A stretch of 64,000 bases of DNA from the NCBI GenBank assembly GCA_966211675.1, contig CBIHPK010000001.1:27814-91813 (forward strand). The letters are read 5' to 3'. Below are positions 1 through 64,000 of this stretch, piece after piece. The notes beneath the pieces were generated by a model. That model did no database searches, was not told the origin of the DNA, and saw nothing but the letters and a program-made list of their open reading frames with translations. The translations under genes and the position numbers were made by a program. This DNA is from an uncultured Myxococcaceae bacterium. GTDB lineage: Bacteria > Myxococcota_A > Polyangia > Polyangiales > Ga0077539. Numbering within the stretch: position 1 is the stretch's first letter; each line of letters opens with the position of its first letter.

Positions 1-112
1 CCTCAGCATCGGGACGCGTCGTCGGCGTCACCGTCTGCGCGTCGGCGCCCCCTACGGACAGTCCCAGTGCGACCAGCGCACCGAACGCAACCCGCCGTAC
101 CGCCAGAATCAT
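1..112 (-). CDS. Partial CDS (5' end only) of a secreted protein; continues past the left edge
   Basis: ATG at 112 on the minus strand is preceded by AGGAAGGAAG about 7 nt upstream. Hand translation MILAVRRVAFGALVALGLSVGGADAQTVTPTT is a typical signal peptide. It is absent from the ORF track because it runs off the window. Confidence 0.45.
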   Translation of the reverse strand, partial: MILAVRRVAFGALVALGLSVGGADAQTVTPTTRPDAE

Positions 113-298
113 CACGCGTCTTCCTTCCTACAGCCCTTCGAATCAGGGCCGATACTCTACCGACCAACCCATGGATGTCAACGCTCGCGGCATTCCGCGG
201 CGGAGCGTCGAGCATCGCCAGCTGAGGGGTTGGGTGTCTGCGCGGCCTCGCTGCATTCATCGACCGACCGCAGCCTCGAACGAGAGTCGCACCACAGG

Positions 299-1342
299 TC
301 ATCTGCGGCCAAACATGAAGCCCGCAACCCCTCCACCGATCATCCCCAGCTCCGTCACGGCCATGCGGGCGGCCGGTGGGGAGGAGGACTCGAAGAGCAA
401 CAGCCCCAGGCCGAAGCCCAGCAGCCCCCCGCCCAGCGCGCCGAGGTCGAGCCAGCGGGTCTGCGAGGGCGTCGGGCCCAGCGCGCCCGAGGTGATCATC
501 GCCGCGGTGGCGCCCAGCACCGTGCCCGAGAGGGCGAAGATCCCGATGTGCCGGTCGGACTGCGTGGCGATGCCCGTGACCAGTCCGAGGGCCGTGCCCC
601 ACATCGATCCGGACACCACGAAGGCCCCCGCTCCGGGCTCCGGGTGCAGAGTGAGCCCCAGGGCCACCCCCAGACCCAGGCCCAGGGTCGCGCCGCCCAG
701 CATCACCGAGGAGGCCATCGGCACCTCGCGCCCGGGTCGACCCGAGGCAAGCTCCGTCGCGAGGCCGGCGCCGATGAGCGTGCCCGCCACGAGGCCGGCG
801 TTCACCGTCGCCCCGAGGCCCGCCCTCACCGGGCGACGGTCGATGGCCCACGCGGTCACCGCCCCCGCCGAGGCGCCCAGCGCGGGCAGCCACGGCGCCG
901 TCAACGGTTCGTCCAGGGTCGCGAGCGCGTCGATCCAGAGGCCCACCGCGGCGCCGTACGCGATGGCGCTGCCGTAGAGGGTGGCCGCCTCCAGACCGCT
1001 ACGGCGGGGGCTCAGGGTCGGTGGGCCGAGCCTCGTGGCGGGAGATCCGGCCTCGAGGGAGCGGGCCACCCGGAGGAGCACGGCCAGGGTGGAGTAGCCG
1101 TTGGGGCTCTCTCCGCGCCGGCGGAGCTCTCCCTCCGCGATGGCGCGGGCGCTGCTCGGCTGCCCGCTGCCGAGGAGCGCGGTGACCTGGTCGAGCAGCG
1201 CTCGCTCCCACGCCGCGTCTCCAGGGGGGGTCGGCAGCCCGTCGACGCCGGGCGCCGGGGTCTGTGCCGGACAGGGGCGCGCTCCGACCGTGAGCGCCGC
1301 CGCCACCATCGCTCCGGCCGCGCGCCGTCCGACCAGCGACAT
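299..1342 (-). CDS. Membrane protein: signal peptide, soluble N-terminal region, Gly-rich multi-TM C-terminal half (function unknown)
   Basis: Internal ATG of track ORF 299..1744. The protein starts MSLVGRRAAGAMVAAALTV; the upstream part of the ORF is R/G-rich junk. The C-terminal half has repeated hydrophobic Gly-rich segments (GATLGLGLGVALGL, LGALGGGLLGFGLGLLLF). The start overlaps the upstream stop as ATGA. Confidence 0.7.
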   Translation of the reverse strand: MSLVGRRAAGAMVAAALTVGARPCPAQTPAPGVDGLPTPPGDAAWERALLDQVTALLGSGQPSSARAIAEGELRRRGESPNGYSTLAVLLRVARSLEAGSPATRLGPPTLSPRRSGLEAATLYGSAIAYGAAVGLWIDALATLDEPLTAPWLPALGASAGAVTAWAIDRRPVRAGLGATVNAGLVAGTLIGAGLATELASGRPGREVPMASSVMLGGATLGLGLGVALGLTLHPEPGAGAFVVSGSMWGTALGLVTGIATQSDRHIGIFALSGTVLGATAAMITSGALGPTPSQTRWLDLGALGGGLLGFGLGLLLFESSSPPAARMAVTELGMIGGGVAGFMFGRR

Positions 1343-1818
1343 CAGTGTTCGCGTCGTCGAAGCGCGGCGTCCCACCGCATGGCCACGCGGGCGACCGCGG
1401 CCTCGGACTCCTCGCCCAGCAGCTCGAGGGTCGTCTCCGCCCACCAGAGCGCGGTGCGATCGACCGCCACCGTGCGGCCGTCCGCGGAGGCCACGTCCCT
1501 CGCCACCCGGGCGAGCGAGTCGACCGCGTGGACCAGCGCCACCAGCGCCGGCGAGGCGCCCGAGGACTCGTCCCGCATCGAGCGGGCGCGGCCGTCGAGC
1601 TGATGGACCACCCCGTCGAGCTCCTCGGTGCTCGCGGCGCCGTCGCTCCAGCGGGCCAGAGCCTCGAGCGCCATCTCGGGGGTGTCGTCTTCGAGCAGGC
1701 GAGCGCCCTCGACGGCCTCGAGCGCCGCGCGCACGCCCTCGCACAACGCCGACACCTCACGCCGCGCCTCCGCGTCGCGAAGGAGGCCCGAACGGCTGCT
1801 CTCAAGGTTCTCGTTCAT
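1342..1818 (-). CDS. Hypothetical acidic helical cytoplasmic protein (158 aa)
   Basis: Internal ATG (MNENLESSRSGLL...) is preceded by GGTGGAGAG. Composition is ordinary and there is no signal peptide. The stop TGA overlaps the ATG of the downstream membrane-protein gene (ATGA at 1340-1344). Confidence 0.65.
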   Translation of the reverse strand: MNENLESSRSGLLRDAEARREVSALCEGVRAALEAVEGARLLEDDTPEMALEALARWSDGAASTEELDGVVHQLDGRARSMRDESSGASPALVALVHAVDSLARVARDVASADGRTVAVDRTALWWAETTLELLGEESEAAVARVAMRWDAALRRREH

Positions 1819-2032
1819 CGACTCTCCACCGTCAGCGTGTGCGACCCCATCGAGAATTCGCAAGGGACTTCGATGCTCGGGTCCAGGCTGCTTCAGGGTC
1901 CTCACGCGGTCACCTTCGGGCTCGTGGCGATAACTTCCACCCCATAAGGGGAGTACACCGATTGCGGGCTCGCGCGACCACCGCCGCGACGTGCGTCATC
2001 CTCCGATCGCGTCGTCGCCGGAGGCGATCGAC

Positions 2033-2719
2033 TCAGCGGGTGCGCGACGGGACCGTGCCGGGCACGGCCACCACCGGGGCCACGGCGGTCCACGGCTCGG
2101 CGAGCCAGACCCAGCGGCCGCCAGCAAAGGCGATGGGCTCGAAGACCACCGACTCCCCCCCCGCGCCCCGCACCGAGGCCCGGAAGTACCGCACCGTCGG
2201 GCGGAGGGCGGTGCGCACCGTCGCGATGCGCGGGTCGAAGCCGTGGGCCGCGCCGTCGGCGAGCTCCTCCCCGGTCGCGCCGAGCACCGTCACCGTCGCG
2301 CCGGGCCCGAGCGCCCGGAGCCGCCCGAGCTTCTCCTCGAGGCGCTCGCGGGCGGGCGGGACCACCGCGGCGTGCAGCTGCCGATGACCCTCGAAGGTGA
2401 ACGCCAGGGCGAAGCGCTCGTCGTCGAGGCGCAGCTGCTCCTCCAGGCGCTCGACCTGCTCGTGGTCACCCGCCGCGGCGGCGCGGGCCAGCTCGGTGAA
2501 CATCGCCTGCAGACCCGCGGCCGTGTCGGGGTAGGGCGAGACCGCGCGCAGCGGGTTGATCAGCTCGGCGGCCTCGTCCTCGACCGGGGCGGTGATGGCC
2601 CGCGAGGCGGCCGGGGCGACGGCGAGCGCCGCGGGCTGGGCCGCCGGGCGGGCGCGGTGGCGGGTGCAGGCGAGTGCCGAGAGCGCCACCAGGGCGAGGA
2701 GGACAGGTCGTTGCTTCAC
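2033..2719 (-). CDS. Hypothetical lipoprotein (228 aa)
   Basis: N-terminus MKQRPVLLALVALSALAC has a lipobox-like LSALAC. The rest has ordinary composition and no motif I recognise. Confidence 0.75.
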   Translation of the reverse strand: MKQRPVLLALVALSALACTRHRARPAAQPAALAVAPAASRAITAPVEDEAAELINPLRAVSPYPDTAAGLQAMFTELARAAAAGDHEQVERLEEQLRLDDERFALAFTFEGHRQLHAAVVPPARERLEEKLGRLRALGPGATVTVLGATGEELADGAAHGFDPRIATVRTALRPTVRYFRASVRGAGGESVVFEPIAFAGGRWVWLAEPWTAVAPVVAVPGTVPSRTR

Positions 2720-2816
2720 GGGCCGCGCACACTACGGGCACTCCAGCGGCGACGCAAAGCCCACTTCGCGGCGCGACGTTGACAAGTCAGCCCGGGCTTT
2801 GGTTTGTGCTCCCTCC

Positions 2817-4088
2817 ATGCACGCCGCCCGTGACCTCTGCGCCTTCGTCGACGCCTCGCCGTCGCCCTGGCACGCCGCCTTCACCCTCGCCGATCGGCTC
2901 GTCGCCAAGGGCTTTCGCCGCCTCGAGCTCGACGCGCCCGCGTGGGACCTCTCGCCCGGGAGCTGGTACGTCCACCGCAACGGCACCGTCATCGCGTGGC
3001 GCCTGCGCGAGGGCGCGCTGCGCCGCTTCGCCGTGGTCGGGGCCCACACCGACTCGCCCAACCTCCGGCTCAAGCCGCGCGCCGCGTACACCAGCGAGGG
3101 CTGCCTCCAGCTCGGCGTCGAGGTCTACGGCGGGGCCCTCTGGAACTCCTGGCTCGACCGCGACCTGGGCCTCGCCGGGGTCGTCTTTACCGAGGACGGT
3201 AAGGCCCACCCGCTGCGCGTGCACCGCCCCATCGCGCGGGTGTCGCAGCTCGCGATCCACCTCGACCGGTCGGTGAACACCGACGGTCTCAAGCTCAATC
3301 CCCAGCTACACCTCGCGCCCACCTGGGGCCTGGCCCGGCCCGGGGTCGACGCCGCCGAGGCGCTCTTCGCCCTGCTCGCCGACGCGGCCGGGGTCGACCC
3401 CAAGGCCGTGCGCTCGCACGACGTCTCGCTCTACGACCTCACCCCCTCGACCCTCGGCGGCATGGACGAGTCACTGATCTTCGCCCCGAGGCTCGACAAC
3501 CTCGCCTGCTCGCACGCGGGCCTCGCGGCCATGGAGGCCGCGGAGGTCGGCCGCGACGACACCTGCGCGGTGCTCGCGTGCTTCGACCACGAGGAGGTCG
3601 GCTCGTCGAGCCTCGACGGCGCCGACGGGACCCTGCTCTCGGTGGTGCTCGAGCGCATCGCCGCCGAGCGCGGCCTCACCCGGAGCGCCTGGCACGCCTC
3701 CATCGCGTCCAGCCTGATGTTGTCGGCGGACATGGCCCACGCGGCGCACCCCAACTACGGCGACAAGCACGAGCCGAGGCACAAGCCCGTGCTGGGCGGG
3801 GGGCCGGTGCTCAAGACGAATTACAACCTCCGGTATGGGTCGAGCGCCAGCACCGCGGCCGCCCTCCGGGGTCTGGCCGCCAGCGTCGGCGTCACCCTCC
3901 AGGACTTCGTCACCCGCACCGACATCGGCTGCGGCTCGACCATCGGACCCATCTGCGCCTCGCGCCTCGGCATGCCGGTGGTCGACCTCGGCGACCCCAT
4001 GCTCTCCATGCACTCGGCCCGGGAGTGCGCGGCGGCGGAGGATCATCCACGTTTGATCGCGCTATTGAATGCGCACCTGACGGTGTAG
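2817..4088 (+). CDS. M18-family aminopeptidase (aspartyl aminopeptidase-like)
   Basis: Internal ATG of ORF 2556..4088. Motifs SPWHAAF, VGAHTDSPNLRLKP, FDHEEVGS, SADMAHAAHPNY and GSTIGP are characteristic of peptidase M18. Confidence 0.9.
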   Translation: MHAARDLCAFVDASPSPWHAAFTLADRLVAKGFRRLELDAPAWDLSPGSWYVHRNGTVIAWRLREGALRRFAVVGAHTDSPNLRLKPRAAYTSEGCLQLGVEVYGGALWNSWLDRDLGLAGVVFTEDGKAHPLRVHRPIARVSQLAIHLDRSVNTDGLKLNPQLHLAPTWGLARPGVDAAEALFALLADAAGVDPKAVRSHDVSLYDLTPSTLGGMDESLIFAPRLDNLACSHAGLAAMEAAEVGRDDTCAVLACFDHEEVGSSSLDGADGTLLSVVLERIAAERGLTRSAWHASIASSLMLSADMAHAAHPNYGDKHEPRHKPVLGGGPVLKTNYNLRYGSSASTAAALRGLAASVGVTLQDFVTRTDIGCGSTIGPICASRLGMPVVDLGDPMLSMHSARECAAAEDHPRLIALLNAHLTV

Positions 4089-4111
4089 TCTCCGCGGACA
4101 GTGGAGCATGG

Positions 4112-5020
<909 letters not shown>

Positions 5021-5041
5021 GAGGGCGCCCCGAGGAGGGCG

Positions 5042-5866
5042 TCACTCGGTGCTGAGCTCGTAGCGGTTGGCGCCCACCTCGATGGTGTCGCCGACGCGGA
5101 GGCGCGTGGCCTTCACCGTGGCGCCGTTGACCTTCACGCCGGGCCAGAACATGGCGCTCTGGAGGTTCCAGGTGTGGCCGTCCCAGCGAAGGGTGAAGCC
5201 GTCGCCGATGAGCAGGAAGCCCCGCAGCGGGAGCTCGGAGCTGTTCTTGGAGACGTGCGTGGGCTCGCTCTCCGAGAGCACCCGCCGACCGCCGCGGCGG
5301 TCGGTGCACACGAGCACCGCGCGCTTGGCGTCGCGCACCACCCGCGCCGAGGAGCGCACCTCGACCTCGGTCATCACGCGGGTGCCGGCGGTCTCGTTGA
5401 GCATCGAGGCGTCGACGTCGGCGGGAGGCTCCGCGGGCTCGACCGTCGCGGCGCCGCAGCGGGGGCAGGGGGAGTCGTGGCGAAACGCCGAGGCCATGCC
5501 CGTCCACCAGCAGCGCTGGCAGACGACCTGCTGGAGCTGCCGGTGATCCATGAGGTGCGACGCGTTCGCCGGGTTGAGCACGAACACGATCATGCAGTCG
5601 TTGCCCACGACGACCTCGGCCATGTCGGAGACCGGCGCGGAGGTCGTCACCAGCAGCCCGTCGACCACGATGGGGTTCGACCCGGACACACAGGAGACGT
5701 GCCACTGGCGACGCTCGTCCTGCATGAAGGCCGCGTGCTCGCGGGACACGGTGTCGTTGGCGACCACGATGTCGTTCTCCGGGTCGCGGCCCACGCGCAC
5801 GGGCGGCGTGTCGATGGAGACGCGACGCATCGGCTGGCCCAGGCGGTACACGAGGAAGGCTGGCAT
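5042..5866 (-). CDS. FHA-domain protein with a central zinc ribbon and a second C-terminal FHA-like module
   Basis: N-terminal FHA signature: VRVGRDPENDIVVANDTVSREHAAF...NPIVVDG. Central CQRC...CPRCG zinc ribbon. C-terminal GFTLRWDG...VKVNGATV...RVGDTIEVGANRYEL. Confidence 0.85.
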   Translation of the reverse strand: MPAFLVYRLGQPMRRVSIDTPPVRVGRDPENDIVVANDTVSREHAAFMQDERRQWHVSCVSGSNPIVVDGLLVTTSAPVSDMAEVVVGNDCMIVFVLNPANASHLMDHRQLQQVVCQRCWWTGMASAFRHDSPCPRCGAATVEPAEPPADVDASMLNETAGTRVMTEVEVRSSARVVRDAKRAVLVCTDRRGGRRVLSESEPTHVSKNSSELPLRGFLLIGDGFTLRWDGHTWNLQSAMFWPGVKVNGATVKATRLRVGDTIEVGANRYELSTE

Positions 5867-5947
5867 TTCGGGTCGATGGGTCTATCAATCGAGCGCGGGC
5901 GTCAAGCGCGCCGGGCCGCGGCGTGGGCGCCGCTGGCCGTGCTACCG

Positions 5948-6952
5948 ATGGAGCCACCGATGGAGTACGCGCTGCTGGGGCACACGGGCGTGCGGGTCTC
6001 GCGACTCGCGCTGGGGACGATGACCTTCGGGGGGCAGGCCGACGCGGCGGCGTCGCGCGCGCTCTTCGACCGGGCCCGCGCGGCGGGCGTCAACCACTTC
6101 GACACCGCCGACGTCTACAACGACGGCACCAGCGAGGCGCTGCTCGGGGCGATGGTGCGCGACTGCCGCGACGAGGTCGTGCTCGCGAGCAAGGCCTACT
6201 TCCCCACGGGCTCCGACCGCAACGCGCGCGGCACCTCGCGCTATCACCTCGTGCGCGCCTGCGAGGCGAGCCTGCGCCGGCTCGGCACCGACCGCATCGA
6301 CCTCTACTACCTGCACCGCTTCGACGACGACGCCGCGCTCGAGGAGACGCTCCGCGGCGTCGAGCTGCTGGTGCAGTCGGGGAAGATCCTCTATCCGGCG
6401 GTGAGCAACTTCGCGGCGTGGCAGGCCATGAAGGCGCTCGGCGTGCAGCGGCAGCGCGGATGGGCGCCGGTCGTCGCGATGCAGCCGATGTACAACCTCG
6501 CCAAGCGGCAGGCGGAGGTCGAGCTGCTGCCGCTGGCCAGGAGCGAGGGGCTCGCGGTGTTTCCGTACAGCCCCCTGGGCGGGGGACTGCTCAGCGGGAA
6601 GTACGGCGAGCGCGACCGCCCCTCGGACGGGCGCATCGCCGCGTGGGCGATGTACCAGGCGCGCTACGGGGCGGAGGATCACTTCGCGCTGGCCGAGCGC
6701 TTCCGAGCGCTCGCGGCGGAGGCCGGGTGGCACCCCGCGGCGCTCGCGGTCGCGTGGGTGATGAGCCACCCCGGGGTGACCGCTCCCATCCTCGGCGCGA
6801 CGAGGGTCGAGCAGCTGGAGCCCGCGCTCGCGGCGGCCGAGCGGGCGCTCTCGCCGGAGCTGCGCGAGCGGGTGTCGGCGCTGTGGCCCGAGCCGCCGCC
6901 GGCGACCGATCGCAACGAGGAGGGGAAGGTCCCGGGGCCGGGCGCGAGGTGA
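5948..6952 (+). CDS. Aldo/keto reductase
   Basis: Motifs LGTMTFGG, NHFDTADVYNDGTSE, DLYYLHRFD and PYSPLGGGLLSGKY. The start is internal to ORF 5174..6952 (MEPPMEY; ATG at 5960 is an alternative). Confidence 0.9.
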   Translation: MEPPMEYALLGHTGVRVSRLALGTMTFGGQADAAASRALFDRARAAGVNHFDTADVYNDGTSEALLGAMVRDCRDEVVLASKAYFPTGSDRNARGTSRYHLVRACEASLRRLGTDRIDLYYLHRFDDDAALEETLRGVELLVQSGKILYPAVSNFAAWQAMKALGVQRQRGWAPVVAMQPMYNLAKRQAEVELLPLARSEGLAVFPYSPLGGGLLSGKYGERDRPSDGRIAAWAMYQARYGAEDHFALAERFRALAAEAGWHPAALAVAWVMSHPGVTAPILGATRVEQLEPALAAAERALSPELRERVSALWPEPPPATDRNEEGKVPGPGAR

Positions 6953-7933
6953 ATGGCGATGGGCGCGGCGCGGCTGGCGGGGCTGATGACGGAGGCCTGG
7001 TGGGAGACGCTGCGGGCGAGGCTGCGTCAGGGGCCGCTGCGCCCGGGATGGTCCTTCGTGTTCGAGCTGGTGATCCGGTTCTTGCGGCGTGACCAGGTGG
7101 AGATGTCCACCTGGGCCCCGGCGAGGATGAGGGCCGACCTGGAGGGGCGTCGGTACCCGAGCGCGATGGCGAAGCGGTGCTCGCGCCGGGCGGCGAGCGT
7201 GGGGGGCGTCGGGGGCGAGTGGTTCGAGCCGCCGAGCGCGCCCGCCGACGCGGCGCTGGTCTACGTCCACGGGGGGTCCTTCCTCGCGGGCTCGACGCGC
7301 ACGCACGCGGACGTCATCGCCCGCTACGCTCTGGCGACGGGGCTGCGCACCTTCGCTCCGAACTATCGCCTCGCGCCGGAGCACCCGTACCCCGCGGCGG
7401 CCGAGGACGTCCTCGCGGTGCATCGCGCGCTCGTGGCGTCGGGCCTCGCGCCCTCGCGCCTCGCGGTCGCGGGCGAGTCCGCGGGGGCCAATCTCGTGGT
7501 GAAGCTGCTGCTCGACCTGCGCGACGCGGACGAGCCGCCCCCCGCCGCCGCGGTCGCCGTCTCCGGGTGGTTCGATCTCACCGGCGCGCAGCCCTCGATG
7601 CGCTCGCACGAGGCCTTCGACTTCGGCACGAGGGAGATGCTCCTCACGCAGGCGAGGCACGCCGCCGGATCGCTCCCGCTCGACCACCCCTCCCTCTCGC
7701 TGGTGAACGCCGACCTCCGGGCGATCGGTCCGCTGCTGGTGCAGGCCGGCACCGCCGAGATGCTCTTCGACGAGGGCCGGCTCCTCTATGAGCGAGCGAA
7801 GGAGGCGGGGGCCGACGTGCGCTTCGACCCGCTGCCCGAGATGCCCCACGCCGCTCCGCTGCTGGCGGTCGTCTCCGAAGAGGGCGTCCGCGCCATCGAG
7901 CGGGGCGCGCGCTTCATCCGCGAAGGGATCTAG
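6953..7933 (+). CDS. Alpha/beta hydrolase, HSL-type esterase/lipase family
   Basis: Oxyanion-hole motif HGGSF, nucleophile elbow GESAGAN, and NYRLAPEHPYPAA. The ATG directly abuts the AKR stop codon. Confidence 0.85.
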   Translation: MAMGAARLAGLMTEAWWETLRARLRQGPLRPGWSFVFELVIRFLRRDQVEMSTWAPARMRADLEGRRYPSAMAKRCSRRAASVGGVGGEWFEPPSAPADAALVYVHGGSFLAGSTRTHADVIARYALATGLRTFAPNYRLAPEHPYPAAAEDVLAVHRALVASGLAPSRLAVAGESAGANLVVKLLLDLRDADEPPPAAAVAVSGWFDLTGAQPSMRSHEAFDFGTREMLLTQARHAAGSLPLDHPSLSLVNADLRAIGPLLVQAGTAEMLFDEGRLLYERAKEAGADVRFDPLPEMPHAAPLLAVVSEEGVRAIERGARFIREGI

Positions 7934-8142
7934 TAGCCCGTCACATCCCCTGCGACGAGGTACCAGGCGAACGGTCCCTTCGCGGGAGCGCATCGCGTGC
8001 GGTCGTTGGTGCGCCGCGCGCACGAGGCGTCACCGTGCGCCCCTCGGTGGTGGGCGGGAGGCCCTGTATTCTTCGTGAATTCTCGTCGGGGCACGCCTGC
8101 TGCACACGACGTCGATCTCTCCCAGCGGCATCGGGGATCTCA

Positions 8143-8210
8143 GGTACGAGCGCGAGGCGTCGGGGGGCGCTTCGTGCTCGTACCCGAGGGCCCCGTCGGG
8201 GAGGGGGCCC
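8143..8210. terminator. Two tandem GC-rich hairpins between convergent genes (candidate bidirectional terminator)
   Basis: Hairpin 1 pairs 8143-8159 with 8168-8184: a 17-bp stem with two G-U pairs on the plus-strand RNA and an 8-nt loop. Hairpin 2 pairs GGGCCCC 8188-8194 with GGGGCCC 8204-8210 around a 9-nt loop. No U tract follows. Confidence 0.35.
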
Positions 8211-8219
8211 GTCGTGGGG

Positions 8220-10814
8220 CTATGGCTCGACGATGGCCTCGGCCATCTGCAGGTCGTCCACCCGGCGCAGCAGCATCACCGGCCGCCCCGCCTCGCGCGA
8301 GCGCCGCAGGTCGACCTCCACCTCCAGGAACCAGTCCAGGTCGCCCTCGTCGTCGACCAGGGTCTGCTGGATGTCCCAGACCTCGTCGGTCTCCTTGAGC
8401 ACCCGGGTGTTCTTCGGGGCGCGGGCCTCGACGTCCACGCGCAGCCTCGGGTGCACCTGGAAGTACCGCCACATCTCCGCCTGCAGCACCGACGACGACC
8501 ACAGGGGCTCCTCGGCCCCGAGCGGCGCGTCGATGAGCCGCGACGCGTAGGACCAGTCGCCGTTGGCGATCGCGCGCACCAGCGAGAAGAGCGCCTTGCG
8601 CACCATGGCCGTGAAGGCCCGGCGGTTGCGCGTGATGTCCGGCGGGGGAGCCGCCACGTCCGACACCGGCGGCGGCGCGAGCACGTCGTCCGGGTCCGGC
8701 GCGCGGAGGCGCTCCCACTCGTCGAGCAGGCTCGAGTCCACGTCGCGCACCAGCGCCCGGAGGAACACCAATATCTCCGTGAGCTCCACGGTGCGGTCGG
8801 TCACCGGCACGGTCTGCGAGAGCACCTTGTAGACGTCCGAGAGGTAGCGCAGCAGCACGCCCTCGCTGCGCTGCAGCTCATACTCCCGGATGTAATCCGC
8901 GAAGGTGCTGTAGTTCTCGAACATCTCGCGCGCGATGGCCTTCGGCCGGATGTTCTCCGTGCCCACCCACGGGTGCGCCGCGGCGAAGGCGTTGAAGGTC
9001 TCGTAGATGAACTCCGCGCCGGGCTTCGGGTAGCTGATCTTCTCCAGCTCCTCCATCCGCTTGTCGTACTCCACGCCCTCCGCCTTCATGCGGTTGATGG
9101 CCTCGCGCTTGAGGTTGTCCACCTGCTTGAAGAGGATCGCGTCGGGGTTCTCCGCGATGCTCTCGCAGAGCGTGAGCACGTCGAGCGCCCACATCGGCGA
9201 CTCCGCGTCGAGCTTGGGGAGCGTGTCGATGAGCCAGAGCGACAGGGTGTTGTGGAGGTTGAAGTCCACCTGCAGGTCGGTGCGCACCTCGAAGCGCTCG
9301 CCCGCGCCGTCGCCCGCGTCGACCTTGCGCACGATGCCCGCCCCCACCAGCGACTGGAACATCGTCCACGCCATCTGCCCGTGGCGGCGCTTCTCCTTCG
9401 GGCCCGCGTGCGCGCTCTTGATGAGCCTGCGCATCGCGCGACACCCGTCGTGCAGCCTCCCCGGCCGCTGGAGCATCGCCAGCACCATCGCGTGCGTCAC
9501 CCGGAAGCGCGACGTGAGCGGCTCCGGCAGGCTCGTCCGCAGCTTGTCGAAGGTCGCCCGGTCCCAGTGCGCGTAGCCCTTCTCCGGGGGCTTGTGCTTC
9601 ACCAGCTTGCGCTTCTTCTTCGGGTCGTCGCCGGCCTTCATCTCCGCGCGGAGGTTCTCGATGACGTGCTCCGGGGCCTGGCAGACCACCCAGCCCTCGT
9701 CGTCGAAGCCCTTCCTCCCCGCGCGCCCCGCGATCTGGTGGAAGTCGCGCGCCGTCAGGATGCCGGTCTTCTCCCCGTCGTACTTGCAGAGCTTGGTGAA
9801 GAGCACCGTTCGGATGGGGATGTTCACCCCGACGCCGAGCGTGTCGGTGCCGCAGATGATCTTCAGCATCCCCTGCTGCGCGAGCTTCTCCACCATCAGC
9901 CGGTAGCGCGGGAGCAGCCCCGCGTGGTGCAGCCCGATGCCGTGCCTCAGGAACTTCTGCAGCTCCTTCCCATAGGGGCTCGCGAAGTCCTCGCCGCGCA
10001 TCGCGTCGACCAGGGCCTTCTTCTCCTCCTTGGTGCAGTAGTCCGAGCTCATCAGGTTCTGCGCCTCCTCGGCGCAGGCCCGCTGGGTGAAGTTCACCAG
10101 GTAGATCGGGTGGCGGTTCTTCTCCACGAGGTGCTCGACGGCCTCGTGCATGGGCTCTTCGGAGTAGCTGAAGTTGAGCGGCACCGGACGGAGCATCGAG
10201 CGCACGGTCACCGTGGGCCGGCCCGTGGTGCGGGTGATCTCCGTGGCGAAGAAGGTCGTGTCGCCGAGCGTCGCGCTCATCAGCAGGAAGGTGGCGCTCG
10301 ACAGCGTGAGCAGCGGCACCTGCCAGGCCACGCCCCGCTCCTTGTCGGCGTAGTAGTGGAACTCGTCCATCACCACCACGTCCGCCGACGCCAGGTGCCC
10401 CTCGCGCAGGCACATGCTCAGCAGGATCTCCGCGGTGCAGCACAGGATGGGCGCGTCGCGGTTGATGCTCGCGTCGCCGGTGAGCATCCCCACGTTGTCG
10501 GGGCCGAAGTCGTCGCAGAGCGCGAAGAACTTCTCGCTCACCAGCGCCTTGATGGGGCAGGTGTAGACCGAGCGCAGCCCGAGGCTCATCGCGCGGAAGA
10601 TCATCGCCGTCGCGACCAGCGATTTGCCCGACCCGGTGGGCGTGTTGAGGATCACGTTGCGGCCGCCGACGATCTCCAGCAGCGCGTCCTCCTGCGCGGG
10701 GTAGAGCGAGAGGCCGCGCTCGCCCACGTAGTCGAGGAAGCGCGCGAAGATGTCGTCGGAGCTCACCTCGCCGGGGGTCTCCGGGAGGTGCCGGCCGAGG
10801 GGCGAGCTGTTCAC
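8220..10814 (-). CDS. DExH-box (Ski2-like) helicase with a long C-terminal extension (DUF3516-like)
   Basis: Motifs: Walker [26 protein letters not shown]. The GTG at 10814 (VNSSPLG) overlaps the amidase stop as GTGA. The upstream part of track ORF 8220..12128 is out-of-frame shadow of the amidase gene. Confidence 0.9.
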
Positions 10815-12373
10815 GGCGTCACCGGCGTGCGGGGCACGTCGCCGTGGTCGCGCAGGGCGGCCTCGAGCGCGGCCATCGCGGCCATCGCGACCTCGTCCTG
10901 CCACGGGCGCGCCACCAGCTGCACGCCCACCGGGAGACCGGCGCTCTTCGCATCGACCTTCGCCGCGTGGCGCTCGATGAGCCCCTGCGGAGAGGGGCGC
11001 TTGGTCTCGTCGGGCCGCACCCTCGTCACCGGGACCACCCCGGCGGGAAACTGCACGGCGTTGTAGAGCAGCGCGGAGGTCGAGGCGGCGGTGAAGTTCT
11101 TGGACATCCCGTGCGGCAGCGCCGGGGTCGCGTAGGCCGGGCACAGGATCACGTCGACCCCGACCGCGTCCATCATGTCGAGCAGCCCCACGCGGTACCG
11201 GCGGAGCGCGTCGATGTGCCCCCAGAAGGCCCGCACGGACTTCTTGCCCATGGCGTTGAGCATGCGAGAGAGCCCCGCCTGGCCGCCCATCTTCGAGGCC
11301 GTGGCCATCCCCCGTCGCAGCGCGTCGGGCAGCTTCGCGAGCGAGAGCAGCGGCGCGATGGTCGGGTCGACCGGGTCTTCGCTCAAGGCCTCCATGAGCC
11401 CTTCGCCCCCGTCGGCGCTCATGGCGGCGAGGTAGTCGTCGAAGAGCGAGGCCACGTCCGGGGGCGTGAAGGGAACCGTCTCGCACCCCGACGCCGAGAG
11501 GGCCGCGCGGGCCACCTCCACGGCGCGAGCGACGGCCGTCGACACGGGCACCACGCCGTCGTTGGCGTAGTAGCCCACGCGCAGCCCGCGCGCGGGCAGC
11601 GAGCCCAGCGGGCGCCACGGGAGCGGCGGCACCTTGGGGTCGAGGGCGCTCATGCGCACCGGGTCCATCGCTCGGAAGAAGAGGTCGAGGTCGGCCACCG
11701 TGCGCGCCATCGGACCGCTCTGGCTGCGCACCGCCTCCTGGCCCTTCAAGAGGGTGTTCTGGCCGCGCGAGGGGAGGCGGTCGAGCGTGGGCTTGAAGCC
11801 GGTGATCCCGGTGAAGCTGCACGGCGTGCGGATGCTGCCGCCGATGTCGGTGCCGACCCCGAGGGGCGAGAGGCCCGCGGCGATGGCGGCGGCCTCGCCC
11901 CCGGACGATCCGCCCGGGGTGTGGTCGAGGCTGAAGGGGTTGGCGGTCTGCCCGTAGATGGGGTTGCGGCTCTCGGCGAAGAGCATCGTCTGCGACAGGT
12001 TGGTGCGACCGAGGATCACCGCCCCGGCCTCTCGCAGCATCGTGGCCATCACGGCGTCGCGCGCGGCGCGGTGGTGCAGCAGGCCCCGCACGCCCATGGT
12101 GGTGGGCAGGCCCACGAGGTCGAAGCACTCCTTGATGGTGACCGGCAGGCCGTGGAGCAGGCCGCGGGAGACTCCCCGGCGGCGCTCGTCGTCGCGGACG
12201 TCGGCCTCGGCGCGGGCCTCCTCGGCGAAGACCTGCGTGAAGGCCCGCAGCGTGTGGTCGTAGGTGCCGATGCGGTCGAGGTGGGCGTCCACGACCTCGC
12301 GGGAGGAGACGTCGCCGCGGGCGAGGAGGTCGCGAAGCGTGGTGGCGGGGAGGCTACAGAGGTCGTCGCTCAT
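10811..12373 (-). CDS. Amidase-signature family amidase (FAAH-like)
   Basis: Amidase signature [14 protein letters not shown]...[11 protein letters not shown] across a full-length 520-aa ORF. Confidence 0.9.
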
Positions 12374-12449
12374 CGGGCGCGGAGGTTACCCGATCAGGCT
12401 GCGCGGCGGGGAGCGGCGAGTGTGTTCGACCGCGGCTCGCACCGAGGGA

Positions 12450-14714
12450 TTACATGGGCACGTATCCGAGGCGGGCGCCGGTGCCGAGGGTGCACGCGGT
12501 GCCGGGGGAACACACGGTGACCGCCGCGTTGCCGAGCTGGTTCTCGATGCCGGTGGCGATGTTCTGCCCGGTGGGGGGCGCGGCCATCGTGTCGTAATAG
12601 AACTCGATGGTGCCGCTCTCGTTGAGGATCGCCTCGAAGGTGACGTGCCTCGTGCGATCGGCGAGGAAGACCGCGTCGAACCACTCGACCACGAAGCGCC
12701 GCGAGGGCGCGACGCCGACGGTCGCCACGCAGACCCCGGTCGCGCTGGTGTAGAGGTCCGTGAGGTAGGGAGCGACGGTCCAGTTGGGGGCCGCGGGGTC
12801 GGGGATGAGCCCGAAGTAGCTCTGCAGCGCCACGCCGTTGAGCGAGAGCCAGCCGTTGCTGGTGATGTTCACCTGGGTGTTGATCGGGACGGTGGTGTTC
12901 CAGAAGCGCATGCCGAAGGGCAGCGCGAAGCGCACCGAGCTGTCGTCGACGTTGGGCATGAAGCGCTGGCTGCCCGCGGCGCCGCACGCGTCGATGAAGA
13001 TCGGCGGGGGAAAGCGGTAGAGCACCCGGGTGTACCCGCCGGTCGTCGCGGTCGAGCAGGTGCCGCCCGTGGCGCTGCAGCTCCCGGCGCAGGCGCGCCC
13101 GCAGGCGCCGCAGGCCAGGTTGGTGTTGACCGAGGCCTCGCAGCCGTTGGCGACGTTGCCGTCGCAGCTCGCGTAGCCCGGGTTGCACACCGGCGTGCAC
13201 GCGCTCGCCATGCACGCCACGCTGCCCGTGAACCAGACCGAGGCGGCCGGGCACACGGTGCGGCAGGCGCCGCAGTTGGCGACGTCGTTGGTGGTGTTCA
13301 CCTCGCAGCCGTTGGCCGCCGCGCCGTCGCAGTTGGCGAAGCCCGCGGCGCAGCTCCCGACGCCGCAGACGCCCGCCACGCAGCTGGCCACCGCGTTGGG
13401 GGCCGAGCAGCGGTTGCTGCACGCGCCGCAGTTGGTGACGCTGGTGCGCAGGTCCGTCTCGCAGCCGTTGGCCGCCGCGCCGTCGCAGTTGGCGAAGCCC
13501 GCGGCGCAGGCCCCGAGCAGGCACGCGCCCGCGGCGCAGCTCGCCGAGGCGTTGGGGAAGGCGCAGCGCGCGCCGCAGCGGCCGCAGTTGGCGGTGTCCG
13601 TGGCGGTGTTCACCTCGCAGCCGGCGACGGTGGTGTCGCAGTCGGCGTAGCCCGCGTTGCAGCTCGCGATGCCGCAGACGCCCGCCGCGCAGCGGGGCGT
13701 CCCGTTGGGCGCCGTGCAGGCGCGGGCGCAGGCCCCGCAGTTGGTCACGCTGGTCTGGAGGTCGACGCACGCGCCGCCGCACATCGCGTACGGGCAGATC
13801 GTCGTGCAGGCGCCGCGCACGCACGACTGACCGCTCGCGCAGCGGGTGCCGCACGCTCCGCAGTTGGCCCCGTCGGACTGGGTGTTCGCCTCGCAGCCGT
13901 TGGCGGCGTTGCCGTCGCAGTTGCCGTAGCCCGCGGTGCAGGTGATGCCGCACGCGCCCGCGGCGCAGGAGGGCGTGCCGTTGGTGTTGGCGCACGCGGT
14001 CGGGCAGCTCCCGCAGTGGGCGACGTCGCTCTGGAGGCTGGCCTCGCAGCCGTTGGCGGCGTTGCCGTCGCAGTCGCCGTATCCCGCCGCGCAGGCGATG
14101 GCGCACGCGCCCGCGGTGCACGAGGCCGTCCCGTGCGTGGTGTCGCAGCGGGTCATGCACGAGCCGCAGGTGGCCGCGGTGGAGAGGTCGGCCTCGCAGC
14201 CGTCGGAGGCGACGCCGTTGCAGTCGGCGTAGCCGGGCTCGCAGGTGAACGAGCACGCCCCCGCCGAGCAGACGCTGGCGGCGTGGGGCGCGGAGCACTG
14301 GTTGCCGCAGCGCCCGCAGTGGGCCGCGGTGGTCTCCGTGTCCACGCAGGCGTCGCCGCAGAAGGTCTGCCCCGTGGGGCACGCCATCGCGTCGCCGGTC
14401 GCGTCCGTGGCGCCCGCGTCGCTCGCGTCGTCCGAGGCGTCGGCGGCGTCCGTGGCGGCGTCGGTCACGTCGGCGGCGGGGGCGTCGCCCGCGTCGAGGC
14501 CGAGGTCCGTGGCCGGCGCGTCGGCGACGGGTACGTCCGCGGCGGGCGCGTCGGGGACCGGGACGTCCGTGGGGGGTGGGGCGTCGGGGACATCCGATGG
14601 GGAGGGCCCTCCGCGGAGGCCGAACTCGCTCGTCGGATACGAGCAGCCCGAGAGGGCGATGGACGTCAGGAGCAGAGCGGCCGAGAGCGCGCGGAGCGGG
14701 GCGTGGGATGACAT
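12450..14714 (-). CDS. Cysteine-rich repeat lipoprotein (myxobacterial Cys-rich repeat type) with a distinct C-terminal beta-rich domain
   Basis: Start MSSHAPLRALSAALLLTSIALSGC carries a lipobox. An acidic D/P/A spacer follows. Then come about ten modules of the form NCGxCxxxC...C.AG.C...C..G..(N/D)CDG...NGCE. The C-terminal roughly 195 aa lack the Cys pattern. Confidence 0.85.
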   Translation of the reverse strand: MSSHAPLRALSAALLLTSIALSGCSYPTSEFGLRGGPSPSDVPDAPPPTDVPVPDAPAADVPVADAPATDLGLDAGDAPAADVTDAATDAADASDDASDAGATDATGDAMACPTGQTFCGDACVDTETTAAHCGRCGNQCSAPHAASVCSAGACSFTCEPGYADCNGVASDGCEADLSTAATCGSCMTRCDTTHGTASCTAGACAIACAAGYGDCDGNAANGCEASLQSDVAHCGSCPTACANTNGTPSCAAGACGITCTAGYGNCDGNAANGCEANTQSDGANCGACGTRCASGQSCVRGACTTICPYAMCGGACVDLQTSVTNCGACARACTAPNGTPRCAAGVCGIASCNAGYADCDTTVAGCEVNTATDTANCGRCGARCAFPNASASCAAGACLLGACAAGFANCDGAAANGCETDLRTSVTNCGACSNRCSAPNAVASCVAGVCGVGSCAAGFANCDGAAANGCEVNTTNDVANCGACRTVCPAASVWFTGSVACMASACTPVCNPGYASCDGNVANGCEASVNTNLACGACGRACAGSCSATGGTCSTATTGGYTRVLYRFPPPIFIDACGAAGSQRFMPNVDDSSVRFALPFGMRFWNTTVPINTQVNITSNGWLSLNGVALQSYFGLIPDPAAPNWTVAPYLTDLYTSATGVCVATVGVAPSRRFVVEWFDAVFLADRTRHVTFEAILNESGTIEFYYDTMAAPPTGQNIATGIENQLGNAAVTVCSPGTACTLGTGARLGYVPM
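13056..14381 (-). repeat. Array of about 46-52-codon Cys-rich coding repeats, including a perfect 52-nt direct duplication
   Basis: The plus-strand string ctcgcagccgttggccgccgcgccgtcgcagttggcgaagcccgcggcgcag occurs identically at 13302-13353 and 13458-13509. The offset is 156 nt, or 52 codons. Confidence 0.8.
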
Positions 14715-14801
14715 CACGTGAGGGACCTCTTCGGCCCCGACACTAACCGAGTCCCCCATGCGGAGACGAGTCCTCTGGGGCCTCGCGGGGAGCGCGCGAT
14801 G

Positions 14802-16271
14802 TCAGGCGGTGTCGTCGAGGCCTCGCGCCTCGAGCACCAGCCGGGTGCGCAGCGCGTGGAGCGCCTGCTCCAGCCCGACGGGGTAGCTGTGCGGGTTGTC
14901 GAAGCGACGGATGGTGGGGTGCAGCGAGGCCACCTGCGCGCGCGTCCGCTCGCGGGCCTCGTGGATGGAGGGCTCCGCGTAGACCTTGCGGCCGCCGCGG
15001 TAGATGGGCGCGAGGAGGTCCTCGTGCGAGAGCCCCTCGGCGAAGGTGCGCCGCCGCGTGGGGTCGAAGGGGTCGATCATGGTGCGCGACGGCTCCGCCC
15101 CCTCGCTGGTGTCGTGGATCATGTCCCCCACGAATACCCCGTCCTGTAAGAAGCGCCGCACCTGCTGCACGCCGGGCGTGGAGATCTTGGCGGCCTGCTC
15201 GCTCAGCTTGATGCGGTGCTGCCAGGCGCCGCCCGGGTCGCGGATGGCGCCGAGCTTGTACACGCCGCCGAGCGCGGGCTGGTCGAAGGCGGTCACCAGC
15301 CTGGTGCCCACGCCCCACACGGTGATGGCCGCTCCCTGGTGCTTCAGGCTCTCGATGAGCCGCTCGTCGAGGTCGTTGCTCGCGACGATGGCGGCGTCGG
15401 TGAAGCCGTGCTCGTCGAGGATCTTCCTCGCCTCGATGGACAGGTACGCGAGGTCGCCGGAGTCGAGCCGGATGCCCCCGAGCTTGTGGCCCTGGGACTC
15501 GAGCCACGCGCCCACCTCGCAGGCGTGCCGCACCCCCTGGAGCGTGTCGAAGGTGTCCACCAGGAAGATGCAGTTGTTGGGCAGCGTGCGCGCGTACTCG
15601 TGGAAGGCCTGGAGCTCGTCGCCGAAGGCCATCACCCAGGCGTGAGCGTGCGTGCCCTTCGCGGGGATGCCATAGCGCCGCCCGGCGAGCACGTTGGAGG
15701 TGGCGTGCACGCCGCCGACGTAGGCCGCGTAGCTGGCCGCGAGCGAGCCGTCGATCCCCTGGGCGCGGCGCAGCCCGAACTCCAGCACCGAGTCTCCCTG
15801 CGCGGCGGCGCAGACGCGGGCGGCCTTGGTGGCGATGAGCGTGTGGAAGTTGATGAGGTTGAGGAGCGCCGTCTCGACGAGCTGGCACTGGAGCAGCGGC
15901 CCCTGCACGCGCACCAGCGGCTCGTGGGCGAAGACGACGGTGCCCTCCGGCGCGGCGTCGACGTCGAGCGAGAGCCGCATCTGCCCGAGCCAGGTCAGGA
16001 ACTCCTCCGGGAAGAGCGCGCTGCCGTCGTTGCCCTGGAGCGTCCGCAGGTACGCGAGGTCGCCGTCGGTCAAGCGCAGCCGGTCGAGCCACTCGATGGC
16101 CGCGTGCAGCCCGCACGCGACGGCGTACCCGCCCTGGAAGGGGTTGTTGCGGAAGTGCAGGTGGAAGACCGCCTCGCGCTCGGCGATGCCGCTGCGCCAG
16201 TACCCGCAGGCCATGGTGAGCTGGTAGAGGTCGGTGAGCAGCGCGAGCGAGCCGTCGTCGGTGGGGTTCAC
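14802..16271 (-). CDS. pncB: Nicotinate phosphoribosyltransferase
   Basis: N-terminal [15 protein letters not shown] and strong NAPRTase-like sequence throughout (GTHAHAW, IRLDSGD). I chose the GTG at 16271 (VNPTDDGS). The longer ATG at 16382 would add a non-conserved extension and overlap the divergent gene. Confidence 0.88.
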
Positions 16272-16371
16272 AGCGCCCGCGAGCCTAGCGGAAGCCGCGC
16301 CACAGCGTCGCGCCTCGAATCGCCGGGGCGACTGGAAAGCGCGGAGCCCGGGGGCTATGCCTTCCAGTGCG

Positions 16372-17199
16372 ATGCGCGCCATGGATGTGATCGAACTTTT
16401 TGAGAGCGACCCGGAAGCCCCGCTGGACGAGGTGGCGCTCGCCATCGCGCGCGACGCCATGCCCAACCTCGACCTCGACGCGCAGCGCGCCGGGCTCGAC
16501 GACATGGCCGCGCCGCTGCGGGCCCGGGCGGCGATGCTCCACCGGCCCATGGACCAGGCCGCGCTGCTGGGCACCTACGTCTATGACGAGCTCGGCTTCG
16601 CGGGCGACGAGGAGACCTACGACGACCCGGCCAACAGCTACCTGCCGATGGTGATCGCCCGCCGCCGCGGCATCCCCATCAGCCTCGCGGTGGTGCTGGC
16701 GGCGCTGGGCCGACGCGCGGGGATGGACGTCGAGGGCGTCGGGTTTCCAGGGCACTTCCTGGTGCGCCTCGGGGGCCCCGGCGGGGTGTTCATCGACCCG
16801 TTCTTCCGCGCGAGGGTGATGTCCCCGAGCGCCATGGAGGCGCTGCTCCAGCGGGTGACCGGTGAGGCCGCGCCGCTGCAGGACGAGCACACCGCGGTGG
16901 TGGGCGCGAGGGCGGTGGCGGTGCGGATGCTCGCCAACCTGAAGAACGCCCACGAGCGCCGAGGCGACCACGCGAGGGCGTTGGTGGTGTGCGACCGGCT
17001 GGTCGACCTCACCGGGGCGCCGGAGCCGAGGCGCGACCGGGGGATGCACGCGCTGGCGCTGGGAGCCTTGGAGGCCGCGGCGGCCGACCTGCGGGCCTAC
17101 CTCAACGGTCGTCCCGACGCGAAGGACGCGGAGACGGTGAGCGCCGCGCTGGACGACATCCGGAAGAAGCGCGCGAGCGTCCGTCCGATGATGTCGTAG
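16372..17199 (+). CDS. SirB1/UPF0162-type transglutaminase-like plus TPR protein
   Basis: [40 protein letters not shown]...FPGHFLVR matches the SirB1 N-terminal pattern, followed by a helical TPR-like tail. Start alternatives are 16357 and 16381. Confidence 0.75.
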
Positions 17200-17212
17200 C
17201 GCGGGGGGGCTT

Positions 17213-17509
17213 TCAGCCCTTCGGCTTCTTGTTGATGGTGCTCTTGAGGGCGCTCGAGGCGCGGAAGCGCACGGCCTTGCGGCCGGGGATGGCGAGCGGC
17301 TGCTTCGTGGTCGGGTTGACGCCGGTGCGCGCGGCGCGCTGCCGCACGTCGAAGCTGCCGAAGCCGAGGAGGCGCACGCTGTCGCCTCGCTTCAGCGCGG
17401 CGGCGACCGTCGCGAGGAGGTCGTTCACGAACGCGGTGGCCTGCTTGCGGGTGAGCTCCGGGTGGGCGCCGCGGAGGTCGTCGACGAGGTCTCGTTTGCT
17501 GACTGGCAT
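17213..17509 (-). CDS. HU/IHF-family DNA-binding protein (98 aa)
   Basis: LLGFGSFDVRQRAARTGVNPTTKQPLAIPGRKAVRFRAS is the HU beta-arm signature. This is the last 98 codons of track ORF 17213..18061. Confidence 0.9.
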   Translation of the reverse strand: MPVSKRDLVDDLRGAHPELTRKQATAFVNDLLATVAAALKRGDSVRLLGFGSFDVRQRAARTGVNPTTKQPLAIPGRKAVRFRASSALKSTINKKPKG

Positions 17510-17668
17510 ACACGCATGGGTAACACCCCGGTCGGGGCCCTTGGAAGGGCCTCGAATACGGCGAGAAGAGGCTTTGACATGCGAGCCATCACGGTGTGAG
17601 ACTCCCGCGCCACACCGTCGGGCGATTGGGTGACCGACGATGCAAACACCACAGAGGTGAACGTGACG

Positions 17669-18295
17669 ATGAACAGGACTCTGGCGCTCTCTTTGTCGAT
17701 CCTGGCGAGCCTTCCGGCCGCCGGAGTGATGGGCTGCACGGCGTCGACGCCGGCCGGCACCATGACGGTGCAGCAGCCGCCGCCGCCGCCCCCGCCGCCC
17801 CCGCAGCAGATGCAGCAGCCGATGGCGACGGCGCCCGCGATGATGCAGCCGACCGCGTCGGTCGGCAGCGGCAGCGCTGGGTCCATGGTCACCCAGACGT
17901 GGACCGCGACGGGTTACAACGTCTCGGACTTCGTCTCCAACCACATGACGCTCCGCGCCCGGCAGTTCGCCAACGGCTTCATCGCCGTGACCGACCTCGT
18001 CCGCGGCATCCTGCGCCACGGCGAGCGTCGCACCGTCGTCGCGGCGGTGGTCGGCGGTCACTGCTACCGCATCATCGGCGTCGGCGGCGCCGGCGTGCAG
18101 GACCTCGACCTCTACCTCCGCGACCTCACCGGCAACGTGATCGATCAGGACCGCGCGCCGGACAACTTCCCGGTCATCGGCCTCGACCGCCAGCTCTGCC
18201 TCCCGCAGGGCATGGGCAACCAGTCCGCCCAGCTCGAGATCCGCATGGCTCGCGGCGAGGGTGAGATCGGCGTCCAGGTCTTCGGCTCGCCCTGA
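17669..18295 (+). CDS. Hypothetical lipoprotein with a poly-Pro/Gln linker
   Basis: MNRTLALSLSILASLPAAGVMGC carries a lipobox. A run of nine Pro codons lies at about 17775-17801. AGAGGTG sits about 11 nt upstream of the ATG. Confidence 0.7.
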   Translation: MNRTLALSLSILASLPAAGVMGCTASTPAGTMTVQQPPPPPPPPPQQMQQPMATAPAMMQPTASVGSGSAGSMVTQTWTATGYNVSDFVSNHMTLRARQFANGFIAVTDLVRGILRHGERRTVVAAVVGGHCYRIIGVGGAGVQDLDLYLRDLTGNVIDQDRAPDNFPVIGLDRQLCLPQGMGNQSAQLEIRMARGEGEIGVQVFGSP

Positions 18296-18326
18296 TCGCT
18301 CGCCCCCGCTCCTCCCTCCCTCTCCT

Positions 18327-18974
18327 TCACCTCACCAGCAGATCTCTCGCCAGCGCCTGAAGCGCCGAGGCGTCCTCCAGCATCCTCGGCGGCGGACACC
18401 GCGAGCCCGGGGTCGCGTCTCGCAGCGCCCGATGGTTGGCCAGCGCGTCGCGCCTCAACCCCTCCCAGTGCGCGTCGGGAAGGCCGACGGCGGCGCGGTT
18501 GATCCAGAGCCACGCGAGCGCGGCGGCGTCGCACTGCAGTTCCGTCGAGGGCCGGTCGCTGAACTCGCCGTGGTTGTGGAAGTGCGACCAGTCGTGCAGC
18601 GCCCAGTAGAGGCCGTTGGCGTTGTCGGCCGAGAGCCAGAAGGTCTCCGTCGGAGGGCGGCGCTCGCCGTAGAGGAGGTCCGTCGCGTCGTCGATGGCGT
18701 AGGGGGCGAGGGCGAGCTCGTCGGTGATCCCGAGCGCGGCGGCGTGCGCTCGGCCGGTGTGCAGCCACGCGAGCTCCGTCGGCAGCGCGGGCCACGGCGC
18801 TCGCAGCACGAAGGCCAGGCCCAGCGGCAGCTGGTCGTCGAGAGCGTTGAGCGCGAGCGAGTCCGCGGCGCAGCGCCAGGTGAGCGTGCTGCTCGGGCAC
18901 CAGTTGAAGCCGTCGAAGGTCTCCGGTGAGACCAGCAGCGGGAGGGGTGGGGTGAGGAGCTCGGCGGCGCGCAT
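18327..18974 (-). CDS. Hypothetical protein (215 aa)
   Basis: Ordinary composition (W/H/F-rich segments such as DWSHFHNHGEF). The start lies 3 nt downstream of the preceding gene's stop, which suggests an operon. Confidence 0.6.
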   Translation of the reverse strand: MRAAELLTPPLPLLVSPETFDGFNWCPSSTLTWRCAADSLALNALDDQLPLGLAFVLRAPWPALPTELAWLHTGRAHAAALGITDELALAPYAIDDATDLLYGERRPPTETFWLSADNANGLYWALHDWSHFHNHGEFSDRPSTELQCDAAALAWLWINRAAVGLPDAHWEGLRRDALANHRALRDATPGSRCPPPRMLEDASALQALARDLLVR

Positions 18975-18977
18975 CTC

Positions 18978-20969
18978 TCAGTCTCCGCAGTCGACGCCGG
19001 GGCCGACGATCTCGGGTCGCCCTGCGGCGAGGCTCTGGAGGAAGCATCGGTAGAGCCGCTTTGGTTCGGCGGTCTGGAAGGCGGTCTCGTGGCCGTCCTC
19101 GAGGGCGTCGCCCGGGAGCTGCGCCACGACGGCGGTCGCGCCGCGGCGGTTGGCCGAGACGGGGAAGGACCGCACGGAGGCGGAGCGCAGCGGCAGCAGG
19201 TCGACCAGCGAGGTGAAGGCGCGCAGCTCGGGGGTGCTCTGGTCGAGCGGGGTTCCTGCGAGGTCGAGGCCCATGGAGAGGGTCACCGCGTTGGCGATGG
19301 GCGGAAGGATGTAGTGGTCGGTGATGCCCTGCACGACGAAGACGCTGCGGGGCTCGCCGGAGAGCGGCTCGTCGATGATGTGGCGGCCGTAGACCTGCGG
19401 GTCGGAGGACTCCAGGGCCCACTGCATCAGCGCGAGGGCGGGGTCGTCCTCGCGGAAGTCCCGGCCCGAGCCGCTGTAGCCGACGAGCACCCGGGCGAGC
19501 GGCGCGACCGCGAGCGGGCGCAGCTTGTGGATCACGTTGGCGATGTAGCTCCCGCCCGCCCCGGACAGGATGGCGGCGCGAAAGCGGGGCTCCACCGCGA
19601 GGGCGAGCGGCGCGATGGTGGCTCCCATGGAGTGGCCCATCAGCGCCGTCGGCGAGACCTGCACGGTGGTGCTTCCGTCCGCGGCCATGGCGCCGGGGCA
19701 GTCGCTCACGTCGATGCGCAGGGCGCTGGCGACGTCGAACATCCGGGCGGTCTCCAGGGCGCTCTGTCTTACGTTGTCCCGTAAAGCCGCCGCGTTCGCG
19801 ACGTTGAACATCAGGAACTGCTCGTCCCCCATGGACACGTTGCGCGGCCCGCCGTGGGGACCGTCCCACGACACGCCCGCCCAGCCGACGCGGGCGAACT
19901 CCATCGCGGGGCCGGTCCCGGGCTGCGTGGGCGAGACGCCCGCCACGGTGCGCACGCCGCGGTCGACGAGCGGCCGGTCGCCTCCGCCGCCGGTGCGCAC
20001 GAAGAGCACCGCGGGCAGCGCGCCGGGGGCGGTCGCTCGGCGTCGGGGGATGGTCACCACCACGCGGCTCTCCTCGTCGCGCACGAAGCGGGGGTGGCCG
20101 TCGGCGGTGAGGGACCAGTCGCCGCCGGTGGTCCCGAAGGGGGGCGCCCCCTGCTGGTACGACGGCATGCGGACCGTGCCCTGATAGACGCAGTAGCCGG
20201 GGAATACATCGGTGCGTACGAGCGGCCCTGCGGGCGAGGGCAGCGGCCGGGCGCGGGCGTCGTCGAGGAAGGCGCGCAGCTCGCCCACCGGGTCGCCGGT
20301 GCGGAAGACCGCGAGCCCGGCGATGCTGGCGGTGGGGACCAGCGCGCGCTGGAGGGTCTGGAGGGCCGCTCGGTAGCTGGCCGCGGCGGCCGCGGGGAGG
20401 CCCGCGTCAGTGCCCGAGGCGAGCGCGGTGACCGTCGGCGAGGGGGAGAAGGTTCCGCCGCGGGCGAGGCGGAGCGAGCGCATGACGACCGCGGCGTAGC
20501 GGGTGTTGGCGCGCAGGGGGATGCCCTGCACCGGGACCAGGGTGAGCATCCCCTCGCCGCCGTAGGGGCCGCCGTCGGGCATCCAGCGGGCGGTGACCGG
20601 GGCGAGCTCGGCGTGGTCGAGGTCGAACACGAAGATGGACGCGCCGGGCGCCACGCTCGCGGCGGCAGTGGGGAGCTGCGCCGCGTCGGGCTCGTCGGTG
20701 AGCGGGAGGTAGATCGTCGACGAGGTGCCGAACCCGCGGACCCGCGAGGCGAGGTCGATCAGGCCCTGGACGTAGCGCTGGTGCGAGGGGTTGGGCCATC
20801 GCGAGAGGTCGATGGCGCCGTCACGGGAGAGGTCGTCGCTGGGGAAGGGGGCGGTGAAGAACCCTTCGCGGCGGGAGAAGTCCATGCGCACGGTGGCCTG
20901 CGCGGGGGCCTCGACGGGGGCGCCGCAGGCGGCGAGGAGGGCGATGCCGAGAGCGAGGGCGCGGCGCAT
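18978..20969 (-). CDS. Lipoprotein, putative alpha/beta hydrolase
   Basis: Internal start MRRALALGIALLAACG carries a lipobox. A nucleophile-elbow-like GHSMGA is present. 663 aa. Confidence 0.72.
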   Translation of the reverse strand: MRRALALGIALLAACGAPVEAPAQATVRMDFSRREGFFTAPFPSDDLSRDGAIDLSRWPNPSHQRYVQGLIDLASRVRGFGTSSTIYLPLTDEPDAAQLPTAAASVAPGASIFVFDLDHAELAPVTARWMPDGGPYGGEGMLTLVPVQGIPLRANTRYAAVVMRSLRLARGGTFSPSPTVTALASGTDAGLPAAAAASYRAALQTLQRALVPTASIAGLAVFRTGDPVGELRAFLDDARARPLPSPAGPLVRTDVFPGYCVYQGTVRMPSYQQGAPPFGTTGGDWSLTADGHPRFVRDEESRVVVTIPRRRATAPGALPAVLFVRTGGGGDRPLVDRGVRTVAGVSPTQPGTGPAMEFARVGWAGVSWDGPHGGPRNVSMGDEQFLMFNVANAAALRDNVRQSALETARMFDVASALRIDVSDCPGAMAADGSTTVQVSPTALMGHSMGATIAPLALAVEPRFRAAILSGAGGSYIANVIHKLRPLAVAPLARVLVGYSGSGRDFREDDPALALMQWALESSDPQVYGRHIIDEPLSGEPRSVFVVQGITDHYILPPIANAVTLSMGLDLAGTPLDQSTPELRAFTSLVDLLPLRSASVRSFPVSANRRGATAVVAQLPGDALEDGHETAFQTAEPKRLYRCFLQSLAAGRPEIVGPGVDCGD

Positions 20970-21052
20970 GGAGCGCGGACGATAGCGCGGGACGGAGGCC
21001 CCGCGGCGCCCGCGCGGGTCGAAGCGGATGCTAGTCTCCCGGTCGGTCGTTG

Positions 21053-22129
21053 ATGGCGCGCGCAGAGTCATTGGTGCGGCGGCTCCCGAGGGCGGTGCTC
21101 CATGGCGCCCGGCGCGTGGCGTGGGCCTTCATGCGACCGCCGCGGAGGCTGCGCTTCACCCGCGAGGGCAAGGTCTTCATCGGCATCACCTTCGGCGTCG
21201 GCTTCGCGGCGGTGAACACCGGCAACAACCTGCTCTACCTGGTGCTGGGGCTGCTGCTGTCGCTGGTGATCCTGAGCGGGGTGCTGTCGGAGATCGCGCT
21301 TCGGGGGCTGGAGTTTCGCCGTCGCCTGCCGCGCCGGGCCTACGCCGGGACGCCCGCCCTGGTGGAGATCGAGGTCTTCAACCAGAAGCGCTACGCGCCG
21401 AGCTACTCCATCGAGGTCGAAGACCGGCTGGACAGCCGCCGCACGGACAAGCGCTGCTACTTCCTCAAGGTGAGCGCCGGGGCGAGGCAGACGGCGGCCT
21501 ACCGGCGGGTCGCTCCGGTGCGGGGCACCGAGCGGTACCTCGCGCTGCGGGTGGCGACGCGCTTCCCCTTCGGGCTCTTCGAGAAGTGGCGAGAGATCGA
21601 GATGCGAGAGGAGCAGCTGGTCTACCCGTCGCCGCTGCGGTCGCGCTCGGAGCGCACGCCCACGGTGGTCGCGGGCGAGCAGGTCACGCGCGAGGAGCGG
21701 GGGCACGGCGAGGTCGACGGCGTGCGAGAGCTGGGGGACGGCGACCCGGTGCGGGACATCCACTGGGCCAAGACCGCCGCGGCGGGCAAGCTGGTGGCGA
21801 GGGAGCGACGGCAGGAGGGGGCGCGCGCGGTGCGCATCGAGGTGGCCAACCGGGTGTCCGATGGGAGCGCCGAGGCGTCGCAGCGCAGGGCGTCGCTCTT
21901 GCGGGTGGAGGACGAGATCCGGCGCGCGGCGGGGGCGGCGCTGGACGCGCTGAAGGGTGGGGCCTCGGTGCAGCTCGTGGCGCAGGTGGCGCCCATCGAG
22001 GGCACGGGCACCCTCTACGCGCGGCCCTCGTCGGGGGCGGCCGACCGGGTGCTGTCCTTCCTGGCGAGGCTGCCGCCGGAGCCGATGCTGCCCGAGGAGC
22101 CGGAGGCCGATGCTCGGCGGAAGGTGTAG
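21053..22129 (+). CDS. DUF58-domain protein (the type usually associated with MoxR/vWA systems)
   Basis: Two N-terminal TM helices (FIGITFGVGFAAVNTGNNLLYLVLGLLLSLVILSG) and GDPVRDIHWAKTA, the typical DUF58 core motif. The track ORF begins at a TTG 3 nt upstream. Confidence 0.85.
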   Translation: MARAESLVRRLPRAVLHGARRVAWAFMRPPRRLRFTREGKVFIGITFGVGFAAVNTGNNLLYLVLGLLLSLVILSGVLSEIALRGLEFRRRLPRRAYAGTPALVEIEVFNQKRYAPSYSIEVEDRLDSRRTDKRCYFLKVSAGARQTAAYRRVAPVRGTERYLALRVATRFPFGLFEKWREIEMREEQLVYPSPLRSRSERTPTVVAGEQVTREERGHGEVDGVRELGDGDPVRDIHWAKTAAAGKLVARERRQEGARAVRIEVANRVSDGSAEASQRRASLLRVEDEIRRAAGAALDALKGGASVQLVAQVAPIEGTGTLYARPSSGAADRVLSFLARLPPEPMLPEEPEADARRKV

Positions 22130-22135
22130 GCCCGC

Positions 22136-24334
22136 GTGAGGTTCTCGCAGGTCCATAAGTTCGCGGTGTTCACGCTGGCGGCGCTGGGGCTCGTGGCCCT
22201 CGGGGCGGGCGGCGAGATGCCCCTGCTCAGCCTCGGGCTCACCGCCGTGGGCGTGTTCGCCAGCTGGTTCGTCGAGGGCGACCTCCTGCACTCCGAGCGC
22301 TATGCCCGCGCCTGGAACATCGCCCTCGTCCTCGCCCTCGCCGTGCAGGCCTCGCGCGCGATCTTCTTCGGCGCCGAGGCGCTGCTGACCATCGTGGAGT
22401 TCGCCGCGCTGCTCCAGGTCAACCGCCTCGCCAGCCGGCGCACGGCGCGCGACTACCAGCAGATCACCCTGCTGGCGATCCTGCAGCTCATCGCGGCGAC
22501 GGTGCTCGGCGGCGGGCTCTCCTACGCGCTCTGCTTCGTGGGCTTCGTCATCGCGACCCCGTGGGCGATGACCCTCGGACACCTCCGCCGCGAGATCGAG
22601 GGCAACTACCTCGCCGACGCGCGCGCGGGCCGGGCGGGCGTCCCCATCGACGTGGCGCGCATCCTCCGCTCCCGCCGCGTGGTGGGCGCCGGGCTGCTGG
22701 TCGGCTCGTCCGTGCTGGCGGTGCCGATCTTCCTGCTCACGGCCGTGATCTTCGTGCTGTTTCCGCGCATCGGCCTCGGCATCCTGACGGTGCGCTCTCG
22801 CGCCGACACCGTGATGGCGGGCTTCGGCAACAGCGTCGACCTGAGCGGCCACGGGACCATCCGCACCGACCAGACCATCGTGCTGCGGGTGCAGCCGCCC
22901 GACCTGCCGGAGAACCCTCCGCCGGTGCGCACCTTCCGCCTGCGCGGGACGACCTTCGACACCTACAACAACAACTCCTGGTCGCGCCGTCCCAACGTCG
23001 GCGGGGACCATCAGCGCATCGACCGCGAGGGCACGCTCTACTCGCTCACCCGCATGCCCGATCCCGCCCGCGACGTGGCCGTGCGCATCGTCCTCGACCC
23101 GCTCGAGCCCCCGGTGGTGCCGGTGCTGGAGGGGACCGTGGGCTTCCGCATCGACGCGCGCTTCGAGGGGGGCTTCCCCCGCTACGCCGACCTCACCATC
23201 GACCACGACGACGGCGTCCGGTACAGCAGCAACGACGGCATCGGGCTGGTGTACACGACCTTCCTGGGCCACGGTCCGGCGCGGCCGCCGGGGCACCGCC
23301 GCGTCGACGAGCGGCGCGACGGCGTCGCCAGCCGCTACGTGCAGCTCCCAGGCGACATTTCGCCCCGGGTGCGCGAGCTCACCCAGCGGGTGATCGGCTC
23401 GGAGACCACCGTCCTCGGGCGGGCTCGCGCCGTCGAGCGCTACCTCTCCCGCTGGCGCTACACCCTGGAGCTGGTGAGCGGCAGCGCGCCGAGGCCCCTC
23501 GAGGACTTCCTCTTCCGCACGCACGCGGGGCACTGCGAGTACTTCTCCACGGCCATGGCCGTGATGCTCCGCACGGTGGGCATCCCCACGCGCAACGTCA
23601 CCGGCTTCCTCGGCGGGACCTTCAACCGCTACGGACGCTTCTACGCGGTGCGCCAGGGCGACGCGCACAGCTGGGTCGAGGTCTGGGACGCGACCGAGGG
23701 CTGGGTGACCTTCGACCCGACGCCCCCGGCGGGCGAGGCGCCGGTGGTGCGCACCGGGATCCTCGCGGAGACCGACGCCGCGATCGAGGCCCTGCGGATG
23801 CGCTGGCGCTTCTACGTGGTGGACTTCGACCTCGGGATGCAGGCGCAGATCGCCCGCAAGGTGTGGCGCTTCTTCGAGCAGCGACGACGGCACGACACGC
23901 TATCCGGTCGGGTGCTCGACCGGGGGCGCACGTCCGTCGCCGCGCCGCCGGTCCCGTGGCGGGGCGTCGCGGGCTTCGTGCTGGGCGCTCTGACCCTCGG
24001 GGCCCTCGCGTGGCAGATCAACGCGTGGCGGCGCAGCGGCCGTGGTGCCCATGGACCCGCGGCCACCGCGGCGGTGAAGGCGGCGCAGGAGCTCGCCCGG
24101 GCCCTCGACGCGGCGCTGGTGGCGAGGGGCGTCGCGCGTCCGGCCAACCGCACGCCGCTCGCGTGGGCGCAGGAGCTCACCCGCCGCAAGGAGGCGATGG
24201 CCCCGCTGGCGACGAGGGTGTCCGAGCGGTACACGGCCGCGCGCTTCGGCGCCGAGCCGATCAGCCGTGAGGAGCTCGATGCCCTGAAGGCGGAGCTCAG
24301 GTCGGCGGCGCAGGCTCCGCCGGCTTCAGGGTGA
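22136..24334 (+). CDS. TgpA-like transglutaminase membrane protein (DUF3488 N-terminus plus transglutaminase core)
   Basis: GTG start. Multi-TM N-terminus. Core motif GHCEYFSTAMAVMLRTVGIPTRNVTGF...DAHSWVEVW supplies the Cys-His-Asp transglutaminase triad context. A late TM segment follows. Confidence 0.85.
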   Translation: MRFSQVHKFAVFTLAALGLVALGAGGEMPLLSLGLTAVGVFASWFVEGDLLHSERYARAWNIALVLALAVQASRAIFFGAEALLTIVEFAALLQVNRLASRRTARDYQQITLLAILQLIAATVLGGGLSYALCFVGFVIATPWAMTLGHLRREIEGNYLADARAGRAGVPIDVARILRSRRVVGAGLLVGSSVLAVPIFLLTAVIFVLFPRIGLGILTVRSRADTVMAGFGNSVDLSGHGTIRTDQTIVLRVQPPDLPENPPPVRTFRLRGTTFDTYNNNSWSRRPNVGGDHQRIDREGTLYSLTRMPDPARDVAVRIVLDPLEPPVVPVLEGTVGFRIDARFEGGFPRYADLTIDHDDGVRYSSNDGIGLVYTTFLGHGPARPPGHRRVDERRDGVASRYVQLPGDISPRVRELTQRVIGSETTVLGRARAVERYLSRWRYTLELVSGSAPRPLEDFLFRTHAGHCEYFSTAMAVMLRTVGIPTRNVTGFLGGTFNRYGRFYAVRQGDAHSWVEVWDATEGWVTFDPTPPAGEAPVVRTGILAETDAAIEALRMRWRFYVVDFDLGMQAQIARKVWRFFEQRRRHDTLSGRVLDRGRTSVAAPPVPWRGVAGFVLGALTLGALAWQINAWRRSGRGAHGPAATAAVKAAQELARALDAALVARGVARPANRTPLAWAQELTRRKEAMAPLATRVSERYTAARFGAEPISREELDALKAELRSAAQAPPASG

Positions 24335-24755
24335 CGGGCCCGTCGGCGAGGGCGGCCTCGATGCCGGCGAGGGGCTGGCGGAGCAGCAGCGCGACGATGG
24401 TGCCGAGCTGCGGGCGCTCGACGAAGGCTCGCCAGGTGTCCTCCGTGGTGACCACGGCGAGGTAGCCGGAGACGAGGTCGGTGTCGACGCGCACCAGGGT
24501 CCCGGCCGTGGCGATGCGCTCGATGGAGGGGGCCTCGCGGGCGGTCGCCTCGCGCCAGTGGCGGGAGGCCTCGGCGATGCGGACGGCGGCGGCCTCCGGG
24601 GGCTCCGAGAAGAGCGCGGCGAGCAGCGGGTCGAGGGGCTTCGGTCGCCGGGTCGGGGAGGCGTCGGACTCGGCGGCGAGGTCGGTGGCGAGCTCGATGT
24701 CGGCCGCGTCGAGCGCGTCGAGGAGGGCGGGGTCTTCGAGGGGGTCGCGGTTCAT
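24297..24755 (-). CDS. Hypothetical small acidic protein (152 aa)
   Basis: Terminal part of track ORF 24297..26894, starting MNRDPLEDPALLDALDAADIE with ordinary composition. The 3' end overlaps the TgpA 3' end by 38 nt in convergent orientation. Confidence 0.5.
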   Translation of the reverse strand: MNRDPLEDPALLDALDAADIELATDLAAESDASPTRRPKPLDPLLAALFSEPPEAAAVRIAEASRHWREATAREAPSIERIATAGTLVRVDTDLVSGYLAVVTTEDTWRAFVERPQLGTIVALLLRQPLAGIEAALADGPVTLKPAEPAPPT

Positions 24756-24842
24756 GGCAGCGGTGGGGCGGAGATCTAGCACGGAGAGCCGGAACGACGG
24801 GATCGCAGCGGGTGCGAGAGCTGCTGCAACGAATCCGCATCG

Positions 24843-26552
24843 GTGATACACGGGCCTAGCGTGGGCAACGGGAGGCTGGAGCCGGGAAACCTGATCGCCG
24901 ATGAATTCATCGTCGGCGAGGCGCTGCGCGTCGGGCCGTTCAGCACGGTCTACCGGGCGGTGCGACGGAGCACCGGGCAGCGCTGCGTGGTGGCGGTGCT
25001 CTCTCCGGCGCTGGGCGACGTCGCGACGAGGGAGCGCCTCGCCTCGCTGGCCCTCGAGGGCCCGTCCATCGGGAGCGATCACGTGCCGGAGGTGCTCGAC
25101 GCGGGCGTCGATCCTGGGACAGGCGCGGTGTGGCTGTCGACTGGCGACCTCGAGGGCGAAGGGCTCCCGGCGGTGCTGGCGAAGACCGGTCCGCTGCCCC
25201 TCGCGGTGGTCTCGACGCTGATGCGACAGCTCTTCGACGCCGTGGCGAGCGCCCACGAGGTGGGGGTGACGCACGGCGCCCTGTGCCCCGACGACCTCAT
25301 CGTCGCGCCCGCCTCGAGGGCGAAGGACGAGTGGCGGTTGAGCGTGCTGGGCTTCGGCGTGGGGCGCGGCCAGTCGGAGCTTCGATGGCAGGAGGGCCAT
25401 CGCGAGGACGACCGCGCGACGCTCCGCTCGGCGGACGTGAGGGCCCTCGGGGTGCTGGCCTTCGCGATGCTGTCGGGCGGCCGTGGTGAGGGGGCCGGGG
25501 AGCTCGCTCCGACGGCGCGACTGAAGCAGCTCGGGGTGCCGGAGGCGGGGGCGCTCGGGTGGTTCGACGAGTGGTTCGAGGAGTGCGTCGCCAGCGACCC
25601 GGAGGTGCAGTTTCCCTCGGTGGTGGAGGCCGAGTCCGCGTGGGAGCACGGGGTGGCGGTTCCCTCGCGGTCTGGCCGTGGGCGCTGGGCGCTGGGCGCG
25701 GCGGCGCTGGTGGCCCTCGGGGCGGCGGCGTCGGTGGTCGTGCACCGCGCGGGTCGACCGCCCGGAGCGGGCGCACACTCGGCGGCGCATCGGCCCGTCG
25801 CGACGAGAGCGTGTCCGCCGGGGATGGTGTGGCTGTCGGGGGGGCAGTTCATGATGGGCTCGCGGGACGACCGCGGGGAGTCGGACCAGAGGCCGCGCCA
25901 CGTCGTGAACATCAGAGGGTTCTGCATGGACCGCACGGAGGTCACGGTCGGCGCCTACGGGCGCTACTGGGCGTTGCGGGGTCATCCCCCGGAGCTGGCG
26001 CCGGACGAGGGCTTCAACTGCAACTGGCGTCGGCCCGAGCGGATCGACCACCCGATGAACTGCATCGACTGGCGCTCGGCGCGCGAGTACTGCGAGTGGA
26101 GCGGTCACCCCGGCGGCGCTCGGCGGCTGCCGACGGAGGCGCAGTGGGAGTACGCGGCGCACGGGCAGGAGGGCGGGAGGTACCCGTGGGGCAACGGGGT
26201 GCCGGGCGAGGGGGTGTGCTGGTCGGGGGTCTCGCCGCGGCTCGGCACCTGTCGCGTGGGCGAGTCGGGCCGCGACGTCACCTCGGCGGGCCTCGTCGAC
26301 CTGGGCGGCAACGTCGCCGAGTGGACCGCGGACCTCTACGCCCGCTACGTCGTCGCCGACGCGGCGGTGCGCTTCGACCCCACGGGGCCGGAGTCGACCC
26401 CGGAGGGCTTGAGGGTCTTTCGCGGCGGGACCTGGGCGATCAGCGTCCCGTCGGGCGTGCGCGCGGCGACGAGGGGACGGCACACGGAGACGATGCGCAG
26501 CCGCAGCGTCGGGTGGCGGTGCGCGCGAGGTCCGACCGGCGACGAGCCGTGA
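24843..26552 (+). CDS. Pseudokinase, TM segment, then FGE-sulfatase (SUMF1-like) domain
   Basis: The kinase-like fold is degenerate: VVAVLS in place of VAIK, HGALCPDD (25272-25295) in place of HRDLKPxN, and GFG in place of DFG. TM segment WALGAAALVALGAAASVVV. C-terminal FGE motifs MVWLSGGQFMMGS, RLPTEAQWEYAA, GNVAEWTAD and RVFRGGTW. The GTG start is uncertain (alternative 24861). Confidence 0.85.
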   Translation: MIHGPSVGNGRLEPGNLIADEFIVGEALRVGPFSTVYRAVRRSTGQRCVVAVLSPALGDVATRERLASLALEGPSIGSDHVPEVLDAGVDPGTGAVWLSTGDLEGEGLPAVLAKTGPLPLAVVSTLMRQLFDAVASAHEVGVTHGALCPDDLIVAPASRAKDEWRLSVLGFGVGRGQSELRWQEGHREDDRATLRSADVRALGVLAFAMLSGGRGEGAGELAPTARLKQLGVPEAGALGWFDEWFEECVASDPEVQFPSVVEAESAWEHGVAVPSRSGRGRWALGAAALVALGAAASVVVHRAGRPPGAGAHSAAHRPVATRACPPGMVWLSGGQFMMGSRDDRGESDQRPRHVVNIRGFCMDRTEVTVGAYGRYWALRGHPPELAPDEGFNCNWRRPERIDHPMNCIDWRSAREYCEWSGHPGGARRLPTEAQWEYAAHGQEGGRYPWGNGVPGEGVCWSGVSPRLGTCRVGESGRDVTSAGLVDLGGNVAEWTADLYARYVVADAAVRFDPTGPESTPEGLRVFRGGTWAISVPSGVRAATRGRHTETMRSRSVGWRCARGPTGDEP

Positions 26553-26598
26553 CACCGGTCGGGCGCGGCGACGTATCATTCCGCCGGAGACCCAACAC

Positions 26599-28707
26599 AT
26601 GAACCATCCCACGCTCCCTCTCGTGCTCGGCCTCCTCGCGGCGCAGGGCCTCGGGTGCCAGCGCGATCGCCCCTCGGCCCCGGCCACCCCTCCGGTGCAG
26701 GCCGGTCCCAACGCCCTCGGCCCCGACGGTCGGCCTCGCACCGGGACGCCCGGCACCCCCGCTCGCCCCGCTCGCGTGGGCCTCGCCGTCGGCCTCGTCG
26801 AGGGGCGGATCAAGCCCCCCGACGACAAGCCCAACGACGACGAGGACCGCCACCGGGTGCACCCCGAGTGGTACCCCACGGGCCAGCCGAACAACCCCTA
26901 CCCCGCAGGCACGGTGATCCCGATCGCTCCGCCTCCGCCGGGGCTCTCCATCACCCCGCTGCCCCCGATGCAGCCCATGGGTCAACCGACCATGCAGCCC
27001 ATGGGTCAGCCGTCCATGCAGCCCATCGTCGGCAATGGCGTGACGATGGTTCCGATAGGCCCTTCGGGTCCGAGCCCGACGCCGATGGCCGGCAACGGGG
27101 TGACCATGGTCCCGATGGCGCCGCCGGGTGGGCGACCCTCCGCCCCGACGCCGTCGCCGATGGGTCAGCCACAGGTCCCAATGGGCACCGGGGCCGTCGC
27201 GCAGACCTTCCAGGGGACGCTCGATCCGTCCGCGGAGCGCGACCCGGCCGGGCGCTTCTTCCGGGTGCACCAGGTCTCGCTCCAGCGCGGATCGCGCGTC
27301 GCCGTCACCATGCAGAGCCCTCAGTTCGACACGCTGCTGCGGGTCGAGCCGCCCACCGGGGACGCGGTCGAGAACGACGACGTCACCCGCGAGGACACCA
27401 ACTCCCGCGTCGACTTCACGGCCCCCATCGACGGCCGATACCGCATCGTCGCGACCTCCTACGCCCCGGCCACCGCGGGGGCCTACACCATCCAGGTGAG
27501 CGCCGGAGCGCCGGGGCAGGGGCTCATGGTCACCGGCTCCAACAACAACGCCCCCGACGCGCAGACCGGCCCCGGCGGAACCATCGTCCCCGGCACTCCG
27601 GTCAACGAGTACCTGACCCCGGGCGATCCCTCCTCGGGCGGGCGCTTCGTGCGCGCCTACCGCCTCGAAGGCCGCCAGGGGGACATGGTCACGCTGCGGC
27701 TCAGCTCCACGGGCTTCGACCCCACGCTCGCGCTCATCGCCCCCAACGGACAGCGCTGGAGCAACGACGACACCAGCCCCTCGGACACCAACAGCACCAT
27801 CGCGATGACGCTCCCCGAGGCCGGGAGCTACCGGGTCGAGGTGTCGTCCTACCGACCCGGCGCGACCGGGCCCTTCAGCCTCACGGCGGCCTCGTCGGCC
27901 CGTCCGACGGTGGCCTCCAACGGCGCCCCCGTGGGCAGCGTCGCGGGCCGCGCGGGGCAGGGCAACATGTACGGCGTCTTCGTCGGCATCTCCGACTACG
28001 GCAGCCGCGGCAACCTCTACGGCTGCGCCGACGACGCGCGGCAGCTCGCGCAGGCGTACATCAACGCGCACCTCGGAGCACCGCAGAACTTCGTGGTGCT
28101 CACCGACGCCGAGGCCACCACCTCCGCGGTGGCCCAGGCCTTCCAGACGATGGGGTCGCGCGTCGGTCCCAACGACGTGTTCATGTTCTTCCACTCGGGG
28201 CACGGCAACCGCGCCGAGTCGCACGACACCGCGGCGGACCCTGACGGCTACGTCGAGTCCATCGTGCTGCGCGACGGCGAGATCAACGCGCACCAGATGG
28301 CCACGCTCTTCGACGGGGTGCACGCCGACGTCGACATGCTGGCGCTCGACAGCTGCTACTCCGGGGGCTTCGAGCGCTCCTTCGGCGCGTCGCGCAACCG
28401 CTTCGGGATGTACAGCTCCGAGGAGGACGTGCTCTCCCAGGTGGCCCAGCGCTTCCAGGCGGGGGGCTACCTCTCGTACTTCCTTCGGCGCGGCGTCTCC
28501 GAGGCCGACAACAACCACGACGGCGCCGTGCGAGCGGGCGAGCTCGCGGACTACCTGCACCGCCAGTACGCGCAGAACCTCCAGCAGATGCAGACCCAGG
28601 ACGGCCAGGACGTCGAGACCTGGCAGCACCTGGTGATCAACCGCTCGGGCGTGGCGCTCAACGATCAGCTCTGGCGCTTCCCCCTCGTCAACGCCGTCGC
28701 GCGGTAG
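26599..28707 (+). CDS. Lipoprotein with Pro/Met/Gln-rich linker, two PPC (pre-peptidase C-terminal-like) domains and a C-terminal caspase-like (peptidase C14) domain
   Basis: GGAGA lies 9 nt upstream of the ATG. MNHPTLPLVLGLLAAQGLGC carries a lipobox. Two domains of about 100 aa end in ...GAYTIQVS and ...GPFSLTA. The caspase dyad context is FFHSGHG (His codon at 28201) and LALDSCYSGG (Cys codon at 28354). Confidence 0.85.
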   Translation: MNHPTLPLVLGLLAAQGLGCQRDRPSAPATPPVQAGPNALGPDGRPRTGTPGTPARPARVGLAVGLVEGRIKPPDDKPNDDEDRHRVHPEWYPTGQPNNPYPAGTVIPIAPPPPGLSITPLPPMQPMGQPTMQPMGQPSMQPIVGNGVTMVPIGPSGPSPTPMAGNGVTMVPMAPPGGRPSAPTPSPMGQPQVPMGTGAVAQTFQGTLDPSAERDPAGRFFRVHQVSLQRGSRVAVTMQSPQFDTLLRVEPPTGDAVENDDVTREDTNSRVDFTAPIDGRYRIVATSYAPATAGAYTIQVSAGAPGQGLMVTGSNNNAPDAQTGPGGTIVPGTPVNEYLTPGDPSSGGRFVRAYRLEGRQGDMVTLRLSSTGFDPTLALIAPNGQRWSNDDTSPSDTNSTIAMTLPEAGSYRVEVSSYRPGATGPFSLTAASSARPTVASNGAPVGSVAGRAGQGNMYGVFVGISDYGSRGNLYGCADDARQLAQAYINAHLGAPQNFVVLTDAEATTSAVAQAFQTMGSRVGPNDVFMFFHSGHGNRAESHDTAADPDGYVESIVLRDGEINAHQMATLFDGVHADVDMLALDSCYSGGFERSFGASRNRFGMYSSEEDVLSQVAQRFQAGGYLSYFLRRGVSEADNNHDGAVRAGELADYLHRQYAQNLQQMQTQDGQDVETWQHLVINRSGVALNDQLWRFPLVNAVAR
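26968..27024 (+). repeat. 24-nt tandem coding repeat (about 2.4 copies) encoding MQPMGQP(T/S)
   Basis: atgcagcccatgggtcaaccgacc at 26968-26991, atgcagcccatgggtcagccgtcc at 26992-27015, and a partial atgcagccc at 27016-27024. A second duplicated unit encoding GNGVTMVP follows at about 27031-27120. Confidence 0.8.
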
Positions 28708-30199
28708 CGCCCGAGCGGCGTCGACGCCCCACCAGGGCGAGGCCGAGCAGGCCCGCCCAGGCCGCTGCAGGAGAGGGCGCGACCGCAGCGCCCGCGTCGC
28801 ACTGGCACCCCCCGCCGTCGCCCGCCGCGTCCGGCGGTGGGGCCTCGTCGGCGTCCGGTCCGCCGTCCCACTCGGCGGTCGATCCGTCGGCCTCGACGGT
28901 CGTCGGCACGTCGTCTTCCAGAGCGTCTCCAGGGACGTCGTCCGCCGACGCGTCGACGCCCGCGTCGGGCGCACCCACGTCGGTGATGCCGAGGTCCGCC
29001 GCGGTGGTGGCGTCGCGGCCGGCGTCGACGGGGCTGGCGTCGCTCGGGCTCACGTCCACCCGCACCACGTCCACCCGGGGCACGTCCACCCTCGGAACGT
29101 CGGCGACGGTCGCGTCGAGTCGAGTCCCGGCGTCGCGCACCACGCCGGCGTCCATCGGGGTCGTGAGGGGCGCGAGGGTGATCGATCCGTCGCTCGCGGT
29201 GAGCGGGTCGACGGGCACGTCTCGCATGGCGGCGGAGTGGCCCGCGGCGGTCGCCGTGAGGGTCACCACGTCGCAGGACACGGAGGCGATGGAGAAGGCC
29301 CCGGCGGCGTCGGTGCGGTCGGTGCCGCCCCCGGCGATGGAGACCGAGGCGCCGGCGATGGGGCGGCGGGTCACCCGGTCGCGGACGGTTCCGCGCACGG
29401 TGCCGGTGCAGCGAGGGTCTCGCCAGACGATGCCGAGGTGGTTGGCCACCACGCGCTCGCTCCCGTCGCTCGGGTGGTTGAGCACGCCGCTCCCGGCGAC
29501 GTAGAGCGTGGTCGATCCGCCGCCGTCGTGGTTGAGGCCCCGCCACACGCCGAGCCCCCGCATCACGGCGGCCAGCTCCGGGAGCGTCATGCCGGACGAG
29601 CCCTTCATGCGCCCGTCGACGGTGACGAGGTAGAGCGTTCGGCCGTCGCGAGAGATGCCCGAGGCGGTGCGAGGGTTGCGCACGCTGCACAGGTCGGCCC
29701 CGGCGGGGCACGGGGTGGTGACGCTCACGCCGTCCCAGATGAGCATCGGGTGGCCGCCCACGGCCTGGCGGTACCAGTCGGGCAGGTCGGCGTTGGAGAC
29801 GGCGTCGCGCGGAGAGCGCTGGTAGTCGACGCGCCCGTCGGCGCCTACGGCGAGGAAGCCTTCGCCCGCCCCGTCGGCGTGCCACGCCGTGCCGTCGGCC
29901 ATGGAGAGCCCGCTGGGAACATACCCGCTGAAGTTGAAGAACCCGCCGTTGACCGCGACCTGCACCCCGTAGCGCCGAGCGAAGGTGCCGACGGTGATGC
30001 CGTGGTCGGCCGCGCGGGTGGCGCGCACGCCGATGTGAGGGTCGCGAAGGTCGACGGCGACGGCCCACCAGTGCTGCGTGGCGGTGTCCGTCTCGCCGAT
30101 GCGGATGCCGGGCCGGTAGGTGCGCCAGCGGATCTGCGCCTGCGCCGAAGGGGCCGCCAGAGCGCACGCGAGGAGGAGGGACCAGGCCGTGGATCGCAT
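28688..30199 (-). CDS. Secreted phosphodiester glycosidase (NAGPA/DUF2233) family protein with a MYXO-CTERM-type tail
   Basis: Signal peptide MRSTAWSLLLACALAAPSAQA. NAGPA-like motifs NGGFF...SGISRDGRTLYLVTVDGR...LNHDGGGSTTL. A carboxypeptidase-regulatory-like beta domain, then an acidic spacer. The C-terminus GGGCQCDAG...WAGLLGLALVGRRRR has the Gly-Cys, TM, Arg-rich pattern. Confidence 0.85.
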   Translation of the reverse strand: MRSTAWSLLLACALAAPSAQAQIRWRTYRPGIRIGETDTATQHWWAVAVDLRDPHIGVRATRAADHGITVGTFARRYGVQVAVNGGFFNFSGYVPSGLSMADGTAWHADGAGEGFLAVGADGRVDYQRSPRDAVSNADLPDWYRQAVGGHPMLIWDGVSVTTPCPAGADLCSVRNPRTASGISRDGRTLYLVTVDGRMKGSSGMTLPELAAVMRGLGVWRGLNHDGGGSTTLYVAGSGVLNHPSDGSERVVANHLGIVWRDPRCTGTVRGTVRDRVTRRPIAGASVSIAGGGTDRTDAAGAFSIASVSCDVVTLTATAAGHSAAMRDVPVDPLTASDGSITLAPLTTPMDAGVVRDAGTRLDATVADVPRVDVPRVDVVRVDVSPSDASPVDAGRDATTAADLGITDVGAPDAGVDASADDVPGDALEDDVPTTVEADGSTAEWDGGPDADEAPPPDAAGDGGGCQCDAGAAVAPSPAAAWAGLLGLALVGRRRRSGATARRR

Positions 30200-30291
30200 C
30201 GGCGCCGATCGTACGACAGCCTTCGCGGGGGCTGTTCCCAGGGGAGGGGAATACAGCCCATGCTCGCGGCCATTCTCCCGGAGGTCGACGC

Positions 30292-31464
30292 GTGCTGATC
30301 CTCACAAGCCTGGTGCTGCTCGTCTGGACGCTCCAGCTCTGGCTGGCGCTGCGCATCCGCCGCGCGGTCCCGGTGCTCTCCGAGGTCCCGGTGCTCTCGC
30401 GCGAGGCGTGGCCCCGGCTGTCGATCATCGTGCCCGCGCGCGACGAGGGACTTCACGTGGGCGCGGCGCTCGCGTCGAAGCTCTCGTGCGGATATCCCTC
30501 GCTGGAGGTGGTGGCCATCGACGACCGCTCGACCGACGACACGGGCGCCATCATCGATCGCGCGGCCGCGGCCGACCCTCGAGTGGTCGCGGTGCACGTC
30601 ACGGCGCTCCCGGAGGGATGGCTCGGCAAGGTGCACGCGATGGCCCGCGGGCTGGAGCGGGTCACCGGTGAGTGGGTGCTCTTCAGCGACGCGGACGTGC
30701 ACGTCGAGCCGGGCGTGCTGGAGCGGCTGGTCGCGTGGGCGGAGGCGGGCCGCATCGACCTGGTCGCGGTGTTCCCGAAGATGCACCCGGTGGGCGTGGT
30801 GATCGACGCCGCGCTGGGCTCGATGATCCGGGTGCTCCCGCTGGCGGGCCGCGCGTGGCGAGGCAACGACGACACGAGCTCCATCGGGATGAGCGTCGGC
30901 GCCTTCACGCTGGTGCGCCGCTCGACGCTGGTCGAGAGCGACGTCATCAGCCACCTCCGGATGGAGGTCGCCGACGACGTCGCGCTCGGCGCGTACCTGA
31001 AGCAGCGTGGAGCGCGGTGCCGGGTGCTCGTCGGGCACGCCGACGTGCACCTGGTGTTCATGCACTCGATCGCGGCGCTGGTGCGCAGCGCCGACAAGGG
31101 CGGCGGGATGCTCGGGTTCTCCTGGTGGCGTCCGGTGTTCTTCGGGATCGCTCCGGTGGTCCTCGACGTGGTGATCCCGGTGTGGGCGCTGGCCTCCGGC
31201 GGGGCCGCGGCGGTGGTCGGGGGCGCGTCGCTCGCGGTGGCGACGGCCACGCACCTGGTGCTGTCGCGACACTTCGACGGACCGATCCGCGGCGCGCTGC
31301 TCTGGCCGCTGGGGGAGGCCTTCATGGGGGCGCTCACCCTCCGAGCGGGCCTGCTCGCCTGGAAGGACCAGGGGGTCTACTGGCGCCGGACCTTCTATCC
31401 CCGCGCGGTGCTCGAAGCGGGGCAGAAGCTCGACATGATCTCCATGCGGGTGAAGTCTCCGTAG
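30292..31464 (+). CDS. Family 2 glycosyltransferase, membrane-bound
   Basis: GTG start. N-terminal TM segment. GT2 motifs LSIIVPARDE, VVAIDDRSTDDT and LFSDADV. C-terminal TM helices. Confidence 0.85.
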   Translation: MLILTSLVLLVWTLQLWLALRIRRAVPVLSEVPVLSREAWPRLSIIVPARDEGLHVGAALASKLSCGYPSLEVVAIDDRSTDDTGAIIDRAAAADPRVVAVHVTALPEGWLGKVHAMARGLERVTGEWVLFSDADVHVEPGVLERLVAWAEAGRIDLVAVFPKMHPVGVVIDAALGSMIRVLPLAGRAWRGNDDTSSIGMSVGAFTLVRRSTLVESDVISHLRMEVADDVALGAYLKQRGARCRVLVGHADVHLVFMHSIAALVRSADKGGGMLGFSWWRPVFFGIAPVVLDVVIPVWALASGGAAAVVGGASLAVATATHLVLSRHFDGPIRGALLWPLGEAFMGALTLRAGLLAWKDQGVYWRRTFYPRAVLEAGQKLDMISMRVKSP

Positions 31465-31480
31465 GCCTTCGGGGCCCCGC

Positions 31481-32974
31481 TCACCCCCCGACCATCCACG
31501 CTCCCAGCGTCGCGTCCGTCGCCTCGCTCGCCGCCACCTCGCCCACGACCTCGCCCTGCCGCAGCACCATCACCCGGTCGCTCAGCGCTCGCAGCTCGTC
31601 CAGCTCCGACGACACCAGCACCACCGCCACGCCCTTCGCCCGCAGGCCCCGCAGCGCCTCGCGGATCACCTCCGCCGCCCTCAGGTCGACCCCCCTCGTG
31701 GGCTGCGCCACCAGCAGCAGCCGCGTCGCCGTCCGCAGCTCTCTCGCCATCAGCACCTTCTGCTGGTTGCCCCCGGACAGCGACGAGAGCGCCGCGTCCG
31801 GGTCCGTCGGCCGCACGTCGAAGCGCGCGATCGCCTCCCTCGCGACCTCCCTCGCCGCCGCCCCGTCGTAGCGGCCTCCCAGGGTCGCCGCCGCCACCTC
31901 GCCCAGCGCCAGGTTCTCCGCCACCGTGAGCTCGCCGAAGAGCCCGTGACCCTCGCGGTCCTCCGGGACGAAGCCGACGCCCCGGGCGCGCCGACCGGCC
32001 ACCGTCTCTCGCGTCACGTCCTCGCCGCCCAGGGCGATCGTGCCCGCCTCGCAAGGGCGCAGCCCGGCGAGCATCTCCAGCAGCGCCCGCTGCCCGTTGC
32101 CCTCGACCCCAGCCACCCCCAGCACCTCGCCCGCCCGTAGCGCCAGCGTGAACGGACCCGCTCCCCCGCCTCGCACCTCGCGCATCGCCAGCGCCTCGCC
32201 CGCGGTCCCCTCCTTCAGCGCGCCCGTCTTACCCGACGCGGTATGCTGCGCGTCGCCGACCACCGCCGCGACCACCGCCTCTCGGCTCGTCGCCGCCGCC
32301 TCCGCGGTCAGCGCCACCTTGCCCCGGCGCAGCACGGTGATCTCGTCCGCCACCGCGAAGACCTCGTCGAGCTTGTGCGTCACCAGCAGCACCGCCGCGC
32401 CCTGCGCCGCCATCGCTCGGATCGCCCCCAGCAGCCCCGACACCTCCGCGGGCGAGAGCACCGCCGTGGGCTCGTCGAGCAGCACCACCGTCGCCCCGCG
32501 GTGCAGCACCTTCAGGATCTCCACCCGCTGCCGCTCGCCCACGCCCAGCGAGGCCACCGTGGCCGACGGGTCCACGGGCATCCCTCGCGCCTCGGCCAGC
32601 GAGCGAACGCGGGCGTCCATCGCGGCCCGGTCGATCAGCCACCCGAAGGGACCGCGCCGGGGCTCGGCGCCCAGCACGACGTTCTCGGCGACGGTGAGCG
32701 CCTCGGCCAGCATGAAGTGCTGGTGCACCACGCCGATGCCCGCACCGAGCGCGGCGCGCACGTCCCCGGAGGGGAGCTCGGAGTCGTCGACCAGGACGCT
32801 CCCCGCGTCGGCGGCGACCAGGCCGCAGAGGCATCGGATGAGGGTGCTCTTGCCCGCGCCGTTCTCGCCGACGAGCGCGTGCACCCGGCCGGGGGTGAGG
32901 GTGAGGGAGACGCCGTCGAGCACGACGCAGTCGCCGTAGGCCTTGCTCAGGCCGAGCGCTCGCAGCGTCGGCAT
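31481..32974 (-). CDS. ABC transporter ATP-binding protein with duplicated NBDs (sugar/nucleoside-importer type)
   Basis: Walker A GENGAGKST, LGVGERQRVEILK, Walker B VVLLDEPT, a second signature LSGGNQQKVLMAREL, and LLVAQPTRGVD. Confidence 0.9.
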   Translation of the reverse strand: MPTLRALGLSKAYGDCVVLDGVSLTLTPGRVHALVGENGAGKSTLIRCLCGLVAADAGSVLVDDSELPSGDVRAALGAGIGVVHQHFMLAEALTVAENVVLGAEPRRGPFGWLIDRAAMDARVRSLAEARGMPVDPSATVASLGVGERQRVEILKVLHRGATVVLLDEPTAVLSPAEVSGLLGAIRAMAAQGAAVLLVTHKLDEVFAVADEITVLRRGKVALTAEAAATSREAVVAAVVGDAQHTASGKTGALKEGTAGEALAMREVRGGGAGPFTLALRAGEVLGVAGVEGNGQRALLEMLAGLRPCEAGTIALGGEDVTRETVAGRRARGVGFVPEDREGHGLFGELTVAENLALGEVAAATLGGRYDGAAAREVAREAIARFDVRPTDPDAALSSLSGGNQQKVLMARELRTATRLLLVAQPTRGVDLRAAEVIREALRGLRAKGVAVVLVSSELDELRALSDRVMVLRQGEVVGEVAASEATDATLGAWMVGG

Positions 32975-33990
32975 CAGTGCGGGTCGGGGTGCGCGGTGGC
33001 GTGCGGGTCGAAGGGCGGCAGGTTGCCCAGCTCACCAGGGGGCAGGTGGATGAGGTCGAGCCGCTCCTCGTGCACCTCCGGGTGCAGCCGGTCGCGCGCC
33101 TCCTGGAGCAGCGCCGCGGTGCGCTGCGTGCGACGGTCGCGCACCAGGAAGCCCCGGATCGTCGCCACCACCCCGGGGTCGCTCACGTCGCGCCGCAGCG
33201 CCGGGCGCGTGCCGGTGAGCACCCCGACGCCGAAGCGGTTGTTGGCCAGCGCCACGGGCTGCGGCGTGACGTCCATCTCGCGGGCGAGGGTGAACACCGC
33301 CGAGGCCAGCGCCGGATCGACCGGCTGACCGTCGCCCGTGGGCGCCCCGCTGCGCTGGAAGTAGAACACGTCTCCCTCGCGGGCCTTGGAGGGCTCGTCG
33401 ACCGAGCGCTCGCGCACCAGCTCCCGCACCCGGCGCAGGTCGCCGCGGGCGGCGCGCACCTCCGCGATGGTCCTCGCGGCGGTCTCGCGGTCGGCGGTGA
33501 TGATCACCGTCGCGCGTCGGTACTCGGGCTGCTGGTAGTCCGTGAGATGCGCCTGGTAGTACGCGCTCACCTCGCTCGCGGGGATGGACTCCGGCGTCAC
33601 GGCCTCGAGCACCGCGCGCTGCTCCAGGCGCTGCGACAGGATGCGCCGCACCGAGGCGGACACCTCGGGGTTGCGGTCGAGCCCCTGCCGCCTCGCCTCG
33701 CCGGCCAGGAGGTAGGTGGTCACCAGGTGCTCGAGGTACGCGCGCCGCTCCTCGGGCGCGAGGTAGCGCTGGCGCACGGGGCCGGGGGCCTCGTTGAGCA
33801 TGTCCTCGAACTCGCCGACGGTGATCGTCTGGTCGCCGACGCGGGCCACCACCTGCGCTCGACGGGCGGCCTCCGCGGGCGTCACCCCGGCGTCGGCGGC
33901 GGGCTGGGGCACGGGCTGAGCGCCCGCGGCGACGGGGCACAGCAGGCCGAGGAAGAACAGCGGGAGCAGGCGCGCAACAGGGCTTCGCAT
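32974..33990 (-). CDS. Secreted SurA/PrsA-like parvulin-type peptidyl-prolyl isomerase family protein
   Basis: Internal start MRSPVARLLPLFFLGLLCPVAAGA is a signal peptide. A SurA-N-like helical region (VARVGDQTITVGEFEDML) is followed by a PpiC-like segment. The stop overlaps the ABC ATPase start as ATGA at 32972-32976. Confidence 0.7.
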   Translation of the reverse strand: MRSPVARLLPLFFLGLLCPVAAGAQPVPQPAADAGVTPAEAARRAQVVARVGDQTITVGEFEDMLNEAPGPVRQRYLAPEERRAYLEHLVTTYLLAGEARRQGLDRNPEVSASVRRILSQRLEQRAVLEAVTPESIPASEVSAYYQAHLTDYQQPEYRRATVIITADRETAARTIAEVRAARGDLRRVRELVRERSVDEPSKAREGDVFYFQRSGAPTGDGQPVDPALASAVFTLAREMDVTPQPVALANNRFGVGVLTGTRPALRRDVSDPGVVATIRGFLVRDRRTQRTAALLQEARDRLHPEVHEERLDLIHLPPGELGNLPPFDPHATAHPDPH

Positions 33991-34066
33991 CGGTGGCAAC
34001 CCGGGTCGCACGGCCCCGCCCGCGACGTCAAGCGCGGCCCCGACGTGATAGCGTGCGGGTGCGCCC

Positions 34067-35107
34067 ATGCGATGCCTCCAGTGCCAGAGCCGCGTGACGC
34101 CGACGATGCGCCGCTGCCTTCGGTGCGGGGCGGTGCTCCCCAAGCCCGGGGCGCTCACCATCGAGACACTGGCCCGGCCGGCCGCGCCCTACGCCTCGGG
34201 CGACCGGGTGGTGGGGCGCTACCGCATCCTCGAAGCGCACGGCTCGGGGCCGCTCGGGACGACGTACCGGGCGCACGATCCGACGGGGCGCACCATGGCC
34301 GTGAAGGTGCTGCCCCCGGCGCTCTTCCCGGGGGACACGGAGCGGCGGGAGTTCGTCGAGCGCTACGGAGCGCTCTGCGGCCGGACGCTGCCCGGCGCGG
34401 CGCTTCCGCTGGAGGTGGGCGTCGACAACGAGGTGGTCTTCGTGGCCTCGACCTGGGTGTACGGCGCGTCGCTGCGCTCCATCGTGCGAGCCTACCGCGC
34501 GGCCGACCGGCGGCTGGAGCGCGACCAGGTGCTGGGCGTATTGCGCGGCGTCTACGAGGGACTGCGCTCGCTGCACGCGATGACCACCCACGGGGCGGTG
34601 TACCCGGAGAACGTCTCGGTCACCTCCGACGCGGTGGTGCTTCTCGACCCGGGCCTCGCCGCCGCGCTGCCGCCGCGGAGGTTCGTCGAGCGCGTCGAGC
34701 GGGCGCCGGAGGTCTGGCCCTACATCGCCCCGGAGCTTCGCGTGGGCAAGCGCGCCAACGCCGGGGCCGACCTCTTCGCGCTCGGGGCCCTCGCCTCGGA
34801 GCTGCTCACCGGCGACCCCGCTCGCTCCTCGTCGCCGGACTTCACCGCCGCCGACCTGGGGACGGCGCTCGAAGGGGCGATGCGCGCCGCGGTCTCGGCG
34901 CAGGCCTCGCGGCGGGTGTCCGCGGTGCCCGACCTGCTCGCCGGGCTCGCGCAGATCGCGGGCGAAGCGTCGCTGCCGCCCTACGCGCCGCTGCCGTCGC
35001 CGTCGGAGATGGTCGACGCTCGCACCCGCCGGGTGATATTGCGGGGCCCCGCGGGCGCCCGTCCGACGCCGCCGCGGTCACCCCGGCGCGAGCGCAAGGT
35101 CGGTTGA
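34067..35107 (+). CDS. Zinc-ribbon plus kinase-like domain protein (predicted pseudokinase)
   Basis: N-terminus CLQC...CLRCG. Retains GSGPLGT, MAVKVL, DPG and YIAPE. The catalytic loop is HGAVYPEN (34589-34612) rather than HRDLKPEN. Confidence 0.75.
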   Translation: MRCLQCQSRVTPTMRRCLRCGAVLPKPGALTIETLARPAAPYASGDRVVGRYRILEAHGSGPLGTTYRAHDPTGRTMAVKVLPPALFPGDTERREFVERYGALCGRTLPGAALPLEVGVDNEVVFVASTWVYGASLRSIVRAYRAADRRLERDQVLGVLRGVYEGLRSLHAMTTHGAVYPENVSVTSDAVVLLDPGLAAALPPRRFVERVERAPEVWPYIAPELRVGKRANAGADLFALGALASELLTGDPARSSSPDFTAADLGTALEGAMRAAVSAQASRRVSAVPDLLAGLAQIAGEASLPPYAPLPSPSEMVDARTRRVILRGPAGARPTPPRSPRRERKVG

Positions 35108-35171
35108 GCGATCGGCGCGCGGAGTCTGCTAGTGTCGAGGATTCCTCTCCGAGTGAGCACCTGAGGTTGGT

Positions 35172-36662
35172 GTGAGCGTCCCCAGCGCGTGTCCGCATTG
35201 TCAGAAGCCGCTGCCCGACGGGTACATCGGCAAGGCCTGCCCGCACTGCCGCGGGGCGCTCGCCAACAAGCGCAAGCGCTCGCTGTCGGGCTTCTCCTTC
35301 CAGGCGATGCAGCCCTCCATGGCCGGGTCGTCTCGGCCGCCGCACTCGCCCCACTCCAGCGGTCCCCCGCGGGAGGTCGTCGAAGACCGCTGGGACCTCC
35401 CCGATCACGGCGTCGAGGCCTCGCGAGAGCGGGGGGCGGTGCCTCCGGCCGCGCCCACGGGCTTTCCCGCGGTGCCGTCGCCCTCTCCCGTCGCCTCGCC
35501 GACGCGCGCCTCGGGGCCCGACCCCATCCGCACGACGGCCCTCCTCGACCCCTTCGCCTGGAACCTCGACCACGCCCAGTCCCCCGCCGCCGCTCCCGCG
35601 CGCAGCAGCGTGCTCGATGTGCGAACGCTGCGGCAGACCGCGCTCGGGGTGGGCGCCCAGGCCGCTCCCTCGCCGCACCCTCCGGGCCCCTCCGCGGCGG
35701 CTGGGCCCTCCATGGCGGCGCTCCGCTCGACCGCGCTGGGCATCGCGCCGATGCCCGCGGCCCCGGCCTCGACGACGGACTTCGAGGACTCCGACGACGT
35801 GTTCGAGGCCGACGCCTTCCCGCTGGTTCGCAGCACCCAGCCCTCCGGGACCACGGTCCCGACGAGGCCTCCTCCGTCGCTCGACTCCGCTGGCGAGATG
35901 CACGAGGGCATCGAGATCCCCTCGTCTCCGGCCCCCGACTTCGAGCTCGGCTCGCACTACGCCGACCTCGAGGGGGGCGACCCCCGCCCCTCGCAGATGC
36001 CGGCCTACTCGCCCCTTCGCGCGCCTCCCTCGCTCCATCCCCCTCCGGCCACTCCGGTCGCGTGGGTCTGGTCCATCGGCGGCGCGGCGCTGGTCCTGTC
36101 CGCGGTGGTCGCGCTGCGCTCGGCCCCGCTGGCGGTCGCCCTCCGCGCGGCCGCCGGGGCGGCGTCGCTGCTCATGCTGGCCCGCTTCGGCGGCCTCTCG
36201 ATGCGGGCGCTGCTGCTCCTGCTGGTGGCCCTCCCGGCGCTGGCGCAGGAGGCGCTCTCCATCGCCTCGCTCTCCCGCGCCGGGGCCGCGGTGCTCACCG
36301 GCGCGCTGGTGCTGCTCCCGGCCGGCGCGTGGATCTCCTCCGATCGCGCCCTGGTGCGCCGCGCGCTCCTGCTCGCGGGCGTCGTGCTGACGGTGGCCGC
36401 GATGCTGATGCCGGGCGGGGTCGCTCGCCCGTGGGCCTTCGGCGCGATGCCGGCGCTGGTGCTGGCGCTGGTGGCGATGGCGACCCCGGTCCGCCCGGTC
36501 TCCGCCGCCCTCACCGTGGCGCTGATGGCGTGGGCCGCGGCGTGCGGCGCGAGCGACGGCGGCCCGACGCTGCCCGCGGTCGCGACGGGCCTGGCGACGG
36601 CCGCGCTGGTGCTGCTGTGCGGCCGGGCGCTGGCCGCGGTGGTGGAGAGCGACGAGGGGTAA
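35172..36662 (+). CDS. Zinc-ribbon, Pro/Ser-rich linker, multi-TM membrane protein (function unknown)
   Basis: GTG start. N-terminus CPHCQKPL...CPHCRG. A low-complexity P/S/A region of about 280 aa. About six hydrophobic helices fill the last roughly 190 aa. Confidence 0.7.
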   Translation: MSVPSACPHCQKPLPDGYIGKACPHCRGALANKRKRSLSGFSFQAMQPSMAGSSRPPHSPHSSGPPREVVEDRWDLPDHGVEASRERGAVPPAAPTGFPAVPSPSPVASPTRASGPDPIRTTALLDPFAWNLDHAQSPAAAPARSSVLDVRTLRQTALGVGAQAAPSPHPPGPSAAAGPSMAALRSTALGIAPMPAAPASTTDFEDSDDVFEADAFPLVRSTQPSGTTVPTRPPPSLDSAGEMHEGIEIPSSPAPDFELGSHYADLEGGDPRPSQMPAYSPLRAPPSLHPPPATPVAWVWSIGGAALVLSAVVALRSAPLAVALRAAAGAASLLMLARFGGLSMRALLLLLVALPALAQEALSIASLSRAGAAVLTGALVLLPAGAWISSDRALVRRALLLAGVVLTVAAMLMPGGVARPWAFGAMPALVLALVAMATPVRPVSAALTVALMAWAAACGASDGGPTLPAVATGLATAALVLLCGRALAAVVESDEG

Positions 36663-36668
36663 GGAGGG

Positions 36669-38330
36669 CTACGCGCCCACGTCCAGGCTCACCCCCGCCA
36701 GGAAGGCCCTGCGAGCGTCCATCTCGTCGTCGGCGTAGAGGCCCTCGGCGTCCGTCAGCGTCACCGCGCGCGAGCTCCCTCGCTGCGGGTCGCGCAGCTC
36801 CAGCGAGAGCACCCCGTCGCGGCCCACGCGGAGGATCACCTCCACCGGCGCCCCGTCCGCCAGGCCCTCGTCGAGCGCCACCTCGAAGCGCCCCAGCGGC
36901 GTCGCCTCGGAGAGCGACGCGCCCTCCAGCACCTCGATGGGCAGCACCCTCGCGCCGCCCCGCTTGCGAAACACCCGCCGCCCCTCGAAGGGAACCCTCG
37001 TCAGCGCCGGCACCAGCACCGCCAGCGCCTCGCGCCGCTCTCCCGGCCTCGACGGGTCCGCCTCCCGCGCCCGCACCCCCAGCGCGTCGGGGATCACCCC
37101 GTGGTAGTCCGCCCCGGCCTTACTCCCCTCGGTAAGACAGCGCTCGGCATAGAGCGCCGCCCCGGCCGCCACCGCGCACGCCGGGTTGAGCGGGTCGTCC
37201 GCGTCGTCGAAGATCCGCACCGCGCTCGCCCCCCGCAGCGCCCTCAGCCGCGCCTGCACGGGGTATAGCCAGCTCGACCCGCCCACCAGCAGCACCTCGT
37301 CGAGCCCCGACCAGCCCAGCGCCGCCCGCGAGAGCGCCTCCTCGGCGCAGTCCACCGCGCGCTCGGTGAGCTCCTCGGTCCAGCGGGCGAGCTCCGCGAG
37401 GGTCACCCGCACCACCGACGGAGGCAGCGCCGCGCCCCCCTCGGTGCGCAGCGCAATCGTGCGCGACGCCACCCTCGCCATCGGGTTGGCGTCTAGCGTG
37501 GCGTGCTGGTTGAGCTGTATCTTCACCCCCTCGGCCACCGAGAGCAGCGCCTCCCGCGAGGCCTCGTCGAGGTCTTCGAGTCCGGTGCCCGAGGCTCCCA
37601 CCGACGCCACGTAGCGCTCCAGCAGGCGCTCTCGGAGCAGCTCGTCCACGCCGAGCCCCCCGAGCTGCACCCCGTACGAGGCCAGAGCCTCCAGCGTCGG
37701 CGAGCCCGCTCCCCCGCCGCGCCGGAGGATCGTCACGTCGAGGGTCCCGCCGCCGAAGTCGAAGACCATGAAGCGCGCGTCGCGAGCCCCGAAGCGCTGA
37801 CCCATGCCATAGGCCCACGCCGCCGCGTCGGGCTCCGGGAGCATCGCGACGGAGGACAGGCCCGCGAGGGAGACCGACTGCGCCACGGCGCGCCGCTCGC
37901 GGTTGCGAAGGCGCTGCGGGTGCGTGACCACCACGCCGTCGATGGGGGGCAGCCCCGGGGTGCGCTCGACCCAGGTGCGAAGCGCCCGCAACACCAGGGC
38001 GCCGAGGTCCGTCGAGTGCAGCTCCATCGGGCCGAGCGACCAGGGAGGACCGCCCACGACGGCGTGGGAGACCGCCAGGTGATTCTTGCTGCCGCGCACG
38101 AGGGCCATGCGGGGAGGCGCGCAGCCGAGGGCGGCGCAGCGGTCGCGCCAGGCGAGGGCCGCGCGTCGCCCGACGGTCACCGCCGGCCGAGCGGGGTCGG
38201 AGCCGTCGAGCAGCACCGTGGAGGCGAGCGTCACTCCGCCCGACTCCAGCGGGATCATCCTCGCGACGCCCCGGTGAGCGAGCGCCACGGACGCGTAGGT
38301 GGTGCCGAGGTCGATGCCGTAGAACGCCAT
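36669..38330 (-). CDS. Hsp70-family ATPase paralogue (non-canonical; no lid region or EEVD recognised)
   Basis: Internal start MAFYGIDLGTTYASVA (phosphate-1 motif). FDFGGGTLDVT (phosphate-2). LLVGGSSWLYPV (adenosine motif). The C-terminus is short and looks beta-rich by eye, and I recognised no canonical lid or EEVD. The upstream 58 codons of the track ORF are Ser/Ala junk. Confidence 0.85.
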   Translation of the reverse strand: MAFYGIDLGTTYASVALAHRGVARMIPLESGGVTLASTVLLDGSDPARPAVTVGRRAALAWRDRCAALGCAPPRMALVRGSKNHLAVSHAVVGGPPWSLGPMELHSTDLGALVLRALRTWVERTPGLPPIDGVVVTHPQRLRNRERRAVAQSVSLAGLSSVAMLPEPDAAAWAYGMGQRFGARDARFMVFDFGGGTLDVTILRRGGGAGSPTLEALASYGVQLGGLGVDELLRERLLERYVASVGASGTGLEDLDEASREALLSVAEGVKIQLNQHATLDANPMARVASRTIALRTEGGAALPPSVVRVTLAELARWTEELTERAVDCAEEALSRAALGWSGLDEVLLVGGSSWLYPVQARLRALRGASAVRIFDDADDPLNPACAVAAGAALYAERCLTEGSKAGADYHGVIPDALGVRAREADPSRPGERREALAVLVPALTRVPFEGRRVFRKRGGARVLPIEVLEGASLSEATPLGRFEVALDEGLADGAPVEVILRVGRDGVLSLELRDPQRGSSRAVTLTDAEGLYADDEMDARRAFLAGVSLDVGA

Positions 38331-38349
38331 GAGGGTGCAGGTATAGGTC

Positions 38350-38363
38350 GCCGAGGCCTCGGC
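38350..38363. promoter_or_regulatory. Perfect 14-bp palindrome GCCGAGGCCTCGGC in the divergent Hsp70/giant-gene intergenic region (candidate operator)
   Basis: Read directly from the sequence. It lies 20 nt upstream of the Hsp70 start (38330) and about 70 nt upstream of ATG 38434. Confidence 0.3.
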
Positions 38364-38433
38364 GCGCGACCCGCTTTCTGGTGCATCCGCCGCGGTGGGC
38401 GCCATGATCGCCGCGAAGGTTCCATGGTCTGCG

Positions 38434-41400
38434 ATGCGCTCTGACGACGAGGCCTTCCTGGAGCTGGAGGACGAGGCCCCCGAGGCGCCGTCGACGGACC
38501 CCACGCCGCACCTCCCCGAGGCCCGCGACGACGAGGCCTTCCTCGAGCTCGACGAGGTCGCCCAGAGCCCCCTCGCTCGGGCCGTCCGGGTGGTCAGCGA
38601 CGACGACCTGCGCGCCGTGACCGCCCTCGCCGAGGACGACCGCCCCCTCCTCGACGCGCTCTACCCCGCGCAGCCCGACCTCGCGGCCCGCCCTCCCTCC
38701 GCCGCCGCCCTCTCCGAGCGCCTCGCCTTCGTGCGCGCCGCGCTCAACCAGGTCACCCGCCGCGGCGCCGAGTGGCGCGCCCGCGCGGAGGTCGCCGGAT
38801 CGGCCCTCGCCCGACGCCTCGAAGCCCTCTCCGGCCACGGGGAGCTCAGCGCCGCCGCGCTCGCCGAGCTCATGGCCTGGCACGAGCGGGCCCTCGAAGC
38901 CCTCATCACCCGCGAGGCCGGCGACGCCCGGGCGCTGCACCCGCCGGAGCTGCGCCGCCTCGACGAGGAGGCCGCCCGCCGTGGCCTCAGCGCCGACTTC
39001 GCCCGCGCCGTCGCCGAGCGCCTCGGGGTCGCTTTACACCGCGATGTATCCCTGGCGTGGTCGCCCTGCGACGCGCTGCCGGGCGCTCCCCGCACCCTCG
39101 ACGCCGCCGCCGCGGCCATCACGGAGAGCGTCGCCCACGCAGTGGTGGCCCTGCGCGACGGGGCCCTCTCGGCGTGGCTCCGCGCCAACCGCGGTGAGCC
39201 CGCCCTCGTCGCGATCGCCCTGGAGTCCGAGGCCCTCGCTCGCGGCCCTGACACCGACGCGGCGCTCATCGGCGCCTGGACCCTGGCCTGGGCCATGGGC
39301 CGCGAAGGCGTCGCCGTCGACGGGCTCGCGGTGACCTCGCCGGAGCTGCTCCGCACGCACCTGCGCGCGGGTCGCCTGGATGCGTCGAGGGTGCGCTCGC
39401 AGGGCCGGGCGCTGGGCGCGTGGTTTCGCCGCGAGGGCCACGGCGCGGTGGCGGCCGCCTGCGAGGCGCTGGCGAGGGACGAGGCCCACGCGGAGCTGCG
39501 GCTCTCCTGGGCGCTGGGCGAGCCGCTGCGGCTGGCGTCCAAGCCCGTCGCCGATCCGACGGCCCTCGCGAGGGAGGTGCTGCGCCGGCCCGAGGCGCGC
39601 GCCGAGGCGCTCGATCGCTGGCGCGACGGGACGCTGCTCGCGTGGATGGACTCGCTCCCCCGGGCGAGGCGCGACGCGGCGTGGATCGAGGACCTCTCCT
39701 CCCCGCGCGCCCACGACGCCGACGAGGGGGCGTTCTGGCGAGGGGTCTATCGTCGCGCGCCGAGGGCCTCGCTTCGGGTCTTCGTGGAGGTGGGCTCCTC
39801 GACCCGGGCGGTGCGCTTCGAGGGCATCGGCGACCTGCGCTCGACGGCCCGCGTCGCGGCCGCCTGGGGCGCACTGAGAGAGGCCCACCTGAGGGCGGAG
39901 CTGCACGCGTGGCTGGCCCGCTCGGCGCCGGGGCTGGAGCTCGACGCCCCCCCGAGCGCCGCTGACGACGGGGCGCTGCTTCGGCTGCTCTGGTCGCTCG
40001 GAGCGACGGGCCTGGTGCTGGCTCGCGGCGCGTCGGGCTCGGCCATCGACACGCCGGCGGACCTGGTGCTCGCGTGGCGTCGTGCTCCGCTGGTGCTGGA
40101 GGCCGCGCTCGCCTCGGGCCTCGTGGGCGAGTGGCTGCGGCGCTTCTTCGCGCAGGACGGGGTCTCCGGGCTGAGCCTCGGCGACGCGATGACCCGCTGG
40201 GGCGTCGGCTTCGGCGCGGGGGTGGCGCCCTCTGGCGTGGCGGCGCTGCGGTGCGCGCTGCTCTGCGGGCTCACGGCGATCCCCAGCGACCCGACCGCGA
40301 GCGGAGGCCCCGATGGACGGGCGCTGGTGGGCTTCGTCGGCATCGACCCGTCCCGTCGCGACGACGCCGTGTGGTCCGAGCTGCTCGATGCGCCGGGCGA
40401 TCCGCTGGGGCAGGGGACCGCGCTCCTCTGGGCCGCGAGGCACGCGCCCGCGCTCGGGGTGCTCGCCGCGGCGGGCGACGGAGCCGCTCGCGAGGCGGTG
40501 CGGGACGCGCTGCTGGCCGCGGGGCGACCGGTCCCCTCGGCGCCCCTCGCGGAGACCCTCGCGGACCAGGCCGCCCAGGCCGAGCGCCGCGCCCGGCAGA
40601 GGGCCCTGCTGGAGGAGAGCGAGCGCATCGCGGCGCAGCGGGAGGCGGCGCGCTCGCAGCTGGAGCGCGAGGCCGCGAGGGTGGCCGCGGAGCGCGAGGC
40701 GGCGAGGCGAGAGGCGACCAGGGACGCGCTGCGGCGCGAGGTCGACCGGGAGGTCGCGCGCATCGAGTCGGAGCGCGAGGCGGCGAGGCGCGCCCACGAG
40801 CGGGCCCTCGCGGCGCTGCAGGCCGAGCGGGCGCTGGCGGAGGCCGAGCACGCGAGGGCGATGACCGAGCTCTCGCTGGCGAGGTCGCGCTCCTCGGGAG
40901 ACGGGGCCGAGGTCGTGGACGCCGCGGCGCTCGAGGCGCGCTGGCGCGAGGCGGCGAGGCGGGCGGCCGAGGAGGAGGTCCTTCGGGCCGTGGCGCGCTC
41001 GGAGGAGGAGCTGCGCGAGGCGGCGCTTCGGGCGGCGGAGCAGGCCGCGGCGGAGGAGGTGCGCCTCGCGGCGGAGTCCCTGGCGGCGGAGCGGGCGAGG
41101 CGGGAGCGCGCCGAGGCGGCGCTGTCCTCGACGCTGGGCGAGCTGCTGGCCCGCGAGGGCGCCCTGCGCGCGGAGGCGGAGCGAGCGGCCGAGGAGGCGA
41201 CGCGGGTGGCGCTCTCCCTGGCCGAGGGCGAGACGCAACGGGTCGAGGCCGAGCAGCGGGCCGAGGAGGCCACGCGGCGCGCGGAGTCCGCGAAGGCCGA
41301 GCGCGTGGCGGCCGAGTGGGCCGCGCAGCAGGCGAGGGCCGAGGAGGAGATCGAGGCCCTGGCGAAGGCCGAGCGGGAGCGCCGAGCGGAGGCGACGCGC

Positions 41401-43248
41401 CTCGCGCTGGAGGAGACGGGGCCGCGCCCCGCGCTGGCCGAGGAGCCCGCGGTGGACGAGGGCTTCACCGAAGACCCGACCGCCGAGGCCGCGGACGACG
41501 TCGGCGAGGAGCTGCTCAGCAGCGACCGCCACGAGGTGGCCTACGACCGCCTCGCGGTGGCCTACGAGGGCGTCGACGACGCGGCGCTCGCGGGCCTGCG
41601 AGACGCGGTGGACGCCTGGTCCCGGGGGAGGCCGAGGCACCCGCTGGCCGCGCTCGGGTCGGCGATGGTGGTCGACGCGGTGACGATGATCCCGGCCTTC
41701 GAGGCGCACGTGGCGACGCGGCTGGAGTCGCGCTCCATCGAGCGGAGGGTGGTGTCCGGCGACGACGACGAGGAGGCCGTGGAGGTGGGCGCCGAGGCCT
41801 CCGCCGGGGGCGACGAGGCCCTCGACGCATGGCTGCTCGACCTCGCGCCCGTCGACACCTGGGACCGCCTCACCGTCGACGCCCCGCTCGCCCTCCGACC
41901 CCGCCGCGAGCCCTGCCCCCGGTGCGCCGTCGACGCACCCCCGGGCATTCCCACCGGCCGCTTACGCTGTGAGGTATGCGACGCCCTCGGCACGGTGGTG
42001 TGCGTCCGCTGCGGCGGCTTCGGTCGCTCCCGCTGCGGCCGATGCGGCGGCAACGGCCAGGTGCTCGTCCCCGGCGGCGGAACCCGTCGCTGCCCCGCCT
42101 GCGACGGCCGCGGCGACGTCGCGTGCGGGTGCTCTCTCGGTCGGGTGGCGTGCGGCGCGTGCGAGGGCGTCGGCCACGGCCCGTGCCCCACCTGCGGCGC
42201 CGACGGCGTGGTGGAGACCCGCCCCTGGGTGTCCCAGTCGGCGCTCGGCGTGCGCGCCCGAGCGGTCGTCGCGGTGGGCCTGCCCCCGGAGCTCGCCGCC
42301 GAGGTGGGCGTCCCCGGCAGCGAGGCCGACGCGGTGGTGCACATCGAGGCCGACGCGATCGACCCCGCCGCCCTGGCGCGCGAGCTCCCTCACGACCACC
42401 TCGGCGCCGCGCTCGCCGACCTGCTCTCCGCGGAGACCGCCCGCGCCTCCGAGGGGCAGCGGGTGACCCGCCAGCAGGTGGTGGTCTGGCGCTACCCCGC
42501 GTGGCGAGTACAGGTGCATGTAGACGGCGAGGCCTTCACGCTCTGGGTGCACGGCGCCCGCAGGCGGGTGTGGGCCGAGCGCTCGCCCCTCGACGCCGCC
42601 ACCGAATCCGCCGTCGCCTCGGTGCGCGCGCTCATCGCCTCCGACGCCCTCGACGCCGCCATCGACCGACTGGTCGCCCTCGCGAGTGAAGACCCTGGCC
42701 ACGCCGGGGCCCGCGACGCGGCGACGGCGCTCGGCGACGCGGTGCTGGCGATGGCCGAGCGGGGCGAACTCTACGAGGCCCAGCGGCTGGCCGGGCTGGG
42801 CGCGGCGGTGCGCTGGCCCGATGCGGTGTCGCGGCTGGTGCAGGCCGAGCGCGTGGCGGGTCGCCGGCTCCACAAGCGCTCCTCCTGGGCGCTGCTGGAG
42901 GACGCCCGCTCGGCGCTGCAGCGAGGCCTCGACGCGAGGGCGCTCGACCTGCTGGGCGAGCTCCACGCCGTGGCCCCAGGCGACGCCGAGGCCGAGGCGC
43001 TGGCGGGCGAGCTCGGTCGGCGGCTCGACGCACAGGCCGGGGCGCTGGTGTCGCGAGGCGCCCTCGACGACGCGACGGCGCTGCTCTCTCGGGTGGACTC
43101 CTCCGGCGCCCCGGCGGTGCGATCGGCGATGGCCACCTCCGCGGCCTCGCTCCAGCGAGCGAGGAGGCGCTCGGCGCTGCGGAGGGCGGCGGTGGTGGCC
43201 GCGGCGCTTCTGCTGGTCGCGCTGGCGGTGCTCGCGCTGCTGCGGTGA
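38434..43248 (+). CDS. Giant (about 1604 aa) tail-anchored protein: acidic N-terminus, large helical region, charged coiled coil, 6x CxxCxGxG zinc-finger cluster, helical C-terminal domain, C-terminal TM
   Basis: Single uninterrupted ORF 38395..43248; ATG 38434 (MRSDDEAFLELEDE) is preferred, with GTG 38395 and ATG 38404 as alternatives. E/R/A-rich heptad-like region at about 40555-41425. CxxCxGxG motifs at 41913-42210. C-terminus RRAAVVAAALLLVALAVLALLR. Confidence 0.85.
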   Translation: MRSDDEAFLELEDEAPEAPSTDPTPHLPEARDDEAFLELDEVAQSPLARAVRVVSDDDLRAVTALAEDDRPLLDALYPAQPDLAARPPSAAALSERLAFVRAALNQVTRRGAEWRARAEVAGSALARRLEALSGHGELSAAALAELMAWHERALEALITREAGDARALHPPELRRLDEEAARRGLSADFARAVAERLGVALHRDVSLAWSPCDALPGAPRTLDAAAAAITESVAHAVVALRDGALSAWLRANRGEPALVAIALESEALARGPDTDAALIGAWTLAWAMGREGVAVDGLAVTSPELLRTHLRAGRLDASRVRSQGRALGAWFRREGHGAVAAACEALARDEAHAELRLSWALGEPLRLASKPVADPTALAREVLRRPEARAEALDRWRDGTLLAWMDSLPRARRDAAWIEDLSSPRAHDADEGAFWRGVYRRAPRASLRVFVEVGSSTRAVRFEGIGDLRSTARVAAAWGALREAHLRAELHAWLARSAPGLELDAPPSAADDGALLRLLWSLGATGLVLARGASGSAIDTPADLVLAWRRAPLVLEAALASGLVGEWLRRFFAQDGVSGLSLGDAMTRWGVGFGAGVAPSGVAALRCALLCGLTAIPSDPTASGGPDGRALVGFVGIDPSRRDDAVWSELLDAPGDPLGQGTALLWAARHAPALGVLAAAGDGAAREAVRDALLAAGRPVPSAPLAETLADQAAQAERRARQRALLEESERIAAQREAARSQLEREAARVAAEREAARREATRDALRREVDREVARIESEREAARRAHERALAALQAERALAEAEHARAMTELSLARSRSSGDGAEVVDAAALEARWREAARRAAEEEVLRAVARSEEELREAALRAAEQAAAEEVRLAAESLAAERARRERAEAALSSTLGELLAREGALRAEAERAAEEATRVALSLAEGETQRVEAEQRAEEATRRAESAKAERVAAEWAAQQARAEEEIEALAKAERERRAEATRLALEETGPRPALAEEPAVDEGFTEDPTAEAADDVGEELLSSDRHEVAYDRLAVAYEGVDDAALAGLRDAVDAWSRGRPRHPLAALGSAMVVDAVTMIPAFEAHVATRLESRSIERRVVSGDDDEEAVEVGAEASAGGDEALDAWLLDLAPVDTWDRLTVDAPLALRPRREPCPRCAVDAPPGIPTGRLRCEVCDALGTVVCVRCGGFGRSRCGRCGGNGQVLVPGGGTRRCPACDGRGDVACGCSLGRVACGACEGVGHGPCPTCGADGVVETRPWVSQSALGVRARAVVAVGLPPELAAEVGVPGSEADAVVHIEADAIDPAALARELPHDHLGAALADLLSAETARASEGQRVTRQQVVVWRYPAWRVQVHVDGEAFTLWVHGARRRVWAERSPLDAATESAVASVRALIASDALDAAIDRLVALASEDPGHAGARDAATALGDAVLAMAERGELYEAQRLAGLGAAVRWPDAVSRLVQAERVAGRRLHKRSSWALLEDARSALQRGLDARALDLLGELHAVAPGDAEAEALAGELGRRLDAQAGALVSRGALDDATALLSRVDSSGAPAVRSAMATSAASLQRARRRSALRRAAVVAAALLLVALAVLALLR

Positions 43249-45257
43249 GAGTGCTTCCCTCGCGCTGGGGCGGGGGTATAGGCTGCGCGCCCGTGAGGTT
43301 CCGAGGACTCTTCGCGACGCTGGGGCTCCTGGGGACTCTTCTGGGCGGGGCCTCCTGCCTCGGGGAGATCGACGACTACACGCAGCAGCCGCTGGCCACG
43401 CACGTCACCGACTGGCGCGACGAGGTGATCTACCAGCTCCTGGTCGATCGCTTCGCCGACGGCGACACGGGCAACGACGTGCGCGTCGACCGCGGCTCGC
43501 TCGGTCGCTACCAGGGCGGCGACTGGCTCGGGGTCATCCAGCAGCTCGACTACCTCCAGCGCCTCGGGGTCACCACCCTCTGGATCTCCCCCGTCGTGCG
43601 CAACGTCGACACCGACGCGGGCTTCGACGGCTACCACGGCTACTGGGCCTCCGACCTCACGGTGCTCAACCCCCACTTCGGCGACCTCGCGATGCTCCGC
43701 CGGATGGTGCGCGAGTGCCACGCCCGTCAGATCAAGGTCATCGTCGACATCGTGACCAACCACATGGGTCAGATGTTCTTCTATGACATCAACAACAACG
43801 GCCGACCCGACGAGTTCCTCGGCGGCAGCGGCGTCGTGGTGCCCTTCCAGAACCCGGGCGGCGTGCCGAGCGCCATCTCTCGCGTCACCGAGTACGACCC
43901 CGACTTCAACCTCCGCGGCCCGGTGCAGGCCTTCACCTCCCTCGGCCCCGCTGGCGACGCGCCGGTCATCTTCCTCGACATGCCGGAGATCTTCCGGGTG
44001 CCGCCGCGCTCGGACATCCTCCCCTCGCAGGCCATCCTCGCCCGACCGGAGGGCTACCACCGCCGCGGTCGCATCACGAGCTACGAGAACGTCGACAGCC
44101 AGCCCGGAGAGCAGACCCTCCTCGGTGACTTCCCGGGTGGCCTGAAGGACGTCAACACCGAAGACCCCCGGGTGCGCCTCGCGATGGTCGAGGCCTACTG
44201 GCGCTGGGTCCAGCTCACGGACATCGACGGCTTCCGCATCGACACGCTCAAGCACGTGGAGCACGGGTTCTGGCAATACTTCGGGGCCCAGATCCGGCAG
44301 CGCGCGATGAGCGCGGGCAAGCAGCGCTTCTTCCTCTTCGGTGAGGCCTTCGACGGCGACGACCGCCTCGTGGGCTCGTACACCAACCCCAACGAGATGG
44401 ACTCGGTCTTCTACTTCCCGCAGAAGTACCGGGTCTTCGACAACATCTTCCAGTGCGGCGTGGGCAACACCCGGGACGTCGAGGCGCTCTACACCGAGCG
44501 CCTGCGCGACTTCTCGGCGACGCCGCAGCCCCTCGGCATCGGCGTCGCGCCCACGCAGGCGCTGGTCAACTTCATGGACAACCATGACGTGTCGCGCTTC
44601 CTCTATGGAATGAACCCGACCGTGGTGGACAACATCCGGGGCGTCGACCGGAGAGGGCCCGACTGCTCCTCCGGGCTGGTCAATGGCAACAACCCCGCGG
44701 ACGTGGAGCGCTTCCGCCCCCGGCTGCTGGCGGCGCTCACGTACCTGCTCACGGAAGACGGCATTCCCTGCATCTATTACGGCACCGAGCAGGACTTCCG
44801 CGGCGGCAATGACCCCTCCAACCGGGAGCGCCTCTGGGATACCGGATATCCCACCAGCGAGACCCGCCGCGACGGCTCCGTGAGCACCTTCGGATGGACC
44901 CGCCGGCTGATCGCCGCGCGCCGCACCTACCCCGCGCTGCGCCGCGGGAGCTTCTCGGTGCGCTGGACCACGGAGCACACGGGCGCCGAGCAGGACGCGG
45001 GGATGCTCGCGTTCGAGCGGGTGGACGGGGCGAATTTCGCGCTGGTGGTGATCCACGCAAAGGACGGCACGGCGGAGACGAGCACGGCCCGGGCGGGGGG
45101 CAGCGCGATGACCGTGAGCCAGCCCGAGGGCACGGAGCTGGTGAACATCCTGGGCACCGAGCCTCGGACGGCGACCGTCGGCAATGGCGGACAGGTGACG
45201 GTGTCATTGGGACCATGGCAGAGCGCGGTGTTTGTTCCTCGATCGCAGGTGCGCTGA
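43245..45257 (+). CDS. GH13 alpha-amylase-family glycoside hydrolase, lipoprotein
   Basis: GH13 regions DIVTNH, GFRIDTLKHV, GEAFDG and FMDNHDVSRF. The GTG at 43245 overlaps the upstream stop as GTGA. An alternative GTG at 43293 gives MRFRGLFATLGLLGTLLGGASC with a lipobox. Confidence 0.88.
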   Translation: MRVLPSRWGGGIGCAPVRFRGLFATLGLLGTLLGGASCLGEIDDYTQQPLATHVTDWRDEVIYQLLVDRFADGDTGNDVRVDRGSLGRYQGGDWLGVIQQLDYLQRLGVTTLWISPVVRNVDTDAGFDGYHGYWASDLTVLNPHFGDLAMLRRMVRECHARQIKVIVDIVTNHMGQMFFYDINNNGRPDEFLGGSGVVVPFQNPGGVPSAISRVTEYDPDFNLRGPVQAFTSLGPAGDAPVIFLDMPEIFRVPPRSDILPSQAILARPEGYHRRGRITSYENVDSQPGEQTLLGDFPGGLKDVNTEDPRVRLAMVEAYWRWVQLTDIDGFRIDTLKHVEHGFWQYFGAQIRQRAMSAGKQRFFLFGEAFDGDDRLVGSYTNPNEMDSVFYFPQKYRVFDNIFQCGVGNTRDVEALYTERLRDFSATPQPLGIGVAPTQALVNFMDNHDVSRFLYGMNPTVVDNIRGVDRRGPDCSSGLVNGNNPADVERFRPRLLAALTYLLTEDGIPCIYYGTEQDFRGGNDPSNRERLWDTGYPTSETRRDGSVSTFGWTRRLIAARRTYPALRRGSFSVRWTTEHTGAEQDAGMLAFERVDGANFALVVIHAKDGTAETSTARAGGSAMTVSQPEGTELVNILGTEPRTATVGNGGQVTVSLGPWQSAVFVPRSQVR

Positions 45258-46312
45258 CCCTGGCGGCGCTGGTGGGGTGCGGGGCCGCGCGGTTCCGCCC
45301 GCCGCCTCGCGTCGCCTGCGCCGTCGGCACGCAGCAGGGTCTCCCCACCCCCCACCTGGCCTGGAACGGCCACGGCTGGAGCGCCCTCGTCCTCGACGGC
45401 CGCACCCTCTACCTCCGCGGTCTGCGCCCCGACGGCGCGGTCTCCGGCGAGCCCCTGGCGTTGTCCCATGACGCCGACGGCCTCGACCGCGCGGCGATGA
45501 CCGTCGTCCACGGCACCCACCGCATCGCCTTCGCCACCCGCGAGGACGCCACGGTGCAGGTAGTCAGGGTGGCCGAGGGGAGCGACCCCACGGTGGCCTC
45601 GCTCGACGCCGCGCTCACCGGCAAGGTCGCGGTGGTGGCGAGGCCGGAGAGCAGCTCGGTCCCGGCGGCGGTCTTCCTGGAGACGGTGCGGGGCACCGAG
45701 CGGGCGATGATCGAGGAGGACGGCGACCTCGGGGCGACCGCTCGCTGCCCCGCCGGGGTGGTGCCCGACGCGGTGATGGCCGCGGGCGACGGCTTCGTGG
45801 CGCTGGTGGCGGGCGAGCGATCGGGGCTCACCGCGGTGTGGCTCGACGACGCCTGCCAGGAGCGCTCCCGCGCGGTGCTCTCGCAGGACGCGGGTGCCGT
45901 CCACTGGCGCGAGCTCAGCCCCGGTCCGATGGGTCCCTGGGTGGCCTTCACCGATGGCAACCGCGCGGCCTGGTTCGCGGCGCTGGGCGCCCGCGGCGGG
46001 CTGCGGGTGCCCCCTCGTCGGCTGGAGGGCGCCATCGAGCGCCCGTCGATCCTGGTGGGCTTGGACGACGCGGGCGCCATGCGCTCGCTGACCGTACTGG
46101 GCATCCGGCGCACGGAGATCGACGCGCGGCTGGTGACCCTCCAATACGACCAGGAGGCCCGCTTCGTGGACCTCCGCACGCTCCTCAACGACCCGGTGCG
46201 CACGCTCGACGTGGTGGCGCCAACCCCCTGGGGCGGAGCGCTCATCGGATATCAGCGCAACGCCGTCGCGGGCTCCATGGGCTATTCGTTCCTGCTTCGG
46301 ATGTGCCCATGA
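45215..46312 (+). CDS. Hypothetical lipoprotein (365 aa)
   Basis: Internal start MAERGVCSSIAGALTLAALVGC carries a lipobox. Ordinary composition. The start overlaps the amylase 3' end by 43 nt, and the stop overlaps the next start as ATGA. Confidence 0.65.
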   Translation: MAERGVCSSIAGALTLAALVGCGAARFRPPPRVACAVGTQQGLPTPHLAWNGHGWSALVLDGRTLYLRGLRPDGAVSGEPLALSHDADGLDRAAMTVVHGTHRIAFATREDATVQVVRVAEGSDPTVASLDAALTGKVAVVARPESSSVPAAVFLETVRGTERAMIEEDGDLGATARCPAGVVPDAVMAAGDGFVALVAGERSGLTAVWLDDACQERSRAVLSQDAGAVHWRELSPGPMGPWVAFTDGNRAAWFAALGARGGLRVPPRRLEGAIERPSILVGLDDAGAMRSLTVLGIRRTEIDARLVTLQYDQEARFVDLRTLLNDPVRTLDVVAPTPWGGALIGYQRNAVAGSMGYSFLLRMCP

Positions 46313-47499
46313 ACCCGCTTCGTGGAGTGCGGGTGCTCGACCTGACCCGGATGCTCGCGGGCCCCTATGGCACCATGCTCCTGGCCGACCTCGGGGCCGA
46401 GGTGTTGAAGGTCGAGCGCCCCGGCTCGGGCGACGAGATCCGCGCGGTGGGCCCTCACTTCCTCCATGGGGAGAGCGTCTATTTCCTCTCGGTCAACCGC
46501 GGCAAGCGCTCGGTGGCGCTCGACCTCTCCCGTCCGGAGGGTCGCTCCCTGCTGCGCCGCCTCGCGGCTCGCTGCGACGTCGTGGTGGAGAACTTCCGCG
46601 CCGGGGTGGCCGAGCGCCTCGGCTGCGACGCCGCGACGCTCATGGCCGACAACCCCCGGCTGATCGTCTGTGGCATCACGGCCTTCGGTCGCACCGGCCC
46701 GGACCGCGACCTGCCCGCCTTCGACCTCACCCTTCAAGCGCGCGGGGGAATGATGGGATTGACCGGCGAGCCCGACGGCGAGCCGGTGCGCTGCGGCGTC
46801 CCCATGGGCGACCTCGCGGGAGGCCTCTTCTCGGCGCTGGCGGTGAGCGCGGCCCTCTACGAGCGCGAGCGCACCGGCGTCGGTCGCTTCATCGACCTGT
46901 CGCTGCTCGACTGCCAGGTAGGGCTCTTGACCTACGCCGCGGGCAATTGGCTGATGGCGGGCGACGACATGGGCCGCCAGGGATCGGGCCACGCCCACGC
47001 GATCCCCTATCAGCGCTTCGCGACGAGCGACGGGCACCTGGTGGTGGCGGTGTTCACCGACGCGTTCTGGCCCGGGTTCTGCCGGGCGCTGGGCTGTCCG
47101 GAGTGGGCCTCCGATCGACGCTATGCCACCCACGCGGCGCGCCGTGAGCGCATGGGCGAGGTGCAGTCGCTCATCGGACAACGATTGTCCGAAGAGGGCA
47201 CTGCGCACTGGCTCTCTCGCCTCTACGAAGAGGGCGTTCCCGCCGCGCCGGTGCAGCGGGTGTCCGAGGTGTGCGCCGACCCGCAGGTGCTGGCCCGGGG
47301 GATGGTGGCGACGATGGAGCACCCCACCGCGGGGACCGTGCGCACCGCGGGCGACCCGCTGCGCGCGGGGGAGGAGCGCCGGGAGGGCTTCCTCGCGGCG
47401 CCGGTGCTGGGGGCGGACACGGACGCGGTGCTGGGGGGATTGCTGGGACTCGATCCCTCCGAGCTGGCCGGGCTGAGGGCGAGTGGGGTTGTCGGGTGA
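46309..47499 (+). CDS. Family III CoA-transferase (CaiB/BaiF type)
   Basis: GVRVLDLTRMLAGPYGTMLLADLGAEVLKVERP, VVVENFRAGV and GDLAGG are typical of the family. Confidence 0.9.
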   Translation: MNPLRGVRVLDLTRMLAGPYGTMLLADLGAEVLKVERPGSGDEIRAVGPHFLHGESVYFLSVNRGKRSVALDLSRPEGRSLLRRLAARCDVVVENFRAGVAERLGCDAATLMADNPRLIVCGITAFGRTGPDRDLPAFDLTLQARGGMMGLTGEPDGEPVRCGVPMGDLAGGLFSALAVSAALYERERTGVGRFIDLSLLDCQVGLLTYAAGNWLMAGDDMGRQGSGHAHAIPYQRFATSDGHLVVAVFTDAFWPGFCRALGCPEWASDRRYATHAARRERMGEVQSLIGQRLSEEGTAHWLSRLYEEGVPAAPVQRVSEVCADPQVLARGMVATMEHPTAGTVRTAGDPLRAGEERREGFLAAPVLGADTDAVLGGLLGLDPSELAGLRASGVVG

Positions 47500-47512
47500 G
47501 AGGGGTAGTCGG

Positions 47513-48253
47513 ATGACCATCGTGCTGCATCGATTTCCGCTGAGTCACTTCTCCGAGAAGGCGCGGGTGATGCTCGACTTCAAGGGCCTCGACTACCGCG
47601 TGGTGGAGCACAGCCCCGGGCCCGACCAGCTCGCCATCATGAAGCTCTCCGGGCAGCGCAAGGTGCCGGTGCTGGAGCACGACGGGAGCGTGATCCACGA
47701 CTCGACGGCGATCGCGCTCTACCTGGAGCACGCCTTCCCCGGCACCCGCCCGATGCTCCCTTCGGACTTCGTCCAGCGCCGCGCGGTGCTCGACCTGGAG
47801 GAGCGCCTCGACGCCGTGCTGGGCCCTCGCGTGCCGGGCATCGCGGCGGACGAGGCCTTGCGCGACGGAGACCTCTGGGCCGACGTGGGGACGGCCTCGC
47901 TGGGCAAGCCGAGGGTCCCCCGGCTGCTGGTGCGGGCGGTGGGCTGGGTGGCCCGCCCGGCGACCTTCGTCCCCGGGGTGCGACGGCAGCTGGACGAGGC
48001 GCGCACGACGGTCCGAGCGATGCTGGTCGAGCTCTGCGAGCGCATCGCGGAGAAGGGCTACCTGTGCGGGCCGGAGCCCACGATGGCCGACCTCACGGCG
48101 GCCGGCCTGACGATGCTGTTGAAGATCCCGGACTCGAAGCACAACGCCCTCCCCGAGCGGGTGGGCCAAGGCGTGCGGGAGTTCATCAACGACCCGGTGC
48201 TGGGGAGGTTCTTCGACTGGCGAGACCGGCTCTACGCCGATCTGTTGAAGTAG
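47513..48253 (+). CDS. Glutathione S-transferase family protein
   Basis: Thioredoxin-like N-terminal domain: LHRFPLSHFSEKARVMLDFKGLDY...KVPVLEHDGSVIHDSTAIALYLE. Helical C-terminal domain. Confidence 0.82.
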   Translation: MTIVLHRFPLSHFSEKARVMLDFKGLDYRVVEHSPGPDQLAIMKLSGQRKVPVLEHDGSVIHDSTAIALYLEHAFPGTRPMLPSDFVQRRAVLDLEERLDAVLGPRVPGIAADEALRDGDLWADVGTASLGKPRVPRLLVRAVGWVARPATFVPGVRRQLDEARTTVRAMLVELCERIAEKGYLCGPEPTMADLTAAGLTMLLKIPDSKHNALPERVGQGVREFINDPVLGRFFDWRDRLYADLLK

Positions 48254-48311
48254 GGACGACGTAGACGGTCTACAGCGGCTTGCGCCACCCACGAACAGCG
48301 ACGCGCCCGGT

Positions 48312-50384
48312 CTACTTCCCGTTGGTGGCCTTGAAGGACAGGTAGGTCTGCTCCTTCAGGCCGCGCTCGTAGTCCGCGAGGAGGCGCATGCCCTCCTGCG
48401 GGCGCAGCCGGTCGGCCTTGATGGCCTGATCGATCTGCGACTTCATCTTCTGCGCGAGGTTGTTGGGGAAATACTGGGTCATCGCCAGCACCTCCGCGAC
48501 GGTGTTACCCGGCAGGGTCTCTTCGATGTAGTAGCCCCGCTCGTCGTCCTCATCGAGGAAGACGTGCACCTCGTTCACGCGGCCGAAGAGGTTGTGCAGG
48601 TCGCCCATGATGTCCTGATAGGCGCCCGTCAGGAAGATGCCGAGGTAGTACGGGGAGTTCGTCACCTCGTGCAGGCGCAGCGTGTCGCGCGTGTCGCTGA
48701 GGTCGATGAACTTCGACACCTTCCCGTCGGAGTCGCAGGTGATGTCCACCAGCGTGGTCTCCAGCGTGGGCTCCTCGTTCAGGCGATGAATGGGGACGAT
48801 CGGGAAGAGCTGCCCCAGCGCCCAGTGGTCCAGCAGCGACTGGAACACCGAGAAGTTGCAGATGTGCTGGTCCGCGAGCTGGTTGTCGAGGTCGCCGAGC
48901 TCGTCCGGGCGCTCCTCCGGGTCGAGGGTCTTCGCGCGGTTCTGGATGGCCTCGGCGATCTCCCAGTAGAGCGACTCGACGCGGGCCTTCACCGTGAGGT
49001 CGAGCATCCCCAGCTCGAACATCTTCTGCGAAGACTCCTTGATGTCCGTGAGGTCATGCCAGCTCTCCATCAGGTTGCGGTCCGTGAGGTGTCGCTGGAT
49101 GTAGAGCAGGTCGCGGATGAGCTTGTGGTCCACCGGCGGCGACTGCGCGGGCTCGCTCGGGGTCTTCTCGATGGAGCCGAAGGCCTCCACCACCAGCACC
49201 GAGTGGTGCGCCACCACGGCGCGGCCGGACTCGCTCACGATGGTCGGGTGCGCCACCTTCTCTTCATCACAGATGTCCATGATGTTGTAGACGATGTTGT
49301 CGGCATACTCCTGCACCGTGTAGTTCATTGAACTATGGAAGGTGCTGGCGCTCCCGTCGTAGTCGACGGCCAGTCCGCCGCCCACGTCGATGTACTCCAC
49401 CTCGTGGCCCATCTGGCGGAGCTTGGCGTAGTACCGCGCGGCCTCGCGCACCGCGCGCTTCATGATCAGGATGTCGGGCACCTGCGACCCGATGTGGAAG
49501 TGCAGCAGCTTGAAGGCCCCGGGCATCCCGGCCTCGCGCAGCATCAGGCACGCGTCGAGGATCTCCGCCGTGCTCAGACCGAACTTCGCGTGCTCTCCGC
49601 CCGACGTGGCCCACTTGCCCGCGCCCTTGGCCAGCAGCCGGACGCGCAGCCCCACCATCGGCTCGACGCTCATCTCCTTGGCGACGCGGATGATCGCCGC
49701 GACCTCGGCGAGCTTCTCCGCCACCAGGATCACCCGCTTGCCCAGCTTGCGCCCCACCAGCGCGGTGCGGATGAAGGTGTCGTCCTTGTAGCCGTTGCAG
49801 ACGATGAGCGACTCCGGGTCGCTGTGCTGCGAGAGCCCGGCGAACACCTCGGGCTTCGAGCCCACCTCGATGCCGTAGTGGAAGGGCTCGCCCGCCACCA
49901 GGATCTCCTCCAGCACCTCGCGGAGCTGGTTGACCTTGATGGGGTACACGCCGCGATACACGCCCTGGTATCGGTTCTCCGCGATGGCGCGGATGAAGGC
50001 GCCGTTGATCGCCCGCACCCGGTGGTGGAGGATGTCCTGGAAGCGGATGAGCAGGGGGGTCTGGAAGCCCTCCTCTCGCGCCTCCTTCACCACCTCCAGC
50101 AGCGGAATCGAGGCGCCCTGCTCCTGGAGCGGCCGGGCCGCCATGTTGCCATCGGCGTTGACGGTGAAGTACCCCGATCCCCACCGGTCGATGAGGTAGA
50201 GGGCCAGGGCGTCATCGACGGTCCAGGGCGTGGGCTCGGTGGAGTCGGCGGCGGGGGCGGGAGCGGGCGTAGCGTCCAATGAATCAAGACCCTTCTTGCT
50301 GCGAAATGGAGCGGCCCCGGTGGTCGGGGCCTTCGCAAGCGGCGCGATTGTGGGCAAGCGCACCCTTGCGTCAAGGCCCACCAA
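48312..50384 (-). CDS. speA: Biosynthetic arginine decarboxylase
   Basis: Strong SpeA-like sequence throughout (YPIKVNQ, HIGSQ, GGGLAVDYDG, CDSDG). The start is uncertain. The track ORF begins at TTG 50384; an in-frame TTG at 50279 is preceded by AAGAAGGG and would give 655 aa. Confidence 0.9.
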   Translation of the reverse strand: MVGLDARVRLPTIAPLAKAPTTGAAPFRSKKGLDSLDATPAPAPAADSTEPTPWTVDDALALYLIDRWGSGYFTVNADGNMAARPLQEQGASIPLLEVVKEAREEGFQTPLLIRFQDILHHRVRAINGAFIRAIAENRYQGVYRGVYPIKVNQLREVLEEILVAGEPFHYGIEVGSKPEVFAGLSQHSDPESLIVCNGYKDDTFIRTALVGRKLGKRVILVAEKLAEVAAIIRVAKEMSVEPMVGLRVRLLAKGAGKWATSGGEHAKFGLSTAEILDACLMLREAGMPGAFKLLHFHIGSQVPDILIMKRAVREAARYYAKLRQMGHEVEYIDVGGGLAVDYDGSASTFHSSMNYTVQEYADNIVYNIMDICDEEKVAHPTIVSESGRAVVAHHSVLVVEAFGSIEKTPSEPAQSPPVDHKLIRDLLYIQRHLTDRNLMESWHDLTDIKESSQKMFELGMLDLTVKARVESLYWEIAEAIQNRAKTLDPEERPDELGDLDNQLADQHICNFSVFQSLLDHWALGQLFPIVPIHRLNEEPTLETTLVDITCDSDGKVSKFIDLSDTRDTLRLHEVTNSPYYLGIFLTGAYQDIMGDLHNLFGRVNEVHVFLDEDDERGYYIEETLPGNTVAEVLAMTQYFPNNLAQKMKSQIDQAIKADRLRPQEGMRLLADYERGLKEQTYLSFKATNGK

Positions 50385-50437
50385 CGACTGTCACGCGATC
50401 TCCGTCAGAACAGCGCCCGCCGCGCTACGCTCGCGCG

Positions 50438-52099
50438 GTGCTGCGACCCGGTACCGCCCTCTGCCTCACCGCCCTGATCGCCGCCTGCGACGCGCCCGCC
50501 ACCCCATCGGACGCCGGCCGCGACGCGGCGCTTACAGACCTCGGTAAGCCCACCGACCGCCCCGCCCCGCTCGACGCCCCCGCGGTCGATGTCCCCGCGG
50601 ATGTCGGCAACGATGTCCCCTCGGTCGATGTCCCGCCCGACGTGCCCTCGGTGGACTCCGGTCCGCCGGGCTGCTTCAGCGTGCGCGGTGCTGCGCTGCT
50701 CCCGGCGGCGGGTCGAGAGCTCGGCCCCCACGCGGCGCAGTCCCTCGTCTACGACGCCGCCCGCGGGGCCCTGGTCCTCGCGCCTTCGACTCGCCCCGGT
50801 CCCTTCGTCGAGGACCGCCCCCTGCCGCGCGGCGCCCTCGACTCCGACGGCTTCGTGATGGACGGCTGGTGGTACCTGCTCGGCGGCCAGACCGACGCGA
50901 CGCACACCTCCACCGAGCTCCTCGCCGCCCCGGTGCAGGCCGACGGCACCCTCGGCGCGTGGAGCGCCCGCACCCCGTATCCGCTGCCGTTGCTCGATCA
51001 CATCGTGCTCGCTCACGCGGGCCGCGCCTACCTCACCGGCGGCGCCCAGGACCTCGGCGGCGACAACGTCCGCCAGCTCACCGCCGCGCGCTGGGCCGCC
51101 CCCTCCGCGGGCGACATCCCCCTCTGGAACACCGCCCCGGACAACCCCGTCCGCCGCTTCGGCCACGAGGCCGTCCTCGCCGCGGGCTTCCTCTACACCC
51201 TCGGCGGCGACGACGGCGACCTCGCCACGGACGACGTCTCCGTGGCCCCGATCCTCCCCGACGGCTCCCTCGGACCGTGGCGCCGCACCACTCCTTTACC
51301 CGATGGGGTAAACCAGTTCCTCGCCGGGGCGGGCACCTCGCGACACCTCTGGGCCTTCGGAGGCTGCCGCCGCAAGGACTGCGAGACCGTCTCCAACATC
51401 GAGCGCCGGATGTTCGTCGCCGACATCCAGACCGACGGGACCCTCTCCGCGTGGCGCCTCGCGGGTCAGCTCCCGGTCGCCAACTACGACCAGAAGGTGG
51501 TGGTCACCGGCGGCCGCGTGGTGATGGCGGGCGGTCGCGCGGGCGGTCGCTCCCGCTGCGGCGACGCGGGCGGCGACAACTACGACGGCGTCTGGTGGGC
51601 CGAGCTGCGCCCCGACGGAACCCTCGGCCCATGGGAGTCCGGCGCCCCGCTCGGCGTCGCGCTGCCGCGCGTGCGCAGCGACCAGGTGATGCGCGTCGAC
51701 CACCTCGGCCAGCTCTGGGTGCTGGGCGGCCGCACCTCCTGCATCGGCGCCGAGACCGCCGACCGCAACAACACCTTCCCCCGCGAGGTGTGGCGCTCCG
51801 CGTCGGTGACCACCTCCGGCCGGGCCCGCGTGGGCTCCTGGCTCTCGGGCCCGCTCACCGTGGCCTCGGGCCGGGCGACCTCGCTCCGCTGGGACGCCGA
51901 CGGCGAGGTCACCGTGCAGGTCCGCTTCGAGCGCGACGCCGCCCCGGACACCTGGAACGCCTGGACCATCGCCCCCACCTCCGCCCGCTCGATGCCCCTC
52001 GGCGACGGCGTGCGCCGGGTGCAGGTGCTCGCCACCTTCGTAGGCGACGGCGTCGTGACCCCGGCGCTGCGCTCGGTCACCCTCGACTGCGCCCCGTGA
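50438..52099 (+). CDS. Kelch/beta-propeller-repeat lipoprotein
   Basis: GTG start giving MLRPGTALCLTALIAACD (lipobox). An acidic DVPxVD spacer. Repeated units of the form ...W.LGG...DGTLG.W....PLP... Confidence 0.78.
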   Translation: MLRPGTALCLTALIAACDAPATPSDAGRDAALTDLGKPTDRPAPLDAPAVDVPADVGNDVPSVDVPPDVPSVDSGPPGCFSVRGAALLPAAGRELGPHAAQSLVYDAARGALVLAPSTRPGPFVEDRPLPRGALDSDGFVMDGWWYLLGGQTDATHTSTELLAAPVQADGTLGAWSARTPYPLPLLDHIVLAHAGRAYLTGGAQDLGGDNVRQLTAARWAAPSAGDIPLWNTAPDNPVRRFGHEAVLAAGFLYTLGGDDGDLATDDVSVAPILPDGSLGPWRRTTPLPDGVNQFLAGAGTSRHLWAFGGCRRKDCETVSNIERRMFVADIQTDGTLSAWRLAGQLPVANYDQKVVVTGGRVVMAGGRAGGRSRCGDAGGDNYDGVWWAELRPDGTLGPWESGAPLGVALPRVRSDQVMRVDHLGQLWVLGGRTSCIGAETADRNNTFPREVWRSASVTTSGRARVGSWLSGPLTVASGRATSLRWDADGEVTVQVRFERDAAPDTWNAWTIAPTSARSMPLGDGVRRVQVLATFVGDGVVTPALRSVTLDCAP

Positions 52100-52872
52100 A
52101 GACCCTCCTGCCCATCCCTGCGCCGCCCTCCGCCGGCGAGGTCTTACTGTGCTGTGTAAACATCCCCCGGCGCCTCCCGGCGGAGGTCACCGAACGGCTG
52201 CGCCTCGCGCTGCCGGACGAAGAATGTGCGCGCCACGCACGGTTCGGCGACGAGGGTGCGGCGGGGGAGTTCCTGTGCGGCCGGGCGCTGCTGAGGGCGG
52301 TGCTCTCGACCTGGGCGCCGGTCGACCGTCGCGAGTGGCGCTTCTCGCTCAACGCCCACGGCCGACCGGGCATCGCCGCGCCCTCGTCTCCGCTGCACTT
52401 CAACCTCTCGCACACCCGGGGGATGGTCGTGCTGGCGCTCGGTCCCGACCCCTCCGTCGGGGTCGACGTCGAGCGCCTCGACCGCTCGGTGCGGCCCATG
52501 GAGGTCGCCGACCGCTTCTTCTCTCCCCTCGAGGTCGAAGGGCTCCGCGCGCTCCCGACCGAGCGCCACCGCGACCGCTTCCTCGCCCTCTGGACCTTGA
52601 AGGAGGCCTACATCAAGGCCCGCGGGATGGGCCTCGCGCTGCCGCTGCGGGACTTCTCCTTCTCGCCCGACGAGGCACCTCCGCGGGTGCGCTTCGAGCC
52701 CTCCCTCCACGACGACGAGGACCGCTGGCGCTTCGAGCGCGTCGACCTGGACTCCGGGCATCGCGTCGCCGTGGCGGCCCGCGTCCCACGCCTGACCGTC
52801 CAGCTCTCACGGGTTGACCTGGAGGCCCTGGCGAGCCACGTCGGGTTGCCCCACACCGCAGCCGCGGTGTAG
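52096..52872 (+). CDS. 4'-phosphopantetheinyl transferase (Sfp type)
   Basis: FNLSHTRGMVVLAL...VGVDVE and WTLKEAYIKARG motifs. The GTG at 52096 overlaps the Kelch stop as GTGA. Confidence 0.85.
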   Translation: MKTLLPIPAPPSAGEVLLCCVNIPRRLPAEVTERLRLALPDEECARHARFGDEGAAGEFLCGRALLRAVLSTWAPVDRREWRFSLNAHGRPGIAAPSSPLHFNLSHTRGMVVLALGPDPSVGVDVERLDRSVRPMEVADRFFSPLEVEGLRALPTERHRDRFLALWTLKEAYIKARGMGLALPLRDFSFSPDEAPPRVRFEPSLHDDEDRWRFERVDLDSGHRVAVAARVPRLTVQLSRVDLEALASHVGLPHTAAAV

Positions 52873-52909
52873 AACCTGAACCTCGATCCCCGAGAAGGAG
52901 CATTCCGCC

Positions 52910-53098
52910 ATGTTGGGTCTTGGACCGTCTGAGCTCGTCGTGATCCTGCTGTTGGTGGTGCTCATCTTCGGGGCCACGAAGATTCCGCAGCTCGGTCGCG
53001 GGCTGGGCGAGGGCATCAGCAATTTCAAGCGCGGCCTGCGCGAGGGCAACGACTCCTCCGCCGAGACGCCGCCTCCGCCCTCTGGCAAGTCCGTCTGA
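52910..53098 (+). CDS. tatA: Twin-arginine translocase subunit TatA/E
   Basis: MLGLGPSELVVILLLVVLIFGATKIPQLGRGLGEGISNFKRG is the canonical TatA TM-hinge-amphipathic-helix pattern. GAAGGAG lies about 9 nt upstream. Confidence 0.92.
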   Translation: MLGLGPSELVVILLLVVLIFGATKIPQLGRGLGEGISNFKRGLREGNDSSAETPPPPSGKSV

Positions 53099-53152
53099 GA
53101 TCCCCTTCGCCCACGCCGTCCAACCCTCCCTACGTCCAACCTGTAGAGATTG

Positions 53153-53596
53153 ATGTTCCGTCTCCTCGTCGCGCTCGACTTCAGCGACTGCCCCCCGCCC
53201 ACCCTCCACCCCGCCCTGGCGGCCGCCGCGCGGGCGGCGCCCGCCGAGCTCCATGTGATGACGGTGATCGCGCCGGACCACGACGACCTCGCCTCCATGA
53301 GCTCGTCCGAGCACGCTTGCGATGAGCTGCGCCGGCTGGTGGAGGGAGAGCGGGTCCGCCACGCGCCCTCCAACGCCGTGCGGCTGCAGTTCTCCGCGCA
53401 GCCCGGAACCTCCCCCGCGGAGACCATCGTCGCCCACGCCTACGCCATCCACGCCGACGTGGTGGTGGTCGGCACCCACGGCCGCCGCGGCCTCGACCGG
53501 CTCCTGCTGGGCAGCGTCGCCGAGGCGGTCGTGCGCCACGCCCCCTGCTCGGTGCTCACGGTGAAGCCCCGGCTGCACCGCCCCGCCGAGGGCTGA
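53153..53596 (+). CDS. Universal stress protein (UspA family)
   Basis: LLVALDFS at the N-terminus and VVVGTHGRRGLDRLLLGSVAEAVVRHAPCSVLTV at the C-terminus. Confidence 0.85.
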   Translation: MFRLLVALDFSDCPPPTLHPALAAAARAAPAELHVMTVIAPDHDDLASMSSSEHACDELRRLVEGERVRHAPSNAVRLQFSAQPGTSPAETIVAHAYAIHADVVVVGTHGRRGLDRLLLGSVAEAVVRHAPCSVLTVKPRLHRPAEG

Positions 53597-53608
53597 ACCC
53601 GCTCCCTC

Positions 53609-53639
53609 CCGGACGCCCAGGGGGGGGGTGGCGTCTCGG
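53609..53639 (+). terminator. GC-rich hairpin 13 nt after the usp stop (weak terminator candidate)
   Basis: ccGGACGCC pairs with GGCGTCtcgg: six perfect pairs plus three more after a 1-nt bulge, around a 12-nt G-rich loop. No U tract follows. Confidence 0.2.
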
Positions 53640-53740
53640 GTGGCCGGTGTGGCGGACGCGAGAGCCACCGCGATCGACCGCTCCCTCTCTTGAAACGCGG
53701 GCCCCTCCGGGCGGAACATCCATTGCTGAGGCTGCCGCCC

Positions 53741-54409
53741 ATGCCCTGTCCCGCCCGCATCGGAGTCGCGCTGACCGCCCTGGTCGCGTCGTCGCTCGCG
53801 TCCGCTCCGGCGTTCGCTCAGAGCGGCGCCGACTCGCTGGCGACGGGGCTCTACGCGAGGGCGGGCTTCGTGCTGAGCAGCTTCGACCCGAGCCAGATGC
53901 TCTTCCTCCCGCAGCGGGTGCACGGCGGCATTGGCCCGGCGGGCCTCACGGGCAAGCAGCTCGGCTTCGGCGAGATGGCGCTCGCGGGCTTCACCGCGGG
54001 CATCGGCTTCGACGCGCGCTGGTTCTATGTGCGGGTGGGCGCGGACATCTATGAGTTCCCGGAGATCCGCGGCGAACACGAGCACGACTTCCGGGCGCGC
54101 TTCACCACGCTGGCGTGGGTGAGCGCGGGGCCCCGGCTGCGGCTCGGGCCGGTGGTGCTCAACGCCGGCGTGCGCGCGGGCGCCCTGCTCATGAACGTCA
54201 CCGAGGTGGGCCCCACCCGAGAGGGCCGCGAGTACAGCGCCGTCGACGGGGTGTTTGCGCTCGACCTGGGCGCGCAGTGGCGGCCGCTGCGGTGGTTCGA
54301 GCTCGACGCCAGCGTGGGGCAGGACTTCTTCACGCGCACCGGAGCGACGACCTTCTCCGTCGCCGCCAGCTTCGGCTGGAGCCGCGGCCCGACGCTCACA
54401 CGCCGATGA
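53741..54409 (+). CDS. Secreted hypothetical protein, possibly an outer-membrane beta-barrel
   Basis: Internal start MPCPARIGVALTALVASSLASAPAFA is a signal peptide. Alternating hydrophobic/aromatic beta-strand-like segments. The end is ...SVAASFGW plus a short tail. Confidence 0.55.
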   Translation: MPCPARIGVALTALVASSLASAPAFAQSGADSLATGLYARAGFVLSSFDPSQMLFLPQRVHGGIGPAGLTGKQLGFGEMALAGFTAGIGFDARWFYVRVGADIYEFPEIRGEHEHDFRARFTTLAWVSAGPRLRLGPVVLNAGVRAGALLMNVTEVGPTREGREYSAVDGVFALDLGAQWRPLRWFELDASVGQDFFTRTGATTFSVAASFGWSRGPTLTRR

Positions 54410-55139
54410 AGAGCCGGTGCCCGAAGTTGCGCTCGAGGCGCGCGTCGAAGATCTTCTGCGCGGCGCCCTCGATGTCGTACTCCACGCGCTTGAACTCGAA
54501 CTTCTTCGCGTCCGAGTCGTAGACCACGTAGCTGGCGCGGTTGTCGTAGTCGCGGGGCTGGCCGACGCTGCCGACGGAGACGATGTACTTGCGGTCGGGG
54601 CGCAGCGTGAAGGTCTTGGGCGGGCCCTGGAGCTCGATCACGTCGTCGGCGGAGAGCTCGAAGGCCTTGCAGAGGTGCGAGTGCCCGATGAGCGTGAGGT
54701 GCCCGAGCTCGGGGAAGATGGAGAGGCAGTCGCGCGCCTGCTCGGGGGCGAAGATGTAGTCGAACTCCTCGATGCGCACCGGCGAGCCGTGGCAGAGGTG
54801 CACCCCCGTGTCGCCGACGACGTGCTTGTAGGGGAGCGCCCGGAGCCAGGCGAGGTTCTCCGGGGTGAGCAGCGAGGCGTGGAGGTCGAGCGCCCGGCGC
54901 GCGGCCTCGTAGTAGTAGCTGTAGTCCATGCGGCCCGCGACGGCGGCGTCGTGGTTGCCGAGGATGGTGACCTTGGCGACGCTGCGTACCAGGTCGGAGC
55001 ACTCGTTGGGCGAGGCGCCGTAGCCCACCACGTCGCCGAGGCAATACATCACGTCGGGAGACTCACGCCGGAGCGCCTCTACGACCGCGGAGAGCGCCTC
55101 GATGTTGGCGTGGACGTCGCTGAAGATGCCTATGCGCAT
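54396..55139 (-). CDS. Metallophosphoesterase (calcineurin-like, YfcE/MJ0936-type)
   Basis: MRIGIFSDVHAN, CLGDVVGYG, GNHD and GHSH motifs. ATG 55157 is an alternative start. The 3' end overlaps the previous gene by 14 nt in convergent orientation. Confidence 0.85.
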   Translation of the reverse strand: MRIGIFSDVHANIEALSAVVEALRRESPDVMYCLGDVVGYGASPNECSDLVRSVAKVTILGNHDAAVAGRMDYSYYYEAARRALDLHASLLTPENLAWLRALPYKHVVGDTGVHLCHGSPVRIEEFDYIFAPEQARDCLSIFPELGHLTLIGHSHLCKAFELSADDVIELQGPPKTFTLRPDRKYIVSVGSVGQPRDYDNRASYVVYDSDAKKFEFKRVEYDIEGAAQKIFDARLERNFGHRLFIGV

Positions 55140-55212
55140 GAAGGGGAGGAGGGGCATCCTAGGGAGCCGCGGGGCGCGTGTCCACCGCCGTCTTCGCCCG
55201 AACGTCGCGACG

Positions 55213-57666
55213 CTACCGGCCGGCGATCTCCCCGGCGCGGCGCAGCAGCGGGCCAATGGCCCGCTCGATCTCCGTGTCCCCTCGGCCTTCGCGCAGCGCC
55301 GCGGTCCAGCGCTGCACCTCGTCCTGAAGCGCCAGCGCCCGGGTCGCGCCCTGAGCGAAGAGGGCTTCGGCGCCCTGACGGGCTCGCTCCATCTCCTTGG
55401 CCCCGCCCTGCGCGACCGCGTGCGCGAGGACCCACGCGAGCCGATCGACCGGGGCCCCCTCCGGGCTCCGCACCGCGCGCACCAGCGCCGGGCCGAAGCT
55501 CCCCGCGGCCCAGCCCATCAGTCGCCACGCCTCCTCCTGGGGGGAGAGCGCGCGCTGCACCAGCGGGGTGAGGGCGCGTCGCAGCTTGAGCAGCCCCGCC
55601 ACCGTCGCGCCGAGGCCCACCAGCGCCGGGCGCGGCGAGGAGAGCAGCTCGACCCAGAGGTCCGTGAGCGCGTCGCCGTGCGCCAGCAGCTCCGCCGCGA
55701 GCCGCACGCACTCCGCGGCGGGCAGGCGGTGCAGCGCGAGGCGCAGCGCGGGGATGTGCGAGGGCGCCTCGCTCCCCGCGAGCGAGCGGGCGACGTCCCA
55801 GCGAACCGCGGGGTGGGTGATCCAGCCCAGGCGCTCGCCGAGGTCCATCGAGGCGATGGACGAAGGGGCGGCGCGATCGTCCGGGGGCGCGATGGAGCTG
55901 GGGTCGTCCGGGTCCCACACCGCGGCGACCGCGGCGCGCACGGTGCCGTCGATGGGAAGCTCCAGCCGCCGCGCGGCCTCCAGCAGGGGGCCCCACGCCA
56001 CCGAGGCGTCGGCGCGGCTGCGTCCGATGGTGGCGATGCCCGCGTCGACCGAGCGGCGGTAGGCCTGCATCCCCCGCGTGACCAGCGTGGCCTCGTCGGG
56101 CACCACGCCCGCGCGTATCGCCCGCTCCACATAGCTCCGCGGCAGCGCCGCCCCCACCCGCAGCGCCGCCAGGATGAGCCGCTTCGCCGCGGCCTCGATC
56201 TGCGCGACCGGCACCCCCGTGGTGAGCGACGCGCGCGCCACCCGCTCGGCCTCGAGGAGCGGCTCGTACGCGGCCAGCGCTCGGGTCACGCCCGCCGCCG
56301 TCGACAGGTCGCGCTCGTCGTCCGGCAGCGCCGCGCTCGCGTCGACCTCGCTCGCCACGCCCTCTCGCAGCAGCTTCGAGGACTCGGCGGTGATCGCCTC
56401 GTCGACGGCCGCCCGCTCGCCGAGCACCTCCAGCGCGCGCTGCGCCACGGGCTCGCACGGAGCGCCCAGCACGTGGCTCGCGATCGAGCGGCCGGTCACG
56501 CTCACCACCTCCACCCGCACGCGGAAGACCCGCGCCAGGGACTCGAGCACCGCGCGGTCCTCGGGGCTGCGCAGGTCGAGCACCACGCGCGCGATGGTCT
56601 CCGAGTCTCCGCGGAGCAGCGCCAGCAGCGCCAGCGGCTGCGTCCCGTCGGCCGCGACCTGCACCCGCACGGAGACGTCGTCGCCGCTCACGACGATGGC
56701 CGTCTCGCTCGTGCCGGGGCACCAGAGGCGCACCGTGCCGTCGACCACCGCGGCCCACGGCGTGGTGCTGCGCGGCGACGGGCGCATGAGCTCCTCCGGG
56801 GGCGGCGCGGAGAGCATCTCCTCGACCGGCGACACCTCCTCGGCGGCGAGCTCGTCGGGCTCGGGCTCGATCTCCGCCTCGTCGGCCGCGGGCTCGGAGC
56901 GCGGCAGCGAGAGCCGGCCGGTGAGCTCGTCGGGCTCCAGCTCCATGCTGTCGTCGCTCGCGTGCGAGGCGGCGGTCGGGACGGCGACCTCCGGCTCGAT
57001 CACCATCGAGGGCTCGGCCTCGGGCGCCTCGCGCTCCGCGGCGGCGGCCTCTTCGCGCACCCGCAGCTTGGCCTCTCGGGCGGAGAGCGCGGCCATGTTG
57101 GCGCGCATCGCGAGCTCCTCCTGCGCGACGGACTCCTCGCGGGCGGTGAGCGCGTCCTCGCGAACGAGGGCGTCGCTCTCGCGGCGGGTGACCTCCTCCG
57201 CGCGGCGGCGGACGCGCTCCTCGCGGGCGGCGAGGTCGTCGCGGGCGGCGCGCTCGTCCGGCTCCTCCATCCAGCGGCGCAGGCCCGCGGCGCCGAGGAC
57301 GGTGCGCGCCTCGCGGACATACGCCGGGAGCGGCTCGGTGGTGTCGGCGGCGAGGCCCGTGAGCATCTCGGCGCGAAGGGTGAGCTCGCGGTGCGCGAGG
57401 CCCGCGGGGATCACCAGCGCGAAGCGCCGCGCCCCCGGGTCATGGAACACGAAGGGCACCGCGAGGTCGTGGTCGCCATGCCGGTGGAGGGTGCCCTCCA
57501 GGGCCTGTCGCGCGAGGACCGGGTCGGTGACCGCGTTGACGCCTCGCACGATCTCGACGCGACGGGCGCCGCCCTCGGGCGTCGGGACGAACACCACCTC
57601 GCGGCGGGTCGATCCCAGGGTTCCTGTGTAGGGCGGGTCGGTGAGGGAAAAGCTGCGTGCGGCCAT
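55213..57666 (-). CDS. Large hypothetical protein (817 aa): CpXC-like N-terminal domain without cysteines, charged coiled coil, acidic linker, helical-repeat C-terminus
   Basis: ATG 57666 is preceded by GAAGGG 6 nt upstream (the track ORF begins at GTG 57672). Ordinary composition throughout. See findings for domain reasoning. Confidence 0.75.
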   Translation of the reverse strand: MAARSFSLTDPPYTGTLGSTRREVVFVPTPEGGARRVEIVRGVNAVTDPVLARQALEGTLHRHGDHDLAVPFVFHDPGARRFALVIPAGLAHRELTLRAEMLTGLAADTTEPLPAYVREARTVLGAAGLRRWMEEPDERAARDDLAAREERVRRRAEEVTRRESDALVREDALTAREESVAQEELAMRANMAALSAREAKLRVREEAAAAEREAPEAEPSMVIEPEVAVPTAASHASDDSMELEPDELTGRLSLPRSEPAADEAEIEPEPDELAAEEVSPVEEMLSAPPPEELMRPSPRSTTPWAAVVDGTVRLWCPGTSETAIVVSGDDVSVRVQVAADGTQPLALLALLRGDSETIARVVLDLRSPEDRAVLESLARVFRVRVEVVSVTGRSIASHVLGAPCEPVAQRALEVLGERAAVDEAITAESSKLLREGVASEVDASAALPDDERDLSTAAGVTRALAAYEPLLEAERVARASLTTGVPVAQIEAAAKRLILAALRVGAALPRSYVERAIRAGVVPDEATLVTRGMQAYRRSVDAGIATIGRSRADASVAWGPLLEAARRLELPIDGTVRAAVAAVWDPDDPSSIAPPDDRAAPSSIASMDLGERLGWITHPAVRWDVARSLAGSEAPSHIPALRLALHRLPAAECVRLAAELLAHGDALTDLWVELLSSPRPALVGLGATVAGLLKLRRALTPLVQRALSPQEEAWRLMGWAAGSFGPALVRAVRSPEGAPVDRLAWVLAHAVAQGGAKEMERARQGAEALFAQGATRALALQDEVQRWTAALREGRGDTEIERAIGPLLRRAGEIAGR

Positions 57667-57748
57667 CTGCACCCTTCAGCCTCAGGTGCGTATCACGACG
57701 CCGGGGCCCTTGGCGATCGGCCTTCGCGCGTCGTATGCCGACGGCCCA

Positions 57749-58345
57749 ATGGACTTCAGGGACTTCCAGCCCGAGGGCACCCCCGAGCACGTTCGCGACC
57801 TTGCGGTGGCCTGCGTGCAGTTCGTCGAGCGCGCGACCGGCGTGCTGCTCGACTTCACCAGCGACACGCTCCCGCTGCTCGACCACTACCTCCGCTCGGT
57901 GGGCACGAGCCAGCCGGAGATCCGCGGCCTCGTCGCCCCCGCGGCGGGAGCGTACTTCGGCGAGGTGGTGCGCCGGGTCTATCCCGCGCGCTGGCACGCG
58001 CCGCAGGACGACCACGCGGCGTGGCGCATCGAGTTCGAGACCTGCTTCCTGTTCTTCAACCCGGTGGCCTTCGCGCTCGAGGCGATCGACGGGCACGAGG
58101 CGGTGGAGGGCGGCGCGGGCTTCGGGGTGAGCAACGAGGAGCGCGGCCACCTCGTGCTGGCGCTGGAGGTGCTCGGGACGCTCCCGGAGGACGAGTACTA
58201 CCTGCTCTCGACGCGCTTCGACGTGCTGGAGAGCGTGGTCGATCGGCTGATGGGCGGGGCGGACAAGGAGTTTCCGGGGCAGGTGAGGCTGAGCGCCCAG
58301 GCCTATCGGGCGGCGCTCGATCCGCCCGGCGATCGGAGCAACTGA
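57749..58345 (+). CDS. Hypothetical protein (198 aa)
   Basis: Internal start MDFRDFQPEGTPEHV. Ordinary composition. Divergent from the 817-aa gene. Confidence 0.6.
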   Translation: MDFRDFQPEGTPEHVRDLAVACVQFVERATGVLLDFTSDTLPLLDHYLRSVGTSQPEIRGLVAPAAGAYFGEVVRRVYPARWHAPQDDHAAWRIEFETCFLFFNPVAFALEAIDGHEAVEGGAGFGVSNEERGHLVLALEVLGTLPEDEYYLLSTRFDVLESVVDRLMGGADKEFPGQVRLSAQAYRAALDPPGDRSN

Positions 58346-58349
58346 GGCC

Positions 58350-58682
58350 TTACTCCTCGGGCAGCGACGCGCCCATCCGGCGGAGCAGTCCGCCGAGAGT
58401 GGGGTCGCTGCCGAGCAGGTCGCGCATCCGAGACTCGATCTGCGGGCGCATGGTCGGGGGGACGCCCGCGCGCTGCATGGCGAGGGTGGTGAGCTGACGG
58501 ACGGCCTCGTCGGGGGTGATCCGCCCCTCGCGGAGCGCGGTGACGACGGCCTCCGAGGGGGCGGTGGCGGCGGTGCTGGGGGCGGTGCCCGTGGCGGGCG
58601 CCGTGGGCGCTGCGGGCGAGGCGTCGCCGAGCGCATCGACGGGGCTGGTGGCGTTAGTGCCAGTGGGTTTGATGTTGCTCAC
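58350..58682 (-). CDS. Small hypothetical protein (110 aa), Ala/Pro/Thr-rich N-terminal half and helical C-terminal half
   Basis: GTG at 58682 (VSNIKPTGTN) with GAGGGA about 12 nt upstream. The upstream part of track ORF 58350..58889 is R/P-rich junk. Confidence 0.45.
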   Translation of the reverse strand: MSNIKPTGTNATSPVDALGDASPAAPTAPATGTAPSTAATAPSEAVVTALREGRITPDEAVRQLTTLAMQRAGVPPTMRPQIESRMRDLLGSDPTLGGLLRRMGASLPEE

Positions 58683-58846
58683 GACGACGTAGGGTCCCTC
58701 TCTGCGCTCCGCCGACACGCTACGACCCGGGGAACCATCCCCGCAACCGCCGGCACCAGCGCGTGGTCGGCGTGTCGTGCGACCGCGAGAGGGAGGTTGC
58801 GGCGGCGGGGCGTTTGCGGCATCCACCCTGACGGTCAAACTCCCCA

Positions 58847-59422
58847 ATGGGCGACACGAGCGACGAGGCGGCGGAGGCGCTGCGGGCATTCCTTCGGGCG
58901 CTGGGGCTTCCGGTCGACACCGACCCGGAGCTCTGCGGTACGCCCGAGCGGGCCTCGCGCGCCTGGCGAGAGGAGCTTCTCGACGGCTACCAGCGCACGG
59001 CCGCGGAGGTGCTGGCCGAGGCGCTCCCGTCGAGCGAGCGCTCGATGGTGGTGCTCGCCCACGTCACCTTCGCGTCGATGTGCCCGCACCACCTGCTGCC
59101 GAGCGCGGGGCGAGCGACGCTGGGCTACCTGCCCGGGGGGCGCATCGTCGGCCTCGGCGCGCTGGTGCAGCTGATCGAGTGCTTCGCCCACCGGCTGGTG
59201 CTCCAGGAGACCCTCGGTCGGCAGGTGGCCGAGGCGCTGGTCGAGCACCTCGGGGCGCGCGCCGCGGGCGTCGTGCTGGAGGGACGGCACGCGTGCCTCT
59301 CGCTGCGAGGAGAGCGGCAGTCCGAGGGGGTGGTGGTGACGCAGTCCTTCGCGGGCCTGTGGGCGGACGACATGACGGCGCGGCGGGAGTTCCTCGACGC
59401 GGCGGGCGGGGCGGCGCGGTGA
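58847..59422 (+). CDS. folE: GTP cyclohydrolase I
   Basis: TPERASRAW, SMCPHHLLP and QERLT-like QETLGRQVAEAL motifs. 191 aa. Confidence 0.9.
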   Translation: MGDTSDEAAEALRAFLRALGLPVDTDPELCGTPERASRAWREELLDGYQRTAAEVLAEALPSSERSMVVLAHVTFASMCPHHLLPSAGRATLGYLPGGRIVGLGALVQLIECFAHRLVLQETLGRQVAEALVEHLGARAAGVVLEGRHACLSLRGERQSEGVVVTQSFAGLWADDMTARREFLDAAGGAAR

Positions 59423-60048
59423 GCCCGATGGAGGCGGTGCCGGTGTTCCCGCTGCCCGGGGCGGTGCTGCTGCCCGAGCAGCGAATGCCGCTGCACATCT
59501 TCGAGCCGCGCTACCGGGCGATGGTGCGCGACTCGCTCTCCTCGCACGGCTGGCTGGTGGTGTGCCCCATCGTGGGCGACCCGGAGGCCGAGCCCCCAGC
59601 CTTCGCGACCATCGCGACGGCGGGGCGCATCGTGGCGCACCAGGCGCTGCCCGACGGGCGCTTCCACATCCTGGTCGAGGGGATGGTGCGGGTGCGTCTG
59701 GAGGAGCTTCCCTTCGTGCCGCCGTACCGTCGGGCGAGGGCGACGGCGATCGCCGAGCCCGACGACGTGGAGGTCGCTCCCGTGGAGCGGGCGGCGATGC
59801 TCTCGACGCTGGCGTCGGTGATGCGCGTGGCGAAGGAGACGAGGCCGCAGTTCGAGTACGCGGTGCCGACGGAGCTTCCCTCGTCGCGGCTGGCGCTGCG
59901 GCTGGTCGACCGCTTCGTCCTCGACGCGGCGACGCGGCAGCGGGTGCTGGAGGCCGAGCGGGGCATCGACCGTGTCACGCTCGCCACGGAGGCCCTGGCC
60001 GACCTCTGGACCGCGGGAGAAACCTTGCGCGCGGTGGGCTCCGCGTAG
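59419..60048 (+). CDS. LON N-terminal (substrate-binding) domain protein
   Basis: VPVFPLPGAVLLPEQRMPLHIFEPRYRAMV is the Lon N-domain signature. The GTG at 59419 overlaps the folE stop as GTGA; ATG 59428 is an alternative. Confidence 0.8.
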   Translation: MSPMEAVPVFPLPGAVLLPEQRMPLHIFEPRYRAMVRDSLSSHGWLVVCPIVGDPEAEPPAFATIATAGRIVAHQALPDGRFHILVEGMVRVRLEELPFVPPYRRARATAIAEPDDVEVAPVERAAMLSTLASVMRVAKETRPQFEYAVPTELPSSRLALRLVDRFVLDAATRQRVLEAERGIDRVTLATEALADLWTAGETLRAVGSA

Positions 60049-60092
60049 AAGAAGAGGGCGCCGCGAGGGCGGCGTCGAGGAGGAGAGTAGGG

Positions 60093-60578
60093 ATGCCGTC
60101 GTTTGATGTCGTGTCGAAGATCAATCAGCCCGAGGTCGACAACGCGCTGCTGCAATCGCAGAAGGAGATCGCGACGCGCTACGACTTCAAGGACACGGGC
60201 ACGTCCATCGAGCGCCACGCCGAGGGGATCGTGATCGTCGCGAACAGCGAGGGGCGCGTCGAGGCGGCCTACGAGGTGCTGTTCGGCAAGATGGTGAAGC
60301 GAGGCGTGTCGCCCAAGCAGCTCGACCCGCAGGAGGCGAAGCCCGCGGGGCAGCGCACCTTCCGTCAGCTCGTGAAGTTCAAGGAGGGCATCGACCGCGA
60401 GAACGCCAAGAAGGTCATCGAGCTGGTGAAGGAGTCCAAGCTCAAGGTGCAGGCATCGATCCACGAGGACACGGTGCGCATCACCGGCAAGAACCGCGAC
60501 GACCTGCAGAGCGCGATGAAGATGCTCAAGGCCGCCGACCTGGCCTTCGAGGCGCAGTACAACAACTTCCGCGAGTAG
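60093..60578 (+). CDS. yajQ: YajQ-family (UPF0234) nucleotide/c-di-GMP-binding protein
   Basis: MPSFDVVSKINQPEVDNALLQSQKEIATRYDFK and KVQASIHEDTVRITGKNRDDLQ are typical. AGGAGGAGAG RBS upstream. 161 aa. Confidence 0.9.
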   Translation: MPSFDVVSKINQPEVDNALLQSQKEIATRYDFKDTGTSIERHAEGIVIVANSEGRVEAAYEVLFGKMVKRGVSPKQLDPQEAKPAGQRTFRQLVKFKEGIDRENAKKVIELVKESKLKVQASIHEDTVRITGKNRDDLQSAMKMLKAADLAFEAQYNNFRE

Positions 60579-60608
60579 GCTCTCTCCCCCCCACCGATGC
60601 GGTGACGA

Positions 60609-61133
60609 TCAGGCGCGCTCCTCGGCGGTGAAGCGATCGCCGAGCCGCGACCGCAGCGACTGCACGAGCCGGTTGTACTCGCTCGACGGGACGGCCTTCG
60701 TCCCGAGGGCGTGCTCGGTGAGCATGCGCTCGCCGGGGAAGTGCAGGACCGACGAGTGGATCCACCCTCCGCGCTCGCTCGGCGTGCGGGTGGTGATCTC
60801 CTGCACGGCGGTGAGCTCGGCCAGCGGAAGCTCCCAGAGGAGCTTCGTCTCGCGGCGGGATCCGAAGGCGACGTCCTGCTCGGTGAGGCGGACGTGGCCG
60901 CCGTCGATCACGAGCCGCACCTCGGTCACGAAGAACGCATAGAACGCCGCGGCCAGTGCGACCACGAGCAGCACGCCGACGGTCGTGGGCAGGGTGCCGA
61001 GCGAGTCGCGCAGCAGCGAGCCGACGCCCATCACGGGGAAGACGCACAGCAGCACGAGGACCGAATAGAAGGCGCCCGAGCGAGTGCGGTGCACAAACGC
61101 TTCGACTGAGCTCATGGCGCGCGAGGATCGCAT
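60609..61133 (-). CDS. Hypothetical membrane protein (two TM helices plus a cytoplasmic beta-rich domain)
   Basis: Hydrophobic segments FYSVLVLLCVFPVMGV and VGVLLVVALAAAFYAFFV. ATG 61115 is an alternative start. Confidence 0.6.
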   Translation of the reverse strand: MRSSRAMSSVEAFVHRTRSGAFYSVLVLLCVFPVMGVGSLLRDSLGTLPTTVGVLLVVALAAAFYAFFVTEVRLVIDGGHVRLTEQDVAFGSRRETKLLWELPLAELTAVQEITTRTPSERGGWIHSSVLHFPGERMLTEHALGTKAVPSSEYNRLVQSLRSRLGDRFTAEERA

Positions 61134-61254
61134 GGGCGCGCGTCATCGTCGCTCCGCTCGGTCCGTGACGAGGCTCCGGGGGTCGGGGTAGCGTCGCTCC
61201 AGACGCTGGGCCCAGCAGAGGGCGCCCGGCAACCTCCAGAGCGGGAACACGAGC

Positions 61255-62472
61255 ATGACGACGACATCGACAGGACCTCGCGCGACCCGTCGGATCGCCC
61301 TCCTGGTGGCCGCGGGCGCGCTGCTGGTCGGGTGCCCGACGGCCCCGGTCCCGCTGCCTCCCTCGGGCTGCGTGCCGGGCGCTTCCAGCGCGTGCGTCTG
61401 CGTCGGAGGAGGAGCCGGCGCCCAGCTCTGCCTGGCCGATCGGACCTTCGGGGCGTGCCTGTGCGGCGACGCCAGCGCGCTGGACGTCTCCTCGGGCGAT
61501 GCGCTGGAGGCCGATGCTGGGACGGCCGATGCTGGGACGGCCGAGGCGGGCACGGCCGATCTCGGCGCTACAGACGTCGGCCTGCCCGCCCTCGACGCGG
61601 GCGCCCCGGACACGGGCCCTGCCGACGTGGCCACGACGGAGGTCGGCGTGGTCGACGCCGGGGCCCCGGACGCCGGGGTCGTAGATGTCGGGACGGTCGA
61701 CAGCGGGACCTCGGGGACCGACGTGCTCCCGGCGGGCTGCGCGTCGACGACGACGGGCAACTGCTGCGGGGTGGCCTGCCCGACGCCCCCTCACGCCACC
61801 GCGGCCTGCGGGGGCGGCGCGTGCGGGGTCGGCGTGTGCCTCGATGGCTACGCGGACTGCGATGGCAACGCGGCCAACGGCTGCGAGTGCCGGCCCGCCA
61901 ACGGCACCGGGACCTGCGCCGCGGGAGCCTGCGCCGTCCGCGCGTGCTTCGCGGGCTACGGCGACTGCGACCACGCGGCGGGCAACGGGTGCGAGTCGCT
62001 GCTCGCCTCCGACGCCGCGAACTGCGGGGCCTGCGGAGCGCCCTGCGCCTCGGGGCGCGCTTGCGTCTCGGGGGCCTGCGTCCTCTGCGCGAGCGGGCAG
62101 ACGGTGTGCCCCGGCGCGTGCGTCGACACGCAGACCAACGCCGCCAACTGCGGGGCGTGCGGCCACGCGTGCGCCGCGGGGCAGGTCTGCACCGCCGGAG
62201 CCTGCGTCACCCCCTGCACGCTCGCCCACCTCGCGCGCTGCACCCGCGGCGCGGCGGCTCCGGCCTGCTGCCCGAGCGGCAACATCTGCGAGATGACCGC
62301 GTACAGCTCCGCGGCGTGCTGCGTCCTCGCGCAGAGCGCGTGCACGTCGCTCGCGGACTGCTGCTACGGCGTCCCGTGCAACGACGGCCGCTGCTGCGTG
62401 CGCCCGGGCGGGTGGTCGCCCAACGACGAGACGTGCTGCAGCCGGACCCGCACCGGCACCACCTGCCGGTAG
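61255..62472 (+). CDS. Second cysteine-rich repeat lipoprotein
   Basis: RRIALLVAAGALLVGC carries a lipobox. An acidic D/A/G/T spacer. Modules CDGNAANGCEC, CDHAAGNGCE and NCGACG..C, then a distinct C-terminal Cys-dense segment (CC pairs). Confidence 0.8.
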   Translation: MTTTSTGPRATRRIALLVAAGALLVGCPTAPVPLPPSGCVPGASSACVCVGGGAGAQLCLADRTFGACLCGDASALDVSSGDALEADAGTADAGTAEAGTADLGATDVGLPALDAGAPDTGPADVATTEVGVVDAGAPDAGVVDVGTVDSGTSGTDVLPAGCASTTTGNCCGVACPTPPHATAACGGGACGVGVCLDGYADCDGNAANGCECRPANGTGTCAAGACAVRACFAGYGDCDHAAGNGCESLLASDAANCGACGAPCASGRACVSGACVLCASGQTVCPGACVDTQTNAANCGACGHACAAGQVCTAGACVTPCTLAHLARCTRGAAAPACCPSGNICEMTAYSSAACCVLAQSACTSLADCCYGVPCNDGRCCVRPGGWSPNDETCCSRTRTGTTCR

Positions 62473-62523
62473 GGGCGACGGCGCGCACCGATCCGCCGGA
62501 AACACCCGCTCTCCGCGGCGTCG

Positions 62524-63222
62524 GTGGTAGCCCATCGCCCGATGATGCCCATGGCCCACGAGCGCGCCCTCACCGTCTCCCCCACCGCCGATCCGACCCG
62601 CGTGCGCACCCCCGAGGGCGTCGTGCTCGCGGCGCCGCCCGGCTGGGCGCTGCTGCCGCCGGGAGACGCCGGTCTTACCCGCCGCGTAAAGGCCGCCGGC
62701 CCCGCGTGGACCGTCGTCGAGCGCAAGGGCAACAAGAACTTCTCACGCGGCGTGTGGGCCCCCGCGGCGCACATCGAGGCCGCCCGCGGCGACCTGGGCG
62801 TCGAGCGCGCGAAGCCCTCCTACGCCCGCCGCCTCGCCGCCGACGCGAAGCGCCGCGAGGTCGCCCAGGGCGAGTACGTCGCGACCTTCGAGGCCGAGGT
62901 GCTGGCCTTCCTTCGCTTCGCGCCCGCCTGGGCGGAGAAGGGCCGCGCGCTCGCCCGCGCGGTCACCGCCCACGCCACCCCGGTGGGCAGCGGAACCGTC
63001 GCCCGCACCGAGCGCATCCCCGTCGCCCAGCGCGCCGAGAGCGCGGTCATCGCGTGGATGCGCCACCAGACCACCGCCTACGACTCGATGACCATCGCCC
63101 GCGTGAAGGGCGAGCGCCGCGCCGTGCGCCGCCAGCTCGCGGAGATCGCCCGCGCCGTGCTCGACCTGCACCGCCGTGACGTCCCCCATGGCCCGACCTG
63201 CCCGCTCTGCCGCGCGCTCTGA
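62524..63222 (+). CDS. DUF2293-like protein
   Basis: The C-terminal half AVIAWMRHQTTAYDSMTIARVKGERRAVRRQL resembles the DUF2293 core. The start is uncertain (GTG 62524; ATGs at 62542 and 62551). Confidence 0.6.
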   Translation: MVAHRPMMPMAHERALTVSPTADPTRVRTPEGVVLAAPPGWALLPPGDAGLTRRVKAAGPAWTVVERKGNKNFSRGVWAPAAHIEAARGDLGVERAKPSYARRLAADAKRREVAQGEYVATFEAEVLAFLRFAPAWAEKGRALARAVTAHATPVGSGTVARTERIPVAQRAESAVIAWMRHQTTAYDSMTIARVKGERRAVRRQLAEIARAVLDLHRRDVPHGPTCPLCRAL

Positions 63223-64000
63223 CGCCGCGGCGCTCGCGCGCCTGTCGGACCCCGCCGCCCCGCTGGGGTTGGTCCTCGACACCAACGTGGTGCTGGCCTT
63301 CTGGCACTACCGGCACCCGCGGCTGATCGCGCTGTGGCGCTGGCTCGACGCGCGCGGCGCGCGGTTCTTCACGCGCCCCGACTGCCTCGACGAGCTGCGA
63401 CGCGTGCTCGGCTTTACCTGCTTCGGTATCGATCCGGCGCGCCAGGACGCGATCGTCGACGACTACCGGGCGCGCTGCCGGGTGCTCGACGCGACCGAGG
63501 CGCTGCCGGCGCTGCCGCGCTGCGACGACCCCGACGACCAGCGCTTCGTCGAGCTCGCGGCGCAGTCCGGGGCGCACCTGCTGCTCACGCGCGACCGGCT
63601 GCTGCTGGCGATGGACGGTCGCGTCGCGGCCCGCGTCGTCACGCCCGAGCGGCTGATGAAGTGGCTCGGCGACGATCCCGGCGGTGATACGCTGCGCCCC
63701 TCGCCGCGGCGAACCGGCGGCGTGGGAGCCATCGCCATGAACCTTCGCATCGATCACGTCGTGCTGTGGGTCGAGGACCCGTTGAAGTCCGTGGAGTTCT
63801 ACGAGCGGGTGCTCGGGGTCGAGGGCGTGCGGGTGGAGGAGTTTCGCGCCGGCAAGGTGCTCTTCCCCAGCCTGCGGCTCTGCGCCGAGTCGCTCATCGA
63901 CCTGATGCCGCTGCGCGCCGCGCCGAAGCTCAACGCCTTCCCCGGCGCCGAAGGGTCCGCGGGCAACAAGGTCAACCACGTGTGCCTCGCGCTCGGCCGC
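63188..64000 (+). CDS. Partial CDS: PIN-domain nuclease-like region continuing in frame into a VOC/glyoxalase-like domain; runs off the right edge
   Basis: Hand translation of the frame starting at ATG 63188 (not in the track because there is no stop in the window): ...LVLDTNVVLAFW...CDDPDDQRFVELAAQSGAHLLLTRDRLLL... is PIN-like. A linker follows, then MNLRIDHVVLWVEDPLKSVEFYERVLG..., a typical VOC N-terminus starting at 63737. I checked codon by codon and found no stop between the two. Confidence 0.6.
   Translation, partial: MARPARSAARSDAAALARLSDPAAPLGLVLDTNVVLAFWHYRHPRLIALWRWLDARGARFFTRPDCLDELRRVLGFTCFGIDPARQDAIVDDYRARCRVLDATEALPALPRCDDPDDQRFVELAAQSGAHLLLTRDRLLLAMDGRVAARVVTPERLMKWLGDDPGGDTLRPSPRRTGGVGAIAMNLRIDHVVLWVEDPLKSVEFYERVLGVEGVRVEEFRAGKVLFPSLRLCAESLIDLMPLRAAPKLNAFPGAEGSAGNKVNHVCLALGR

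Follow-up and report, generated by a model that had tools for sequence, protein, structure and literature searches.

A lidless Hsp70 and a giant tail-anchored protein with a DnaJ-type zinc finger are encoded as a conserved gene pair in uncultured Myxococcota

A short Hsp70 without a lid and a giant tail-anchored protein with a DnaJ-type zinc finger are encoded side by side. Many genomes of uncultured myxobacteria have retained the two as a pair, as would befit a chaperone module of their own; so read, the module may work without the usual J-domain switch. We studied the pair in a 64,000-nucleotide stretch of DNA (the window) from contig CBIHPK010000001.1, where it is preceded by genes for a zinc-ribbon pseudokinase and a zinc-ribbon membrane protein. 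All four ORFs exist at the positions given in a preliminary description of this DNA, show coding-type composition (GC3 = 0.93-0.94) and are under purifying selection. That description took them together as a four-gene neighborhood; gene-neighborhood comparison indicates instead that, among the four genes, only those for the Hsp70 and the giant make up a conserved unit, and that this two-gene module is confined to a clade of uncultured Polyangiales-like Myxococcota. GC content is uniform across the window, and a caspase-family protein is encoded 8 kb upstream. The features discussed below are as follows:

34067-35107 (+): zinc-ribbon pseudokinase, 346 aa; Pkinase match of 36.3 bits, N-terminal CxxC..CxxC
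35172-36662 (+): zinc-ribbon (CPHC..CPHC), Pro/Ser-linker, multi-TM protein, 496 aa (translation)
36669-38330 (-): lidless Hsp70, 553 aa (Pfam HSP70; DnaK and family alignments)
37146-38330 (-): Hsp70 NBD, ~aa 1-395 (alignment to DnaK)
36723-37100 (-): Hsp70 SBD-beta, aa 411-536, with a ~10-aa insertion in loop L1,2
following the SBD-beta (-): Hsp70 C-terminal tail, 17 aa, with the helix-A remnant GLYADDEMDARRAFL (DnaK alignment)
38331-38433 (no strand): common divergent intergenic region of the pair, 103 bp (sequence)
38350-38363 (no strand): perfect 14-bp palindrome GCCGAGGCCTCGGC within the intergenic region
38434-43248 (+): giant protein, 1604 aa
38434-38583 (+): giant, disordered acidic N-terminus, aa 1-50 (pLDDT < 50)
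38443-38466 and 38527-38550 (+): giant, twin DDEAFLEL motifs, aa 4-11 and 32-39
38596-40578 (+): giant, conserved N-domain, ~aa 55-715 (~660 aa; AF2 mean pLDDT 86.7)
40579-41553 (+): giant, Ala/Glu/Arg-rich predicted coiled-coil stalk, ~aa 716-1040 (composition)
41554-42588 (+): giant, beta-rich domain with inserted zinc-finger array, then an alpha/beta subdomain (AF2 pLDDT 90.8)
41914-42195 (+): giant, eight Cys pairs, aa 1161-1254 (alignment)
42586-43128 (+): giant, putative TPR-like helical repeat domain, ~aa 1385-1565 (AF2, Foldseek)
43171-43248 (+): giant, C-terminal tail anchor, TM helix aa 1580-1603 (Kyte-Doolittle maximum 3.04, aa 1580-1604)

Conservation of the gene pair

Neighborhood conservation, which the preliminary description had proposed to check, is borne out for the Hsp70 and giant genes: they are divergently adjacent at 15 of the 20 informative loci (L006, L007, L009, L010, L012, L013/L001, L015, L016, L017, L018, L020, L022, L027 and L028). 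Across these the identity of the Hsp70 falls from 90% to 62% and that of the giant from 90% to ~40%, and the orientation is kept with a spacing of 58-116 bp in most loci and a gap of ~1 kb in one. Adjacency is absent at the other five loci (L008, with 82% giant identity, L014, L019, L021 and L025), and the STL-MYX9 genome retains both genes unlinked on separate contigs. None of five other window genes checked, for the ABC ATPase, PPIase, kinase, zinc-ribbon membrane protein and amylase, was adjacent where giant identity is ~50% or lower; one distant locus has an inverted amylase homologue ~7 kb away. Both genes of the pair are under purifying selection (dN/dS = 0.17-0.28 for the two, 0.17-0.21 for the Hsp70). 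As all the genomes compared are fairly close relatives from one order, the pair counts are inflated by shared ancestry. Distant homologues of the giant's N-domain that are devoid of the zinc finger, TPR and coiled coil are also devoid of an adjacent Hsp70, which connects the association with the Hsp70 to the C-terminal part of the giant.

The two preceding genes encode proteins of the types first described. The pseudokinase combines its zinc ribbon with a kinase fold, and its catalytic loop THGAVYPEN aligns to THRDVKPEN of PknE: HRD has become HGA, with loss of the Asp, and the loop Lys is replaced by Tyr, whereas the VAIK Lys and the DFG Asp are kept. The loop, as HGA[VL]YPEN, is retained in 4/4 orthologues, and PADLOC returned generic kinase models only. 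In the zinc-ribbon membrane protein the Pro/Ser-rich linker leads to a C-terminal hydrophobic block of ~200 aa (aa 295-493), and the protein had no Pfam, NCBIfam or PADLOC match. Both genes lie beside the pair only in L006, L009 and L018, the membrane protein declining to 36% identity in the last, and are absent by it in L007 and L010 (84-86% Hsp70 identity) and at all more distant loci. Where found, they belong to a left-flank synteny block of ABC ATPase, PPIase, kinase and zinc-ribbon membrane protein seen only in close relatives. As they accompany the pair in just three close relatives, they are probably bystanders of local synteny outside the module, and the earlier suggestion of regulation through the pseudokinase, a gene of that flanking block, draws no support from the comparison.

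A lidless Hsp70 with an altered J-domain interface

The Hsp70 matches the Pfam HSP70 family at 122.7 bits and the NCBIfam DnaK/HscA equivalogs at ~123 bits, their cut-offs being 620-1019. Its alignment to DnaK stops at DnaK residue ~512 with only 17 residues remaining, so that it lacks both lid and EEVD, as had been noticed at the outset. The start at 38330 (MAFYGIDLGTT) agrees with the N-termini of homologues in the family alignment, in which the ATPase positions D7, K82, E166, D191 and T196 are invariant or nearly so. The linker is non-canonical, reading 'ADYHGVIPD' in place of VLLLD of DnaK, and positions that in DnaK contact the J domain carry the substitutions R167A, Q378Y and E206R; R167, Q378, E206 and D211, together with the linker, have roles in J-domain action (PMC8215388). 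Where HscC keeps R167, N170 and T173, the family has A/G, P/T and D. These alignments indicate that the Hsp70 has lost the HPD-contacting residues of DnaK. The net charge of its SBD-beta, ~ -1, is no different from that of DnaK.

Sister clades with 48%, 35% and 31% identity to this Hsp70 occur in conserved operons with a tubulin-like protein, a large GYF-domain protein and small unknown proteins, homologues of which were not found in the window. These clades share the lidless architecture and the substituted J-interface, yet occupy quite different operons; the two traits therefore arose before the giant became a partner, and independently of it.

Architecture of the giant protein

The giant, correctly described at first as a C-terminally membrane-anchored protein of 1604 aa, is conserved end to end and vertically inherited among housekeeping genes. 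Both DDEAFLEL motifs of its acidic N-terminus, which has a net charge of -9 to -16 over 55 aa in the family, are present in 17 of the 18 aligned members (the 18th, P0145, starts further downstream), and a degenerate xLE[VLI] pair occurs in the distant N-domain homologues as well. The N-domain is modeled as mainly helical with four beta-hairpins, is rich in invariant Trp and displays an invariant NQVTRRGxEWRARAEVA that caps a long helical hairpin (aa 90-133). No PDB analogue was recovered for it (best Foldseek E 1.8), nor any Pfam match in 13 members; only 42 relatives were detected among 1.84 billion representative proteins, and evidence for internal repeats is weak. The stalk (A 27%, E 21%, R 17%) differs in length among homologues, as seen from alignment gaps, the whole proteins spanning 1513-1799 aa, and gave only low-complexity matches to TolA and similar proteins.

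In place of the six CxxCxGxG motifs first counted, the cysteine array has eight Cys pairs, four with the strict pattern, and the sixth reads CxC on account of a one-residue deletion in the protein studied; all 16 Cys are invariant across 18 homologues, and the eight pairs predict, probably, four Zn sites. Profile comparison supports the early recognition of a DnaJ-type finger: hhalign aligned it to the cysteine-rich region of E. coli DnaJ with 95.3% probability (E 2e-8), and the family profile matched the PDB entries 1exk (E 7e-4), DNAJA2 (2e-3) and BSD2 (0.02). This sequence evidence makes the array a homologue of the DnaJ cysteine-rich zinc finger. In the AF2 C-terminal model, residues 346-526 form TPR-like helices whose top Foldseek PDB matches are all TPR proteins (APC/C subunit, consensus TPR, BamD, LapB and Tom71), with probabilities of 0.9-1.0. 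Their E values, however, reach 1.4e-3 at best and their TM-scores are low, so that the TPR assignment is a weak one. The single TM helix is preceded by RARRRSALRR and followed by one residue and the stop codon; this tail anchor is conserved in every full-length homologue, and no N-terminal hydrophobic segment was found. A J domain in the giant was not detected by Pfam, BLAST, profile-profile comparison or fold search, and a motif scan for the HPD tripeptide was negative for all four proteins (0/4), in agreement with the initial reading.

Relationship to known Hsp70 systems

The closest known analogue of the pair is HscC of E. coli, which works with the tail-anchored J-proteins DjlB and DjlC, encoded by genes adjoining hscC and stimulating it through their J domain (PMC8215388). 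Both Hsp70s are short and specialized (~550 aa), loop L1,2 of the SBD-beta carries an insertion in each, and in both systems the Hsp70 gene adjoins that of a C-terminally tail-anchored inner-membrane partner (PMC8215388), which implies that the Hsp70 acts on the cytoplasmic side of the membrane. The E. coli locus (hscC-djlC-ybeU-ybeT-djlB) also holds TPR-class (Sel1) repeat proteins. However, HscC keeps a lid, with a shortened helix B, as well as R167, N170 and T173, whereas the window Hsp70 has no lid and has replaced these residues; likewise DjlB and DjlC possess the J domain that the giant lacks. BLASTP aligned the two Hsp70s over the NBD only (29% identity) and found no similarity between the giant and DjlC. 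The preliminary view that this is not a described system thus needs amending, as HscC-DjlB/DjlC offers a clear organizational precedent (PMC8215388), while the J-less pairing does appear new. With their functional link drawn from genomic evidence, we read the two genes as a dedicated Hsp70 module of the membrane, of a candidate new type that has no J domain.

Class A J-domain proteins (DnaJ/Ydj1), which comprise a J domain, a G/F region and a beta-sandwich with an inserted finger, share with the giant the homologous zinc finger, which the AF2 model places between beta-domain strands, the arrangement of DnaJ CTD-I. The giant has neither J domain nor G/F region, carries eight Cys pairs against four, is about four times larger and membrane-anchored, and its flanking beta domain cannot be aligned to the DnaJ CTDs. 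Plant BSD2 and B. subtilis anti-TRAP also have a CxxCxGxG-type finger without a J domain, and their Pfam families are those most often matched, below threshold, by the giant family (BSD2_CRD 7/14, Anti-TRAP 4/14, DnaJ_CXXCXGXG 3/14). Both consist of a single small domain (~50-140 aa, two Zn sites) and are not known to be encoded beside an Hsp70 gene, whereas the finger of the giant is doubled and embedded in a tail-anchored multidomain protein. The DO-GTPase (GAP1-N2) conflict systems of multicellular bacteria likewise have specialized HSP70s in dedicated operons (Kaur et al. 2020, eLife; PMC7159879), sometimes with TPR or zinc-ribbon-kinase partners (PMC7159879), and the sister clades of the window Hsp70 lie in tubulin-like operons; yet GTPase, GAP1, tubulin, GrpE and DnaJ are all missing beside the window pair.

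Proposed function and alternatives

We tentatively favor, with slightly less than even confidence, a two-gene module in which the giant would serve as a J-less co-chaperone or scaffold tethered to the membrane. Its zinc-finger/beta/TPR part, close to the membrane, would hold clients and bring the Hsp70 to the inner membrane on the cytoplasmic side. The client holding is modeled on DnaJ, whose zinc finger and beta domains bind clients in like manner, the finger contributing to binding (Linke et al. 2003, as cited in PMC8215388). Selecting or positioning the target would fall to the coiled-coil stalk and, with its twin acidic DDEAFLEL motifs, to the novel N-domain, and the giant, or substrate alone, would drive the Hsp70 cycle in place of a J domain. 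Counting against this reading are the absence of an EEVD for a classical TPR clamp, the weak TPR assignment, the 5/20 loci without adjacency, the single-order sampling and the sister Hsp70 clades, which show the lidless architecture and substituted J-interface in other operons; a J protein from elsewhere in the genome may, moreover, act on the Hsp70 in trans.

The adjacency would fit equally well if the giant were instead the client and the Hsp70 its dedicated assembly or maintenance factor, a reversal of roles that we consider unlikely. A coiled-coil tail-anchored protein of such size could plausibly be an obligate client, the biogenesis of tail-anchored DjlC in E. coli depends on DnaK (Peschke et al. 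2018, as cited in PMC8215388), and the long disordered N-terminus offers two conserved linear motifs with a hydrophobic core. On this view the Hsp70 would keep the giant soluble, help its anchor insert or remodel its oligomers, perhaps via these motifs. Against it, the twin motif recurs in distant N-domain homologues with no Hsp70 neighbor, acidic-flanked motifs make poor DnaK-type sites, and the SBD-beta is charged no differently from that of DnaK. The finger and TPR-like domain, moreover, are co-chaperone-type modules that a mere client would not need, and they also speak against a pairing without any functional link. Such a pairing, by residual synteny and a common divergent promoter, would suit the restriction of all loci to one order-level lineage, the five loci without adjacency and the genome with the genes on different contigs; we hold it improbable, as the other five window genes checked are not adjacent at distant loci and the pair keeps orientation and spacing in most.

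Equally hard to credit is a conflict or regulated-assembly system with the giant as sensor/effector scaffold of NTP-dependent membrane assemblies. The Myxococcota are multicellular, HSP70 and tubulin homologues are coupled to DO-GTPases in multicellular bacteria (PMC7159879), sister Hsp70 clades sit in tubulin-like/GYF operons and a caspase-family gene lies upstream; but no GTPase, GAP1, tubulin or effector-type domain occurs within the pair or beside it, the sister-operon proteins have no homologues in the window, and PADLOC was empty for both proteins of the pair and for the zinc-ribbon membrane protein, with generic models only for the kinase. The giant, moreover, is conserved throughout and vertically inherited, neither hypervariable nor island-borne, and GC content is uniform. 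Inclusion of the pseudokinase and the zinc-ribbon membrane protein as regulatory and membrane partners is very improbable. In the window and in L006, L009 and L018 their genes are contiguous with the pair, separated by short gaps; both proteins begin with a zinc ribbon, and some HSP70-containing conflict systems have linked zinc-ribbon kinases (PMC7159879). However, they are absent by the pair in L007, L010 and every more distant locus, form where present a left-flank block of their own together with the ABC ATPase and PPIase, and include a fast-diverging membrane protein. Ser/Thr kinases, moreover, are very abundant in Myxococcota, so that a kinase gene near the pair is to be expected by chance.

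The divergent intergenic region contains no sigma-70-like site that we could find, and its palindrome is not conserved in L006 or L009; its segments CGCGCGACCCGCTTTCTGG and CCATGATCGCC are partly conserved in close relatives.

Gene content of the locus

The G+C content is approximately 74% across the entire window, in which true genes are recognizable by a GC3 of about 0.93 and by GC1 exceeding GC2. All four open reading frames of the preliminary description were recovered intact:

34067-35107, + strand, kinase-like gene
35172-36662, + strand, zinc-ribbon membrane protein gene
36669-38330, - strand, Hsp70 gene
38434-43248, + strand, gene for the giant 1604-aa protein

The dN/dS values between orthologues (0.17-0.21 for the Hsp70, 0.22-0.28 for the giant protein and about 0.2 for the kinase) imply that none of these three is a decaying pseudogene, which removes the concern that the Hsp70-like frame might be one. 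PADLOC and NCBIfam were of no help in classing the four proteins, returning only generic kinase matches and sub-threshold DnaK/HscA scores, and tRNA and Rfam scans of the window gave no matches.

A lidless Hsp70 with a substituted J interface

The 553-aa product of the Hsp70 gene scores 122.7 bits against the Pfam HSP70 model (PF00012; cut-off 20.6). Against the NCBIfam equivalog models, whose DnaK/HscA cut-offs overall span 620-1019, it reaches at best about 123 bits for DnaK (cut-offs 648 and 822.55) and 116.9-121.8 bits for HscA (cut-offs 620 and 708.55). Hence, it is an Hsp70 but neither a DnaK nor an HscA; many divergent Hsp70 homologues whose specialised function is unknown are already on record in myxobacteria (PMC8265645). 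Its start, MAFYGIDLGTT at 38330, agrees with the N-termini of about 20 homologues in the family alignment. One public gene call (L033) places the start 25 codons further upstream, at an ATG at 38405 (window 38331-38405), which would leave 28 bp to the giant start; the homologue N-termini favor 38330.

The alignment to DnaK spans the nucleotide-binding domain (NBD) and the beta substrate domain (SBD-beta), and stops at DnaK residue ~512 with 17 residues remaining. This end point is common to 21 of 21 family members, in place of the helical lid (SBD-alpha) and C-terminal tail of canonical DnaK, and a helix-A remnant, GLYADDELxxRRxWL, is conserved at the family C-termini. Since all members end at this remnant, the family is lidless, in agreement with the short C-terminus, lacking a canonical lid or EEVD, noted earlier; the chain ends ...GVSLDVGA, and no EEVD-like terminus of the kind bound by a TPR carboxylate clamp is conserved in the family. 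The ATPase core is retained: D7, E166, D191, G193-195 and T196 are invariant, and when K82 is counted too, conservation of the catalytic positions is complete or almost complete. Loop L1,2 of SBD-beta carries a conserved insertion of about 10 aa (ADPSRPGERR where DnaK has ETMGG).

In current understanding, every characterised Hsp70 cycle needs a J domain, the HPD motif of which contacts R167, Q378 and the linker: R167 and Q378 are bonded by D35 and the L391 backbone of the linker by H33, with E206, D211 and E217 of DnaK serving to position the J domain (PMC8215388). Here the linker is ADYHGVIPD in place of DnaK VLLLD, becoming [VLA][DE][YLIV][HRQS]G across the family. Alignment to DnaK gives the substitutions R167A, Q378Y, E206R and D211A, of which E206R is taken from the window-DnaK alignment; the alignment of loop 206-217 is uncertain. 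Family-wide, the positions of DnaK R167, N170 and T173 are occupied by A/G, P/T and D. As these J-contact residues are lost here, and R167, N170 and T173 are kept in the J-dependent HscC, the substitutions argue against docking of a canonical J domain by this Hsp70 family.

A giant tail-anchored protein with a DnaJ-type zinc finger

Neither the giant protein nor its homologues have an above-threshold Pfam, NCBIfam or PADLOC match. Clustered at 90% identity, the homologues fall into 28 groups, with lengths that are nearly always 1500-1800 aa, and the named ones all come from Polyangiales/Myxococcales-type MAGs. The family alignment and AlphaFold2 models of the C-terminal 565 aa (pLDDT 90.8) and the N-terminal 735 aa (pLDDT 86.7) together delineate the following regions:

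aa 1-50, disordered and strongly acidic, with two copies of D-D-E-A-F-L-E-[LV]
aa ~55-715, N-domain, mainly helical with four beta-hairpins and many invariant Trp
aa ~716-1040, Ala/Glu/Arg-rich coiled coil of variable length
aa ~1041-1385, beta domain from which the zinc-finger array protrudes
after the beta domain, TPR-like helical domain
C-terminus, single TM helix preceded by an Arg cluster

The single C-terminal TM helix bears out the membrane anchor reported before, and the giant is accordingly predicted to be tail-anchored, most of its chain lying on the cytoplasmic side. Both acidic motif copies are conserved in 17 of 18 aligned family members. We had considered that an Arg-rich SBD-beta of the Hsp70 might be charge-complementary to these DDEAFLEL motifs; the idea was dropped, as the net charge of SBD-beta (-1) equals that of DnaK.

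The 660-aa N-domain deserves attention in itself: its model is confident, Foldseek finds no analogue in the PDB (best E 1.8), Pfam has no match in 13 members, and a search of 1.84 billion representative proteins brings up only 42 relatives. The tip of a helical hairpin within it, NQVTRRGxEWRARAEVA, is invariant. Four helix-plus-beta-hairpin units with a recurring W-x-L-G-x-x-G lie at window 39271-40188 (aa 280-585), possibly an internal repeat, for which unit-versus-unit hhalign reached 73% probability in one pair of units and was weak in the remaining comparisons. The top Foldseek PDB matches of the TPR-like domain are all TPR proteins, with E at least 1.4e-3 and TM-scores of 0.1-0.3, and Pfam TPR matches occur in two of 14 family members at E > 0.2. 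A word-indexed search with the C-terminal alignment recovered one fragment only, apparently being swamped by low-complexity words.

The preliminary description counted six CxxCxGxG motifs and likened them to the DnaJ finger; the likeness holds, and the number becomes eight Cys pairs, of which four fit the strict pattern, with all 16 Cys invariant in the family. In hhalign, the C-terminal alignment matches E. coli DnaJ 120-357 at 95.3% probability (E 2e-8), the match being confined to the finger. A family profile run against the PDB recovers 1exk (E 7e-4), DNAJA2 (2e-3) and BSD2 (0.02), and single members give Pfam matches below the gathering score to BSD2_CRD (7/14), Anti-TRAP (4/14) and DnaJ_CXXCXGXG (3/14). 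By these profile comparisons, the predicted zinc finger is homologous to the DnaJ cysteine-rich domain. The sixth Cys pair (window 42124-42132, aa 1231-1233) reads C-G-C here and CxxC in the other 17 homologues, owing to a one-residue deletion that is also present in three public contigs with an identical protein.

The absence of a J domain, reported previously from a scan of the four proteins, is upheld by five approaches. Pfam PF00226 at E <= 1 has no match in the four window proteins, nor in 13 N-terminal and 14 C-terminal family fragments of the giant, the coiled coil (aa 736-1039) being covered solely by the full-length Pfam scan; the HPD tripeptide is absent from all four window proteins; tblastn seeded with DnaJ, CbpA, DjlB and DjlC found nothing in or near the pair, whether in the window or in any fetched locus; hhalign of the giant against a J-domain alignment gave a probability of 0.1%; and a fold search with both giant models returned no J-domain fold. 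By these approaches, the giant has no detectable HPD-bearing, four-helix unit of ~70 aa such as defines J-domain proteins. In E. coli DjlC (L029:4213-5664), the signature tripeptide of the J domain is HPE, not HPD.

Conservation of the Hsp70-giant pair

Searching species-representative genomes with the alignment of the giant family yielded 20 loci, to which, along with the other fetched loci, the window proteins were compared by tblastn. The Hsp70 divergently adjoins the giant in 14 of the relatives' loci (L006, L007, L009, L010, L012, L013, L015, L016, L017, L018, L020, L022, L027 and L028; L013 and L001 are one contig), over a range in which Hsp70 identity falls from 90% to 62% and that of the giant from 90% to ~40%. 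As all carriers are related uncultured MAGs, these counts are not phylogenetically independent. In five loci (L008, L014, L019, L021 and L025) the Hsp70 is not beside the giant and the upstream genes are unrelated (gamma-glutamyltranspeptidase, an active kinase, T6SS VipA and others). One such genome, STL-MYX9 (GCA_046351555.1), encodes the giant (L025, contig 7) and a 67%-identical Hsp70 (L026, contig 32) at unlinked positions; upstream of that Hsp70, on the same strand, lies a Cys-rich protein of 861 aa that Dickkopf_N matches weakly. At the start of a 473-kb contig (L028:1-2696), a giant orthologue is split over three frames beside a truncated (412-aa) Hsp70, reflecting either real decay or an assembly frameshift.

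The neighborhood first proposed comprised four genes. Its Hsp70-giant half is retained in the 14 loci, and the kinase and zinc-ribbon membrane genes stand beside the pair only in L006, L009 and L018, along with an ABC ATPase and a PPIase. They are missing already in L007 and L010 (84-86% Hsp70 identity), so that the conserved unit is of two genes rather than four, and neither can be kept as a module partner on comparative grounds. The kinase has THGAVYPEN where PknE has THRDVKPEN, a feature conserved in four orthologues; it keeps the VAIK Lys and the DFG Asp and lacks the Asp and Lys of HRDxKxxN, which justifies the label of pseudokinase, or at least of atypical kinase. In the membrane protein, which has no family match, a Pro/Ser linker joins CPHC..CPHC to a hydrophobic block of ~200 aa. 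Ser/Thr kinases are abundant in Myxococcota, and the resemblance of the kinase to one near the giant of L019 (26% identity) was judged to be due to chance.

Sister Hsp70 clades and distant N-domain proteins

Related Hsp70s at 45-50% (e.g. L003 and L005) and 31-35% identity (L030 and L031) are likewise lidless with a substituted J interface, and have no giant next door. Three of the four sister loci examined instead contain another conserved operon:

L005:5099-9983
L031:205-10981
L030:1247-15958

Their products include a tubulin-like protein, matched weakly by Pfam Tubulin_2, another of 573-637 aa and a large one of 790-1153 aa, which in L031 has three GYF_2 domains and a weak Ppx-GppA/ASKHA match; proteins of ~105, ~134 and ~495 aa are common to L005 and L031. 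The operons have no PADLOC match, and they recall the HSP70/tubulin components of the DO-GTPase conflict systems (PMC7159879), of which they may be a variant (Kaur et al. 2020). None of their proteins has a homologue in the window by tblastn or in the giant, and a profile search that gave no similarity led us to abandon the notion that they are fused in the giant. Taken together, the lidless Hsp70 appears, from these gene neighborhoods, to be a 'dedicated-partner' Hsp70, whose partner set was exchanged in the clade studied.

The N-domain of the giant recurs in distant homologues of 900-1500 aa (L023:9665-13471, L024:9578-13477; P0147, P0148 and P0155), which carry a degenerate twin xLE[VLI] motif at the N-terminus and have a TM helix in the middle of the chain. 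Their C-terminus is different and probably extracytoplasmic, an LCCL domain in P0148 and P0155 being one example of the domains found there. They are without the coiled coil, zinc finger and TPR and have no Hsp70 neighbor. Thus, the Hsp70 association tracks the C-terminal co-chaperone-like module of the giant, not its N-domain.

Comparison with known systems and proposed function

The nearest known system, with an organisation in common, is E. coli HscC with its tail-anchored J-proteins DjlB/DjlC (PMC8215388). The HscC type is marked by a length of 550-580 aa and an insertion in SBD-beta loop L1,2 (PMC8215388), and our Hsp70, with 553 aa and such an insertion, resembles it in both. However, HscC keeps a lid with a shortened helix B and a chain longer by ~60 aa; it is J-dependent and retains R167, N170 and T173, which are replaced in our family; and BLASTP finds 29% identity to it over the NBD only, no closer than to DnaK. 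DjlB/DjlC, likewise, carry a J domain, unlike the giant. The pair therefore departs from HscC in lid, J interface and specific relatedness, and its giant from J-domain proteins.

It is directly observed that the two genes adjoin, which domains they encode and that J-contact residues are lost; the best-supported reading of these observations, the case for a functional link being so far comparative, is that the pair is a two-gene lineage-specific module. The tail-anchored giant would serve the lidless Hsp70 as a J-less co-chaperone or scaffold at the inner membrane: its zinc-finger/beta/TPR module near the membrane would be the client-holding and Hsp70-recruiting end, the coiled coil a spacer, and the N-domain with the twin motifs the target selectors. 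A bolder proposition, which we deem rather unlikely, is that the cycle of this Hsp70 family is J-domain-independent, with a non-J element of the giant performing recruitment and ATPase/allosteric triggering at the membrane; candidate triggers would be the doubled DnaJ-type zinc finger with the beta/TPR module, or the NQVTRRGxEWRARAEVA hairpin tip of the novel N-domain. If true, this would be a second, independently evolved way of driving an Hsp70.

The chief alternative casts the giant as the client, with the Hsp70 dedicated to it. It is also possible that a J protein acts in trans. We hold two further explanations possible at lower probability. One is that the pair is a conflict system: the sister operons recall such systems, and in the nine genes flanking the pair general Pfam models detect no DO-GTPase, GAP1, tubulin or GrpE/DnaJ, the components that mark the DO-GTPase/tubulin/HSP70 systems. 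The other is that the adjacency is pure synteny, with the relatedness of the carriers and the unlinked genes of STL-MYX9 on one side, and on the other the persistence of the pair down to ~40% identity of the giant.

As for the wider meaning of a two-gene module, in this Hsp70 family it is exactly the J-contact points and the lid that are gone while the catalytic residues are kept, and the partner to which it is wedded by genome position has a DnaJ-type zinc finger and no J domain. If the two work together, they would reveal how targeting and triggering of an Hsp70 can proceed in the absence of a J domain, and which other parts of DnaJ suffice for the partnership. It would also extend the little-studied HscC/DjlC theme of membrane-tethered Hsp70 action.

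Intergenic region and nearby genes

The Hsp70 and giant genes diverge across 103 bp, and a search of this region for sigma-70-like sites was negative. It contains, at window 38350-38363, the perfect 14-bp palindrome GCCGAGGCCTCGGC. Conservation of the palindrome does not extend to L006 and L009, relatives at 90% identity; what these two have in common with the window are the blocks CGCGCGACCCGCTTTCTGG and CCATGATCGCC. Intergenic blocks are thus conserved just in part, and in close relatives. A sigma-54-like GG-N10-GC spacing is seen in some loci, not all; at 74% GC, chance occurrences of such a spacing are to be expected.

A 702-aa protein encoded at window 26599-28707, about 8 kb upstream of the pair, combines a Peptidase_C14 domain of the caspase family with two PPC (pre-peptidase C-terminal) domains; in L028, a weak Peptidase_C14 gene is ~7 kb from the pair. 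The longest SurA-N/rotamase (PPIase) frame, at window 32974-34161, overlaps the divergent kinase gene by ~95 bp; as in-frame conservation in L006 and L009 does not extend to its first ~48 codons, its start is probably near codon 49.

Follow-up and report, generated by a model that had tools for sequence, protein, structure and literature searches.

The DNA analyzed here (the window) is a stretch of 64,000 nucleotides from an uncultured Myxococcaceae bacterium (GenBank assembly GCA_966211675.1, contig CBIHPK010000001.1). It carries a gene for a giant protein with a predicted C-terminal tail anchor and, on the opposite strand, a gene for a lidless Hsp70. The two genes are divergent and have a short intergenic region in common, in which no sigma-70 consensus site or terminator was found. 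A caspase-domain gene is located approximately 10 kb upstream in the window. The features of the locus are listed in Table 1.

Table 1. Features of the giant gene and the divergent Hsp70 gene (window coordinates)
Feature	Residues	Coordinates	Strand	Basis
Lidless 553-aa Hsp70, candidate partner		36669..38330	-	PF00012, 122 bits
Divergent intergenic region, 103 bp		38331..38433	.	Sequence
Whole gene, 1604-aa tail-anchored protein (predicted)		38434..43248	+	ORF translation; ATG at 38434, stop codon 43246-43248 included
Disordered acidic N-terminus	1-50	38434..38583	+	pLDDT < 50
DDEAFLEL copy 1	4-11	38443-38466	+	Sequence
DDEAFLEL copy 2	32-39	38527-38550	+	Sequence
N-domain (head)	51-705	38584..40548	+	AF2, pLDDT 87.5
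E/R/A-rich spacer	706-1000	40549..41433	+	Predicted charged single alpha-helix
Short acidic linker	1001-1030	41434..41523	+	Sequence; aa 1021-1029 pLDDT < 50
Alpha/beta module hosting the zinc-finger insertion	1031-1385	41524..42588	+	AF2, alignment
Tandem DnaJ-type Cys-rich zinc-finger domain	1161-1257	41914..42204	+	16 invariant Cys, profile match
TPR-like helical repeat domain	1386-1575	42589..43158	+	AF2, 9-10 paired helices
Tail anchor (basic patch RARRRSALRR, TM helix, terminal Arg)		43159..43245	+	Hydrophobicity, conservation
TM helix	1585-1603	43186-43242	+	Only hydrophobic segment of the protein

The giant protein and its domains

Codon-position GC is approximately 0.83/0.58/0.94 and unbroken across the entire ORF, and therefore no frameshift is present. 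A homolog search found an identical protein and 24 full-length homologs of approximately 1600 to 1800 aa; the ORF is therefore neither a chance ORF in 77% GC DNA nor a fusion artefact. It was concluded that the ORF is a genuine single gene. The initial annotation had described an ORF coding for six successive parts, and all six are present in that order and conserved among homologs of the same length and domain order. The ~25 full-length homologs all come from Polyangiales/Myxococcota MAGs and every one is annotated as hypothetical; the family is restricted to poorly studied, uncultured Polyangiales-like myxobacteria. Tail anchor, Cys cluster and domain order are conserved. Module lengths are fixed except for that of the spacer (linker 158-165 aa, zinc-finger cluster 94-103 aa, then 117-124, 185-191 and 29 aa). 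Pfam and NCBIfam scans of the whole protein and of seven segments at E <= 5 gave nothing significant, in agreement with the annotated absence of an enzymatic motif; matches to K-cyclin, DUF5351, EAD11 and TPR_19 in the Pfam, NCBIfam and PADLOC searches were discarded as noise.

The N-terminus is acidic as annotated, and a DPTPxLP sequence lies between its two DDEAFLEL motifs. The twin motifs are kept in all full-length homologs with an intact N-terminus and appear as [FYW]LE in paralogs that have no Hsp70; the N-domain is always preceded by twin [FY]LE motifs. That the twin motifs are an Hsp70 client was considered, an idea weakened by their presence in the Hsp70-less paralogs. Charge pairing of the acidic motifs with the N-domain gave no signal, the domain being near neutral. 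The twin motif and the FtsZ C-terminal peptide have only three matching residues.

The AF2 model of the N-domain is mostly helical with four to six beta-hairpins, and the domain contains many invariant Trp residues. The annotation had recognized no motif in these ~650 aa. This stood in every search: no match was found in Pfam and NCBIfam, in PDB by sequence, in PDB by fold (best E = 2) or in BFVD by fold (best E = 0.55). Only 59 clusters were found among 1.84 billion representatives. Evidence for internal repeats is weak, no hhalign probability being above 66%. Judging from the model, the N-terminal 650 aa are predicted to be a discrete folded domain, and this domain has its own family. In paralogs the N-domain and a transmembrane helix are directly fused. 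Members of this N-unit family have one TM helix at approximately residue 710-830, followed by extracytoplasmic tails (LCCL) or a tail anchor.

The spacer consists of 41% charged and 14.6% hydrophobic residues. Opposite-charge i,i+4 pairs are enriched in the window protein (z = 4.2-4.5), and i+3/i+4 charge pairs are enriched in nearly all homolog spacers, which are 36-49% charged. This region had been described as heptad-like and as a long coiled coil, a description that we could not sustain: hydrophobicity is low, periods 3.5 and 7 show no more power than in shuffled sequences, and no 28-aa window reaches an a/d occupancy of 0.625 (best 0.50). The 22 homolog spacers examined are similar, with at most 15% of 28-aa windows reaching 0.625. 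By its sequence the spacer looks like a charged single alpha-helix, not a coiled coil, and it would be one of the longer predicted bacterial spacers of this kind (~44 nm if fully helical). It is the sole module of non-fixed length, ranging from 197 to 493 aa among homologs. Since the length is variable it is not a ruler, and the proposed ruler-like function was dropped.

The AF2 model of the C-terminal part has a pLDDT of 92.8. Alignment of the alpha/beta module (alignment A5) shows 53 invariant columns and a rigidly conserved module length. In the Cys cluster (aa 1161-1254) there are eight pairs of Cys, most of them CxxCxGxG, from which approximately four Zn sites are predicted. The annotated zinc-finger cluster is thus present and conserved; more exactly, it is a DnaJ-type CxxCxGxG domain in tandem, set within a new alpha/beta module. 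The best PDB match of the zinc-finger profile is the Cys-rich domain of E. coli DnaJ (1EXK, E = 3.3e-5), followed by DNAJA2, Ydj1, anti-TRAP and BSD2. One weak alignment runs into CTD-I of DNAJA2 (E = 4.6e-4). The finger-hosting module is beta-rich in the AF2 model; DnaJ_C (PF01556) was unmatched, and the TPR part prevailed in the 3D comparison. The J domain (PF00226) was unmatched in the whole protein and in seven segments at E <= 5, and no HPD motif is found among the invariant columns of the homolog alignment. The giant protein therefore carries DnaJ-type zinc fingers without a J domain. A word-indexed search with the zinc-finger module profile yielded three fragments only (CxxC words dominated the candidates) and a metagenome scan added nothing beyond family members; neither search found stand-alone C-terminal modules beside Hsp70s elsewhere.

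Of the ~330 aa annotated as helical and plausibly TPR-like, the last ~190 aa are TPR-like in the model; the first ~120 aa are mixed beta/alpha and belong to the zinc-finger host module. A Foldseek search with the C-terminal model found APC/C subunits, BamD, LapB and OGT (probability ~1, E ~1e-3) with low TM-scores. By sequence, the best Pfam match was TPR_19 at E = 0.092 and the profile found no PDB TPR chain. The TPR-like domain has 22 invariant columns and directly adjoins the membrane anchor.

The annotated terminal hydrophobic helix, followed by one Arg, was found as described, and this ending is kept in 22 of the 25 homologs. In the AF2 model the TM helix is continuous with the preceding last helix. 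No signal peptide was found. The single C-terminal TM helix, the basic patch ahead of it, the absent signal peptide and the Zn-Cys sites, which need a reducing compartment, agree with the annotated tail anchoring and with a cytoplasmic location of the whole mass of the protein. Classification as a tail-anchored protein is supported, with membrane insertion predicted.

The divergent Hsp70 and its linkage to the giant gene

The Hsp70 seen beside the giant gene in the initial annotation was confirmed by PF00012. Alignments to DnaK gave a layout of NBD, altered linker and SBDbeta ending in helix A; the chain stops close to DnaK residue 529 and thus has no lid. In 34 orthologs D8, G10, T11, T12, E171, D194, G197, G198, T199 and D201 are invariant, R167 is replaced by A/G/S, N170 by P and T173 by D, and the VLLLD linker is changed to x(D/E)(Y/W)(H/R)G. 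The ATP site therefore appears intact, and the DnaK J-domain contact residues and hydrophobic linker have been lost. The counterpart of the catalytic Lys (DnaK K70) is aligned ambiguously and may be the invariant K82. In the SBD, residues of the arch and pocket are remodeled (M404 to R/K, A429 deleted, S427 to R). No other part of the Hsp70 is as well conserved as SBDbeta, and this conservation suggests a fixed ligand. By its linker, the replaced R167/N170/T173 and the absent lid, this protein falls outside the canonical Hsp70s, and it scores far under the DnaK and HscA equivalog cut-offs of NCBIfam. A second Hsp70 subgroup (43-50% identity) is found in unrelated contexts and was rejected as the partner. 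To our knowledge, J-domain proteins drive every Hsp70 that has been studied well. An Hsp70 with an ATP site and with replaced J contacts and linker, encoded next to a protein that has the zinc fingers of DnaJ and lacks its J domain, would be a natural test case for rewired Hsp70 allostery.

Divergent adjacency of the Hsp70 and giant genes recurs in ~14 of 20 informative loci, spanning 42 to 93% identity of the giant protein. The intergenic gap is approximately 55-130 bp in linked loci and approximately 1.2 kb in one (L008). Adjacency is absent in six informative loci (L001, L005, L006, L009, L015 and L035). In one genome that lost it (GCA_046351555.1), an orthologous Hsp70 with 67% identity is found on another contig. 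The paralogs that contain only the N-domain have no Hsp70 neighbor; the link therefore goes with the C-terminal Zn/TPR part. Among the neighbors scanned (26.4 to 48.3 kb), none codes for DnaJ or GrpE. The flanking genes resemble housekeeping genes and differ between loci. Divergent transcription does not by itself mean co-regulation. From gene neighborhood and co-occurrence we infer a link between the giant protein and the Hsp70, and the Hsp70 association proposed in the annotation holds down to ~42% identity.

A putative membrane-anchored scaffold

The annotated scaffold function is judged reasonable. We tentatively propose, as a real possibility, that the giant protein is a DnaJ-like scaffold without a J domain, anchored in the membrane and working together with a dedicated Hsp70. 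The tail anchor would hold the cytoplasmic scaffold on the inner membrane, with the TPR-like platform flush with the membrane and the alpha/beta module with its tandem DnaJ-type zinc fingers (~4 Zn) next to it. An arm in the form of a charged single alpha-helix would reach roughly 30-45 nm out from this base and bear the 650-aa head domain, for which no fold match was found, with the twin acidic [FY]LE motifs ahead of it. The zinc-finger/TPR base may act as a J-domain-less, DnaJ-like platform that binds a client or the Hsp70. The lidless Hsp70 would be recruited and regulated by fixed binding to the scaffold, not by a J domain, because its J-domain contact residues and hydrophobic linker are lost. 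The head on its arm could capture a partner in the cytoplasm or set its position with respect to the membrane. Physical interaction of the pair, its direction of action and its client are what we infer from these features. A stronger form of the proposal, which we think is unlikely, is a J-independent Hsp70 machine: the lidless Hsp70 would be permanently docked on the scaffold via its highly conserved SBDbeta, the zinc fingers and TPR would replace the J protein, and the ~45-nm arm and head would search the cytoplasm for a target and draw it to the membrane, head and finger-bearing module both being new folds.

Other explanations were weighed against this proposal. An Hsp70-independent holdase or assembly factor, whose fingers and TPR platform stabilize membrane-proximal clients as in DnaJE proteins (BSD2, ORANGE, ZnJ6) and for which the Hsp70 is just a frequent neighbor, would account for the zinc-finger type, the absent J domain and G/F region and the six loci without adjacency; for DnaJE proteins, activity independent of DnaK and ATP has been reported, and ZnJ6 is a membrane-associated member (PMC7865324). 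However, the divergent arrangement is kept through the full depth of the family, the orthologous Hsp70 is kept where unlinked, and its lost J interface fits a non-J partner. In our judgment this explanation is improbable. The giant protein could also be the client: a dedicated biogenesis chaperone would keep it soluble and deliver its C-terminal TM helix, and its own job as a tether or signaling scaffold would be unrelated to chaperoning. A guiding role of DnaK in the membrane insertion of tail-anchored DjlC has been reported for E. coli (PMC8215388), and the conserved tail anchor and strongly conserved SBDbeta, with its suggestion of one fixed ligand, are consistent with such a role. We find it quite unlikely. 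It is not obvious that the remodeled SBD arch and pocket (M404, A429 and S427) would suit a TM segment of hydrophobic residues, and tail-anchored or bitopic N-domain paralogs exist without such an adjoining Hsp70.

The rigid conservation of the Zn/TPR part (53 and 22 invariant columns) and the Hsp70 pairing would be left unexplained if the protein were a membrane-to-cytoplasm tether or signaling scaffold with the twin motifs and N-domain as its core and with arm and Zn/TPR base only setting distance and oligomeric state. The N-unit does form its own family, fused to a TM helix and LCCL tails or a tail anchor, the twin motifs travel with it and the spacer is variable in length; we give this explanation a rather small chance. 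A component of one of those conflict or defense systems in multicellular bacteria that use Hsp70, caspase-like proteases and effector-associated domains is brought to mind by a paralog that adjoins EAD1 and CHAT genes, by the caspase-domain gene in the window and by the Hsp70-containing conflict systems described by Kaur et al. (PMC7159879). PADLOC models gave no match to the giant protein or the Hsp70, and the flanking genes are housekeeping-like and vary among loci. The systems of Kaur et al. are built on GTPases, tubulin or GrpE; this locus has none of these, and the systems were rejected as a model. A defense role is very improbable.

Comparison with known systems

The proposed scaffold and Hsp70 pair has a likeness to HscC and its J proteins in E. 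coli. HscC works with the tail-anchored DjlB and DjlC, which are encoded beside it (PMC8215388). In both cases a specialized Hsp70 of ~555 aa is encoded beside a tail-anchored cytoplasmic partner, an arrangement by which Hsp70 activity is located at the inner membrane (PMC8215388), and TPR-like (Sel1) genes are also found at the HscC locus. Unlike DjlB and DjlC, the giant protein has no J domain, and its family profile matches nothing in DjlB, DjlC or YbeR/T/U, which rules out homology to DjlB/DjlC. The Hsp70 shows 29% identity to HscC, over the NBD only; HscC keeps R167, N170, T173 and a VILTD linker, whereas the Hsp70 here has lost all of them, and HscC orthology is thereby ruled out. The resemblance is considered one of analogy, not homology, and the pair would be another example of chaperone machinery brought to the membrane by a tail anchor.

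The zinc fingers resemble those of class A J-domain proteins (DnaJ, Ydj1 and DNAJA2) in their CxxCxGxG repeats. As in DnaJ, where the zinc-finger domain is inserted in CTD-I, they are inserted in a beta-rich module. The giant protein differs from this class in having eight Cys pairs instead of four, in lacking a J domain, G/F region and detectable DnaJ_C, and in being 1604 aa long and membrane-anchored. DnaJ-type fingers without J and G/F define the DnaJE class (BSD2, ORANGE, PSA2 and ZnJ6) of plant and algal proteins, reported to be Hsp70-independent (PMC7865324), and the giant protein agrees with this definition in its fingers and in the absence of J and G/F; ZnJ6 and ORANGE are membrane-associated (PMC7865324, PMC12063368). 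DnaJE proteins are small and plastid-located with one finger domain, in contrast to the tandem finger in a giant bacterial protein whose gene is paired with that of an Hsp70.

Also comparable is LapB (YciM), a cytoplasmic TPR protein that is anchored in the inner membrane and has a Cys4 metal-binding domain; its TPR domain is among the Foldseek matches of the C-terminal model (4zlh and 8v24). LapB has an N-terminal anchor, a rubredoxin-type site, ~390 aa and no arm or head, and no sequence similarity to the giant protein. ER/K single alpha-helix (SAH) domains occur, for example, in myosin VI and X. The spacer shares with them a very high E+R content, opposite charges at i,i+4, few hydrophobic residues, long proline-free runs and its use as a spacer; it differs in being Ala-rich (~29%), Arg- instead of Lys-based and interrupted by a few Gly/Ser breaks. 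Beyond these likenesses, the giant protein offers two confidently predicted domains without structural or sequence relatives.

The giant gene and its homologs

The window has a GC content of 72 to 79%, at which long chance ORFs are common (one of 891 aa lies antisense to the giant gene). The giant ORF shows a codon-position GC of ~0.83/0.58/0.94 in every 600-bp block without a break, the signature of a real gene. Database searches found an identical entry and 24 more full-length homologs of ~1600 to 1800 aa (41 to 90% identity), all from Polyangiales, Myxococcales or 'Deltaproteobacteria' MAGs and every one unnamed or annotated as 'hypothetical'. Because the codon-position GC is unbroken and the homologs are full-length and of similar size, a frameshift or fusion artefact is excluded, and the initial reading as one intact gene holds. 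The start is consistent with the N-termini of the homologs; a 103-bp divergent intergenic region separates it (38434) from the Hsp70 start (38330, minus strand). In the homolog P0010 (L005:10001-14824), ~100 aa of the TPR-like region read as Gly/Arg-rich nonsense, which probably reflects a frameshift in the assembly of this MAG. The family, rare and so far uncharacterised, is restricted to its lineage and joins one known domain type to two domains without relatives, beside an Hsp70 that looks J-independent.

Coordinates of the giant protein's modules (aa) and of genes in the window (nt)
Feature	Position	Strand	Description
Giant ORF	38434-43248	+	1604 aa; ATG 38434, stop 43246-43248
N-terminus	aa 1-50		acidic, disordered; pLDDT <50
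N-domain	aa 51-705		AlphaFold2 model, mean pLDDT 87.5
Spacer	aa 706-1000		29% Ala, 21% Glu, 18% Arg; large hydrophobic residues only 14.6%
Alpha/beta module with zinc fingers	aa 1031-1385		preceded by short acidic linker; length rigidly conserved
TPR-like region and anchor	aa 1386-1604
PPC + caspase (Peptidase_C14) protein	26413-28707	+	also matches PADLOC 'caspase' model, 57 bits
Kinase-like protein	34052-35107	+	N-terminal CxxC...CxxC zinc ribbon; weak Pkinase score, 36 bits
501-aa protein	35157-36662	+	N-terminal zinc ribbon; long Pro/Ser/Ala-rich low-complexity stretch; multi-TM C-terminus
Hsp70	36669-38330	-	553 aa; only ~122 bits on Hsp70 models
GH13 alpha-amylase family gene	43245-45257	+	begins at or just past giant ORF stop
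693-aa ORF	48312-50390	-	local GC down to 0.655; second-position GC unusually low, 0.38

Modules of the giant protein

The motif DDEAFLEL occurs twice in the N-terminus (aa 4-11 and 32-39) with DPTPxLP between the copies, and both copies are found in all full-length homologs with an intact N-terminus. Conservation is highest in the N-domain, where 14 of the 38 invariant columns are Trp; its confident AlphaFold2 model is mainly helical with four to six beta-hairpins. It matched no family in Pfam or NCBIfam and no PDB sequence, and Foldseek found no similar fold in PDB (best E = 2) or BFVD (best E = 0.55). Searched with a profile, 1.84 billion representatives yielded only 59 clusters. In the non-giant proteins, twin [FYW]LE motifs again precede the domain (twin GLLxPR in the most distant members) and a single TM helix directly follows it at about residue 710-830. 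Past this helix there is an outside tail (LCCL in the paralogs P0031 and P0028) or none; tail-anchored forms with nothing after it include P0033 and P0036. This motif and TM pattern argues that 'twin motif + N-domain' is an evolutionary unit, predicted always to lie at the cytoplasmic face of the membrane. P0031 (N-domain, TM and LCCL; L027:8001-14449), from the same genome as the giant protein P0016, adjoins EAD1 and CHAT protease genes, typical of conflict systems.

The spacer was initially described as a long coiled coil. Its hydrophobic residues show no more periodicity at 3.5 or 7 than shuffled sequence does, and none of its 28-residue windows has coiled-coil-like a/d occupancy. Opposite-charge pairs are enriched instead (i,i+4 z = 4.2; i,i+3 z = 2.3) and the pattern is alike across all homologs, a signature predictive of a charged single alpha-helix, not a coiled coil. 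The spacer is the sole module of varying length (197 to 493 aa among homologs, spanning roughly 30 to 74 nm at most), which speaks against the suggested ruler-like function. Apart from these two ideas, the anatomy in the initial annotation was largely right.

The C-terminal AlphaFold2 model (aa 1021-1604) is very confident (pLDDT 92.8). A Cys cluster at aa 1161-1254 is inserted among the strands of the alpha/beta module and consists of eight Cys pairs, mostly CxxCxGxG, with 16/16 Cys invariant. The best PDB match of the module family profile is the E. coli DnaJ Cys-rich domain 1EXK (E = 3.3e-5), followed by DNAJA2, EMB2737, Ydj1, anti-TRAP and BSD2. This match identifies the cluster as a DnaJ-type zinc-finger domain in tandem form, for which about four Zn sites are expected. 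A J domain is absent along the whole giant protein.

The region aa 1386-1575 is modeled as 9 to 10 paired helices. It aligns only weakly by Foldseek (E about 1e-3, probability about 1) to TPR proteins, among them APC/C subunits, BamD, LapB and OGT, and sequence profiles found no TPR in the giant protein; 'TPR-like' is the appropriate level of description. The last helix continues unbroken through a basic patch into the TM segment aa 1585-1603, the protein's sole hydrophobic stretch, followed by one Arg. This ending, noted at the outset, is kept in 22/25 homologs, and the predicted topology is N-in and tail-anchored.

The Hsp70 neighbor and its pairing with the giant gene

The Hsp70 scores far under the DnaK and HscA cut-offs. 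It was aligned with E. coli DnaK, E. coli HscC and 33 orthologs. Invariant in the orthologs are the residues for phosphate binding and catalysis, D8, G10, T11, T12, E171, D194, G197, G198, T199 and D201 (DnaK numbering); the K70 equivalent is uncertain, with an invariant Lys (K82 in RGSK) within that segment. Compared with DnaK, R167 is changed to A/G/S, N170 to P and T173 to D, three positions at which DnaK contacts the J domain of DnaJ. In place of VLLLD, the hydrophobic linker between the domains, stands x-(D/E)-(Y/W)-(H/R)-G, and the SBD arch is remodeled (M404 to R/K, A429 deleted). SBDbeta is the most conserved part. The chain ends in helix A near DnaK residue 529 and therefore has no lid.

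About 14 distinct loci carry an orthologous Hsp70 (61 to 90% identity) divergently upstream of the giant gene, and the giant proteins encoded there span 42 to 93% identity. The intergenic gap is about 55 to 130 bp (1.2 kb in L008). Adjacency is absent in six informative genome or metagenome loci (L001, L005, L006, L009, L015 and L035); the genome of one of these, GCA_046351555.1 (P0016), carries an orthologous Hsp70, P0105 (67% identity), on another contig. This Hsp70 is never present at the loci of N-domain-only paralogs, so the association tracks the Zn/TPR part. Hsp70s of a second subgroup (43 to 50% identity) occur in unrelated contexts. One member, P0132 (L030:4401-10659; lidless size, 48% identity), is encoded at the end of an operon. 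Upstream genes of this operon specify three unknown proteins and a 790-aa ASKHA-like protein that has a DFGTSNT motif and a tail rich in Met, Pro, Ala and Gln.

The scan of neighboring genes in the window, from 26.4 to 48.3 kb, detected neither DnaJ nor GrpE. Other neighbors (ABC ATPase, PPIase, the kinase-like gene, a zinc-ribbon membrane protein and the GH13 amylase) are kept solely in the closest clade. The kinase-like protein may be a pseudokinase. The 501-aa gene between it and the Hsp70 gene matches no Pfam family. The 693-aa ORF may be of foreign origin or an unusual gene.

Possible function and known systems

The best supported but still tentative reading is that the giant protein may be a tail-anchored cytoplasmic scaffold with a J-less DnaJ-like base for a dedicated lidless Hsp70. 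The membrane-proximal tandem zinc fingers and TPR-like repeats would form the platform, and the head (twin motifs and N-domain) would be held up to about 45 nm off on the single-helix arm. The module layout, the finger type, the missing J domain, the loss of the J interface from the Hsp70 and the conserved pairing are established by the analysis. The physical interaction of the two proteins, the client identity and the direction of action are points that we infer. Plant and algal DnaJE proteins are operationally defined by DnaJ-type fingers without J or G/F regions (PMC7865324). The giant protein fits this definition and is otherwise unlike these proteins: it differs in size and organism, has its fingers in tandem and is paired with an Hsp70. 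That it acts as an Hsp70-independent, DnaJE-like holdase we consider unlikely. A more radical view of the pair, as an Hsp70 machine that is J-independent and has new folds, seems improbable to a similar degree. Somewhat less probable still, the Hsp70 could be a biogenesis or targeting chaperone with the giant tail-anchored protein as its long client, or the head could define a tether or signaling scaffold whose base is merely structural. For a conflict-system component, the EAD1/CHAT genes adjoining one paralog are the sole hint, PADLOC gives no support, and we regard it as very improbable.

E. coli HscC is a specialized Hsp70 with tail-anchored partners, DjlB and DjlC, encoded alongside (PMC8215388). 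This system is the closest functional analog of the pair. By homology the pair falls outside it on every count: the Hsp70 neighbor is only 29% identical to HscC, over the NBD alone, and HscC retains all the DnaK features changed in the neighbor (J-contact residues, linker, SBD arch and lid). Nor does the giant partner have a J domain, and it is therefore ruled out as a J-domain protein; its fingers and the Cys-rich domain of class A DnaJ proteins are of one domain family. The hscC locus of E. coli K-12 (L043, 676000-688000) contains djlB, djlC, the Sel1 (TPR-like) genes ybeQ and ybeT, and two DUF1266 genes; the Sel1 genes are a loose parallel to the TPR-like module fused into the giant protein. 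A looser analog is LapB, a TPR protein that is anchored in the membrane and carries a Cys4 site.
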